From NCBI GenBank assembly GCA_001938485.1, contig MQRK01224568.1, positions 1 through 64,000 on the forward strand: DNA of 64,000 bases, in the 5' to 3' direction. This DNA is from Girardia tigrina (lineage: Eukaryota). The notes under the pieces were generated by a model that worked only from the letters and a program-made list of their open reading frames with translations, was not told the origin of the DNA and searched no databases. A program made the position numbers and the translations under genes. Of the stretch, positions 1 to 64,000 are shown in pieces (positions within the stretch are counted from its first letter, which is position 1; each line of letters opens with the position of its first letter).

Positions 1-301
1 TAATCAATTATTAAAAGTTAAATAATCACTTTAAAATTAAACTAATATTTCATAAATAATATTTTAATAATAATTTCTTAAAATAAATAAAAAATATTTT
101 AAATTTCAATTATAAATAAATTTTGTAATAATTAAATTGTATTTTAAATTTGTTTGAATAATAAGACTTTAAAGAATATTATTAAAGATTATTAATCAAG
201 AACGATAACGAGCTATGCCAGTTTTACGGAGAATTGTTGTAGTGACAATTCAAATTGTGATAATAATAAATGTAAAGGAAACTCAATTAATGTTCTTAAT
301 A
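1..301 (+). mobile_element. Solo LTR family A, copy 1 (5' end outside window)
   Basis: Ends ...gttcttaata; 3' 97 nt encode (I)TSYASFTENCCSDNSNCDNNKCKGNSINVLN. Confidence 0.7.
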
Positions 302-679
302 GGACTAAAATTTTAAAAATAAAGAACATGGTGAATGGAGAAAGAAAAGTTTAAATTTGGGTACTAGAAAATATAAGTTCTTTAAACCTCTCAACTTTAT
401 TAGAAAGTCAATGGTTGCACTTGGAAAAGTCCCCGACTGAAATGATAAAAGTTGCTGCAATCATTCAAATTTCGTCAGTATTTTAGTTTAATATTGTCTC
501 TTAATTTTCATCTTTGAACTTTTTTTATAAGAAATTTGTTATACCTTTCTATTATCCTTTATGCCTTATTACCATTGAAGCAATACAAAACTTGTATAGT
601 TATTAGATTTGTACAAATATTTGAAAAACGGGGATAAGTTATCTTTAAAATACAAGAAAGGATCATCAAAGTTGGTTGA

Positions 680-1049
680 TGTGATAAATTTCTGAATTGT
701 TTGTTGTTTTATAATTTGCATGTTGTATGTTGATTCGGATTGTGTCTCTCCTACACAGATGGATGATTGGTATTTTCTTTGATTCCTACTAATTGAAAAT
801 AATTTAATTTAATTCGTACTTCTTTGTTTTTAAAAATTTTTAGATTCGATTTTATTCAATGAAAGTTTGTGATAATTAATTTATATTATAAATATTTTTC
901 ATTTGTTTTCAAAAAATAGGGTGACGCACTGAAAAATATTAATCAAGAAAGATGTCGTGTAGTGAAAGTGATTTGAAGAATTGTTGTAATGATAATTCTA
1001 TTTGTAATAATAATAAAAAGTTCGAAAAATCATATTGATGTTGTTAATA
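680..1049 (+). mobile_element. Solo LTR family A, copy 2, inserted in an inverted Penelope tail
   Basis: tgtga...gttaata; conserved tgtgtctctcctacacagatgg motif; diverged TSD gttga/attgc. Confidence 0.7.
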
Positions 1050-1050
1050 A

Positions 1051-1091
1051 TTGCGATTAATTTCTATGCAACAATCTTCATCATCAGGCAA
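1051..1091 (-). ncRNA. Minimal type I hammerhead ribozyme, helix II decayed
   Basis: Minus strand: ttgc-CTGATGA-t-(poorly paired helix II)-GAAA-ttaatc-gcaa; perfect 4-bp helix I. Confidence 0.6.
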
Positions 1092-1576
1092 AACTATATA
1101 AACTAGAAACTGAATAAAATATAATAAAATTTGAAATCTAAAAATCCTTTCTGAGTCATGTAAAATAGGAAGTATATTTCGCAGTAAATCCACCACTCAT
1201 ATTGGTTTACGTTTCAATTTAGTTTATCAGTTTAAATGTAATGGATGTGATGCCCCATACATCTGAAAGACATGTCGTGATTTCTGTAAACGAATTCAGG
1301 AACATAATCAAAAAGAAGGTGAGTCACATTGCTCAACATAGAAAGAAATGTTTTAGATAGTATAGTAGATTTAAGTAATTTTAAAATGTTGTCTTCACAA
1401 GTTGATAATTACAGAGAGAAGGTAATATATGAATCAATGATAATTAAAAAACTCAATATGTAAAAACCATCTTCTTCTACTTTATTGAAAATATTCCGAG
1501 GTTTTATGGATTACGAAACGATTACATAAACATTCCTTCGATATATAAAGGTCAGTTTATCAGTATTCATTTAGTT

Positions 1577-1617
1577 TCGCCTTATGGTGACTGTTGATCC
1601 GTCGAAATTAATCGCAA
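1577..1617 (+). ncRNA. Degenerate hammerhead ribozyme (core mutated to CTTATGG)
   Basis: gc-cttatgg-t-gactg.ttgat.ccgtc-GAAA-ttaatc-gc at the Penelope 3' tail. Confidence 0.5.
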
Positions 1618-2297
1618 TAAATTTTGATGATCGTTTTTTGTCTTTTATTTAGATTAATTTCACGTTCATACATTTAAGATTCAAAAAGGCTTTTTATATA
1701 CTCTTACATATGTATATATTATGTACGTACATAAAACGATTAAAAACATGTAGTCTTAATCAGTTCATAAAATTAAACATGTCCCATTATTTATAATAGT
1801 TTGAAGAAATCGTTTAGACTCAATCTTCATAGAATTAGCGTGGAATGTAAATTCTAATCTTCACAAACAATTAAATATTCAAAAGCAGTACTCAATTCAC
1901 AGTCTACTAAAACATGCTTTAGTCATTTAATATAGGTTGAGGCCTCGGAATTGTTTTTAATTTGTACTTCTAGTATGTCTTCCTTATTATAAATGTTATC
2001 TGAAAGTTTCACGTAGTTTAACCCTAATCCTAGCCTTAATTCTTGTCAAATACCAATAATTATTAAATTTTTCTTTCATATAATAATGCAGTCCGCTGTT
2101 AGAGTTGATGTAACATGTAGTGTACTAAAGTTGGGATAATGTTTTTGGCAGTTTCCTGGAGTGGATAATGCGCGTATCCATGAACTAATTCGATATACAT
2201 TAAACCACAGGCGCAAATTGTGCCTGTCACGGTGTACCTCCTAGAGACCTGCTTGGCTACCAGAGATATGCGGATAAGAAGATTAAGTTTTAGTAAT

Positions 2298-2937
2298 TAT
2301 TGGATTCTTGTTCACAAGACATTATAACGAACACCAAAATTTATTTCTCTAACAATTTGAATTTTTTAAACAAATATTTTTGAGGAACTTTTGTACTTTC
2401 TTTTTTTACACAACCAATATAAATAAAAATAGATATAAATAAAAATATGATTCCTATATTTTTACAAATTAAAATTCAATATTTCCTTAATAAAAAATAT
2501 AGTGAATTAAAATTTTGTCACAAAGATTTTGTTGCGTCTTTTATTAATTTTTCAATTTTATGGAACATTTAANNNNNNNNNNNNNNNNNNNNNNNNNNNN
2601 NNNNNNNNNNNNNNNNNNNNNNNNNNNNNNNNNNNNNNNNNNNNNNNNNNNNNNNNNNNNNNNNNNNNNNNNNNNNNNNNNNNNNNNNNNNNNNNNNNNN
2701 NNNNNNNNNNNCAAATTTGAAATTAACTTTTTTTTTACTTTATAATAAATCTTTACATAAATCTTTTAATAACCCTATCATAAAATTTATTTTATTTCTT
2801 ACTTAAATTAATTTTTTTACATTAAATTTCCGAAATCTTATTTTATCATATCTATAACAATATTTTACGGAATTTAATTGATTGTTTAATAAATTGATAA
2901 AATACAAAAATTTTATATTTTATGAACGTTCCCAACA
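2298..2937 (-). mobile_element. Solo LTR family B (TGTTGG...CCAATA), spans an assembly gap
   Basis: 5-bp TSD gtaat (2293-2297 / 2938-2942); short terminal inverted repeat; ATG near 3' end (MSCEQESN). Confidence 0.55.
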
Positions 2938-3060
2938 GTAATAAAAATATTTTTCTTCATTTTTAAATATTAATAAATAGACTACAAAATATTTGTTTGT
3001 GATTTATAAATATTTTCTTTTGATGATATTTGTATAAATTATGTGAATGATTTTATTTAG

Positions 3061-3234
3061 GGATATTCACATGAAATAATTTGGACCCAACTAGAATCAA
3101 CGATTTTGAAGTTCTTTCCTCAGAACGAAACTGTTGCTCAACTCTTAATCCAGTCTCTCTTGAACTGTTCTCTGAGGCTCAAATGGACCACTGAAAACAG
3201 TCTTTACGAATTACGAAGATTGTTCCTTGATTCA
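3061..3234 (+). CDS. LYST: LYST exon (GYSHEIIWTQLES...RRLFLDS), phase 0/0
   Basis: ttttatttag|gga ... tca|gtaatt; 58 open codons; resembles the helical LYST segment before the acidic loop. Confidence 0.65.
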
Positions 3235-6200
3235 GTAATTTTTTGTCATTTTTTATTCTTTTACGGTTTAGATTTTAATGAATAATTGTCCAACTATAGA
3301 AATCACTTATAATAATTATTGGGTTCTTGATCAACGATAGAATTCATAAAACAAATATTTATTAATGTAACAATCAACTATAATTAATTATTTAGAAAAT
3401 ATGTTTTACTCATAAAAATTCTTTTCAAAAAAATATGGATTTTAGATATTTTTAATTTTCAAATATTCAAAAATGTTTGACTCTGAATGAAAGAAAAACT
3501 ATATGGTAAATTATAAAATTATTGTAGAAAAATGATGAAAAATTGTGGTTGTGTAAAAAAGGTCTTTTAAAAGCACAACTCTTATGTACTGTTCCAAAGC
3601 TTGGACTTTGTCATCCATCATTGCAATCCCTTTATTTGATTTTCCAAAACAAATCAATATTTAGAACCTCATTAGTTCCAATATAATATCACTTAATTAA
3701 AGTTGACCTTTCAAAATGTTAAATTTTGATGAACTATTTAAACATGGTTTTCATCATGATGGTGCAATATGTGTATCGTTTGGATGAGAAGATAGGATCC
3801 TTTCTTCTGTTATCGGAACCTACAAGGATCTGTAAATCGAGGTTTTCGAACAATCAAATGAAGAGAATAGGATGACGGAATCCAGTGAGGGATACGGCAA
3901 AAGAAATGTCATTATGTGCTCAAATACACTCATGTTTACCCAGTTCTAGCCGAAGGGTTCCCGTAGTATCCCAAAATATTCAAAAAGTAGAAAATCAATA
4001 TTTGACCACAATCATTTAGTACTGTTAAAAGGACTTTTAAATGTTGTATTGTCACTTAGATTAAGCTTCTATGTCAGATTTCAGCTTACCAACACATCAG
4101 GAAGTTGTCGAAACTTTGATCACAAGATTTTAAACAAAAGTGTAACAGACAGACAGAATAAATATGTATAGGGGTCGGCAAAAAACATTTCGTTTTAGCT
4201 ACTTCGATGAAATCTTATTAAAATCTAAAAAATTATATTTTAAAACATTTATTTGGGAAAAGTTTATGTACAACTATACTAAAAATGGTAGCAAACCATA
4301 ACAGAGCCTAAAAATACTCTCCATCAGATTCAATGACTCTTTGGAACAGACGTGTAAAATTTAAAACTCGTCTGTGAACTTGACTTCAAATATTTTCGAA
4401 AATCATCACTCACTTCTCCTAAATTACTGAAGTTTTTTTCCATGTCAGTAACATTTGTAGTTCCAGAAGATAAAGTGATTCCGGAGGTTTGTGTCAGGTT
4501 AGTAGACCGTCTAATTTTATAGACCCACAATGTTTTTAAAGGAAGAGTCGAATCAACTGTGTTATGGTAAGTATGGCATTGTCATGCTGAATGACCATTC
4601 CCCAAGCAGGTAGTATTTCTTGAAAGTTCTTTTCTGATGGAATTTTAGATATCTCTCAGCGACAATGTATTTAACGTCGTGAAGAAGTTTGAAATACATG
4701 AATGATTATGAAGAGTTGCATGTAACAATAACAATCATTTTGCCATCCACCCAAACACGGTTGCACTATTTTAGAGGTATGTCTCGAAGGTATATCCATT
4801 TTTAATCAAAGTTTTCCTTAGCCCATTTTTTGATAGCAAATGACTAGAATTTTCTTGTTATTTTCTAGTAATTTCTTGTAACCCATTTCATACAAAGTGA
4901 CTTCTTTCCAAGTTTTTGTTTCAAAATGTGGCGAACATTTGTTTATTCAATTTCTGTGACTCTTGAAATGGCAGGACATCTTAAGTGATAATCTTCTTCA
5001 ATCATTTCAAGCACTTTTATGACAATCTTTTATGCAGTGTTCGTTCTAGGTCTTCCTGAACCTTCTTTTGCTGTACTCTTAAACACTCTTTGGTGATTTA
5101 TTGTACTCTCCGAAGGCTGACAACGGTCTCTGCTCCTTATCTTTAGAGTAGAAATCGATAGATTTCAGTAACTTAAAGGTTATTTCGTATTAAAGATTCA
5201 ACGAAAAACGTTCTGTCGCATTATTTTGCCTTCATCTTTCAAGCTAAATTAGCATATATCGATTTAAATTAAAATTAAATCGATTTATTTAAAATTAAAT
5301 CTTTAAATTAACAGTCTTGATAATGATCTACCGTAAAATATTTACCTAAGAAATTTTAACTCTGATCTTCAAATATTTTCCTATAAAAAAGAAATTTTTT
5401 GCTGGTTCATATTATTAAGAACACCAACATGGGTTTTCGAACTTTTATTTTCAATACAGTTAGAATTATCTTTCGGACAACTCTCAGCAAAACTTTCGTC
5501 ATTCGACATCGTTCTAAATTGATAACTTTTAGTTAATGTTTGTTAATAAACAATTATTCGAACAAATTCTTAATTAATTTCAGATTTTATTTTTAAAGTT
5601 CAAATTTTTTAATTTTAGTAATAATTTTATTTAAAAAATATTTTATGGATAGAAAGAACATTTATTTAATTCAAAACTTAGTTAAAACTATTTATTTTAT
5701 TTAAATTTTAATATGAAGATTTGAAACGATTTAATATTTTTAATGTTTTTAAATATCTTATGCTGTACTTTAAAATGCAAATTATACTCGAATAATTATC
5801 TATCGTGAACATCTAAAATATCAATTTTCCATCTGGGTGGGAGAAACACATTTCCAAATACTAAACTCAACATTCAACATTCAACAAACCAATTTCAACA
5901 TACCAAATTTAAAATATTCCTCACACATATATTTGAGCGTTGCAAATAATTCTTCACTAATGTCTTCCTAATTTATATTCTTGGTAAATGTAAAGTTTTT
6001 TGAAAAAAATGTATTATTCATTACTATAATTAAGTATTATCACTCTTTAGTCAAAATTTAATAGTTGATATATATTATTATTATTACTTGAACTATGATA
6101 ACAAATAAATATGAATAATTATTTATAGATCAATAACCCGTGATGATCCACTGTTATGGAGAATGCCGATCCATCATTTTTATTGATCAACTATAGCTTG

Positions 6201-9200
6201 TATTTAATAATAATAATTTCTACTACTAATATAAAATCTTGGTACCCGGTCACTTAATCCTCGACACTTATTCCCTGGCATTTAATCTCATATACATTTT
6301 AGTCATAAATCCATATTTAAATTATAAATCCATAGTGCTGGTGGATGGCTTTCTTTTTACATCTTGTGTTAATATTTGACCTTCCTTAAACAGCTGGAAT
6401 TACTTTTTGTAATGAATTTCTGTCACATCATAACCGTTACTATCACCAAATTTCTTCCTCATCACCATTGAAGTCTTGAGGCCCACATTCAAGCATTGCT
6501 TCTTCTCTTGGCACGAACGTCTACTTTATTACGTTTTAACATGTTATTTTTAAATTTAATTAATTTTAAAAATATTAAAATAAAAATGTATAAGGTTCAA
6601 ACTTAATATATAATAATATTTAGTGTATATATTGTATTAATGTATAAAAATAAAGTAGAACTATGTGAATGTTGTCAGAACTCTTGAATCAATCCGGTAT
6701 ACTAATAGATAATGCTATTTAAATCTGCAATAATATTTTGCTTCTACATTTTCATATCAGCTCTAGACATTATTGTGTTATCTTAACTCTTTGAATTCGC
6801 TGCGTCAGTAAAGCGATATCGAGATAATGATGGTATACCGAAATAACTTATTAACTGATCTGACTATCAACATTACATCATACCTTAAACCAAAAATCTA
6901 AGTGGAACAAACTTCATCTTACTTTCTCTAAATTATTAATTTAAACTTATGACCAGTGCCGGATTAAGCACACTAGAGTTTCATAGGCAGTCAAAATGTA
7001 GGGGCCCTGAGGCATCAACGAGTGTACCAGAGCCATATTGTAATTAGCCAATTTAACCGTCAAGTACTTTCTTAGTATCTGTAAGTAGTTTAGCCTATTT
7101 TTCATTTCACTGTCAATCGCGCAGCCGCTAGCAACGTATATGTTTGTATGTTATTTGTGTGATTTACATCGGCGGTGACGTGCTATTTTGACCGGCAGTG
7201 GCAGCCTGGCGCGGCTCGCATCAGGGTCTGGTTGTAATATGACTAACTAATAGTTAGTTTTTCTCCTAAACCAAAGACATTGTTAACAAATTCACGCCAT
7301 TATCGTTTTCATTCACATGCGCAGAACAAGCTATGATGCTATCGCACTATTGTTGGCTGTAAATAACTATTCTCGAGTTGAGTAAATTTGAGTCAATCAT
7401 AAACGATTACGAGTAACATGTTGACAGTTGAATGTTGATCACGAATGATTTGAATTTTTAAATGTTTGTTTTTCTGTTAACTGACGTTGCTATCTTGCTA
7501 ATATTTATAAATTTATAACACAATACTACAATATATTTATCTTTTTATCGTGGGGTCCCTGTCAGTTGCCTAACGCGTAATCCGGCACGGCTTATGGCTT
7601 TTCCAATTATTTCTCAAACTGACTTCCCCAATTATGAAAATGTATTTTGCTGATACACTTCCCAGTTTATGTGCAAAGTACCATTTCGTCTTAGAAAGGA
7701 CCCCTATTCCCTCCAAGCACTGATTTAGACATGAAATTTAGACAGTATTTAGTTGATTAATTATTGTATAACGCATTTTGTAATTAATGTATATTGAATA
7801 TAAACAGAATATTATAAATAGTTTATGGATCCTATGACCCATGGTCGATGGATATTACTAAACGATTGTTCTTCAGGTGGTCATTATAAGCTCGTCGACT
7901 AATACCGTGGATGTGGACAAAGACAATGGTGACTCCGAATACGATTCTGACTCTTCGGACCAAGATAACGATATTGAATATCGTGGCGCAGAATACGAGG
8001 CCGATGTCAGCTCGGATTTGGTGAGCGACGGTGAAACAGAATCCCGTGAGTGTCGTTTCATTATATCGCTAATTAATGGTCTCACCATTCACAATTACAT
8101 CTCTGTTTCTCTTATGAAACTATTTTTTAAATAATATTTTTTGCTTTAAATGTGGATACAACCATTATTAAGAATACTCCATAATTTATAGTTAACAGGA
8201 TGATCGCATAGAATTTATTAAGAGAATTTTATTTCTTCAACTTCTGATTTCGTCTAAATTTGGTCCATATTATTCTATATTCAAAGAAGTCTATCGGACC
8301 TTTATTCAGAACAAAATAGGATTATAATAATTAATAAACCAATGACTTCCTTATTGTTAGAGTACCCACATTGGACGATCTGACAACGGATCATTACAGC
8401 ACACTTTTTACAGTTGTAATTATGATCAGTGATTTTGTATTCGTGGTTAAGATGTTCTTAGTTTATTTATGTAAAGTGTTTTTGATATTTTACATTTTAT
8501 AAACACTCGTTAAATACAAATACGAGTATGTTCAAATTAGTCTTGAATGTGACCCTCACATCCTTCTAAGGTATTAAGTCTGAGACTTTTTAGGAGATCT
8601 GGAATGTTGATAAAGCCTCCATATCGCTCAACCTGCCTATTTCAACAAGTACCACTACAATACTATTTCATTATCGACTGTGAGTTCACCACAGCTTTAT
8701 AACCGCCCTCAAAATCGAGAACCGTTACTCAACCTCACGGCATTCACACGCAGAATAGTTGCTATGCCTTGTTTATTGGATTACTGGTCCTCTAGAATTA
8801 CAAAAACTGCCGGCATTTTGAACTATATTCGCCTAGCTTTTAGACACTTTCGCTTAGAGACGGAACTCCATCCAATATAATTTGCAATTCATAAATTGTT
8901 CTCAATTTAATTGAAGTGAAAATTTGAATTTTGGTAGTCATAGAAACAATCCTGAAACTATCTAAGTTTATAAAATTACACTACTTAAATGGTTCAAACG
9001 CTTCAGAATATTCTATTTTTATGATCTACATATTCTCTTCAGTGTTTACGTGTTATAACTTTTCTTAGCCCGTGTCTGTGTACATAATTTGTCTAATTCT
9101 ACCGTAATGTTGCACTTTATGGCCTTGTTTGTCCACAAAATGCTCGTCAGGAATATTAGAACTGTGATCTGCGATTTCAAGATAAAAAGACAAATTTCAA

Positions 9201-12200
9201 ACTCTGTGAATTTCTTTGGTTTTACCCTCTCTATGTTTTTCTTCAGAAAAATTCTTTGGTTGGTGTAATTGAGATCTGTGTATGTTGCAACAGAAAAGTT
9301 TTACTTCCTTTTAAATATTTTATATTTTTATCGATTCCAAGTTATATTTTTAATTTATCTAAAAATTTTATTACTTCATTTCATTTTATAAATTATTATC
9401 CAAAAGATTAACGCCCTCTGTTCATTGTGTGAATGTAAAACAGTCCTCTTTAGGGCTACAAATTCTGATTGTTAGCGTCATATTATTCCCGAAAATGGAA
9501 TTTTAACGAGATGGGGGTCGGCATCTTTATCACATGAAATGTATATTTTATCAGATATTTTTATGGAAATGATCCAGATTCAAGGTGTTACAAATTAATT
9601 CAATGTGTAATAATAGTATAAAAGTACTACACAAAATACAACAGCATTTCTTATTATATTTTATATTTAATAGAGTTTCTACTTATGAAAAGTTTTAGGA
9701 ATGAGAAGGATGAAATATATTGAAGACATAAGAGTTATCAGAATTACTTGATAAACTTACCCTTTTGAAGGTTCGCCATGAAAACAAATGATGTTGATCA
9801 AAATTCGGATCAATGGATACAACCTACAGGTACATTGGTTTATAAGTTAGCACTGCAAAACAAAAAATTAACAACCTTGACAATATTAATCTGAAAATCA
9901 TAACAACTCTTCTGTCTTCGTCAAATTATCTTTTGGTTATCTTGCAGATTTGATCTCTGTTATCAACAGACACTTTGATCAAGACGAATATCGTTTTATT
10001 TTCCTTTAAAAACGTAATTCTCTCAAATCCAACAGAGACAAGTAGCGATACGCTCTCATTCGCTCTAAATGGTCATTACTAGAAAGTAATAGCTGATCTT
10101 TTTCGAAACTTATTTTAAGACAGATTTATTGCAACAATTTTGAAATTATATGTCCACTTTTATCTAAAATACCTTTTCTAGCCTAGACAGATGAAGGGTC
10201 ACTCAGACTTGTGGTCCTGGTTCTGTACAATTAATCTATGACTATTTGACCCTTATATCCATATCGAGATGATATATTTTCCACATTACTTTATTTAAAC
10301 TTTTCTGAAGAATTATTTTTAATTAAATTTATTAATCTTGAATATTAAAAATAACTTTCATCACATGTGAATTATGAAATTTATTGTGCATGTTTAGTAC
10401 CCTTTAAATATGTTCTACGTCAACCAATAATGAATTCATTTTTAACATAAAAGATTTGGTTGTTACAGTTACTACGTATCTCATCTTGGATTCCAAGACC
10501 TTGAAATGATTTTGTTGGGGTTTCAAAATATAAATTTAAATTTTTAATCAAAAAGTTTTGTAAAAATTTTATTAAAAATAATTCTTTGTTAAAAAATCAG
10601 TAATTTTCGTTTTACATTATTTTAATAAAATTTGTATAAAATTTTTAAATATTTTTAGATTTGTTTTAGCAAACTAATTTTCAAGGTTAGAAAAAACTAG
10701 TATATAAACAATTATTATTTTAGTATTATTCACACAAAATTTCGGACAAAAAATTATACTTGCAGACCCTACTAAAGATTTTAAAACTTCATCATGTATT
10801 ACGGTAATCTTTTTTTATTTAATTGTTGTTAACCAATCTAGTATCCTGTAAAAGAGAAAGATTGAAGTTAGATTTTCAGATATCAAAATTGATATTGATT
10901 TGTGTTGATTGAGTGTGCTTCAAACATTTGATTTAGTGATAAAGTTTCGATTTCAGTTTTGTGCTCAAGTTGTCATTTGCAAATAAAATTTATTAAAAGG
11001 AGTTGTGTTCATTCTTCATATATTATTGTTGGAAGAAACCTTTTGGTCGATTTGGAGTCAGATTAGTAGTTTAATATAAATAAAGATAGAAACGAGATTT
11101 AATTGTAATACCCAACAATTTTCATGTATAGAGTGTCCCGCATATCATTTTGCTTTTTTATGTTTTGTAATTCAAAAAATCTTGTAATGTGGACAACTGT
11201 TTTATGTATTGCAGTAATATCTTCTCTCTCTACTAGATATACGGCTGTTTTCATTTAATAATATGTTCACTTACGCCATACTTTCATCAGTTTTTGAAAT
11301 GCATGGTCGTCCGGTGTGATTTTTTCAGCCATCTTCTACAGACTCTGCCACATGAAATCATTTGACAGTTGATGTACTCTTCGTAAAGTAATACTTTCAT
11401 TACACTCAGTAGTTTCTAATAAATCATATATGTTAACGTCCGTATAACCTTTTAAACTCAAAATTTTACAAGAAAATTCACTCGGTCAACACTCATTTTA
11501 CTTGCACAATAACAATTTTTTACAGAATTCCAAGAATATTCTCTGTAAAAACCAACTCGAATTTAAATTTAATAAATTTAAACAACCACTCAAATATTAA
11601 TGCTTGCAGCCGTTGATTAATGATTTATTTAGAGCCCCTATGTACAACACAGTTATTAATGAAAAAACGAGTAATATACACCCCATAAATTATTTATTCA
11701 GAAATAATGTCTAATCAGTTCTTATAACAAATTCGGGAAGTAAAACGTTGTTGTTTGATCCAATTTACATCGTGTACATCATTACTGTGAGGAATATTTT
11801 AAATTTGGTATGTTGAAATTGGTTTGTTGAATGTTGCATGTTGAGTTTAGTATTTGGAAATGTGTTTCTCCCACCCAGATGGAAAATTGATATTTTGGAT
11901 GTTCACGATAGATAATTATTCGAATATAATTTACATTTTAAAGTACAGCATGATATTTAAAAACATTAAAAATATTAAATCTTTTCAAATCTTCATATTA
12001 AAATTTAAATAAAATAAATAGTTTTAACTAAGTTTTGAATTAATTAAATGTTCTTTCTTTATATAAAATAATTTTTAAATAAAATTAATATGTAAATAAA
12101 AATTATTACTAAAATTAAAAAATTTGAACTTTAAAAATAAAATCTGAAAATAATTAAAAATTTGAAAAAAGATGGCAATTTTTTATTAAAAACAAATAAA

Positions 12201-15200
12201 CGCCATTTAAAAATATATTTTAGGATAATATATTTCGACGGTTTAACCGTCATCATGAGATCACTGATTATGTTCTTTTTTATTGCTTTTACATAAGAAA
12301 ATGAATGATTATGCAATCACTTACGTAAGTCTAATCGAAAACTCTTAACAAATTAGTTGAGAGTGCTGTTTGAACATTGATTTTAGGATCACATGATCTT
12401 ATCAACAATGCNNNNNNNNNNNNNNNNNNNNNNNNNNNNNNNNNNNNNNNNNNNNNNNNNNNNNNNNNNNNNNNNNNNNNNNNNNNNNNNNNNNNNNNNN
12501 NNNNNNNNNNNNNNNNNNNNNNNNNNNNNNNNNNNNNNNNNNNNNNNNNNNNNNNNNNNNNNNNNNNNNNNNNNNNNNNNNNNNNNNNNNNNNNNNNNNN
12601 NNNNNNNNNNNNNNNNNNNNNNNNNNNNNNNNNNNNNNNNNNNNNNNNNNNNNNNNNNNNNNNNNNNNNNNNNNNNNNNNNNNNNNNNNNNNNNNNNNNN
12701 NNNNNNNNNNNNNNNNNNNNNNNNNNNNNNNNNNNNNNNNNNNNNNNNNNNNNNNNNNNNNNNNNNNNNNNNNNNNNNNNNNNNNNNNNNNNNNNNNNNN
12801 NNNNNNNNNNNNNNNNNNNNNNNNNNNNNNNNNNNNNNNNNNNNNNNNNNNNNNNNNNNNNNNNNNNNNNNNNNNNNNNNNNNNNNNNNNNNNNNNNNNN
12901 NNNNNNNNNNNNNNNNNNNNNNNNNNNNNNNNNNNNNNNNNNNNNNNNNNNNNNNNNNNNNNNNNNNNNNNNNNNNNNNNNNNNNNNNNNNNNNNNNNNN
13001 NNNNNNNNNNNNNNNNNNNNNNNNNNNNNNNNNNNNNNNNNNNNNNNNNNNNNNNNNNNNNNNNNNNNNNNNNNNNNNNNNNNNNNNNNNNNNNNNNNNN
13101 NNNNNNNNNNNNNNNNNNNNNNNNNNNNNNNNNNNNNNNNNNNNNNNNNNNNNNNNNNNNNNNNNNNNNNNNNNNNNNNNNNNNNNNNNNNNNNNNNNNN
13201 NNNNNNNNNNNNNNNNNNNNNNNNNNNNNNNNNNNNNNNNNNNNNNNNNNNNNNNNNNNNNNNNAGAGGCTAACGTCGGAGCCAATGGTGAACCCATTGC
13301 AACCCCATCTATTTGTTTGTACCATTCACCATTAAATAGAAAATGGACATTTGAAGTAGCAAATGTTAAGAGTTTTCGAAAATGTCACATACACCGGAGA
13401 GACCACGTCATCTCTGCAAACGAGTCCAAGAACACAGTCAAAAAAGGGGAAAGAGTAATATTGCTGAGCATAAAAAAACGTTTAAATGTAATATGAGCAT
13501 AAATGATTTTAAGATTTTGTGCATTTTAAAAATTATTGGGAGAGTGTCATGTGAAGCATTGTTGATAAGATCATGTGATCCTAAAATCAATATTCAAACA
13601 GCACTCTCAACTAATTTGTTAAGAGTTTTCGATTAGACTTACGTAAGTGATTGCATAATCATTCATTTTCTTATATAAAAGCAATAAAAAAGAACATAAT
13701 CAGTGATCTGATGATGACGGTTAAACCGTCGAAATATATTATCCTAAAATATATTTTTAAATGGCGTTTATTTGTTTATAATTAAAAATTTGTTCGAATA
13801 ATTGTTTATTAAAAACATTAACTAAAAGTTATCAATTTAGAACTATGTCGAATGACGAGAGTTTTGCTGAGAGTTGTCCAAAAGACAATTCTGATTGTAA
13901 TGAGAATAAAAGTTCGAAAACCCATGTTGGTGTTCTTAATAATTACAACATTTGAGACGAATATTCTCTGCATTTTTATTGCCCTTTAAGTTTTATTTAT
14001 ATTTTCATATTTCATTGATGGTCACAAAGGTTTTGTTGGTGCAATATCAATTATTTAACAACAGAAAATTCAGTAAATCATACTTAACAAAAGATCTGTT
14101 GTATTAAACAAAAAGAGAATTTAAAATTTTTGTAATCCAACTCTCTCGTCATGTTGTACAGACCCTGTCGAAGATCCGACCAGAAAAGGGTTATAGTACC
14201 CTCAAGCCAGCAATGCACTAATCAATATTTATTTTTATTTAATACCTTTTAACTATGTAATGTCGACCTATAAAACCTGATTTTACTATTAAATCATCTT
14301 GTTTTAACATTGTTTGTTTATGATCAATTCAATTTAAAAATTCCAATAATTAAAACAACAAATTATAAACTACTGACAATTTTAAGTAAACGGACACAAA
14401 TAAAACAACTGCAATGAAAATTTATAAAATTAAAAATATTTGCGTTTTTTAGAAAAATTTTATCGAATTAATTTGTTTTTTATCATTATTAATTTTTTAT
14501 TTATATATTTTATTTATTGTTTTATTTTATCCCAACTATTTCTAAAGCCATAAAATTGAAATTGAAAAATCATTTCTTTTATTATTGTTTTATTCATTGG
14601 ATTGTGAACGACTGTTGATCGTATGTAGTAGAAGAATCGGGTTTAGACCTTTCCGCAATTTAAAAAAATTAATGTATAATTAAATATATTTAAAACTTTG
14701 AATTACATACCCAAAGATGAAAGAATGTCTTCTTTTGAAAGAATATTAAAACCACTTTTATTTGCAAGAATTATACAAATTGTGACAGCAATTTATGAGC
14801 AGAATGATGTCCGTTAAAAAAAATTAATAGTCAAACATCTCGGTGTAAGCAACGACATTGACTCAGACACCTGAAGTAATAAATATGTGGAGGCATTACA
14901 TCACCTTCACAACTAACAACACCGAGAACCATCAAAGATGCTGGAAATTTTTTATGCATAACCATAGGTACCTCATCATGGCTTTTACACAGCCACCAAT
15001 CACTGTTGCTGTTCACCTTCTGGTCCTGAACAAAGTTCTTCTCGTCTGAGAAAGATGAGATCACAGAGCCGGATTATCCATTGTGTCAACTGTGCCTTGG
15101 CACAGGGCCCCAAGATTTTATGGGGCCCCCTGGACCCAGTCCCAAAAATGTGAAAAATATAAAACTCGTATTTCCGATTTTCCCCTATCTGACTCCGTAG

Positions 15201-18200
15201 TATGTGATTTTTTATTTAAAAAATAAATACGTCACGTCATGACATCATCACTAGTTCTTATTAGCAAGAGAAAATATTAATTTTAATAGATAAATCACAT
15301 TAATATTACAAAAAATTATTTAAAAATATTTATCGATAATCGATCAATCGGAAATAAAAAATGTCAGACAAGCGTGCTTATCTAAGTTGAGCGCTGAAAC
15401 GTAAGCGAAAAGTTGAACGGAAAGAAAAAGAATTAGTTAACAGTCAGAACATGAATTTGTTTAAATTGGGATTTACTGTAACATCGAACACTGTTAACTA
15501 TCAGTCGGAATCGAATATGAGCGTCATAGAAACTGACATGCTTTGTTCAGATTCTCAAAAATTAAACGTAGCTTCCGAAGAAGCTGAAATGTTATTTAAC
15601 TCTGAAGGAATTCATGAAAAAGACAATAGTGGTGAAATTCATTTAATTTAACCTCTTGAGGTTAAATTAAATGAATTTCACCACTATTGTCTTTTTCATG
15701 AATTCCTTCAGAGTTAGTCAAGTGGCTGAAGCGACTGAGGTGGAAAATCAAAACACATATTTGAATATTGAATAATCTTCACAGGATGTTCATGACTTTA
15801 CAAAGGTTGAATTTAGTAATGACTGTGCATTGTGCACTAACATTACTGATAATATTCGTGAATTTTGGCTTAGAAAAGATTCAAATGATTGCCAACATTA
15901 TGATGATGATTTCGAATCTTAGGAAAGAATTTATCCCGATGGTAGAAAGCGAAATTTTTCACGATGTCATTTATTCAGAAAACATGTATCTGATGAAAAG
16001 ATTTTAAGTTCGTGGCTGCTTTATTCACCGTCAAATGGAAGTATATTTTTCTTTTGCTTGTCGACTATTCAAGTCAAATTCAAATTCTGCATTTGTTTCT
16101 GACGATGGATTTAGCGACTGCAATCATTCGACAGCATGCATTTCTCAGCATGAAAATATTATATGTCATAGAGATGCCATGTTAACTTTAGCTACAAGAC
16201 AACAATATGTTGGTACAATAGACGGTCAAATAGAATTAGAATTTACAAAAGAAGTGGATTATTGGCGTAATATTCTAAAAAGAATTGTTGAAGTCATAAA
16301 GTTTTTAGCAGATCGAGGACTGGCATTTCGGGGAAATGATGAGTTGATAAATTCTTCCCCAAATGGTAATTATTTAGGAGTTTTTCAACTATTAAGTCAG
16401 TTTGATCCATTATTAAGTAACCATATTGATAAATATGGCAACCAGAGAAAAGGTAGAGCATCGTACTTGTCATCCACAATATGCGAAGAATTTATCCAGC
16501 TTATGGGTGATAAATTGCTAAAAATTATTTCAAAAGAAATTAAGGAGCAAAAATATTTTTCTGTTTCTGTTGATTCTACTCCAGATCTTAGTCACGTCGA
16601 TCAACTGACTGTTATCATACGATACGTTGATAATTTTCGGGATAAGTAGATAATGTTTCTACCACCAAATTCCAAAACCTGCATAATCGATTATATAACT
16701 TTGTTTTCTTTATCCACCATTGACATCAAACATCTTCTGTCACGATTAATAAGCGAAATCATGTCTCGTGAATAGAAGTCAGAGTATTTGGGAGCGAAAA
16801 CTGATCGAGTTTTATTTTGACATCATCTTCATTTGGAAAATGTTAGTCGGTCTACTTATGACTAAAAACGATGGTAAACAGTAGGAGAAATGTCTGAGCT
16901 ATATGCATATGTTGTAGAATCTTCCAGGCAACTTCTATCAACTCTTCTCTGGTTTTGTTTGTAATAAAAATAATCAATAATTAATTTGCTTTTTATTTCT
17001 TATTTTTTATTATTAAAACAAGCAAAAAGGAGCTTCTAAAAAATTATAAATAGTTCAAAAAATAATATTGTTATCCATTTAAAATAAAATGACTAATTCC
17101 GATTTTATGATTTATTAATTATAACACAATATCCATAATCTCGCCTATTTAATAAGGAAAATAGTGATGTTATATTGACTCACATTTTCAAAGCCTTTTC
17201 ATTGGTTTACACTCTCAAACATACACATACTATCAACATACATTCAGCATACATTCAACATCAGACAAGGAACCTATTTTATTGTATCATCATAACTGAC
17301 TTTACACAATCAATTTCATCAGCAATCACACAATAATTATTGTGTAATTAACCTTAGTTATTTCTGTTAGTAACAAGCAATATTTATTACGTAACTATTC
17401 CTACTCAACAAGTATGATTGCCATTTTTATGGTGTAACAGGAAAAATGTTGAGGTTTTTTTCGGTACCAAACATTTTCAGTATTGTTTTATTATAAAGTG
17501 TAAGTGTAACTTGTTTACTATTTTTGTTCTAGAGAATATGAGTGATCATAACCTTCATGACGTTGACGGCGAAAAGGCTCATGTTTTTATTGATACAAAA
17601 AATAATATGGAAATCAATACAAATTGTTTGAAATTATTTGTGAACATTGTTCTGAATTTTCCTTTTGGCAATCATCGCACTGTTGGACAACAGGCCTTGG
17701 AGTCGGTCTATAGCTTAATAAAATATGTTCCCGATAGATATCAGAAGTCGCTGATTTCTGATGATTTCATGGAAAAAATGATGTATTCTATTGAACGGAT
17801 TCTCAATACTAATGATTCTTCAGGTTTGTTATTTGATACTTAATATAAAGCGGTGTGTCCTAACCTTTTTGTGCCATGTCCCACACTAGTCTACCAAAAA
17901 TTGTTATTGTGCCCTCCACTTCCCTTCCTTTTCTCAGGAATATAATTATACTTAATTTTTGATATTTCAAAATTGATTGTTCATCGAAGTAAAACTAGAA
18001 AATTGTTAAGAAAAAACAGAAAATTTTCAAAATATTGATTAAAGAACGAAAAACTTCGAAAATGAGAAATATTTACCATGAAATATTATTGAATTTTATC
18101 AACAAAATAATTTTTTTAATTTTAATCTTTATAAATAAAGAGATTCTATGAATATTAAATTCTTATATAATTTTATCTTCTGAATTATTAAATTATTATC

Positions 18201-21200
18201 AGAAAGCTATGCTTTCTTGGGCGCTGTCCGCAGCAGCAGATATCGTATGATAATGTTATTAAATCTGCCGCCCGGCGACGGCTGCTGCTATGTCAATGTA
18301 TTAATGATATCGGTGGCAATTAGATTTAATGACATTGTGCCGACAGCGTCAAAGAAAATACAAAGAAAATAAATTTTTCCTTTATAAATTCAAGTCTCAT
18401 TTTGTTACCACTTTAAAAAGGTATAAAAACTAAATAAAATTATTTTTATTGAAATTTTCATTTTTTTATACCTTGATGAATATGTATACAATGGATAAAG
18501 AGAAGACGCGCTGTTTCTAGATAAAAATCCCATTTTCGGGTCAATCATTACTATATATATATATTAAACTAACACACTTTATGGAACGAAGAATTAATTA
18601 AAAAATATTTTACAATAAATGAACTTCATTTTTCTTAAAAATAAAACAAAAAACATCAAATACGATCAATTCTATTCTCGCAAACTAACGATTGGCAGCT
18701 ATCGGTTCCCTTTGAGAAATATATATATTGAAAATATAATTTGATTAAAGCTTTTTTTATATAATTATTGGACATGTTTCGATGTTTATATACATCATCA
18801 GCAGCAATTTTAATACAATTTTAATAGATACATTAACTTAAAAAGGTGTATTACGAATTAAATATTATTATTTATTAAAGTATTATTGGATAATAATGGC
18901 AAAAATATTTTAATTAAAAATTTTAAGTATAAACAAAGTTTATAAAAAAAGCTTTAATCAAATTAAATTTTCAAAATATTAAACTTGCGTTCACAAGACT
19001 CAATAATATATATATATAGATGAAACTTCTCACACTAAATACAATCTACTTAATTTTAGTCTTCACATCAAACTCAAAACAATTATAATTATTGTGAGTG
19101 TATTGTATAGTCCCGTCTTGGTAATACAACTAACTGGGAAAACACTTTCTTGTGAGTAACAATTTTGCCTCTTTCATGCGGTACATCTAGCAATTTCTTA
19201 TGTGTTTACAAGAAGGAATAAAATAATATCAGTGATAAAAAAGTAAGATTTGTTGTGAAATGATTTCGCCTATCGCCCACTAAAAATGATGTTCGCCAAA
19301 CATGTTGAAAATAAATTCAGTTGACGGTTGATGTAAAAACGATTTTTGAAGTCAAAACCTTCGTGTTCAGTGGCGTACCACAATTTCTGGTAAAATTAAT
19401 ATGAAAGAGTTGCATTTTCGATGCGGTTTTCAATTTAAAGAATAAGCATAGAAAATCTATAATGCTCGGTTCAAGCTCGATGACGCATTTATCATCCTCT
19501 CATTTCTGCCACCAACAGAAATTCAACAAAAAGAAACTTTTCAGGTATTCATATAATGAGATTCCCTTCTGTGTTCGTTTTATACTATTAATTTTATTTT
19601 AATTGTGTTGAGTTTGTGAAAACGTGAGTTCATCTTCATCAAAACTAACAGCGGTGAACACGCACATCCGCACATACTTTGTTTTCGAAAAAAGTTTGTT
19701 TCAAAAATGTTTTTTACCGTAAAATTTTCTATGAAATAACACTTCGTTTGATTAAAACTTCAATTTTTCATTATTGCACTATTTCTTCTTAAGAAACCAT
19801 TATAAAAAATGGTGTTCTATCATTAACTTTAACTTAATATAATTTTTTTATAAGTTAAAATTTGGCACTCGAAATGTAATTTAGTCTCCAATCAACATGG
19901 TTATTTGAAAATTGAATAAAATTTAAAATTTTCTGACGACCCCAGAACCTGTGGAATTAGGTACCAAGGAGTTGTGTGGTCGCGAATCAACATCATTTCC
20001 GGCTGATACAAAGATATCATTCATTTATTTTTTCTAAATTTTAAGAAGTTAACCAACAACACTTATTAGATTAAATGATCAATTAAACATTTAGACATTC
20101 TTAGCAAGTGTTTACACTGATTGCGTTAAATCAATAGCGAGTGCGGCTACCGTTGACAGTGATTATCCCACTGTCGCGGTTAGGCATTCAAGTCACCAAA
20201 TTCTTGTATCGTTCCTGAGAAATTTGTTCCGTCCAAACTACTTTGCTTTAGCTTCTAACGTTTTAACTTGTCTCACTCGATACCTTAAAATACCAAGTCC
20301 CAAAAGATAACTTGTTAACTTATTGATTTCCTTCTTTGCAAGACTTTCTCAAGGAAGAGAAATGTAAGCGCGAAATATTTTATTCTAGAAAATGTTTTAA
20401 AGAAAATTGGATTCTGAAATTTAGACTTATCAAACTAAAAAAATATTTTTCGTAATTTAATTTTCTTTGTCTTTAAATTTCCGTGAAACCTAAATCCAAA
20501 TAATTCAACAATTTATCCTTTGGATAAAATAATTCGTTCAGAGTAAACATAAACTTCCTTTTTCTGATTTTTGCCATCCAAAAATTATTGAACAAATTTT
20601 TCGTAAAAGAAATTTGACGTTTGTCAGTTTCTCTGAAGGATTTATTGTTCATGATAACAGAAAAAAATATGTTGTTATATTTTTTATAAAAAATAATTCT
20701 TTATTAATGAATATTAAGTTTCGTCTTTATAAAGAACACTAAAATGATTTTCGATATTTTTATTATTACTAAAATTGATTTGTCCTCACTACAATCATTA
20801 ACAAAACTGTCGTATTGTGAGGAATATTTTTGAATTGTGCTTATTACATGTTGTTGTAGGATTGTGTTTCTCCCACCGAGATGGAAGATTGATATTTTAA
20901 ATGTTTTAAAATGTCGGATTATTTGGACAATTTAAAAATGAAAATGACAACTTTAAAATTAAATTAATAAAACAAAAATAATATTTTTTAAATTAATTAA
21001 AATTATTTAGTACTTTAAATTGTAAATTATTTTGTAAATTAAATTTGTTTAAATAAATAAATATTTAAAAAGAGAATTAAAATTTTTATCAATCAGAAAC
21101 AATGACTAGCTAGGAAAGTTTTCTGGAGAATCATCCTGGTGACAATTTTAGTTGTGATATCAATAAATTTTTTGAAAATCCAATTAGTGTTCATAATACG

Positions 21201-24200
21201 TATGTTTGTATCATTCAATTGATTAATATTACTAATTTCAAATTATCTGAATTCGTTCCTAGAATATTTAAAAATATGACTCACAAATTTTATTAGTAAT
21301 ATTTAAAATTGATTTTAATTATTTTTAATAATATATTTTTAATAAATATAAAAATTAAATTTAAAATTAAAACTTAAATCAAATTAGATAATAAGAATTA
21401 AAATATTATTCAGTCATGTGGTTAGGAAAGATACAATCCCAAATCAACATACAACATTCAAACATTCCTCAAAGTCTTTCAATTACGAAATTATATTTCT
21501 ATATTATTTTGTACGAACACAAAACTCTTTATGCGATATGAGATTTATTCGTACATCTTTCGGTAGAATAGTTTATTTATCAATATATATTGCTGAACAT
21601 AGAAAGAAATGTAAAAGTATTTTTGAGATAAATAATTTTAAGGTTCTGGGTTCAAATTTTACAAATTATTGGGAGAGAGTTGTGTGTGAAGCTTTATTAA
21701 TCAGGACCCACAATCCTAAAATAAATGTTCAAGCGACAATCTAAACCAATTTATTAAAAATATTTAATTAAAAAGCGATTACATGAATTGATTACACAAT
21801 CACTGATTCCATATATATACGTTGTTTTGATCATTATTTGTTTTGTCTGATGATGACGGTGGTCCGTCGAAATTAATCATATGTTTTAAAAATAAAAATT
21901 TTCAAAATTTTGAATGGTGTTTGAATGAATTATTAAAATTTTGCCAAAAACAAAAGATGACAGTTTTTTTCCAGTACCCTTCACACAGAAATCATTTAGT
22001 CAGTGACTTCAGCTGATTCGCATAAATGGCATTTCACATTATTTTGAACTAAATAGGAGTGCTAGAATTGGATTGTATTAAGTGAGAGAAGTTTCGTGTC
22101 TGATATTGACAAATATTTTAATTATCAATGTTTTCATCCCATTATCCAACATAAGCTTTTTTAGTGGTAATTGATTACTGTCTTTATTCCATACGTTTCA
22201 TAAAATGAGACATTCTTTCGTATGATTGGATTATAACGAAAGAATTTAATCTCACCTAGCATTTTTTTAGAAAATTAAAATTTAATATTATAATTTCAAG
22301 AATTAAAATCAAATTAATTTTTAAATTAATTAAAAATCTCTAACCATACATAGAATTTTTAAGAAAAAGGTCAATTCGAAATTACAAGAATGTTTAATTC
22401 AATATTTTAAAAGTATATATTAAAAAGAAAAAAAGTAATTTAAAACCACACAACGATGGAAGCATATTAATTGGTTGAGTTTCTGGAGGAATTTAAATAA
22501 ATCTAACTACTCTTTGGTTAAATTATTTATTTACAGATATAATAATTGCAAATAACTTTTAGCAATTGAGTTTTATTAAGTCGTAACTGATTTTGTGTTA
22601 TTCTGAGAGTCTTTTCGGCTTCGAGATAAATTTTAACGTTTTAAATAATATACCTTACAATATATTTAAATATTTATGAATTAATTCTGATGAAAATTCT
22701 ATTTTTATAGGCGCTAATGTCGCTTTTTCAATTTTTTTATTAGCTCACTTTCATTAAAGAATGTATCGTTGTCAAAAAGGTGTGTTTCGGTAGTGATAAA
22801 AAGTTGATGCAAGTCTAATATTGTTCATATGTGACAAAAAAGTTTGTTTAAACTGCGTTTATACCTCCCACCAATTCAATTTTTGCTGGCATATATGTTC
22901 AGTGGCGTTGCATCCGATAAAATTGTTTTTTGGTAAGTGTTTGCTACAACAATGCCTATATAAGTGCTCTAATTTGTATTCAGTCAATGTGTTCGGAAAG
23001 AATTGAGTAAAGATCAGGAGTACCTTTACGAAAGATGCGAGGCAATAAAGTGTGGCTCTGTTTCCTCCACTTTTGAAAAGAGAGAGCGTGGTAAATTGGT
23101 ACATTCATGATGACTCACAGCAGCAAACAGAATTCTGCGACTTTATGTCTCAACTACGTCACCATCAGAGGAGCTTCTTGTCTTAACAGATCTTAACATT
23201 CTTCTCGTTTATGCGCCGATGTGGTTTCATATAAAATTGAATCCACAGTGTTATCAAGGAGAAAGGCACGTATGGAGCCTGATTAAATTCTCCTGTTTTC
23301 TTCCTGATGGTAGTCGTCATGTTGTGAATGCAGGCGTACAAAGAAATGCTTATTTTGTTCACCCAGAAAATATCATTTGGTCATGCTAGTTGACGAAGAA
23401 AACGAAGTAAGACAAATGATACTAAGAAGAATCAAAGAAGAAAGACGAGGTATGAAGACTTATCGTGGTGTAAGAAGATTTCGCATTCCCTCAATAAACT
23501 GTATAGCTGAGAGCTACTGTGATCTGGTGAATTGGGATGATTGTGAACGAGGAGAGCCTCCATTGCTAGCCAATATTAGTGATGAAGATATTGATGCAGT
23601 CGTAAAAACATCTCAGAAGTTCGAATTTCCGAATATTCCGTGCCACTCTCAAACTTTTGAACGTAATCTCAAACTGGTAACGGAAGCTGTCAGTGCTGTA
23701 CACGGACCTTTGCGAAGAGATGGCTATATCCGAGCTAGACTTCTTTCTAGAAAAGCTGTTCCTATTTATTCCTCTAAGCAGGATTGGAATTTCGATTAAC
23801 ATATCTCAATCTATACTGTAATTATTCACAGTTTCTACTTGTTTTGTTTTTATCCCTATGAGGGGTTAATTTAAATTTTTATCTCGCCTGAATAGTTTAT
23901 TATTTTTTAATTTAAGGGTAAAATATTTTTATGTTAATATGCTTATTCAATATTTTAAAATTAAAAATGATATAATAAAACAACTATTAAAAAATCAAAA
24001 ACGTTTTTAAAAAGTAAAATATTTTTAATGTGTTTCTAAATATTTTAAAAAAATTAAAAATGATATAATAAAAGAAAATCATAAAAAATAAAATTTAATA
24101 TTTAAAAATAAAAAATATCTTTTAATGTATCTATTAAATATCTTAAAATTAAAAATGTCAAGAAAACAAAAATATTAAATATTTATTTATAAATAAAAAT

Positions 24201-27200
24201 ATTTTTAATAAGCNNNNNNNNNNNNNNNNNNNNNNNNNNNNNNNNNNNNNNNNNNNNNNNNNNAAGAAAACAAAAATATTAAATATTTATTTATAAATAA
24301 AAATATTTTTAATAAGCAATTTTAAATAAACTTTGAAATAAATTTTGAAAATAAAGATTAAATAATTTTTGAAATAAATTTTCGAAATAAATTTTCAGGA
24401 TTTTAAAAATTAAATCGAAAAGAATTTAATAGATTAATTTGGGTCGAGATAATTAAATTAACAGGAAAATTTGTTTTAAATATGTGAATTGTTATATAAA
24501 TAAATTTTGGAGTTAAAAAAATGAATCCTGATATTGAGGTTGCAACCACTTCTCACATCCCCTATAACATGCAAATTATATAGAGAATATTTGGTATTAT
24601 AGGGTCCAAATCTTTGATTCATTGGCGGGGGTACTAATAAAAAAAATGTACTTATTTTGTTATTGAATACATTCAAAACATGTTGGGTCAACTTTTTATG
24701 ACTACCGAAAATGGTAATTACAGATTTTTTCATTCGTGATACACCCTAATATATATATATATATATAGTTTTTACGTTTATTTTTATAAATATTTTCAAT
24801 TTATTGAAGAAAAATATATATTTTGTTTATAGTTAAAATTTTATTTATTTAAACAATTATATAACATTTTATAATATACACTACCATTTTAAAAATTTTA
24901 CTTTCTGTGAATTTGGTAATCTTGAATTAAGGGTTATTTGCTTCTTAATTTCAAATTTCACAATTATTTAATTTTAAATAAAGGGATTCAAAAGTATCTT
25001 TTAAATAAACTTGATTAAAACACTTTTATTAAATCCATTTTTGGAAAGTCAATTATGAAATTCGTCGCCCACATTATCAAAACCCCTTCAGCTGACGTAG
25101 AGTCCCAGACTTTATGTACCAAATCTTTAACCCCTTTACCGTGGAAAAAAATGTTTGCCACAATTGTTGCAACTAAATTGCTTTTCTCCAGTGTGCATAC
25201 CTACACATACATGTATGTATGCATAAATCTACACAAACTACACTATGCATAAATTATAATCATAATAAATAAAGATTTATCTGAAGACGAGTTAAGTCGT
25301 GATGTACGGTTAAGCCCAAGATTTCATATGACGAGTTAACTCGTGACACACGGTAAATGGGTTAATCATGTTTCTATTATATGTTGGATCAGAAGCACTG
25401 TCTGTACAACTGTACTGTAATGTACATTGTACACAACGATTATTTCACTCCTCACATTCATGGTTTTCAGGAACTTGCAGATTCTATCTTTTAGTAAAGC
25501 TGTAAAGATAAAACAAATTATTTCTTTATTCAAATGGCATTTTTGCCAATCATTTACTCGTATTCATATCCAAACAAATTAAGTCTCATAAAACTGACAA
25601 ATGATTCTCCAATTATTAGATTTTACATTTTAATTTCAATTGTTAATTTATGTGATCCCCTAAAATTAGCATTATTATGAATGAAACAGATCAGGGACCG
25701 GTAAGATTTATTAGGTTTATACTCTATTAATTAAATACAGCTTCTAGATTATCGGATTATAAAAAAAGTGCAAGAAGTCTTGCTAATATTTATCCTGATC
25801 GTCGGATATATTGGCAATGTCATGATAATATTCACATTAAGATTCGATAAAAAACTTAGAAAATTTACTAAGATGATTTTATTTCAACAAGCTTTATGGG
25901 ATATAACTAACTTGTTGGTGTTCGGGACCACAATGGTACTGGATCTCGTGTATCATATAGACATCAGCAATTTCCTTACTGTATACCTTTCCTGTCTCTC
26001 AACCAGATGCGCAATTTGGTGTTCGGTCACACTCTCCCTTGAAAGAATGTGTCTTGTTCTCTGGCCGATCAAACCTCTTTGGCAAAGGCTCTCATATAAA
26101 CATTCTCTTATTTATGGAGCCCTTCTCGTTCTCGTCCTTGCAGTCATACATTATCCAATGTTGTTAGAAATAAATTCTAATAACAAGTATATTGCTTATT
26201 TAAATTTTACACTAATATGTCTGCCATTTGTAATAATATATGGTTCAAATGTTTTTACGATTAAAAGAATTAGAAAAAGTTCCATGAAAGCAACAAAAAA
26301 TGTCAATAAACATCCTTCACTGTTTGTAATAAAGATGGTTATTGTCATATCATTGTATTACATTCTATCCGCTTTTCCATTGGCAATTTTAGACCTCCTT
26401 GAGAGTGAAAAAGGACCTATATATTCTAATCCCCATACTCGCAAAGTCTTTTACCGGTTCTCGTCAATTATTTATTTGTCAAACAGCGCCATCAGATTCT
26501 ATCTCTACAATCTCGCTACGCCTCATTTGAGGAAAATTATTGTTATTGCTATCGAAGAACTTGGAAAAAAATTTAAAGTATTCAATGGCAAAAATTCACG
26601 ACTTTCCAAATCCACAAATATAAATATAATATAATATATATAAACAATAATTATTACTAGTATTGATACATAATTAACATTATCTTTAGTGAGAGTCGAT
26701 TTTTGTAGTTGATGTAACTAATAAAATTATATATTTCTTATATTTTAAAATTAAAATATTATGAACTTGTTCGGTGGTATGGCGGCATCCATCCCGCAGA
26801 TTTATTACGTCGAGAATGTTTTTGATCAGCTAATGAGTTAAAACTTATTTATCTTTTTCTTTTAAATATCGACACCGTGAGGGGTTTTACCATTTGTAAA
26901 GAAACAGTGAATAAAACATGAATTATAAAATCAATTCATATAATTTTCAATTAAAAACCCAAATAAATAAAGGAAAATTGATGTCTGTTGTATTGGTTAT
27001 GAAAACTGTAGGCATAATTAATTAAATTAAATTAAATATATTAAAAATAAAAGATTAATAATTATGTTGTTTAAATGTGATGTTTTAATAAAAAGAAATA
27101 CAATTTTTAAAAGTGTCTTATTGTTGCGTCTTCAATGACTTTGAATAATTAAAATGAGGAGATTCCTTCGTTGTTCAATAACCCAACCAACCGAATGGCT

Positions 27201-30200
27201 CAAAGGGAAGCTGTTTTAGAAATTGACAAATATTGAAAATTAGAAGACCAAATACTTCCCTGTGTTAATAAATCATTCGTCAGAGATATTTGACTTTATT
27301 TCGTCAGCTATGGATCAAACTTTCACAGACCCGTTTGACACACTCAAATTGGCACTCATTAAGGAATATTCTTTGACAATTGAACAAGCACTTCACAAAT
27401 TTAGCAAGTTCAACACGGATCGACATTTTAAATCGTCCCGAGTACTCAGAGATTTAAAACAGTGTCACAAAGTCATCAGACAGCAATTTCTGAATCTTTT
27501 ATTTATATATATCAGATGTCATTGAACTATGCCAACTGGATGATTAAGCTATCAAAGCAGACCTACATTTTTTTAGAAGTCACAAATTGTCGAATTTTCT
27601 CCAATATTGGCATTGAACAGGTATTTTGCCAAGTTCCAATATAAGAAAAAAATAAACACAATACCACTGTCATCGAATACAATTTATGCCGAAACACCGT
27701 CCAACTTTCCAACGGCTCGAAACTCGAAGCCACAAGCCCCATTTGGGTATCTTTAGTTTTTCGTTCAATTTTTGTTAGTTTTTTCAGTGTACTACCCACA
27801 ATCCCCAAATGGGTATTGGAAAAATATATATATATATTTGTTGATTTTTGCTTCTATTGTCAAGAAAACTTAATTTTAATAGTTTTTAGTACAAATCTAT
27901 AGATAGAAGTTAAAATATTTCAAAAAATAAATCTGGTACTTAAAGCGTTAACTTTTAATACACAATTTAAAATATTTTAAGAAACCGGAATTTAATTTTC
28001 TGAGGCTTATCCTATTATTCGGTTTGTTGACTCCGTATCACTTATAGTAAATCTTACATATGCAATTGAATCTGTACTACTGGTTATATGGGTTACACGC
28101 GTCGGATGTAAGAACGTCTTGAATAAGTCATTACAGTAAATTCTCGTCGATTATTTTCTTTCTACTACCCAAATTCATATGTATTCGGACACGTAAAATA
28201 ATTCTTATTAAAAATTTTAAATTATAAATAATATATACCTATTTGTATTATAAATGAATTAATTTGATATTTTACGATAATATAAATACAATTCTAAAAT
28301 AATTTGAAGAAATCAAATAAAAAAGTTAACTAATAAAAATTTTATTCACATTTAAAAATTTGTTCTCAAATTCAAAAGAATTTGGACACCTACTATTTAA
28401 AATCTTGTAACATCGCCCTTTGCTTTTATGACATCTTCCATTCTTCTATTGATTGAATTGTATAAATCCTGACATTTATCAATGGGAAAACTATTCCATA
28501 TTGCTAAAATTTTATTCTTCAAATCAATTTTATTTTTAGGATGTTTTTTTCGTAATTCCTTTTTCATAATTGCCCAAACATTCTCTATGGGACTTGAATC
28601 TGGGCTTCCTGAAGGCCATGTCCAGAAGGACATATTATTTTTCATCATCCAAGTTTTTGCAAATTTAGAAGTATAACAAGATGCTCCATCTTGTTGAAAA
28701 ATGAAATTTCCATTGTCAAAATATTGCCTAATAGATGGGATGAGACTTTCCCTTAATATTTCGATATACTTTGTTGAGTTCATTGTGCCCTCTATAAAGT
28801 GAAGACTGCCAAGTCCTTTGCTTGTCATACAACCAAAAATCATTACACTTTCTGGAAATTTCAGAGTTCGGTTTAAACAGTCCGATATTGATGACTCGGT
28901 ACTAAGTCTTAAGACCGATTTTCCATTTTCGCCCATAGACAATTCAAAACGAGATTGGTCTGAAAAAATAACTTTATTCAAATCATTTTGGCTCCATTTA
29001 CTATGATTAAGAGGCCATTCAAGTGTTTTTTTTCTTTTGAATATGTGACAGAAATGGTTTGTTTTTAGCCTTAAAGAAGTGTTACGCAATGCTTATATTT
29101 CATTAAGAAAATCTTACCTTGTAGAATGAATAATTTAATTCATGTATTCGACGTAGAAAAGTGAACGGAGAAAAAGAAATGCATGTTTGCATACTCCATT
29201 TTTCGTTGATTTCTTTAACAGTAGCACGACGATATTGAGGAATTAACCTCTTCAAACACCGGTTATCAGTAGCGAAAGTCAACTTTGGTCATCCAGATTT
29301 CTTTGACGATGAGTTATTCTGACGGTATTTAGCTTTTTTAATGTTATCGAACACCGTCGATTTACTTATCTCTAAAATTTTTGAAATTTCCCTTACTGAT
29401 TTTCCTTTAACATGCATGGCAAATATTTTCTCACGCATTTCTGTATGCATCTTTTTTCTACAAACCATATTTTAAAAATAACGAAAATTTAATCGACTGA
29501 AATATTTAAACAATAATAACTACATGTGTTTTTACTAATAATCCATATTGAATTTAAAATAATTCATTGCCTACATTTATATTATAATTTTTATTAAGTG
29601 TCCGAATTCTTTTGAATTTGAAAACAAATTTTTAAATGCGAATAAAATTTTTATTAGTTAACTTTTTATTTGATTTCTTCAAATTATTTAATTGTATTAA
29701 GATTATCGTAAAAAATCAAATTAATTCATCTATAATACAAATAAGTACATATTATTTATAATTTAAAATTTTCAATAAGAATTATTTTACGTGTCCGAAT
29801 ACATATGAATTTGGGTAGTATCATACTTCTTTTAGTCACACAAAACTTTTTTGCATAATGTTGGTATTACTTTTGACATACGTTTAAAAGAACAAAATAA
29901 GGAGGAAGAATTTGTGATATTCTTCAATATTATGGAAGAAAGCAATATTATGGAAGAATGCTGTTGCATTTCAGAACGATGTCAGGTCCCATACCTTGGA
30001 AGCTATAAATTGATTTACTGTTTTTAAATGTTATTTATGTATACAATGGCTGGCAAATAGTAACTCCAAGAAGCCAATCTAATCGTACACCACAGCCTCA
30101 ATCCAGTTCATAAATCCAGCACATACAGCTATTACGGTATAGGATAAACCTCAAATATAATATCAATCTTGAATACCATTTCCTTTTTTGTATTAAAAGC

Positions 30201-33200
30201 AAAAATTGTCTTTCTCATCATTTTCGTAAAAATAAAAACCCATTTGGTTGGAATAAGATATTGGGTGATAGAGTTATTAAGTTCATTGAATCTTCAAAGT
30301 TCCGTTAAATGCAAATCATAACTTTCATTTAGAGTATAATTCTTTAAATCATCAATATTCCAGGTTATATAGGATGCAACCATTGTGTTCTTAAAGGGGT
30401 ATTGTGTAAGTAAATCCAGTTTGTTTAAAAATCATGCTGTTAGATGTCGAGTTTTTCTTCTATTTGATTTTCTGTTTATTGAAAAAGTATTTCTGTGGAG
30501 CATTTATTTAATTTGACCATGGTAAACTTGGAACTTGAAAATATTCATCCGATGTTGGTATTCTTATTTATAAAACTTTTCGTTGGAGTTTTATCAATTA
30601 TTTTTTTGATAGAATAAATATTGACTGAAATTTGACGACTGGGTCTAGGTTCGTCTTTCAAATTGTCTCGCCATTCTGAAATTAGCTGACTAAGATGGTA
30701 CTAAATTTGGATTCGCAACATCCTTTTATATTATAAATAATGTCAAATGTTTTTTTCCAAAAAAATCTCATATACATTGTTAGTTGTGTTGATATCATTT
30801 CGATATTTGCATTATTTTATTCGTTGTCAAAATTTTTATTAATACAAAATAATAATTTTTATATAGAACAAATTAAAACAAATTTTTCAACTTTCTTTTA
30901 ATAATCAATTCGCCGAGATTTATCTTAACAATCAAATTCTGATTACACTTATCAAAACTGAAACTTAAAAATAATATTTAAATCGATTAAAATTTATTCT
31001 AAAATAATACTCATTTATAAATTAAAAACGAAATATTTTAATTTTTTCTAATTTTAAATTGATTTAATTTATTTAAAATAATATTAATTTTAAAATTTAG
31101 GACACATTTTATTCAACCATATTAAAAATTAATAAATGCTCTAATTTATTATTTCCAGAAATTATATACTTTTAAATATTTCAATTATATTATTAATTTT
31201 GAAATCAAAATTTAATTCAAATATTTTTTTAAAAAATTTTTAAATTACGTTTAAAATTTTTAGTTATTTCTAAATTATTAAAATTTTCCAGCTAAAAGAA
31301 AATTAACTAACTTCTCATACAATTAAATAATTTTTCATTGTTCAATTTAGGTGTCATGAAACTAATACAAAAATTTAGATTTCTGTGATTTGATAGCTAG
31401 ATAATATAAATTAAACCAAGAGCTTTTTAACAGATGTTTAGCATTTTTATTGTTAAGAGAACTCACACATTTGACAGAACATTTATTATATTCACATTTC
31501 TTATCATCTTTATGATGATCAATAGTATTGCTTTCACTTAGATCCATCACTCAATTTTCAATATCTCTCATTACAATCTGAACTATACTTGAGAAAATTA
31601 TTTTATTAAAAAATATTTAATATAAATTTTATTGGTTTAAATAAAATATTTTTATAGTCATTTTTAAACATTAATTTGATTTTAATTATTTAAAAATTTA
31701 CAAAAATAAAATCAAAAATATTATTTAAAAGTTGCAATAATAAAAATTAAAAATTTGAATATTAAATCTAAATTTAAATAAATTAGTTTCAGGTTATAAG
31801 AATTAAAATATTGATCATCCATCTGATTAGGGGAGGCACAATCCAAAATCAACACACAACATTTGAACATGCAAACACTACAAAAAACAATTACACACCA
31901 AATATTCTTCACATTTATATAGTTATTTAATTTTAATCTTACTTTGAAAAAAATGAATTACCATTGTGACAATGTAATATTTAAAGTTGTATTGTGTTAA
32001 TCTTTGTTATAATCTTTCAACAACATTTCTAACAACATTTCAACATTTCTAATCGGATCCGGAGTCGCATTGAATTTCTGCAATGAGATCTTTATCAAAA
32101 TACGAAGAAAACACCCCAATTTTCGTATTTTCGTCTAATTTCGCTTCTTCGAACAATGTTAAAAATTCTTAAACATTATTGACGTGTTCTGCAATCGATT
32201 TTTCCTTCAGGTGATTTTTTTCGAAGATAAACAATTTTTCTTCTTTTTTCTTGAATATGAGTTCTTCTAAAAACTTCTGTGCAGTTGCATTTGTTCGTGA
32301 CACCATGTTATAGTCTTAAATAAAAGATTAATAAAATGGATTATCAATATTTATTAACAAAAAAGAATGTTTAAATAGTAATATTTAAACAACATATAAA
32401 TTCTTATTTTTTAATAATTTCTATTTTTTATTCATTTTTTAATAATTTTCATAAATGATAATATAACAATCTTATATGAAACCGACTTTATAATTGATGA
32501 GACTATTTATTATGAAATAACAATTATTTTTTAAAATTACTATAGAATGTTCAGATCTTCAATTAATTCTTCTAAAATTGCTTATATTGCCGGATTCCCC
32601 TCAGTGTTCCAGCTCCCGGTTTCGGTTTCTTATTAGATTGTCTCAAAAGAATCTATCTCTTCGAGTAAAATATATACATTTAAATATTACTATTCCAGCA
32701 TTATTTCAGGAAGAGATTTTCAAATTACTTGTAGCAAAAACAGATTTAATTCAGTCCCTCCAACCAGAATTTTCATTGATCTTACCTGTTATACAATCGA
32801 AACAGGTAAAACAGTTCAACACATTAATACACGAACCTGTTCCTGATAAAAAAGATGATGAAGACGTTTGTCAGTTCTTGATTAACACAAAATTGACGAA
32901 GAGTAACTGGAAAGGATTAGATTTGAATATGGACAGTGAAAACTCCGGATTCAGTGTTTCGATGTGGATTCAGATGGAGAGTGGACATGAATATAAATCA
33001 AGTGGGTTAAAATACTTAAGTAATGGACTACCTAATAAAGAATTGAAAATATTCAAAAATTCAGTTTTTAGAATAAATATTAGGTCAAATTAGGGAAATT
33101 CTCGAATTAGTCATTTTTAAGAAAATAGTATTTAATTTTCTCCTTCGTTGTACTCATATTTGCACAATCCGATAATGATAAAAACAAATATGTTAAATAT

Positions 33201-35695
33201 ATTCATAAAATCGAATAAATAGTGTTTTAATATATGCCATTTTTTGTTCAAATTGGACATTTTCTTTCAAATTGGACTCATTTTTTTCAAATTAGACAAA
33301 GTTTTTTAATATACTCTTTTTATAGAAAGAAAATTGCAATTAATAATTTATTTATGAACGTAAGGTGTTCCACTGCCGAATTTGTAATATTTCTGGCCAT
33401 ATATGTAAAATATCCCAAACAGTCACTTTCTGTTATTTTACTAACTTCATTCATAATCTTTTCAGGCAAATTAATGTTAATATTATTAGCCAATTTAGCT
33501 TGAATACCAGATTTTATTTTTGAATAGAGAATACGCTTTGTGGTTTAATCACTACTTTGAATCTGACTTTTCCAAGATTTATTATAATGACGAATCTTCT
33601 TTTAATCTTCATATGCAACGTTCATATGGGAGATCCAAAAAAGGAACAAGAGTTAATTCCTTGGTGCCTACAACTCGGGATAAATCAATGTCTTTGATTG
33701 CCGCTATGTCAATGAATAAAAGAATAATATTTAGAATAAATATTAAGTCAAATTAGGAAAATTCTTGAATTAGTCATTTTTAAGAAAATAGTATTTAATT
33801 TTCTCCTTCGTTATATTCATATTTGCACAACTTGTAAAGTGATTAGCGATACCACAGTAAATTCTAATGTTTTTGAAGAGTATTTAGAAGAGCTCTGCAT
33901 TGATGTTTTAAATGTTGAGAAAATATTTATTTTCTATGATAATAATTTTCTATGTTAATAATGAATTTTTTATATTGGAGAGAGTTTTTTTTATATTGAG
34001 AATTCATTACCAGCAAAAATTGCTAAGTAAAACTGAAAAATATCATTTCTCATTCCATTTTCTTTCTACTTATTCATATATTAGGTTGTTCGAAAAATAA
34101 TGGCGGTTTTTGAGCTTTATACTTTGTTTATCTACTTTGATATGTATAGAAGTTTAAATGCATTAGTGATAGATATTATTTGAAATCTTATGCCTAGATG
34201 TATATTCCTATAGCCATTATTAACATATTGCTGTTATTTTTTAGAATATTTACGGTGCTAAATTAATAATGGAAAAAATTAAAATTCGNNNNNNNNNNNN
34301 NNNNNNNNNNNNNNNNNNNNNNNNNNNNNNNNNNNNNNNNNNNNNNNNNNNNNNNNNNNNNNNNNNNNNNNNNNNNNNNNNNNNNNNNNNNNNNNNNNNN
34401 NNNNNNNNNNNNNNNNNNNNNNNNNNNNNNNNNNNNNNNNNNNNNNNNNNNNNNNNNNNNNNNNNNNNNNNNNNNNNNNNNNNNNNNNNNNNNNNNNNNN
34501 NNNNNNNNNNNNNNNNNNNNNNNNNNNNNNNNNNNNNNNNNNNNNNNNNNNNNNNNNNNNNNNNNNNNNNNNNNNNNNNNNNNNNNNNNNNNNNNNNNNN
34601 NNNNNNNNNNNNNNNNNNNNNNNNNNNNNNNNNNNNNNNNNNNNNNNNNNNNNNNNNNNNNNNNNNNNNNNNNNNNNNNNNNNNNNNNNNNNNNNNNNNN
34701 NNNNNNNNNNNNNNNNNNNNNNNNNNNNNNNNNNNNNNNNNNNNNNNNNNNNNNNNNNNNNNNNNNNNNNNNNNNNNNNNNNNNNNNNNNNNNNNNNNNN
34801 NNNNNNNNNNNNNNNNNNNNNNNNNNNNNNNNNNNNNNNNNNNNNNNNNNNNNNNNNNNNNNNNNNNNNNNNNNNNNNNNNNNNNNNNNNNNNNNNNNNN
34901 NNNNNNNNNNNNNNNNNNNNNNNNNNNNNNNNNNNNNNNNNNNNNNNNNNNNNNNNNNNNNNNNNNNNNNNNNNNNNNNNNNNNNNNNNNNNNNNNNNNN
35001 NNNNNNNNNNNNNNNNNNNNNNNNNNNNNNNNNNNNNNNNNNNNNNNNNNNNNNNNNNNNNNNNNNNTTCAGGCATTTGTACAACTTCCTACGTGAAAAA
35101 ATTTTCAAAAACCAAAATGATGCTCAAAATTCCTTCCAAGAATTCGTCGCTTCGAGAACCGATGCATTTTATGCTGATGGAATAAACAACTTGTTTCTCA
35201 TTGGCAAAAATGTATTGATGCCAACGGTTCATACTTTGATTAATAAACTTTTGTTTCTGTGAATTTACACGTCTTTGAAGTTTGTGTCCCAAAACCGCCA
35301 TTATTTTTCGACCAACCTAATATGTAGAATCCGATTGAAAATGCATTTTCAAAAATAAAATCTGGTATTCGAGCTAAATTGGCTAATAATATTAATATTA
35401 ATTTGCCTGAAATGATAATGAATGAAGATAGTAAAATAACAGAAAGTGACTGTTTGGGATACTTTACATATATGGCCAGAAATATTACAAATTCGGCAGT
35501 GGAACATCTTACGTTCATAAATAAATTATTAATTGCAACTTGGTCCAATTTAAAAATAATTTGTCCAATTTGAACAAAAATGGTATAAATTCAAAGAGTA
35601 ATTGCATGAATTTATGCATAATCATAGTGAACATATAGTTTACGTATGCATATGAATAAATGACATTAGCAGGCATATATTTGGAAAACATATAC

Positions 35696-35733
<38 letters not shown>

Positions 35734-38700
35734 GTTCAGAAAAAAATGCTTGAAAACGCATTTATTCTGAACACCATATATGAAAAATATGGCTCAATTT
35801 CGCGAGAAAATATAAATACTAATGGAATTCTACAATCAATGAGGAAATCTGCTAATGTTTAATTTAATATGGGGACGGAAAACTTCAATCAACGCTGGTA
35901 GAAATGAAGCGATATAATCCTGAGACTAAAGAAAAAATATAAATATTTTAGAATTCACAGTTTCAAGATTTTTTTTATGAAAAAGGATACCAATACGTGA
36001 ATTCAAGGCTTCCTTGGCAGTATAGAGTTCCAATCGAGTAATGGACCTTCAATTTTAATATGTCAACAGACTACCCAATCAAAGTTTGGGAATGAATCAA
36101 TACATCTTCATTGACGAAATTGACTTTAAATTTTGGAACAGTAGGAGATTTGAAATATCAAATAGACTCTATTTAATAGAGTATTACATATACATACATT
36201 CGTTTCAACAAACAGGGGCAAAATATGTCGCTGATTGTGGCAATCAGTAAAGATTGTCCATTACTAATTAAATTATACAGTGGGAGTGTTGATTATGAGA
36301 AGTGCCAGACATTTATGAGTGACATTAATTTATGTAAGATTTATTTAGCACAATTTCACGTCCACATTTTTCATGGCACCAAGTTTATGTACTTTACTTA
36401 GAAGACAAGGATCATCTTGCAGAAGTTCAAAGTATACATAAATACAAATTGGAAATTAATAATTATTTAAATTTATTTTAATCAGTGTCACATTTTGTTT
36501 ATTAAAGAAATGCAAACTTTTTTCAAATTTATTCATAATTTTAAAAATTAAAAAAAATAATTACTTAAATGTTTTTGAATTAAATGAAAAATAATTTACC
36601 TTTCCACTTACTGAAGTTAGGCTGAACCCTTTGAATTAACCCACGGACTACCGATGCCCCATATATGGGCGAAACATCCAAACTTTATACTGAATCTATA
36701 TTTTTGAAGGGGAAATCCCCAAAATTAAAATTAAATTAATTAATTAATTTAATTAAATATGTGATAAATTTGGATAAAAATTATTAAAAACAATCAAATT
36801 TTTTAAAAAAATGCAATACAGTAAAACCTCTCTATAAGGAGTTATTTGGGACCGAGATATTAAAAAATATTGTTCCTTAAAGAGAATTACATCTTATAAA
36901 GAGGGAACTTTATAGAGAGGTTTTACTGTAATCGCGTAATCAAGATCTTAAGATACATTCATATGCTTTTTCCATAAAATTATGTTTTCCATTACTTGTT
37001 TAGTTTTTCATGTCTAAATGTTCGCAAAAAATCGGTACTCAAAGAGGTAATGATGAATAAGTATTAATATATTTTTTTAATTTATCATTTTATTGTACTT
37101 GTGTTATATTAGCTATATAATTTCATTCTAATTTTTTGCTTTCTTCAAGAGAAATCCTCCAAATCCTACACTTCTCCAATAAGTCAGGCTTTCAGTGAGT
37201 CGGGGACAAATAAAAAAGGTTCCAAGGATCGTTTTAATCAAGATTATATTCATTTAGCGTCATTATATTCAAAAGAAAAAAATACAAATCTCAAATTCTA
37301 CAGTTTTCAAGTAATTTGCATCTGTCTAAGTTTCGTAATAAACGTTTCCTTCACAATTTGATACAGATTTGGTGTCAGCCCTCGTCGGGAACAATTTTGA
37401 TCCGTTTATATCAAAGGATAAGTGATTCAAGCAATAATGACTTCCATTCTGTTTCAGCACAGTCAACTCTTAAATCAATTAAAGATTCCAAACTCCAACT
37501 TTTACATTTGTTCTCATCCACCAGTACCAGCAAAACCGATTATAATGACTCCTACATCTTCAACGATTTATCCTTGAGAAGTTCATTTGTACTTGTGGAT
37601 GAATCTGCAATGAACAATTTCTTACCTATAAACACGTGGAATTTTTTAACAATATCAGTTGGCTGGCAGAGTCAGGGTTCTGGATTGGTAATAGTATTAC
37701 TTTTCTAAGATTATTCGAACAATTTAAATAATTTCTTTTATATTTTTACTCTGCATTTATGACTTAGTTACTTTCCTTTTTTCTATTCAAAAGGTGAAGT
37801 AGCCGTTCTAAGATAGATGGAAACACTTTGATATAATATTCACCGTTGTTAAGCAGTATCAACTTGACTGATTCAGCCTACTACTAATATCATAATAATT
37901 TCATAATATGTAATTTAAAAGTTATTTATATAAAACTAAATTTTAAAGGCGCACATTTTTGATTTATACTAATTGTTAAATAATAATAATAATTTATGAT
38001 TGGTATATGAGAGCCCTGAGATTTGGTTGATGCTGGTAACCAGATTTTTGAAGTTATCCAGGCCATACGTCTCTCTTAGGCTTGTTTCAAAATTAAATGT
38101 CTAGCGTTAATACTCCGCTTGGTGCGATGGCGATGATTCAAAGACCGTCTAGGGTCCAGCAAATTCCATAGATCTGGTACTTACTCTTGTTGGTTGAGGT
38201 GGACACGTGCTTGACGAGATGTAGTTCATAGGGTTGTCCTGAAAGTCCTATGGGGGTATCAGCAAATGTGGGTATTGAATCGCGTTACTATGTCCATTTT
38301 TTCCATTAATATTTGTGGATCGATTATCGTTCAAAGAATCGTCTTTGAAACAGTTTAAATCTCTACTGTTTATCGTTTATGGTGCCAATAGTTTTTCGAT
38401 TTGGAAATCAATTTTCATTTTTTATAAGAATAAAACGAGAATCAATTAAATATAGATATTTTTATATTTTAAAAGAAAACATTATAATCATAAAAAGTGT
38501 CTTTTTAAAAAAAATAATTATTGTTTTACATAAAATACATGTAATTTTTAATATATATTTGAATATTTTTATTTTCAAAATTAATTACAAAAAAATAATT
38601 AAAATATACATCAATATTTATAAATAAAAAAAATTTTCAAAAGAATTGCGTCCAGATCAAATATCAGCATATTGGAAGCCTTATGTGGTATAATAACACG

Positions 38701-41700
38701 CCATCTGAAGGAAAAGAAACACCAAGCTCGGCGCTATATAGCTATTTGCCCATAGGGTTAGATATAATTGGAAGAAGTGAAAAGGAACCGTTTTGTGGAA
38801 ATCCAGATTATGTTGAGAATCAATTAGTGTGGGTAAAACCGGAAAACAGTACACCGTGTACACAGCAATGGGCCAAGGGTGTTGTCGTGAAAAGATTAGA
38901 TTAAAGGAAATATCTAGTAAATTGCAACGGATTTTGTGGTCCAAGACATATCGCAGACATTCGACCTAGCCTGACTTAAATTATTTTCAAATTTTCTTGT
39001 GTTTGATTGTCTGGTAGTGATGCAGTTTCCTCCATATTCATATAGTATGACTTGGAATTTTCAACCAAGTCAGGCTGTCTGGGTCGAATGTCTGCGATAT
39101 GTCTTGGACCACAAAATCCGTTGCAATTNNNNNNNNNNNNNNNNNNNNNNNNNNNNNNNNNNNNNNNNNNNNNNNNNNAGTGATGCAGTTTCCTCCATAT
39201 TCATATAGTATGACTTGGAATTTTCAACCAAGTCAGGCTGTCTGGGTCGAATGTCTGCGATATGTCTTGGACCACAAAATCCGTTGCAATTTACTAGGTA
39301 TTTCCTTTGATCTATTCTTTTCACGACAACACCCTTGGTCCATTGCTGTGTACATGGTGTACTGTTTTCCGGTTTTAGCCACACTAATTGAATATATCTA
39401 TATCAGTGGTGGCCAAACTGGGTGTCGCGACACCCTAGGGTGATTTTTAAAAAGATTTTTACGCGTAAGTAATTGTTTTATCATACTACTAACGCCTTGT
39501 TACAATTCACCAAATGTAACAATTCACCAAAAATTTAATGCAAAGGCATATGGGTGTCACGAAATTTTTCCGTTTACAAAAAGGTGTCGCGGCTCAAAAA
39601 AGGTTGGCCACCACTGATCTATATAATCTGGATTTCCACAGAACGGCTCCTTTTCACTTCTTCCAATTATATCTAACCCTATGGGCAAATAGCTATATAG
39701 CGCCGAGCTTAGTGTTTCTTTTCCTTCAGATGGCGTGTTATTATACCACCATAAGGCTTCCAAAATGCTGATATTTGATCTGGACGCAATTCTTTTGAAA
39801 AATTTTTTTTTATTTATAAATATTGATGTATATTTTAATTATTTTTTTGTAATTAAACTAAATCAAGTTATCCGATTCAATTCAGTCTATTAAATTTTTT
39901 TGAAACTTAAACTCGATTTGTGGACATAAAAAGATTTTCTGTAATTAGACTAAATCAGATTGTTAAATCAAATTTAATTTTATTTATATTCTAATTATAT
40001 TTTTATATAAAGTGAACTTATCAATAGATGAAATCATAAATTGAACAATAATAATATATTATTCACAAACTCAAAAAGATTCCGCCTCTTGTCCTTAATT
40101 AATAATTATTTACCAATTTCTATTACTTAAAAAAATTTTTATTTGTCTTTAAAAAATTCTAAAAAATTTTTGTTTGAAAAATTTCAAATCAATAAAATTA
40201 ATATTTTATTCGACCTAAAATTAATTTTAAATCATTATAAAATTATTTAAGATATTAACCCGTTGACTACCGGAGACCCGTATATGGGTTTACGGCTTAT
40301 AACTTTTGAACGAAGAGGAATTTTTTTTAATGCGGTTTTTTTCTAAATATTACTATTAACTAAATATTAACATATCTCCAAAAGAAATTCGGTAGTCAAT
40401 GGGTTAAATTACGGATAATATTTAATTCTACACTAATCTTAAGACTTAATTTTTACCTAGATGTAATAGTTTTTAAATATATTTTATTTTAAAGTATTTA
40501 AATCTTGATCAGCGAAATAAAAATCGACTAATTCTTTATTTTAAAAAACTTTTTGCAGCTTGTTAAAATGAATTACAATATAAACTATTTTTAAAATTTA
40601 ATGATTAAGGAAATTGTAGGAAACACCACATTTTTTTACAAAAATATTTGGTCATAAGTACAGAAAGATTGGAAAACACTGCCTTAAAAAACAATTGAGA
40701 ATTGTGTGAAGGTTTTCTCAAAGGATTGACCCCTATCTCCGAATTTTCATAATAATAAAGTATTAGTCGAGAAAATACTTCCCAGAACCAACTATTCTTC
40801 AATAGGGCTTGTAATCACTACCTAACAGAAACTCCTTTGAGTTTCTAACATATTTATTTAAGAGTGTATGTTACTTTATTTATACCTCATTTATAGGCAA
40901 ATAATATTTTGATCTAAAAGGAAATCTCATTTTTCAAATGAATGGTTTTACAATCGACTAATATTAATATCTGGGGGCAATATTAAACACCTTTTATAAA
41001 AGACTACTCAAACAATACCTATAAAATGATACACATATCAATAAAAGTATGGTAATCATCGATGATCTTTCCATAACTTTAGATAACATGGCTCCTAAAT
41101 GAGGATATAATCTGTCAGAGTAAATTATGCAGTAGAATTTCAAGTATTACACAGGCAACACAAACTCTCGAATCTTACATAGCAATAGGCGAAATAAAAT
41201 ATGCAGATGATATTCGGTGCAATGAGAGCTTTAGTCTTGGCAGTATATTCGTTTTCGAAGGTAGAAGGAAATTAATAAATTTGTTATATTAATTCGTTGT
41301 CATTCAAGGGCAAAAGATTCAGTCGACTAATGATAACCTTTCACTAATGTTCTTGTCGCCAGATTGGGATGGAGGTTCAATGATTCTAAACCAGTGCCAA
41401 CGTGAAAGCAGCAAGATATTAGGAACAATTATTATGAGACTTCTTATTGAAAAGCAAGACACAGTGGAATTAGGAGAAAAGCTGTGTGAAAGAAGTCTAA
41501 ATATCTTTGAATATAATTGGGCTGAAAAGATAAATGGATTGATTTCAGTATATTTTATAAAAATATAAAATTATAATAAAAATTTTTTAGAACCATTTAA
41601 TGGGCAGTTTTTGCTGTGGAAATGTGATAAAATTTGAGACTAATTCCTGTTACTTTGGAGACTCCGAACTGGCTTTTCAGACTGGCGAGAATCAGGACAA

Positions 41701-41734
41701 GTCGAGGTTAATGCATTTTTAGCACTTATTATTA

Positions 41735-41769
<35 letters not shown>

Positions 41770-44700
41770 ATTATTATTATTATTGTTAATATTATTGTTA
41801 GGTTCGTCATAATTCACAGGTGAAGAATCAGAATTTGAAATTTTTAAAACTTTTATTTAATACAACAAAATAATGTATTTTTATACAAGTTTTTTGAATA
41901 AATTTCCGAGGATTACTTTTCAGTTTTTTCTTGCACAAACCATTTAATATACGATGTCTATAACCACCAACATAAAGCATGGAGGCATACCAACTTACTG
42001 ATGTATGCTAAAAAGTTATATCAAACTAGGAGGTCTAGAAGCTTCGGTTTCTGCCTTTGAACCCAAATTTAAGCTTCACGTGTGATAGCTAGCTCACTTT
42101 CATAACCAGCTATAAAACGTAGCTATCATTTGTAGCCACGGGCAGTTTAATCTTGTATACATAATCATCAGCTTAACACTCTAACAGATTCCAACTGAAG
42201 TTAAATTCTACGACTTGTTCAGATCTTGAACCACGTCAATCGGTTTATTCTCATCTAATTTTTACTCCACGCAAAGCAAACTCATGAGTTTTTCTCTACA
42301 TTCTAGACTTCCAGGGGTGTAACTGGAGATAAGCTCACGGAGTTCTCAATAATTGATCAGAGTTAATACTTTTTCTTTCGCTTCCTGACTCTCATTGTAA
42401 AGTAAAAATTTGGCCAACTTTGGCTTTCGTAGTTTATAATCAAATATCTTTCTTTTTTATTCTGTAGTTTGACATTGACTGACTCATATGGTAACATTTG
42501 TCATTGACTGATAGTACATGTTTCCCTTTCATATATCTTGTAATTGTCCATTTCCATCCATATACCTGTATAAGAAAGTCAAGGTTCAAATGGGCACCGA
42601 TATAGACTATTGCATTTGTTTTCAGCTATGACAGAGTTAGAACCATACGTTCTTCAGTTGGCGTGACTCTCACTGTAAAGGTTTGAAATGTCAACTCGAA
42701 TATGGAACAATTAATTTTCAATAAAAAGTTTTAAAATACCAAATTTTTCCAATTACTCAAACAACTAGATCATAATTAGTTTATTTATCTTATTTTCTTC
42801 AAATAATTTTATCTTGTTATGTATGAATTATAATTCTGGACAAATTTGAAACAAGGAATAACTCAATTTATCCTAAATAAAATTTTTATATGGATGGGCA
42901 AAAGCATTTTGACTAATAAAAAAGATATTACTGCTTAATATAATGTACGTGGTGCGATCCCTAAGTCCTTAGACTCGTTGATAAATAAGATTATGACGTA
43001 TATGCCGTTGATACTATAAATAGATGAGCTATCATTGGTTACTGATATGACTCACCATAACAAACCTGTGTGTGTGAGTGGTGCGTACAGCCATTATTTC
43101 ACTTTTTACTGTAGGCATGGACAGTATAGTCGAATATCGCAGCGTGATAAAATTTCTGCTCCTGTGCAATACTAAAAGCTGCGATATTTTGCAGCAGTTG
43201 CAGGAAGCTTACGGTGACCAGTGCCCATCACGTGCAACAGTGTATAATTGGATCAGAGACTTTAAACATGGCCGAAAATCCGTTTTTGATGCTGAGAGAT
43301 CAGGACAACCGTGTGAAATTTTACCCGGGAAAAGTGATTTGTGCATGAAGATCGTGTCAGAAGAGAGACGAATAAGCATCCGTGAACTTGCACAGCGTTT
43401 ATCCATCAGCTACCATTCTACATATGATATTCTGCAATCATTTGGAGTTCGCAAACTGTGTTCACGTTTTGTTCTCCGATTCTTATCCAGTGAAATGTGC
43501 GACAAACGTTTGCAGTGTTGCACTGCCAATTTGGAGTTGCTTCGCACTCATGGTGATTGCTTCATCAACAACATCGTTACACAAGATGAAACCCCGGTGA
43601 GCTTGTATGTGCCTGAGAGCAAGAGTCAATCTTCTGAGTGGTGCTTCCCCTGTGAAAGTGCTCCCCGAAAACTTCGAAGCGGCACCTCGCACAAGAGAGC
43701 AGCAATGCTGACTGTGTTCTGGGATTCCCATGGCATTATTAAAATTGATTTCCTTGAGAAAGGACTGACAATGAATAGTGAGTATTATGTTGAATTACTT
43801 CGCGATATGAGAAAGTATCGTAGGAAGCCAAGAGGGATCCCATTGTGGCTCCTTCAAGACAATGCACCCATTCACACTTCGCGAGCAACTTTGACTGCTG
43901 TGGATGACTGTGGCTTTCAGTTGGCTTCCCACCCCCCTATAGCCCTGACCTAGCCGCAAGTGATTTTGGTTTGTTTAAACACCTAAAGAAACATTTGAAA
44001 GGTGTCCACTTTCATTCAGTTGATGTCCTCATGGAGAAAGTCTTTGATATTCTCAATTCTTTGCCTCCCAATTTTTACAAAAATGTGTTCTCTGAGCTTG
44101 TTGCTCGCTGGCGCAAGTGTGTTGATGTACATGGCTCATACATTGAGAAATTATTTACTTTGATGTCATGTACTGATTCTGAAAAAAATAAAGTTGATTG
44201 GACTTTGCTTTCTTATCGAGTCTAAGGACTTATAGATTGCACCACGTATCTACTCTTTAAATGGCCTGGAATCAAGAGTTCTCCATAGATTAAAAAACTT
44301 GAGATTTGGTAAACTTTCACTGCGCTAAGGGAAACATTCCCCATGTTACATATTTGCAATATATTTGGTATTTGTGCGATATTTATACGCAAAAATAATT
44401 AAAGTGTCGTTCTCATGTTTTCCTCAGTAGTAGGCTTTGAAATTTGCTACATCTAAATGCAAATAGAAAGCGGACTTTCGCCTAGTAGGTTTTGATAATT
44501 CAGTCAAAAAAAATGTAGGAAATGGGTGAAATAGATACAGAACCGCAAACATATGACAAATTATAAAAGCTTGTACACCAAAATTTTTTTTAGTATGATT
44601 ATATTATTTATTAATTATGTCCTCAGTATTAATTAGTTCATATTTATTTGTTCAAAACTTTCTCGAGAATATTTTCTTAATTTTTATTAATAACAAAAAT

Positions 44701-47700
44701 AGCGTAATTATATATAAGTGAAAGAAAGGATAAATAATATTTGTGTCATTCTTAATCAGACGCTCTTCCAAACCCGTGATCGAAGAATTGGAGTCTCCAT
44801 CCACCAATTCATCAAGCAATCATATTCTAGTCAAATCTTCAATTGATTCTGCAGTCGAAAATTTGGGGGGTATTTCAATTTTAATGTTTTGGTTGGCCAA
44901 GGTGAAAAATAATAAATTTATAAAATTATAAAAATGATAATTGGTTATCACAGCTGGTTGAGAGTGATGATCAGAACAACGTGCGATGGCTTTTGAAGCT
45001 GATGTTATTATTGTACAGAAAATCGGTGTTCCTTGCCTACCAGAACATTCAAGACAATGGATTTTCGACTTTACTCCAGCTGTTTAAATCTTTTAAAATG
45101 ATTCTTAATTTTGAAATCATAGATGTAAGTTGATTGTTATTTATTATTACATTGAAATCTAATACATGATACTGATCCGACTGCCTTGATCAGTCGAAAT
45201 TCAAATTTTAAATTATTTATAACCTCTGTTTTCTAGCAAAAAATACAATTTTCGCAAGAAAAATAAAAAAGAATAGGGAAACACTGTGTAACATTTCAAC
45301 ACCGGTTCAAAAATATAAATTTTAAATAGCAAATTAACAGAATCTTTAAATGAATTGAAACCATAATGTAACATGCATAAAAAATATCCACCAAATATTT
45401 TCAGAAAAGATTGTACTGGTTCAAAAAGGGTGTTGTAGAAACTATATTTAACCCTTTCAATACGATTTTTTTATTTCAGTAATCCATGTAATATTATAGC
45501 CCAAAATATTGGGATGGTATTCTCTGGGACAATATGTCCTAGTAATTATTTTGCAATAATCTTTTTTTATTCAATCTAGTCAAAATAAATTAGAAAAAAG
45601 TATTTGGGGCTATAATATTACATGGATTACTGAAATAAAAAAAATCTTGTTGAAAGAGTATGCTCTGGGACAATATGTCCCAACAGTGTTGAAAAGGTCA
45701 AAACAATTAATAATATTACAATCATGATCGTTAACTGGGTTATGTGTTAAAATTCATATTTTAAATTTAAAATTTAAATCAAGTTACTTTAAAATAATCA
45801 GAATATTCAACTCTGTAACCATTATAATTCCTTTCTAAAACAATATTTAAAATTTTATTGATAACAGTCGAAAATTTTCTTCAATGTGTATTATTTTTTG
45901 CGTGATCGGATGTTTCCTCACATGACATTTCCTCACATGACATTTCCTCACATGGACATTTGCTCGCACGGAAAAAAAATTCAGTGAAAAGAATTTTGAT
46001 AATAGTACTTTCCGCACACAAGTAAATTTTTTAATTTAAAAATTGATTTGTTTTCATTTTATTTCGTTCTATTGTTTTTTTCTGTTTTTATTAAAATTTC
46101 TTGATTTCTAGTGGAAAATTTAATTGTATTCTAATAATTTTCTCGAATAATTTGTTATTATTTGTTTTTATTATTTAACAAATTCCAAAGTTATTTGTAC
46201 GTGGATTGCAATTATAATTATCGATTTTTTCGACATTTTTTTTAGAATTTTAATGCTGATACTGGGGCCTGGCTTGTTGACATTTTCCGATTTATTATTC
46301 AAATATTTATTTTTAATTTACTTTTAGTTTATTCATTTTCGATTATTTATTATTTTGCTTCAGATTTTTTATATTATTTTTCAAGAAATTTTCCAGAATT
46401 TTTTCTTTAATCGATATTATGTTCCATTGTAATTTTTGATTATTGATTTTTTATTATTATTTGATTTTTCGTTCATATTTCGTTATTTTTTTTATTCTTA
46501 TGCGTTTTTTGAGTTGTTTTTCACCTATTTAAAGACTAATAAATTTAATTCTATCGCAAAACATGTGAGGAAACGTCAGTGAGGAAAATATTTATTAATT
46601 TAAAAAATTTACTTAATGGAAAGTACCATTATCAAAATTCTTTTCACTGAATTTTTTTCCGTGTGAGCAAATGTCCATGTGAGGAAATGTCATGTGAGGA
46701 AACGTCCGGGAACTTATTTTTTGTATATTCTATTCAAATATTCGACCAATTTACTATATTACCATCAATGTTTGCTCCCAATTAATATTAGGTATTTAAT
46801 AAGAAAATTAAATACAGTAAGACGTATCATAATTATTACTTTAGCAAGACTATGAAGCGGTTGTCACTCCTACCCTGACAGAAACAACAGCGACGATAAA
46901 TAACGAAGAAGAAAAACAACTTTTCAAATGTAGCCGCTGTAAAAAGACTTATAAAGCAAAGATATGGCTAACGAGGCATCTCAAAAATGATAACAAAATG
47001 AACGGAGCCTGAATAGTCAGAATCTCGTCGAATCAGTCAGAGCAAATCAACCTGATCATCTGAACAATTGAGGAAGTCGATCGAAAAATCAAAAATATTC
47101 CAGAAACTCGACGTCATTTAGCAACGGAAACTCAGACTACCTCGACGGTTGTGGAAGATATAATCAGTGATGAAGAAAAAAACTATCTTTTCAGATCATA
47201 GACTTTTCTGCGAGGAGATAAATCAGATGTCCCTTTCGTGACTGTATAAAGTTTACATATACTTCCAAAAACATATAGAACCATGGAAATACTATCAATA
47301 GGTGATCTTTTTTCTAACAGCGAAGACCAATAGATCTCGGAAACCGAAGCAATTCGATCCCGTATTAGGCCTATCGGGATGATGTTAGATACTTTTAGTT
47401 TTGGTGGACTCTCTTAAGAGTCTAAAGGTTGAATACCATTAAAAGTGATGGAAGACCAAACTTAGCAATAGTGTAATTATGGAGCGTATTATTCTTGATA
47501 ATTTCGTCAAGTCAACTATGAGTTGTGCAATTTTAATTTCGTTTCTAATTTGAGATTTGAATAATTTATGGATGAAACTACTGAGTATGAAATATTGCTG
47601 TGGTGCAAGCTAACTCAACCAAATTTATTTTCCACGGATTCTGCAATTTGAGTATATCAATTATTCATTTCATTTTTTATTTAAATTCCTCGAATTCTGT

Positions 47701-50700
47701 TGTCTTTTTTTAATTAAATCTTAAAAGATTTTACCAATAATTAAAAAAATAACTAATTAAAATTTAATTTTGTTAAAATTAACATGGACTTTTTAAAAAT
47801 GGACAAAATATCGGAATTCGGATCATTAAATAAGTTTTATTTGATTGAATCGTTTTTTTCTGGACGATGCCCACGGCAGTATGCCGCCGTATGAAGTGAC
47901 CCGTTTCATACTTAATACCCGGTTTTTACCAATCATTGCAGCACGTCCAGCCAACAAATACTAAGAGATTATAAATTTATAAATATTATATTTATGTTTA
48001 AAATTAGAAATAAATTTTGCAATTGAGTTTCAAATAAAATATCTTTTTAAAGATTTTTAACTGCAAAAGAAACAAGGGATCTTGTAAAAATTCTGCCCCT
48101 AAGGGCAGGTCTTTAACAGGTGTAATTTTAGGGGCATAATTTTTACAAGTGTAATTTCAAAAGAAAATAAATAATTAAAGTTTAATTATTTAATAAAATT
48201 TTTTAATAAATTTCTTTAAATGTTATTATTTCATTGAAAAGTATGAGAACTTGGTTAAATGGTCTCAACGGTTGGTCAAATAATGAGTCTATAATTTTAA
48301 TTTTAAAATCTTTTTCAAATCTTTTCAAGACCTACATTATACAAAATTTTTAAATGTTTAAGATTATGCATCAACAGATGTTTTGATAATAATCCTGTTA
48401 GACTGGGTGGTAAAAATGTAGTTTATCAAATCGATTAAAGTCTGTTTTGGCATAAACAAAATACCATCGATGTAGAGTTCCTAGTGACCAAATTTGGATG
48501 TTCTGAATTGTGATACATCATATGTACCTGTTAAAGGATATACAAAAGTGGTACCAAATAGGGTAGCTGCCACTTAAAAATATAAATTCTTATAGGGCAA
48601 AAAACGAAAAAGATGTAAAATAATGATGGGTATCAAAAAGTAATTTTTACAGGATTATTTGAATGAATTTATGTGGAGAGATAATTTTAGAGTAGAGAGT
48701 TGTGAAAAACTTTAGAAATAATAAAAGATTTCTATGAATAAAAATTGTGTATTGTTTTTCGTTTGTTGTTATTTATTAAATTACTAAATTATGTTAAATT
48801 ATTTATTTTTTAAAACTATAGGTGTTACGGACAGAACTTTTATAAGTTCTAAGTTAGGGGCACACTTTTTCATTGTTTTTAGGTGATTTTATTTAGGTTG
48901 ATGTAACTTAAAATGGAGCAGGCCAAAATATCGACAAGCCAAAATATAGACAGCCAAAATATCGACAGCCAAAACATCAACAGAAAAAAAAAGTATGACA
49001 AGCCTTAAATCCACAGGAAAAATATCGACAAGCCAAAAAATCGACAAAAAATCACATTACCAAATATATCAATATAATAAAAAAATAAACATAAATTAAA
49101 TTTAAATTAAAAATTTATTTAAAAAGATAAATTATGTACAATTCATCTCAAATATTCCAATAGATCAGTATTGCAACGACGTTTAACTACAACTATTATC
49201 CTATTTTCTTTTTGAATGATACTTCTACGGAGTTTCAAGACAGGTTCACCTCTAAGAATACATTCTACCTGAATACTTACATATGCTTATTCGTTTTGTA
49301 ACTATTTTATGATACTAAAAATTCCGATATGGGATCGCCCAATTGCACATTCCCATCTTCTGTGCCAAGCTTCGACGATATTCTCTGTTTTTAGAATACC
49401 TTGATGAATTAAATCAATGATATTTTTTAAATTTTTGTTAAGTGGGTTAAAATCGCAAAAAATGTTTAAACATTTGTAGATTATCGTAAAAACGATTTTT
49501 GCCAAAAAAAATTAAAATTAACTTTTTGAGATCATTTGATTTGTTCAAGCGAAACATTATAGCGAAATACAACTACCCTGAAAATTTCAGCTCCATAGCA
49601 TCATGGGAAGTGGGTTAAAATTGCAAAATGAGGCTGAACACGGTACAAGATGATACGAAAGCAAGTATATAAAAAGAATGGAATGATAATATTTATAAGT
49701 AACATGAAAAATTTTCGAAAATTTAAAATGTTTTTTGAATTTTCGAATATTCGTATTATCAAATTTTCTAATTTTAAATTTTTATTATCATTAAAACATT
49801 TATTTCCATTTCTATTTTTTTCTGTCGATGTTTTGGCTGTCGGTGTTTTGGATTGTCGATATTTTCGGGTTGACCCAACTTAACAACGTTATTAAATAAA
49901 GTTATTGAAAAATAAAAGTATAAACAAAGACTTTAAATAAATAATTTTAAAGTGGAAAAAGAATATAAGTTTTGAAATTAAACGTGGAATAAATTTTCAT
50001 AAAAGTTGTAAAATAAATTTATTAAGATATATAAAATTTTTAAATAAAATTTGTTTATTTAAATGGTAGAAATCAGTAAAATTATTATTAAAAAGTATGA
50101 AAGTAGAAATATTTGTTTAACCAGTAGAGTACGGAGTGGGGGACTTTAGGTCCCCAAGATTAATTTTCGGATTTGTTTATTAAAAATAAATGCTGTAAAT
50201 TTTATTAAATAATCGTTTTATTTAATTTACTAGCAGTCTTTGTAATATTAATATGCCAACTTATAAACAAAACAAAACAATTTTTGTGTAGAGGACTTTA
50301 GTGACCCCATTCTATCCTTTATGTTATGAAATAGACTCCGTACTTTTAGGGTTAAATTTAGTGTTTAATGAATTTATCTTTTACTGTTCTCATAAAATCA
50401 CTTGTGAATTATTATAACAAAGGAGTGAGACGTAACTATTATAAACAAATTTCAAAATGAATATTCTGTTCTTTGTTTTTGTTTTGTACTTTGATTAATG
50501 AGAAATTAAAACCGAATCAGCGAACTTAAGGCCAATTAATATTAAAAAAAATTAGGTATACGATCCTCCTGTCCAGAGCTACAATTTAGATTGTGCATAC
50601 AGAGAATGTATTTGAAGAAATAGGATATCTCAAAAAATAAAATACTTGAAAAATAAATATTAAAAATAAATGCTGTAAATTTTATTAAATAATCGTTTTT

Positions 50701-53700
50701 TTTAATTTACTAGCAGTCTTTGTAATATTAATATGCCAACTTATAAACAAAACAAAACAATTTTTGTGTAGAGGACTTTAGTGACCCCACTCCATCATTT
50801 ATGTTATAAAATAGACTCCGTGAAACAAAAATCAAAATAAGAACAAAAAATTATTTATATGAGGAGTTAGTTTAAATTTTCGATTCGCTGAATAATTTAA
50901 TGTTTTTAATTTAAAAATTTTGAAAATTAAATAATAAAAAACAGAGTTTAAAATCAAAAGAATTAAAAGTTGATATATTTCAGTTGAAAGTTTTAAAATA
51001 AAAATTTTAAAAGAAATAATACAATAAATAAAAGTTTTGTGTAAATTTATATATCAAGCTACTACAAAAGTTTTTACAAAATTAAATAGTTTTTTTACAA
51101 ATTAATTTTAAAATTAGATGTTTATATAAATGTAAAATTAGTTTTATTGTGTTTAGAATATTTTTTAAAAATACATAATAAAGACTTAGTTTAAATAATT
51201 TTTCAACAAATAGTATGTGTTTAATAATAAATATTTTTAAAAGTCTATAAGTTGATTGCATCTTATTTAAATGAAATAAGTTAATTTTATAGGTAATAAA
51301 ATTTTATATAAGCATTCTAAAAATAATAAAAAAAATTAATTAAAAAGAAAAGTTAAAAAAATATGTTATCGAATATAATAAATTATTTTTTAAGTTTTTA
51401 CATATTGAATTTTATTTAATGGAATAAATTAATTTTATTTGTCATATATTTTATAAATGCATTTTAAAAATAATAAAAATTTGAAGTAGTAAAAAGTCAA
51501 AAATAAGTAATAATAATTATTTTTAAAGTTTAAAATGTTTTTTTATAAGTTGAAAGTAAAATAAAATTTATGAGGCGAGACGAAAATTTTAATTAACGAA
51601 AATTTGTTTGAAAATTGAAAGTTGTGATATTAATAAATTTTGTGGTGTTACATTATAACTTCTGAATTTGATAATAATGAAAGTGGCATAAACGCTACTT
51701 ACAATTTATTTGTTGTATTTTCTATGGTAATAGAAAACAAAGTCGTGGGGAGCATTTTGTGTTGGCTTCCTTTAATCCTTTACGTTTGAAAAAAAACTAA
51801 TAACGGTATTAAATAAAATTATATTAAACTTTTGCACAAGAAGAGTCCGTCGATTTATTTTATATTTTATTTGATATATCTTGAGCATAATATGACTGAG
51901 AAGAATATTTAATTTTTGTGTTGAATTTGGTATTAAGAAATGTTTCTCCGACCCAGATAGAAAATTGATATTTGGGACGTTCGTGGTGAATAATTATTCA
52001 GGCATGATTTTATTTTAAATTTAGACATAAGATGTTTAAAAATTTTAATTAATAAAATTATTAAAAACCGATAAAATAAATAAAAGACCGCTTTAGTAAA
52101 TTTTTGTAAGTAAAATTCAATCAATTTAGTGTTGTTAAAATGAAAATTATTAAAGTAAATTTTTTTGCAATAGTAAAAAATAATCATGAAATCATCGCAT
52201 TATTTTTTTAACTACGCATTCTAAAATTTTAACAATTTAATTCGATGTCAATTAATGGAAGTTTTGTTGGGAGTTGTTCTGAAGACAAGTCACATTGTGG
52301 TAATACAAATTTGGAAAACCATATTAGTGTTCTCAATCATGATAAATATTAAAAAATAATATTACACTCAAAATAGCAATACGGTATTTTAAAAGGTCCA
52401 CCCTAAGATAATTTAAAAGTAACTTGATATACACTTTATTAGGATTTTGGCGGGCTGACAAATTTTTTAATTTTAATATTTAAAATCTATTAGGGGAATT
52501 CTCAAAATATATATATAAATATTGCATACATTAAAATACAGTGGACGAAATTTTAGAGTAAAAAATGTTGCCAATTTTTCTACACATGATACTGTTGAAA
52601 ATAAATTCATCAAATGGACATTTTCAATTGAAGATCGTTCATGAAATAATATTAATTAAAAAGTGATTCTAATAAGAAAATATTAATTTGCTGAGAAAGA
52701 CGCTTGTTTGAAAGAACTGATTATAAATCACGAGATTTTGTTTGTAAACATCAGTGTTTGTGTGTACTGTCCTGGAGATTGACAAGGCCTGTTCTCATTG
52801 GTCAGTTAATGACTCCTTGTGATTTGGTGTCGACCGCTCTCATTTATATTTGAATCAGTTGTAACATGATTAAACATTTATTATTCATATTTAGAATTAT
52901 AAGATGATTTGTATTTTTATCTTTTTATATATTTATTTTTATTAAAATGTATCATTTCAAATGTGATTTACTCGATATACATTTGTTACTTAGTTATTTT
53001 AACATGTTTTTATTAACTTTATTTCCTCGCTGAATGTTTTTCCATGATTTTTTTCGCACCTTTGCATTTGATTTTTTTTCTCATTTCCCATAGTCTGATT
53101 GCGCTGACATTTTGCCCTAAATATCTAACACCGATCACAATATTTGAATCAATTAAAAATGTTCTATCTGAATGATTAATTAGTCATTTTTTTCAAAACA
53201 ACATATTTGCGATTGCCACAATAATTATCACATATCTATTAGGTCGGAATGAAAGTTTTGTCATTAGCATTTTATTAAAAGTAAAATTTTTCCACTAACA
53301 AAGGATCATTTTCACTAATGCAATCGCCATCATTTTCGATTATTCTTTACAAATGAGGCTGAAATAAGAAAATTCTGACGTTTTTCCAGTCGAAAAACCT
53401 TTGAAGGGTCTGTTCTAGGGGTTCATCATCAATGAGATGTTTGCGAAGGAAATTTTCCAGTAACTGTAAAAGATGATAATTGGATGGAGCAACGTCTGGG
53501 CTATATTGATGGTGCATAAGAACATCCCAACCCAATTCTTCATGTTTTTAGAGCGTCCGGTGTGAAACATGAGGTCTGGAATTTTGTTGTTGAAAACAAA
53601 CACGAGTCGTATTGACATCACGAACACGCAAAGCGACCTGAATATGGTCTAATTGTGTGCATTAAACTTCAGAGGTGATGGTTAGATCGTGCGGAACGAG

Positions 53701-56700
53701 TTCTCAGGGAAAAGGTCCTGATGTCGTCCTCCATACGCATTGCATCACCCTTTTTGATGCTGATAACTTCGAGACGTCCGTTTTCCAAGTTTACCTGGAC
53801 TCAAGCATTAGTTTTCGTGTTTCAGGTTATCGTAGACAACCCACTTCTCATCGCACGTCAAAATCCGTTGCAATCCATCACGGTTGAGTTATTGCAATCG
53901 CTGAAGGAAATATGTTCTTTCGGTCGCGGATTATCGGACGTAGCTAGCCCAAATGTTTTTAGATACTTTCAATACTATACGACCAAGTTTGAATTTGTTG
54001 AAAATCAAGTTTCGGATTTCTCGATTTTTTGGCATTTTAATTTTTTCATAAAATCAATAACTTTGAATAGAAAAGAATATACAATGTGAATAATATATCA
54101 AAATACTCGTAAGAATGTATAATATATAAAATCCATATCATATAAGATTCATATAAGATAAAATTAAATTTAAAATTTTATGTAAACTTTTTTTTAAATA
54201 ACTAACAAAACTTTTGTTATAACATAATAAAAATAATAGAAAACGATTTAATTCAAAATATTAGTTATAAATTTATGAATTTTCAGAATCTTTTCGTAAT
54301 AAATACAATTTTGAAAGATTTTATTGATTTTTTGGACTTAGGAGATCCACTCTTCTATAATTTTATATAACAACAACTTTTTGGAGGTTTCATGTGCGGA
54401 AGCCGCGCTTTGAAGACCCGGCTATTGAAATGAGCAATTGGCACTGATTTATTTAATCAAAATTTTGCGATTTGGACCGAATAAATAGGTATTCAACGAG
54501 TCCCTACAGTAGCAGGACACGGAAATACATATCAAAATGCTCTCCTTAATCGACCTGTCATTTTGTCACCCCAACCATCTCAATCGAACAGAAAGTTTAA
54601 AATTGCTAACGATTCAGAGTTGAACATCAGAAATTGACACAGTTCTATCAATTACGAAACCCCAGTTCGAATGGGACTCTGATATGCAATAAATAATACA
54701 CAAAAAAAATATTTTTAAAATTAACGTTTTTATTCGGACTAAAAGTCTAAGATACTTAAAACATAGTGTTTAATTTACATTAACTCCCAAAACAACATCT
54801 CATAACGTAAATCAAAATTTGTTTGAAGTATGGAAAACTTATTTTTATCAAAGTTTTATTCTTGCAACATTTTTAACTTCATCTACTTGACTGGAGTCTT
54901 AATTTCATAACTAAAAGATCTTTATCAAGAAGAAATTGAAAGAAATATTTTACATTTATAAACAGTCGAGTCCGGTTAGTATGACTCTGGTTAGTGTGAC
55001 AATTCAGTTAATGTAACATTTTTTCCATAATATGTATTTGTGGTATGGATAATGACACCCTAAAAGTAATTTTAAAATTAAAATTTATTAAAATGATATT
55101 AAAAACTTGTTAATTTTAATAATTTCATTTTAATTTTAATAGTTTGAATATTACTTTATGGATGAGAAGTAAACATATTGATTCGCATGTAAGCACGTCA
55201 AATAATTTAGTTAGTTTTCTAATGAATGTTTTTTAATTTAATTTTTCATAAAAAATAGAAGTAAACCCAGCCATAATTACCAATAAAACGAATCGCTGTC
55301 AGTACAGCGAGAGCCTAAAATTTTGAATCTGCCAGCATCTAAGTCTCTTACTCGGCAACAGATCGCCAACCATTTTTGCATCGTCAGATAGGTTTTGGCC
55401 AATATTAAGGCTAAAAGAAACGATATTCAATTTGAGACTTTAGAAAAGAAAATGACAATGAATAGGTTCAAACGAAGACGTAGAATCAGTTGGAAAGTAA
55501 AAGTGATGTAGATATATATAAAGGAGATTTGTCAGATACTTTGAAGATTGCAGTAGGACAAGAGAGACAAGTCTCTAAAAAAGAAGCTTTGATGGTATTG
55601 AGCACACTACATAGCTACCTGCAACAGAACTGCATCAATTATGACTCTTTCGTTGTGTAGATTAAAGTTCAAGAGTCAATATTGTCTAAGAAGGACAAAA
55701 CTAAATTGAACGATTTCATCATGAGACAGTAGACAGACCAGGTACTATCGATGATCATGCAAAAAAAACAATAAAATTAAATTTTGATAAAACGAAGTCC
55801 GGATGAAAATTAAAAAAGTCCGGATGGAAACAGTAGATAAAATACTTTTAAAAGATTTTTCGAAAAATCAGAGTTTGGCTTCTCCTGATGGATCTAAGAA
55901 AGAAATCGTAGGATCATTAGATATGAATAATATGCCTAAATATTGTTTAATTGTACCTTATTCTGAAGGATTTAAAAACTTTAAAAATGCATTGTTAAAA
56001 GAAACTAACAATGAATTAAATTTAAAAATTATATCACGATCTTATAAAATTCAAAATATGTTCAGTAATAAATCTATTACACCTTTAACATTTTGTTCTG
56101 ATATTGTTTATGAATATAAATGTAATGGGTGCGATGCCACATACATTGGAGAGACTGCCCGTNNNNNNNNNNNNNNNNNNNNNNNNNNNNNNNNNNNNNN
56201 NNNNNNNNNNNNNNNNNNNNNNNNNNNNNNNNNNNNNNNNNNNNNNNNNNNNNNNNNNNNNNNNNNNNNNNNNNNNNNNNNNNNNNNNNNNNNNNNNNNN
56301 NNNNNNNNNNNNNNNNNNNNNNNNNNNNNNNNNNNNNNNNNNNNNNNNNNNNNNNNNNNNNNNNNNNNNNNNNNNNNNNNNNNNNNNNNNNNNNNNNNNN
56401 NNNNNNNNNNNNNNNNNNGTATTTATATACAGGTGAATTGATTATTAATTAGTGACCTGAAGATGACGGTAGATCCGTCGAAATATATTGTCGTAAAATA
56501 TATTTTTAAATGGATGACTTTGGTTATTAAAATTAAATTTTATTTAAATAATAAAAAATCTAATAAATCTAACTTTTGTTTGTATTCATTTTATATTAAC
56601 AAAGTAAAATTTTGACACATTTATTATTATACCGAAGAATAACATATCGAATACTATTAGAAGAAATTAGAGGATAAAAATTAAAAAGTGATATCCTATC

Positions 56701-59700
56701 AGCGTAAATTGTACATTATAAAGTTTTCGGTATGGTTCGGTTAATGTGACATGAACATCACGTCCCGAACACGCCACATTAAGCGGACTCGACTGTAGTA
56801 CATATTTTACTTCTATAATATAAAGTCAAGTCTCCTATAACGCTATCAATTTGTGCTGCGTTATAAGAAACTCGAATTAACAGAAGTTGAAAAAGTCATT
56901 TCATGCAACTCGGTCAACAAAAAACATAAAGAAGGACAAATTAGATTATTATTTGATCGCATTATATGGAAACTAGATTATATGAAAACTATATTATATA
57001 AATATTTACACTAATATAATTGACAAATTTGCCATGTGTTATGTGGAATCACAAAAATAAAATTGTAAACAAAACAGAACTACTCCAATTTAGGTAAAAC
57101 TGTTTTCTTAAAGAATTTATTTGTGATTTATACTGTTAAATAAATACAATATTTTTTATAAAAATTAGAAATGACATAAATTTTTTTCATATCTCACTTA
57201 CGTTTATTGAATATAAAACATTATAGCAAAATTACGAATAAAAAAATTTAATTTAATACATTAATTTAATTAATGTGCCTTCTATCATCACAATCAAGTA
57301 TTTTTAACTTAACTCTTTCTTTTCGTCACTTTGTAACTTCGGTTTATTTTCTAGTGTTGTTTTATATAATTCCACACGAACCTTTTAATATTGAGCTAAT
57401 CAATTTAGGAAATTCACTTAAAAACTTTGCTTTGTACATCGTTGAGGAATCATTTTGTACTATGTATGTTCCACCCAATCCCAAGGTTGCCCTGAAGACC
57501 GAACGATGGTAGGGGTAGAGTGGCAGTGTCCGATTTGAAATTCAGAGATTTCGACATCGAGCTGGATCCATTTTATTTTTGAGATTAAATGTTCAATCAT
57601 CGAATAGTATTTTTTATATTTGATGTAGTAAAATTCGTAATACAAAAAAATAATAATTCAAAATAACAGTTCAATAAATGTTTTTAATTAATCAAATTTT
57701 GAAAAATTTTTAAATACTAGCTTTCAAAAATATTTCAAAAAAGTACTGTTGTACAAATTTCGAAAATCAAATTAATATTCTACAAAAATATCAAACAACT
57801 AGAAAAAGGCCCGTCATATATGATGGATGCGCTGAATTTTCGTCTTTGAAAGTTTTAATTTTTAAATCGTATTTCGGAGAAAGCACTGCACCGACGGAAC
57901 CGTCTCGATGCAGGCTATCCAGATTCACCACGTCCTTACATAGAGTTGTTCCGGTACCTCCTCAATTTCGACTTTTGATCATAGCGTGACCGACAAACCA
58001 ACAAACAAACTAACATCTTAGACAATTATTAATAATTATTTTATTTTAATTAATTGTTATTTAATTAAGTTATTATAATTTATTTATTTATTATTAATAA
58101 GTAGTTTTTCATTCATTTTTATTTAATTATTATTTATTAATTTGTTTTTATTAATTATTTTAATTTTTTACTTTTTAACTTTTACAGTTACTTACTACTT
58201 ATAATTTTAAGTAGATTACCAAGCGTGAGGCACAAACAAACAAACAAACATTAGGTAATTATAAAAGTTATTAAAGTTCGACAATAAATTTCGACATTCT
58301 AAAAAAAATTAATTTTGTGACAAAATTTCATGAAACAATGAATAATGCCTGGCTCGAGGCTTGCTCATTGATTCACCAATTTAAGTAAATATATGGTACA
58401 CATACTGGCATAATAATTGATCCAAAGAGTCATCGGCTTAATAATTTATTTGTTCGGGCACAGCACCGTCATACTAGAGGTGAGACTCCGGGAGGTTGAA
58501 TGATTATATGCCGAGAAAAATACCTCTCATTATACGAGAAAGCCAACAAGCAGATTCCGGTCACTTCTGAGAGTAAGACAACCCAGTGGGCTGTCAACAA
58601 CTATCAGGATGCGGTTTATGATCTAAAATGCCACCAATAAAAAATAAAAATTCGAATTGAGCGTCATATGAAAAAAAATATTGAGATAAGAATTTAAATG
58701 GTAGCATCTCTTTAACATCGGCGTAGTGTTAAAACAACAATCCTGAAAAGTTAAGAGTTAAATGGGTGATTTGCATGTTCGAGCATTCAGGTTTATCACC
58801 TTATGGTAATTAATGGGTTCGTGATTAAAATCCAAAGTCATTATTCGCAAACTTTATTATTTATTACAACTTTCATTATTCAAACAAATTTATGAGGAAC
58901 AATATTTCAGTTACATAAACCAGATTTTAAAATTCTAAATATAAATAATAATATCGATATATAAATATATATTATTTTATTCAGTTTTGCATATATCATA
59001 TTTTGTTATTGTTTTATTAATTTTTACAATGTTTATTAATTGAAATATAATTTTAGATCTTTAAAAATATTTTAATGGATATCTCCTGTAAAAATTCAAT
59101 TCCTAAATATTTTTTTCTTTAATTTTAAAACATTTAATTACAAATTATTTTTAATAAGAATTTCCGTGGACAATTAAATTCAATAAACATTGTGTTTTTA
59201 TTTTAAAAACTGTTACCAGATATATCAAAATCTTCTTTACAATATTCTTTTACTCCGAAACAGTTATTTTAATAGTGATTTTTTTAAAACCAAATTTTTA
59301 TAAAAAAGTTGTTTCAATTTAATTAGTAAAATATTATCATTACACTATAATTTTTCATAAAAACTTATTTCATTTTAATTAGTAAAATATTATCTGTAAG
59401 CTATAATTTTTATGAAAAGTTATTTCAATTTAATTAGTAAAATATTATCTATAAACCATAATTTTTTATAAAAAGTTATTTCATTTTAATTAAACATTAT
59501 TTAATAAAGTAAAACATTATTTTAATTTATCTCAAATATATAAATAGGATTTTTAATTTAAAAATATCAAAAATTTACAGTTCACCAAAAAGAGCCCCTT
59601 AACAGTAATAAAGTTCAGATACTAATCTAAAGAGAGCTCGTGGATCCAAAGCTCAAAATCATTCTAATATCATGCCCGTGAGAGCTGAGTTGGCTTACCT

Positions 59701-62700
59701 TCCCTTAAGATTGTGTAAGTCTAGAAACTGGAAGGTCCTCATCCCCTGCCCATGGTATTAGACAACAGGGAGTTGAGAGGTAAGTTGAGGATTTTAAAGT
59801 TAAGGTTAACTGAAAGTAATTGTTTCTCCGATGTTTACGAATAACCCGGTAGCTCAAAGCCAAATTAGTTAAGTCAGTTCCCAAAAATGTTAAAAAAACA
59901 CACCGAACCTCAACATATGACTGGTTTTCCCAACATGACAGTGTTCGATCAAATTCTACGAACGGTTGAAGAAGTGAAATTAACAATACAATGCTAAGCA
60001 ATGGAAAAGCACCCATTCGAATGGGAAGATTGCTGAGATTATTAAATGGAGAGGCGACTCCATCTGCAGAAAACTAAAAAATCATTTCAAGTTAATCTGG
60101 AATGGAAGCTGAAAAAATTTCCGGTAAAATGAAAGTCAGCGAAAAAATATAATGCAAAAAATATCTTGAGATCGCTCTGTTAGAAGTTATGGACTAAAGC
60201 TTTTGCAAGAATTATTGTAAAAGGTAAACGTCTAAAATGGAAAATAGATTAAGTTAATGGCAATTCGGTTTCAGACCAGAAAATAAGATTCAGAAAAAAT
60301 AAAGATATTTACATATCAGCATACTTAAAAATACTAACAATTTTGGAAAGGATATTCGATAAGATAAAGCGTTTTCACTGGGACTTTACAGTCTCCATTG
60401 GAGAAAGTGAGTTCGAAATTAATAGAAATATCAATCAGAGGTGTGTAATTGAACCTTGTTTATTTAAAACTGTCTCCACGTTCCAATCGTTGCAATGAAA
60501 ATCTGATAGAGTCTCATCTATGGCCGGTAATTTATTATGTGTCCAATTTCGAAATATTACTGAAAGGAATATAAAACGACATCAAGCTTTTCATAACTAT
60601 TGTACAAGAATGGTACCCGGGAAAACACATTTGGACAGAATTGCTACTAGGATCTCTGAAACAAACTAGATGGATTGAGAAGCATGTTATTCAGAAAGCG
60701 TATTCTGTTTTATGAATGCCAGAAACGGAAAGTAGTTGAGTTTGTTAAACTTACATTACTTTCTCAATTCAAAAAAAAGTGTACACAATCAAGATTAGGC
60801 AAAATGTGAAAAAAATAATTATAGAGTCTGTTAAAAATTGTCTGTTAATTATGTTTTTACTAAGAGAAATCCAAGACACTTGAAAAATTATATACAATTT
60901 AAACAATAAACATTTAAGATTTTCAAATTTATATGAAACATGTATAAAACTTCTTTTTTGATAATGCCCCATTGACAAAACCTCTTGTTTTGAACTACTC
61001 TAAAAATTATATTTTATTTAACACTAGAATGCCCAAGAGGTCATTTTTGACCGCAGGGCAATTTTAAACTAGTAAAACAAACAATAATTCCTATCAATTC
61101 GATTTATTGAGACTTCATTACTTGAATAAATATTAACAATATAGATAGGGCCTTGAAAATACCAAGTCATTAGGATTTACTGTCTTAAAATGAGCACGGT
61201 TTTAAATTGTCCTTCAGTAAAATCGACAGCTTGGGCGTACTAGTGTTGATTCATTATTTGTTATTTACATTATCATCTTGAAAAGCTTTATTGGAACTAT
61301 TTTTCGATATGTATTTAGTCCTTAAATGCATATTGTTGTAATATTACAACATACAACATTCAAACGCCTTAAAATCATTAGTATTCGCTCATTGCAAGCC
61401 GTGGTAAAATCAGCATTGTCTACACGATTTATTTTTTCGAGTGGCAACACATTATTTTTTCGAAACTATCATATATGAACTTGGCGTTGATATATCGAAG
61501 ATATCGAAAATATTTTTTAAGGCATTAGAAAAAATCATGCATTTAAGGTTTAAGGGTTTTTCTAAATTGCAAAGACACAGACTAATACAAATTATTTGTG
61601 TGATTTCTATCATTTTTCTTTTATTAATTGCTATCGTTTTCAACGATTTAGAGTTTAAAATAATACTGTTTGAAAAAAAATAGAATTTTATGTTTCATAC
61701 ATTCAAATCTTTCACAGGATTTAGTGCAATATATGGTATATAAGAGTCCTGAAAAATTAAAGTCAATATCGCCGTCAAATGCAAAGTTATGTCGAGATCC
61801 TCACATTGTTGAAGAACTGTTAATTCAATGGAAAATATTGGCAACTAGTAAATTACTGGTGAAGGACTCAGAAATAAATATGACAGAATCTCAAGCTTTA
61901 GAACTAGACAAATACCTTTTGGGTCACGTTAATAGTCTTGTGAGTGAAGACAACATTTTTTCCGTAACTAACTGTAATTCTCTTGGCATCGTACGAATTA
62001 TCACTCCTCTTCTTATAGCTTGTCAAGTAATTTTTTGTGTTTAATAATTTGTTTATCAAGATTTTAGGAATCATTTGAAGCCTTAGAACGACCACTACCT
62101 CCGGAAATATGTAGTATTTTGATGCAAATAATTACCAATTTAATTCCGACACCTGTTGATCTAAATATTGTTACAAACCTTTTAAACACTATCCTCCAGT
62201 TACATCCAGTTTCCATGAAGGATAATGACCTTGACAATGGCCAATATTATCGTCATTTAAAAACACGTACGAACTTTTATAAATCTTTTTCTTAAAAGAT
62301 CCTTTAATTTTTATTATCTTTTTTAACTAATTTGTAATATATATTTTTTTATTACAGTTAAACTTTTGGAATCTGTAAATCAGCTTCCTGATCAAGACAT
62401 AGAGATCCAAATTCCGGAGAAACCAGTTCTTCCAAACAGGAAATCTAGAGAAGGTAATATTTTTTGTTAAAAATATTTATAAAATTATTAAATTTACTCA
62501 TTTTTGAAACGTTGGTGACCAATTTAAAATAAATTTAATTTTAATGAAACATAATTCATAGGCACAGAAATTTCTTAATAAGATCCAAAAAATAGAATAG
62601 ACACTAATGCATATTTTCGATAATTTATAAATCAATTGTAAGAAAGTTTAATATAAAAGCACCGTAAATAACCTGGTACCGAAAGTTTTCGATGGGCGCG

Positions 62701-63273
62701 GTGATTTAGAAAAAATCCACAGGGATTGGTTAGAAGTCCTTGTTGTTGTAACATCTGATGTATCGCTGTGGAACCGTAACATCAAATATAGTCGCTAAGA
62801 AATTTTTCAAAACTACCATGCCTATCGAAAAGATTCGTTGCAATGTTATTCACAGCACTTGACGTGATTTCCACTTAAGTAAAGTCGGTCTATAATTCAT
62901 TAAAGAGACATCTATACAATACGGTATTTGATCATCATTTTTTGCAGAATTAAAAAGAATGTCCAAATCTACGATCTTCGAGTCTATGTGCGCTTCATTA
63001 CAGGAGTCAAAAGTCAGTGAAGTTGAAAAGAAAGCCATGCAACAGTTTTATGAATCAACGTTGTCAGACTCTTTTCAAGCAAATTATGATGAAACAGGAA
63101 ATCGAGAAATAGTAAATCTTATATGGTCATACGAAAGAATAGATTGATATTAAAATAGGAGTTGTCTACCGAGTCTACTATTTCACAGTCGACAAACAGT
63201 GGCCCTACGATAATCGATGAAAACGACGACAATTCGATGAACGGATCATTCGATGATACATTAATGGATTCGA
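3061..63273 (+). CDS. LYST: Lysosomal trafficking regulator LYST/CHS1-like BEACH-family gene, internal portion (16 exons: 3061-3234, 7877-8045, 17533-17823, 32546-33019, 37150-37310, 37367-37687, 41083-41260, 41309-41547, 41591-41706, 44760-44901, 44954-45124, 61718-62026, 62068-62266, 62358-62453, 62948-63111, 63189-63273); both gene ends are outside the window
   Basis: All exons are bounded by AG/GT and the phases chain with no stop codon. Peptides run colinearly with vertebrate LYST as I recall it: EYEADVSSDLVSDGETES (~GYEADSESNPEDGETQ), GFSVSMW, HLASL...FQIWCQPSSGTILIRL (~IQVWADPHNATLIFRV), FLPINTWNFL, SLGSIFVFEG, AVENLGGISILMFWLAKLVE (~LHEIGGTGIFVFLFARVVE), IVEELLIQWKIL (~LLEELLLDWKIW), LLIACQ..PLPPEIC..PVDL..LHP. 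The exon 4 donor (33019 vs 33063) is ambiguous. Confidence 0.88.
4168..5407 (-). mobile_element. Highly degenerate Tc1/mariner-superfamily element
   Basis: Minus-strand remnants ..SGRPRT.., FQHDNA, ..LWVYK; imperfect terminal repeats. Confidence 0.45.
5413..5925 (-). mobile_element. Solo LTR family A, copy 3
   Basis: Minus strand TGTGAGG...CTTAATA; perfect TSD catat (5408-5412 / 5926-5930); near-identical to copy 4. Confidence 0.9.
6954..7590. mobile_element. Non-autonomous hAT element
   Basis: TIR cagtgccggatta/taatccggcacgg; 8-bp TSD cttatgac/cttatggc; same end type as the hAT at 15065. Confidence 0.85.
7877..8045 (+). CDS. LYST: LYST exon, acidic segment (…EYEADVSSDLVSDGETES)
   Basis: cttcag|gtg ... 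c|gtgagt; ORF track 7877..; phase 1 joins 17533 (c+ag=Q). Confidence 0.8.
8166..10330 (-). pseudogene. Degenerate Ty3/Gypsy gag-pol relic
   Basis: Minus-strand remnants in order: Zn-knuckle-like SRYGYKGQ..KSGHI, protease-like DTG, RT-like GGYKAVVNSQ and KNILTTNT; ends in an LTR-like ...attcttaata. Confidence 0.5.
11130..11645 (-). mobile_element. Degenerate Tc1/mariner N-terminal remnant
   Basis: Minus strand ..ESVEDG..TGRP motif. Confidence 0.35.
12224..12262 (-). ncRNA. Hammerhead ribozyme, inverted copy with core mutation (CTCATGA)
   Basis: Reverse complement of 13705-13743 except G->C in CUGAUGA. Confidence 0.65.
13705..13743 (+). ncRNA. Minimal type I hammerhead ribozyme (intact core)
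   Basis: gat-CTGATGA-t-gacggt.taa.accgtc-GAAA-tatatt-atc; palindromic helix III ATATAT, AUU cleavage triplet. Confidence 0.85.
14831..15064 (-). pseudogene. maT/DD37D-type transposase fragment
   Basis: FSDEKNF...KFPASLMVLGVVSCEGDVMPPH. Confidence 0.75.
15065..16649 (+). mobile_element. hAT transposon 5' half (ZMYM1/DUF4371-like transposase, disrupted, 3'-truncated)
   Basis: Terminus cagagccggatta..ggggcccc; LAFRG, NGNYL, YLSSTICEEFI, YFSVSVDSTPDLSHVDQLTVIIRYV. Confidence 0.88.
16650..16960 (-). pseudogene. Mariner transposase C-terminal remnant
   Basis: Minus strand HAYSSDISPTVYH (~HPPYSPDLAPSDYH). Confidence 0.55.
17533..17823 (+). CDS. LYST: LYST exon (NMSDH...ILNTNDSS)
   Basis: ttctag|ag ... 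g|gtttgt; phase 1 joins 32546 (g+aa=E), giving NDSSECSDLQLILLKLL (~QDDSDFQACQRVLVDLL). Confidence 0.85.
20816..21198 (+). mobile_element. Solo LTR family A, copy 5
   Basis: TGTGAGG...CATAATA; perfect TSD cgtat (20811-20815 / 21199-21203). Confidence 0.88.
21300..21473 (-). mobile_element. Partial solo LTR family A (5' part)
   Basis: Minus strand gaggaatg..tgttgtatgttgatttgggattgtatctttcc motif. Confidence 0.45.
21585..21930 (+). mobile_element. Penelope-like 3' fragment
   Basis: IAEHRKKC..NNFKVL..CEALLIRTHNPKINVQ followed by a hammerhead. Confidence 0.82.
21844..21881 (+). ncRNA. Minimal type I hammerhead ribozyme (intact core)
   Basis: tgt-CTGATGA-t-gacgg.tggt.ccgtc-GAAA-ttaatc-ata; helix III ATTAAT, AUC triplet. 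Confidence 0.8.
23085..23799 (+). pseudogene. Disrupted DNA-transposon transposase C-terminus (probably hATm-like)
   Basis: HS**LTAANRILRLYVST, VYAPMWFHIK, QRNAYFVHPEN, PCHSQTFERNLKLVTEA..RDGYIRA; family name is from memory. Confidence 0.65.
25131..25361. mobile_element. piggyBac-like MITE
   Basis: TTAA|cccctttaccgtg ... cacggtaaatggg|TTAA. Confidence 0.75.
25677..26634 (+). CDS. Rhodopsin-like (class A) orphan GPCR, ~305 aa, exons 25677-25700 and 25741-26634, nested in a LYST intron
   Basis: Seven hydrophobic segments; TM1 GN, TM2 LWD, TM3 SLERM (E/DRY), TM6 FP, TM7 SNSAIRFYLY; start MNETDQGP with an N-glycosylation sequon; 40-nt gtaag..tacag intron restores the frame. Confidence 0.88.
27150..27525 (+). 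pseudogene. Gypsy gag-like fragment
   Basis: DPFDTLKLALIKEYSLT..KSSRVLRDLK..VIRQQFL. Confidence 0.55.
28165..29818 (-). mobile_element. Full-length Tc1-like (DD34E) transposon, ~220-bp TIRs, frameshifted transposase 29468->28397
   Basis: TA TSDs; TIRs 28165-28389 / 29598-29818 with inner and outer (tc/tt)ggacac repeats; MVCRKK..SVREISKILEISKSTV, FSDQSRF, QQDGA, WPSGSPDSSPIENVW. Confidence 0.93.
31451..31913 (-). mobile_element. Solo LTR family A, copy 7 (canonical TG...CA)
   Basis: Perfect TSD tttat (31446-31450 / 31914-31918); MDLSESNTIDHHKDDKKCEYNKCSVKCVSSLN. Confidence 0.85.
32546..33019 (+). CDS. LYST: LYST exon, start of ConA-like domain (GFSVSMW)
   Basis: tatag|aa; ORF track 32578..33093; donor a|gtaatg. 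Confidence 0.85.
33232..35588 (+). mobile_element. Rearranged Tc1/IS630-like element
   Basis: TIRs ccattttt(t)gttcaaattggaca; YNDESSFNL..GRSKKG..MSLIAAMS; FLSTYS..NPIENAFSKIK split by a mariner. Confidence 0.75.
34081..35320 (+). mobile_element. Mariner element (mostly gap) inserted at TA
   Basis: TIRs ttaggttg(t/g)tcgaaaaataatggcggttt; MEKIKI start; C-terminal FYADGINNL. Confidence 0.85.
35728..36340 (+). mobile_element. Small TIR MITE (35728-35780) and degenerate IS630/Tc1-like fragment
   Basis: ggtgttcagaa/ttctgaacacc; YIFIDE motif. Confidence 0.45.
36819..36928. mobile_element. pogo/Tigger-type MITE
   Basis: TA|cagtaaaacctctctataa ... ttatagagaggttttactg|TA. Confidence 0.85.
37150..37687 (+). 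CDS. LYST: LYST exons 37150-37310 and 37367-37687 (ConA-like domain), 56-nt intron
   Basis: HLASLY..FQ|IWCQPSSGTILIRL..FLPINTWNFLTISV; canonical splice sites. Confidence 0.85.
38578..39858. repeat. Inverted duplication of a Gypsy integrase C-terminal fragment
   Basis: 38578-38975 is mirrored by 39234-39858; EAL.WYNNTP..TPS..VWVKP..W.KGVVVKR..YLV..RHIADIRP. Confidence 0.8.
39404..39616. mobile_element. hAT MITE
   Basis: TIR cagtggtggccaa; perfect 8-bp TSD atctatat. Confidence 0.92.
40259..40403. mobile_element. piggyBac-like MITE (related end at 36636)
   Basis: TTAA|cccgttgactaccg ... cggtagtcaatggg|TTAA. Confidence 0.8.
41083..41706 (+). CDS. LYST: LYST exons 41083-41260, 41309-41547, 41591-41706 (48- and 43-nt introns)
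   Basis: YIAIG...FSLGSIFVFEG|QKI..MFLSPDW; phases 0/1/0/2 are consistent. Confidence 0.82.
41727..41800. repeat. (ATT)n microsatellite
   Basis: Direct inspection. Confidence 0.9.
42948..44246 (+). mobile_element. Full-length mariner (DD34D); transposase 43117-~44150 with a single frameshift
   Basis: TA TSDs; ~30-bp TIRs cgtggtgc(g/a)atc..taagtccttagactcg; TQDET, QDNA, HPP/YSPDLAASDF broken by a 1-nt deletion near 43936. Confidence 0.95.
44760..45124 (+). CDS. LYST: LYST exons 44760-44901 and 44954-45124
   Basis: SAVENLGGISILMFWLAK|LVESDD...NGFSTLLQLF..NFEIID; canonical sites. Confidence 0.88.
45452..45697. mobile_element. piggyBac-like foldback element
   Basis: TTAA|ccctttcaa..; 45455-45510 is mirrored at 45602-45656; repeated gggacaatatgtcc. 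Confidence 0.6.
45900..46713. mobile_element. Non-autonomous MULE-like element with tandem-repeat TIRs
   Basis: ~100-bp TIRs built of 15-bp gacatttcctcacat units; 9-10-bp TSD ttatttttt(g). Confidence 0.75.
46850..47520 (+). pseudogene. Degenerate element with a C2H2-like finger (non-LTR N-terminus?)
   Basis: FKCSRCKKTYKAKIWLTRHL followed by stops. Confidence 0.35.
48914..49876 (-). mobile_element. Internally deleted MULE with tandem-repeat TIRs
   Basis: gccaaaatatcgaca repeats at both ends, inverted; TSD aacttaaaa/aacttaaca; TENIVEAWHRRW..H (MULE TNN.VE.WH motif). Confidence 0.78.
50121..50822. mobile_element. piggyBac-like MITE 50121-50351 plus partial duplicate 50658-50821
   Basis: TTAA ends, TIR ..agtacggagt; ~160-bp near-identical direct copy. 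Confidence 0.7.
51897..52338 (+). mobile_element. Solo LTR family A, copy 8
   Basis: tgtttctccgacccagatag motif; MSINGSFVGSCSEDKSHCGNTNLENHISVLN; TSD atgac/atgat. Confidence 0.8.
53239..54226 (-). mobile_element. Degenerate mariner
   Basis: GWDVLMHHQYSPDVAPSNYHL; imperfect TIRs. Confidence 0.8.
55786..56527 (+). mobile_element. 5'-truncated Penelope-like element
   Basis: VPYSEG..IVYEYKCNGCDATYIGETAR (GIY-YIG); 14-bp TSD taaaattaaatttt (55772-55785 / 56528-56541). Confidence 0.9.
56454..56492 (+). ncRNA. Minimal type I hammerhead ribozyme (intact core)
   Basis: gac-CTGAAGA-t-gacgg.tagat.ccgtc-GAAA-tatatt-gtc. Confidence 0.85.
57798..58260 (+). mobile_element. Possible non-autonomous Helentron/DINE-like element
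   Basis: actag..ccgtcatatatgatgg hairpin near the start; (caaa)n tracts near the end. Confidence 0.3.
59270..59500. repeat. AT-rich minisatellite, ~57-bp unit, ~4 copies
   Basis: Recurring tttca(a/t)tttaattagtaaaatattatc. Confidence 0.8.
59590..60750 (+). pseudogene. Degenerate non-LTR (LINE) reverse transcriptase relic
   Basis: QFGFRP; FEINRNINQRCVIEPCLF (~G..QG..LSP.LF). Confidence 0.55.
61022..61245. mobile_element. piggyBac-like MITE
   Basis: TTAA|cactagaatgcccaag ... cttgggcgtactagtg|TTGA. Confidence 0.7.
61718..63273 (+). CDS. LYST: LYST exons 61718-62026, 62068-62266, 62358-62453, 62948-63111, 63189-63273
   Basis: DPHIVEELLIQWK; LLIACQ|ESFEALERPLPPEIC; phases chain without stops. 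Confidence 0.85.
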
Positions 63274-63519
63274 GTAAGACTATTTTCTATTGGTCATAAA
63301 TCATTGTAATTTTATTATTATTATATCATTGCGATCATGTGAATATTTGGTACTTACTTACTAACGCCACCGCAGCAAAAATTCTGTTAATGCGCCGATC
63401 TACACCAAAACGTTTTGAGACAAATTATAGAATAGATAACTTTATTTCAAATCAAAACAAACAAATCAAAAATTCTAAAAAATTTATTTATAAAAAGTAA
63501 TCAATCGGATTTTGTTGTA

Positions 63520-64000
63520 AAAAGGGCCGATATAGAACCTAACATAGATTCAAAACCATAGCACGTAAAAAGAACCAAGTACAAAGAGCCAAAGTAAAAA
63601 AGAGCCATAAAAGTTAAAAGAATATAAAAAACTTGGAAATTTATGTAATTTAAAGGATTAATTTATTTACTGATATAATTTGAAGGATTAATATATTTAC
63701 GGGGGTAAATTTCCCATTAATTACTCAGCGGAGATGTATGTTTCATTTGGGGCACGCATTTTAGAGAAAAATCCAAACTCTTAATAATATTCGTAAACAA
63801 TATGACAATGATTTCGACTTTAAATTGCATTTAAAAATTTTAAATGCATTAAGTTATGTGCCAGTTGGAAGAGCCATATCAGTTTATGGGAACATTATTG
63901 AGACTGCCTTTTATCGACAATATGAGATCCTTCTACGAACTTCTTCTCGATTATTTTGAAGACACAAAAATTGGAAAACAGCGATGTGAAAGTCAGCATT
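63520..64000 (+). mobile_element. MULE-like remnant running out of the window
   Basis: Short tandem terminal units aaagagcc; LNALSYVP..DYFEDT.IG. Confidence 0.55.

Follow-up and report, generated by a model that had tools for sequence, protein, structure and literature searches.

Solo LTRs of a compact Ty3/Gypsy clade in Girardia tigrina carry a start codon that probably opens the Gag frame

LTR copies in the window

The window (the whole stretch of DNA analysed, 64 kb) is positions 1–64,000 of contig C224568 and begins at the contig start (assembly 1.43 Gb, 255,254 contigs; 27% GC). It contains seven copies of a repeat that an earlier sequence-only reading had described as solo LTRs, and a check of the sequence finds all seven in place. 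Copy 3 (5413–5925, reverse strand, lineage A) is a solo LTR of 513 bp, running from TGTGA to TAATA, with the TSD ATATG at 5926–5930 and 5408–5412. When it was compared with the genome, 40 of 40 scored matches were 95–100% identical. The features of copy 3 described here all lie on the reverse strand. An ATG at 5507–5509, 97 nt from the LTR 3′ end, is in frame with gag in the copies that are linked to gag, and would be the Gag start of the parent element. The frame that it opens, 32 codons and one further base (5413–5509), covers the predicted R/U5 and the att end, and would encode an N-terminal Gag leader, which is unstructured in the model. Codons N-K of this frame are formed by AATAAA at 5444–5449. 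This hexamer, 37 nt before the end of the LTR and with a GT-rich stretch after it, is predicted to be the poly(A) signal; its role is assigned from the LTR anatomy in the accessible part of PMC3601003. Variability is lowest at AATAAA. U3 contains a conserved motif of the TTTCTCCCACCCAGATGG type at 5829–5847, which is common to diverged copies, and copies 3 and 5 agree there at 93% over 43 nt.

The remaining copies are as follows. Copy 1 (1–301, forward strand, lineage B) has its 5′ end cut by the contig start and, as claimed, has ATA instead of ATG at the 97-nt position (205–207). Copy 2 (680–1049, forward, lineage I) has its ATG at 952–954, with a private 1-nt gain that shifts the frame. Copy 4 (11786–13941, forward) is of lineage A like copy 3, with the ATG at 13845–13847 and the TSD ATTAC. 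Copy 5 (20816–21198, forward, lineage H; ATG 21102–21104, TSD CGTAT) has a private stop at codon 4, copy 7 (31451–31913, reverse, lineage C; ATG 31545–31547, TSD ATAAA) ends in CA, and copy 8 (51897–52338, forward, lineage G; ATG 52245–52247) has a private 3-nt loss. The distance from the ATG to the 3′ end is 97 nt in copies 3, 4, 5 and 7, 98 nt in copy 2 and 94 nt in copy 8, and perfect 5-bp TSDs are confirmed for the same copies 3, 4, 5 and 7; the TSD matches at 4 of 5 positions in copy 8 and at 3 of 5 in copy 2. The four peptides given earlier are reproduced, as are the four synonymous and two replacement codons that separate copies 3 and 4. The deviations in copies 1, 2, 5 (the stop) and 8 are each confined to the one copy: most members of the lineages concerned have the ATG at 97 nt and lack a stop.

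The 2156 bp of copy 4 are explained by a later insertion of about 1.6 kb (12177–13790), with 235-bp inverted arms (97.9%), an 853-N gap and a short RT-like stretch. This insert looks Penelope-like. Related pieces lie close to copy 2 (1222–1613), close to copy 5 (21587–21878) and at 56 kb (55791–56552), and these too are presumably Penelope-like. There are also fragments of further LTRs: the 3′ end of an additional copy at 20728–20814 (reverse, 74–77% identity), the 5′ part of an additional copy at 21335–21465 (reverse), and at 51620–51703 (forward) an LTR 3′ end that belongs to a more distant lineage within the clade and ends as in locus L295; the 5′ end of this LTR in the window was not found.

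The parent element

The seven repeats are solo LTRs, and they come from a compact Ty3/Gypsy clade that is present in the genome in thousands of copies. Their identity as LTRs is supported by the linked copies, which have a polypurine tract and integrase upstream and a primer site and gag downstream, and by the 5-bp TSDs. The LTR end is followed by TGG within 0–4 bases in 909 genome matches, and a junction pattern covering all close lineages gave 3441; reversed control patterns gave 0 matches, against 570–3441 for the forward patterns. In two of the first 20 genome loci, TGTGA comes directly after RT/RNase H or integrase sequence and a polypurine tract. The integrase and tract in this position fix the orientation of the LTR, which is that of pol, as the sequence-only reading had assumed.

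One locus retains two LTRs (463 bp, 97.1% alike) on either side of an interior of 4.2 kb (736–4934), which contains the remains of gag, protease, RT, RNase H and integrase, with interrupted frames. The layout is 5′ LTR, primer site with no spacer, gag, protease, RT, RNase H, integrase, polypurine tract and 3′ LTR. Two direct LTRs, a primer site after the 5′ LTR, a polypurine tract before the 3′ LTR and a short TSD are all present. With LTRs of about 460 bp on either side of about 4.2 kb, the element measures about 5.1 kb in all, and it encodes a Gag of 370–397 residues and a pol of about 1050 residues in separate, overlapping frames. The order protease, RT, RNase H, integrase comes from Pfam matches to the whole pol of a relative and to genome pieces (loci L166, L169 and L020). 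The closest solved RT is that of Ty3 (E 1.4e-31), the next being at 1.7e-21 and retroviral RTs at about 1e-10; the assignment is made at the level of Ty3/Gypsy, above the named animal clades (Mag, CsRN1, Gmr1/Osvaldo, Mdg3/Micropia). The LTR starts with TG and ends in CA in lineage C and in distant relatives, and in TA in the other nine lineages. Lineage E has 2650 LTR matches, against 244 that are followed by the primer site (the two patterns differ by one ambiguity), and solo and 3′ LTRs therefore dominate.

The last codon of pol spans the border between the polypurine tract and the LTR, and the stop is formed by LTR bases 3–5 in four of the five loci that show the border; in the fifth, the tract is one base short. 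The pol frame can be followed through the tract to this TGA at L017:991–1020, L033, L137 and L166:4912–4945. The stop may explain why the LTR always begins with TGTGA. Three Pol proteins from databases end at the same LTR stop, and two more distant ones run a few codons further. No family of its own was found in the genome for the metagenome Pol P0019, whose best identity is 39–50%.

The Gag frame across the LTR end

The proposal that the frame crosses the att end and the primer site into gag is borne out: 16 of the 30 loci fetched continue directly into TGGCG.. and the shared frame. This was seen in lineages A–F, H and J, in a sample whose gag-linked copies include none of lineage G (that of copy 8) and one of lineage I (that of copy 2). 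Starting at the in-LTR ATG, 32 codons fit before the LTR ends. The final A of the LTR is the first base of a Met codon that is completed by the TG of the primer site. There is thus a second in-frame ATG, made of the last LTR base and the primer site, which the sequence-only reading could not see. Because of this junction ATG, a start at the in-LTR ATG can only be inferred. Around the junction ATG, position −3 is A and position +4 is G, a context that is favourable by the Kozak rule, and the capsid begins about 10 residues downstream of it. Its presence in 67 of 67 copies is no evidence, because it was part of the search patterns.

Five metagenome Gag proteins (370–397 residues) all include the leader before the junction Met, their starts being the choices of a gene caller. 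In a model of Gag based on a five-row alignment (overall pLDDT 51), residues 1–42 have pLDDT below 50, and residues 43–200 (about 60–85) adopt a two-lobed capsid fold, for which the top rows are the Copia capsid (Z 11.1), PEG10 (9.8), dArc2 (9.8) and dArc1 (9.2). On this model, the leader would be an unstructured extension that precedes the capsid. A zinc knuckle is present in Gag. Pfam gave no family above the cut-off for the leader and the genome gag pieces.

The primer site follows the LTR with no spacer, and in most copies matches the 3′ end of tRNA-Arg(ACG) over 7–11 nt. Seven tRNA-Arg(ACG) genes were found in the genome, at two loci. At L155 and L156 such genes form tandem arrays with a spacing of 429 bp; one gene copy has the anticodon GCG. 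At several loci (L127–L130, L051, L060, L082, L095, L099 and L140) the LTR end is fused to 13–76 bases of tRNA-Arg with CCA, in place of its own primer site. Several of these fusions have at least 16 bases, and one carries the whole length of the tRNA. They would be primer fossils, formed when plus-strand synthesis continued into the primer. A pattern with the spacer one base shorter picked out 26 copies in which the primer region is shortened. Many gag-linked copies (L104–L126) are of this kind: the primer region lacks one base, it often matches the tRNA over 11 bases, and gag is shifted. Possibly reverse transcription repaired these regions towards the tRNA copy.

The distance from AATAAA to the LTR end is 37 nt (40 nt in lineage F), and the GT-rich stretch comes after it. 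Together with a T-rich U3, this is the LTR anatomy given for animal Gypsy elements in the part of PMC3601003 available. The ATG is 60 nt upstream of AATAAA and therefore lies in the predicted R, not in U5 as had been proposed. In the short-LTR relatives, the ATG is downstream of AATAAA.

Contigs from two RNA libraries cover the leader and gag, and one (run X6) spans the in-LTR ATG, the junction and gag; these are assembled contigs only, in which graph contigs may be falsely joined and DNA may be present. Runs X14 and X15 gave 0 and 1 contig. Among the contigs of runs X5 and X6 there was no splice or trans-splice joint at the AG before the ATG, and neither poly(A) nor a leader was found among the loose RNA ends listed for these runs, which have 171 and 3 further ends. 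A search for the poly(A) site via retrocopies, with the lineage A pattern, gave 0 matches.

Conservation of the ATG and of the open frame

The distance from the ATG to the LTR end was measured in 200 copies from 10 lineages. It is at the modal distance of the lineage in 173, of which 155 have the ATG, so that the pattern is no accident. The distance is 97, 94, 79 or 67 nt according to lineage, and is always in frame. Relatives with about 78% and about 67% RT identity also have an in-frame ATG, at 76 nt in the former (exactly 76 in 9 of 12 distinct copies) and at 16 or 19 nt in the latter, the short-LTR relatives (9 of 13 copies; the other 4 are without that ATG). The earlier claim of a conserved ATG distance thus stands as regards the frame, but a fixed 97 nt does not hold genome-wide, the range being 67–97 nt in close lineages and 16–76 nt in relatives. 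Private length changes are multiples of three in only 7 of 27 cases.

No stop is shared by more than half of the copies in the gag frame in any of the 10 lineages; among control frames, frame +2 has 4–11 shared stops and frame +1 has 0–2. A neutral simulation on a tree of the seven lineages of equal length, with 1.38 substitutions per site, gave a probability of 0.005–0.008 that all stay open, which is approximate, since the model is a simple AT-biased one. Of the stop alleles, 14 are found in a single copy, 3 in two copies and none in three or more.

The residues behave differently. The leader had been described as a conserved protein, but its pN/pS between lineages is 0.86 [0.60–1.24], against 0.30 [0.20–0.43] in Gag, the two sets being partly of different lineages; the ratio near 1 that the sequence-only reading had named as counting against it is therefore what is found for the leader. 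The leader value is raised by constraint on its own synonymous sites. Divergence at codon positions 1, 2 and 3 is flat in the leader (0.41, 0.39 and 0.36), and is 0.25, 0.22 and 0.54 in Gag. A comparison of shared with single variants gave p = 0.18 for the leader and p = 0.03 for Gag. Neither pN/pS nor shared versus single variants detected protein-level selection on the 32-residue leader, and the invariant N-K codons are explained by the AATAAA signal. The ATG and the open frame are conserved, and the residues are not.

Bases −1 to −3 before the ATG have a variability of 21–27%, compared with about 12% just upstream. This peak could mark a transcription start site too close to the ATG for the ATG to be used.

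Lineage E was considered as one that had lost the upstream ATG, since 8 of 16 copies in a first sample were without it. This was overturned by larger counts, made by eye: the ATG is kept in 89 of the first 100 listed of 2650 LTR matches, and in 86 of the first 100 listed of the 244 gag-linked matches. The early excess of ATG loss, and an apparent 5′-LTR bias, arose from small samples. Among the matches listed, 12 of 14 ATG-less copies fall within the first 26, which have low contig numbers, seven of them with ATT on three backgrounds. This may represent a subfamily, recombination or an assembly effect.

A lineage with dead gag

Lineage K provides a natural control. It has at least 74 junction matches, in which a decayed gag start is followed by shared non-coding sequence (L116, L151 and L220–L248). 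In 14 of 15 loci there is no pol match within 0.9–1.5 kb, and the remaining match is on the opposite strand. Judged from its sequence, lineage K is probably a mobile non-autonomous derivative. Its ATG is in frame in only 2 of 16 measurable distinct copies (6 more were not measurable), yet the ATG triplet is retained in 13 of the 16. Since it is kept despite loss of the frame, the triplet may also be a promoter letter.

Use of the in-LTR ATG

On the basis of the frame, its distances and its decay in lineage K, we consider it likely that the in-LTR ATG, where the Gag frame opens before it crosses the end of the LTR and the tRNA-Arg primer site into the capsid, is the Gag start. Transcription would begin a short way upstream of this ATG, and ribosomes starting there would have to read 22–32 codons. 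The codons of the leader would be dictated by the poly(A) signal, the GT-rich element, the att end and the primer site, and selection would therefore maintain the ATG together with a continuous, stop-free frame, and would not act on the residues. Some ribosomes may leak on to the junction ATG. Recombination between LTRs would leave the ATG and leader facing random host DNA, as a by-product.

The strongest competing explanation is that Gag starts only at the junction ATG. The upstream ATG would then belong to the promoter or initiator and would coincide with the RNA start or precede it; its open frame would be a relic. A relic frame, however, should gain stops and frameshifts over 1.38 substitutions per site, and the probability that it would stay open is that given above. 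There are moreover seven different ATG distances, all in frame, and the frame decays exactly where gag is dead. We consider this explanation unlikely for these reasons, even though it accommodates a leader pN/pS of about 1, the favourable context of the junction ATG, a capsid fold that starts only at residue 43, the variability peak just before the in-LTR ATG and the ATG kept in lineage K.

The sequence-only reading had suggested that every solo LTR leaves a promoter-plus-start cassette pointing into host DNA. Such a cassette exists as sequence, but what it would read from the host is short: in the 66 copies that are not linked to gag and have an ATG and an open leader, the read-out has a median of 9 and a maximum of 68 codons, and it is 4–29 codons in the window. 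There is a precedent in mammals, where MT/MaLR solo LTRs donate a promoter and a start codon to host transcripts via a splice donor, and are expressed. The present solo LTRs resemble these in having an ATG that points downstream; they differ in being known here from sequence alone. It seems very improbable that the frame is kept because the cassettes make useful peptides or N-termini from host DNA. In most solo copies the ATG and 32 open codons do face the flank, and some RNA contigs (5 and 3 in number) run from an LTR end into non-element DNA, but these are of low depth and could derive from DNA or pre-mRNA. Private stops and shifts accumulate freely in solo copies (a stop is present in 18 of 173 copies), AATAAA lies inside the LTR, and conservation is explained by gag. 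ATG-bearing solo LTRs aimed at random host DNA are a by-product, and nothing suggests that they make useful host proteins.

It is scarcely credible that the repeats are not LTRs but MITEs, SINEs or Burro fragments with a chance frame, as might be suggested by the TG...TA rather than TG...CA ends in most lineages and the poor terminal inverted repeat, since the polypurine tract and integrase upstream, the primer site and gag downstream, the 5-bp TSDs, the gag-linked loci and the two-LTR locus refute it.

If the in-LTR ATG is indeed the Gag start, a further proposal can be made, which we regard as doubtful. A clade with no untranslated spacer at either end may make two forms of Gag from one RNA, a long form from the in-LTR ATG, with a Cys-rich leader derived from the poly(A) signal and the att end, and a short form from the junction ATG. 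How particles assemble, or how the element restricts itself, would depend on the ratio of the two forms; the solo LTRs, in their thousands, would place ready translation starts across the host genome.

Comparison with known elements

The clade shares with Ty1 of S. cerevisiae (Ty1/copia, Pseudoviridae) a primer site inside the GAG frame, a short primer match, separate overlapping gag and pol frames and many solo LTRs, and probably also a GAG start upstream of the primer site. In Ty1, as described in the accessible parts of PMC4974528, PMC5454406 and PMC9283973, the 5′ UTR is 53 nt and the primer site, with a 10-nt primer match, is at nt 94–104, in GAG. Unlike Ty1/copia, the clade has integrase as the final pol domain, and its RT is nearest to that of Ty3. 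It also differs from Ty1 in that its primer is tRNA-Arg(ACG) rather than initiator tRNA-Met, its 22–32 LTR codons overlap the poly(A) signal, the junction makes an in-frame ATG, and pol stops inside the 3′ LTR. With Ty3 and animal Ty3/Gypsy elements (Metaviridae) it shares the order PR-RT-RH-IN, the capsid fold, zinc knuckles, a 5-bp TSD, AATAAA with a GT-rich stretch, and a T-rich U3 (PMC3601003, in part). The Ty3 primer site adjoins an untranslated 5′ region, according to the available text of PMC4974528; unlike Ty3, the clade has no untranslated spacer at either end. In its layout the clade would work like Ty1, but it belongs to Ty3/Gypsy and not to Ty1/copia. The accessible text of PMC8532177, PMC5131818, 10.64898/2025.12.11.693146, PMC12471100, PMC12801592 and PMC7175516 has nothing further on this comparison.

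Burro, a giant planarian Gypsy element, is described in the accessible part of PMC6431247 as having an interior of up to 25 kb and a polyprotein of close to 5000 residues; accessory domains are a further mark of Burro. The present clade is like Burro in being a Gypsy LTR element with thousands of copies, probably in a similar host. An origin from Burro is ruled out by size, the interior being 4.2 kb as against up to 25 kb (PMC6431247, in part). In the literature searched, in which subscription papers and Repbase were thinly covered, neither this family nor any Gypsy gag that starts inside the LTR was found. A possible link with microsporidia was considered as a lead for the clade. On this lead bears the available part of PMC4202319, which describes single-polyprotein Ty3 groups and, for planarians, exchange of DNA transposons only.

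A Ty1-type layout is thus found in an abundant animal Ty3/Gypsy clade. Four signals (the start codon with its leader, the poly(A) signal, the att end and the primer site) fall within the same 100 bases, and the stop of pol lies in the other LTR. It would be a clean case in which an open frame is selected and its residues are not, with a built-in control in the lineage that has dead gag and a decayed frame. In practical terms, a Gag annotation begun after the primer site would lose 5–32 residues. The family would also escape LTR finders that insist on CA termini or on an extended primer match. For new host frames, the solo LTRs with their ATG could serve as raw material in thousands of copies.

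Other features of the window

A single-exon frame of 299 codons at 25735–26634 (forward strand) matches the rhodopsin-family 7TM receptor model (E 8.6e-10). Remains of DNA transposons are found at 28163–29820 (a DDE_3 transposase between 233-bp inverted repeats), 43078–44225 (a mariner-type transposase) and 16008–16649 (a DUF4371 frame). Four exon-like open frames on the forward strand (17418–17843, 32521–33093, 37238–37708 and 61664–62044) have no Pfam match above the cut-off, and may belong to one long host gene with LTR copies in its introns.
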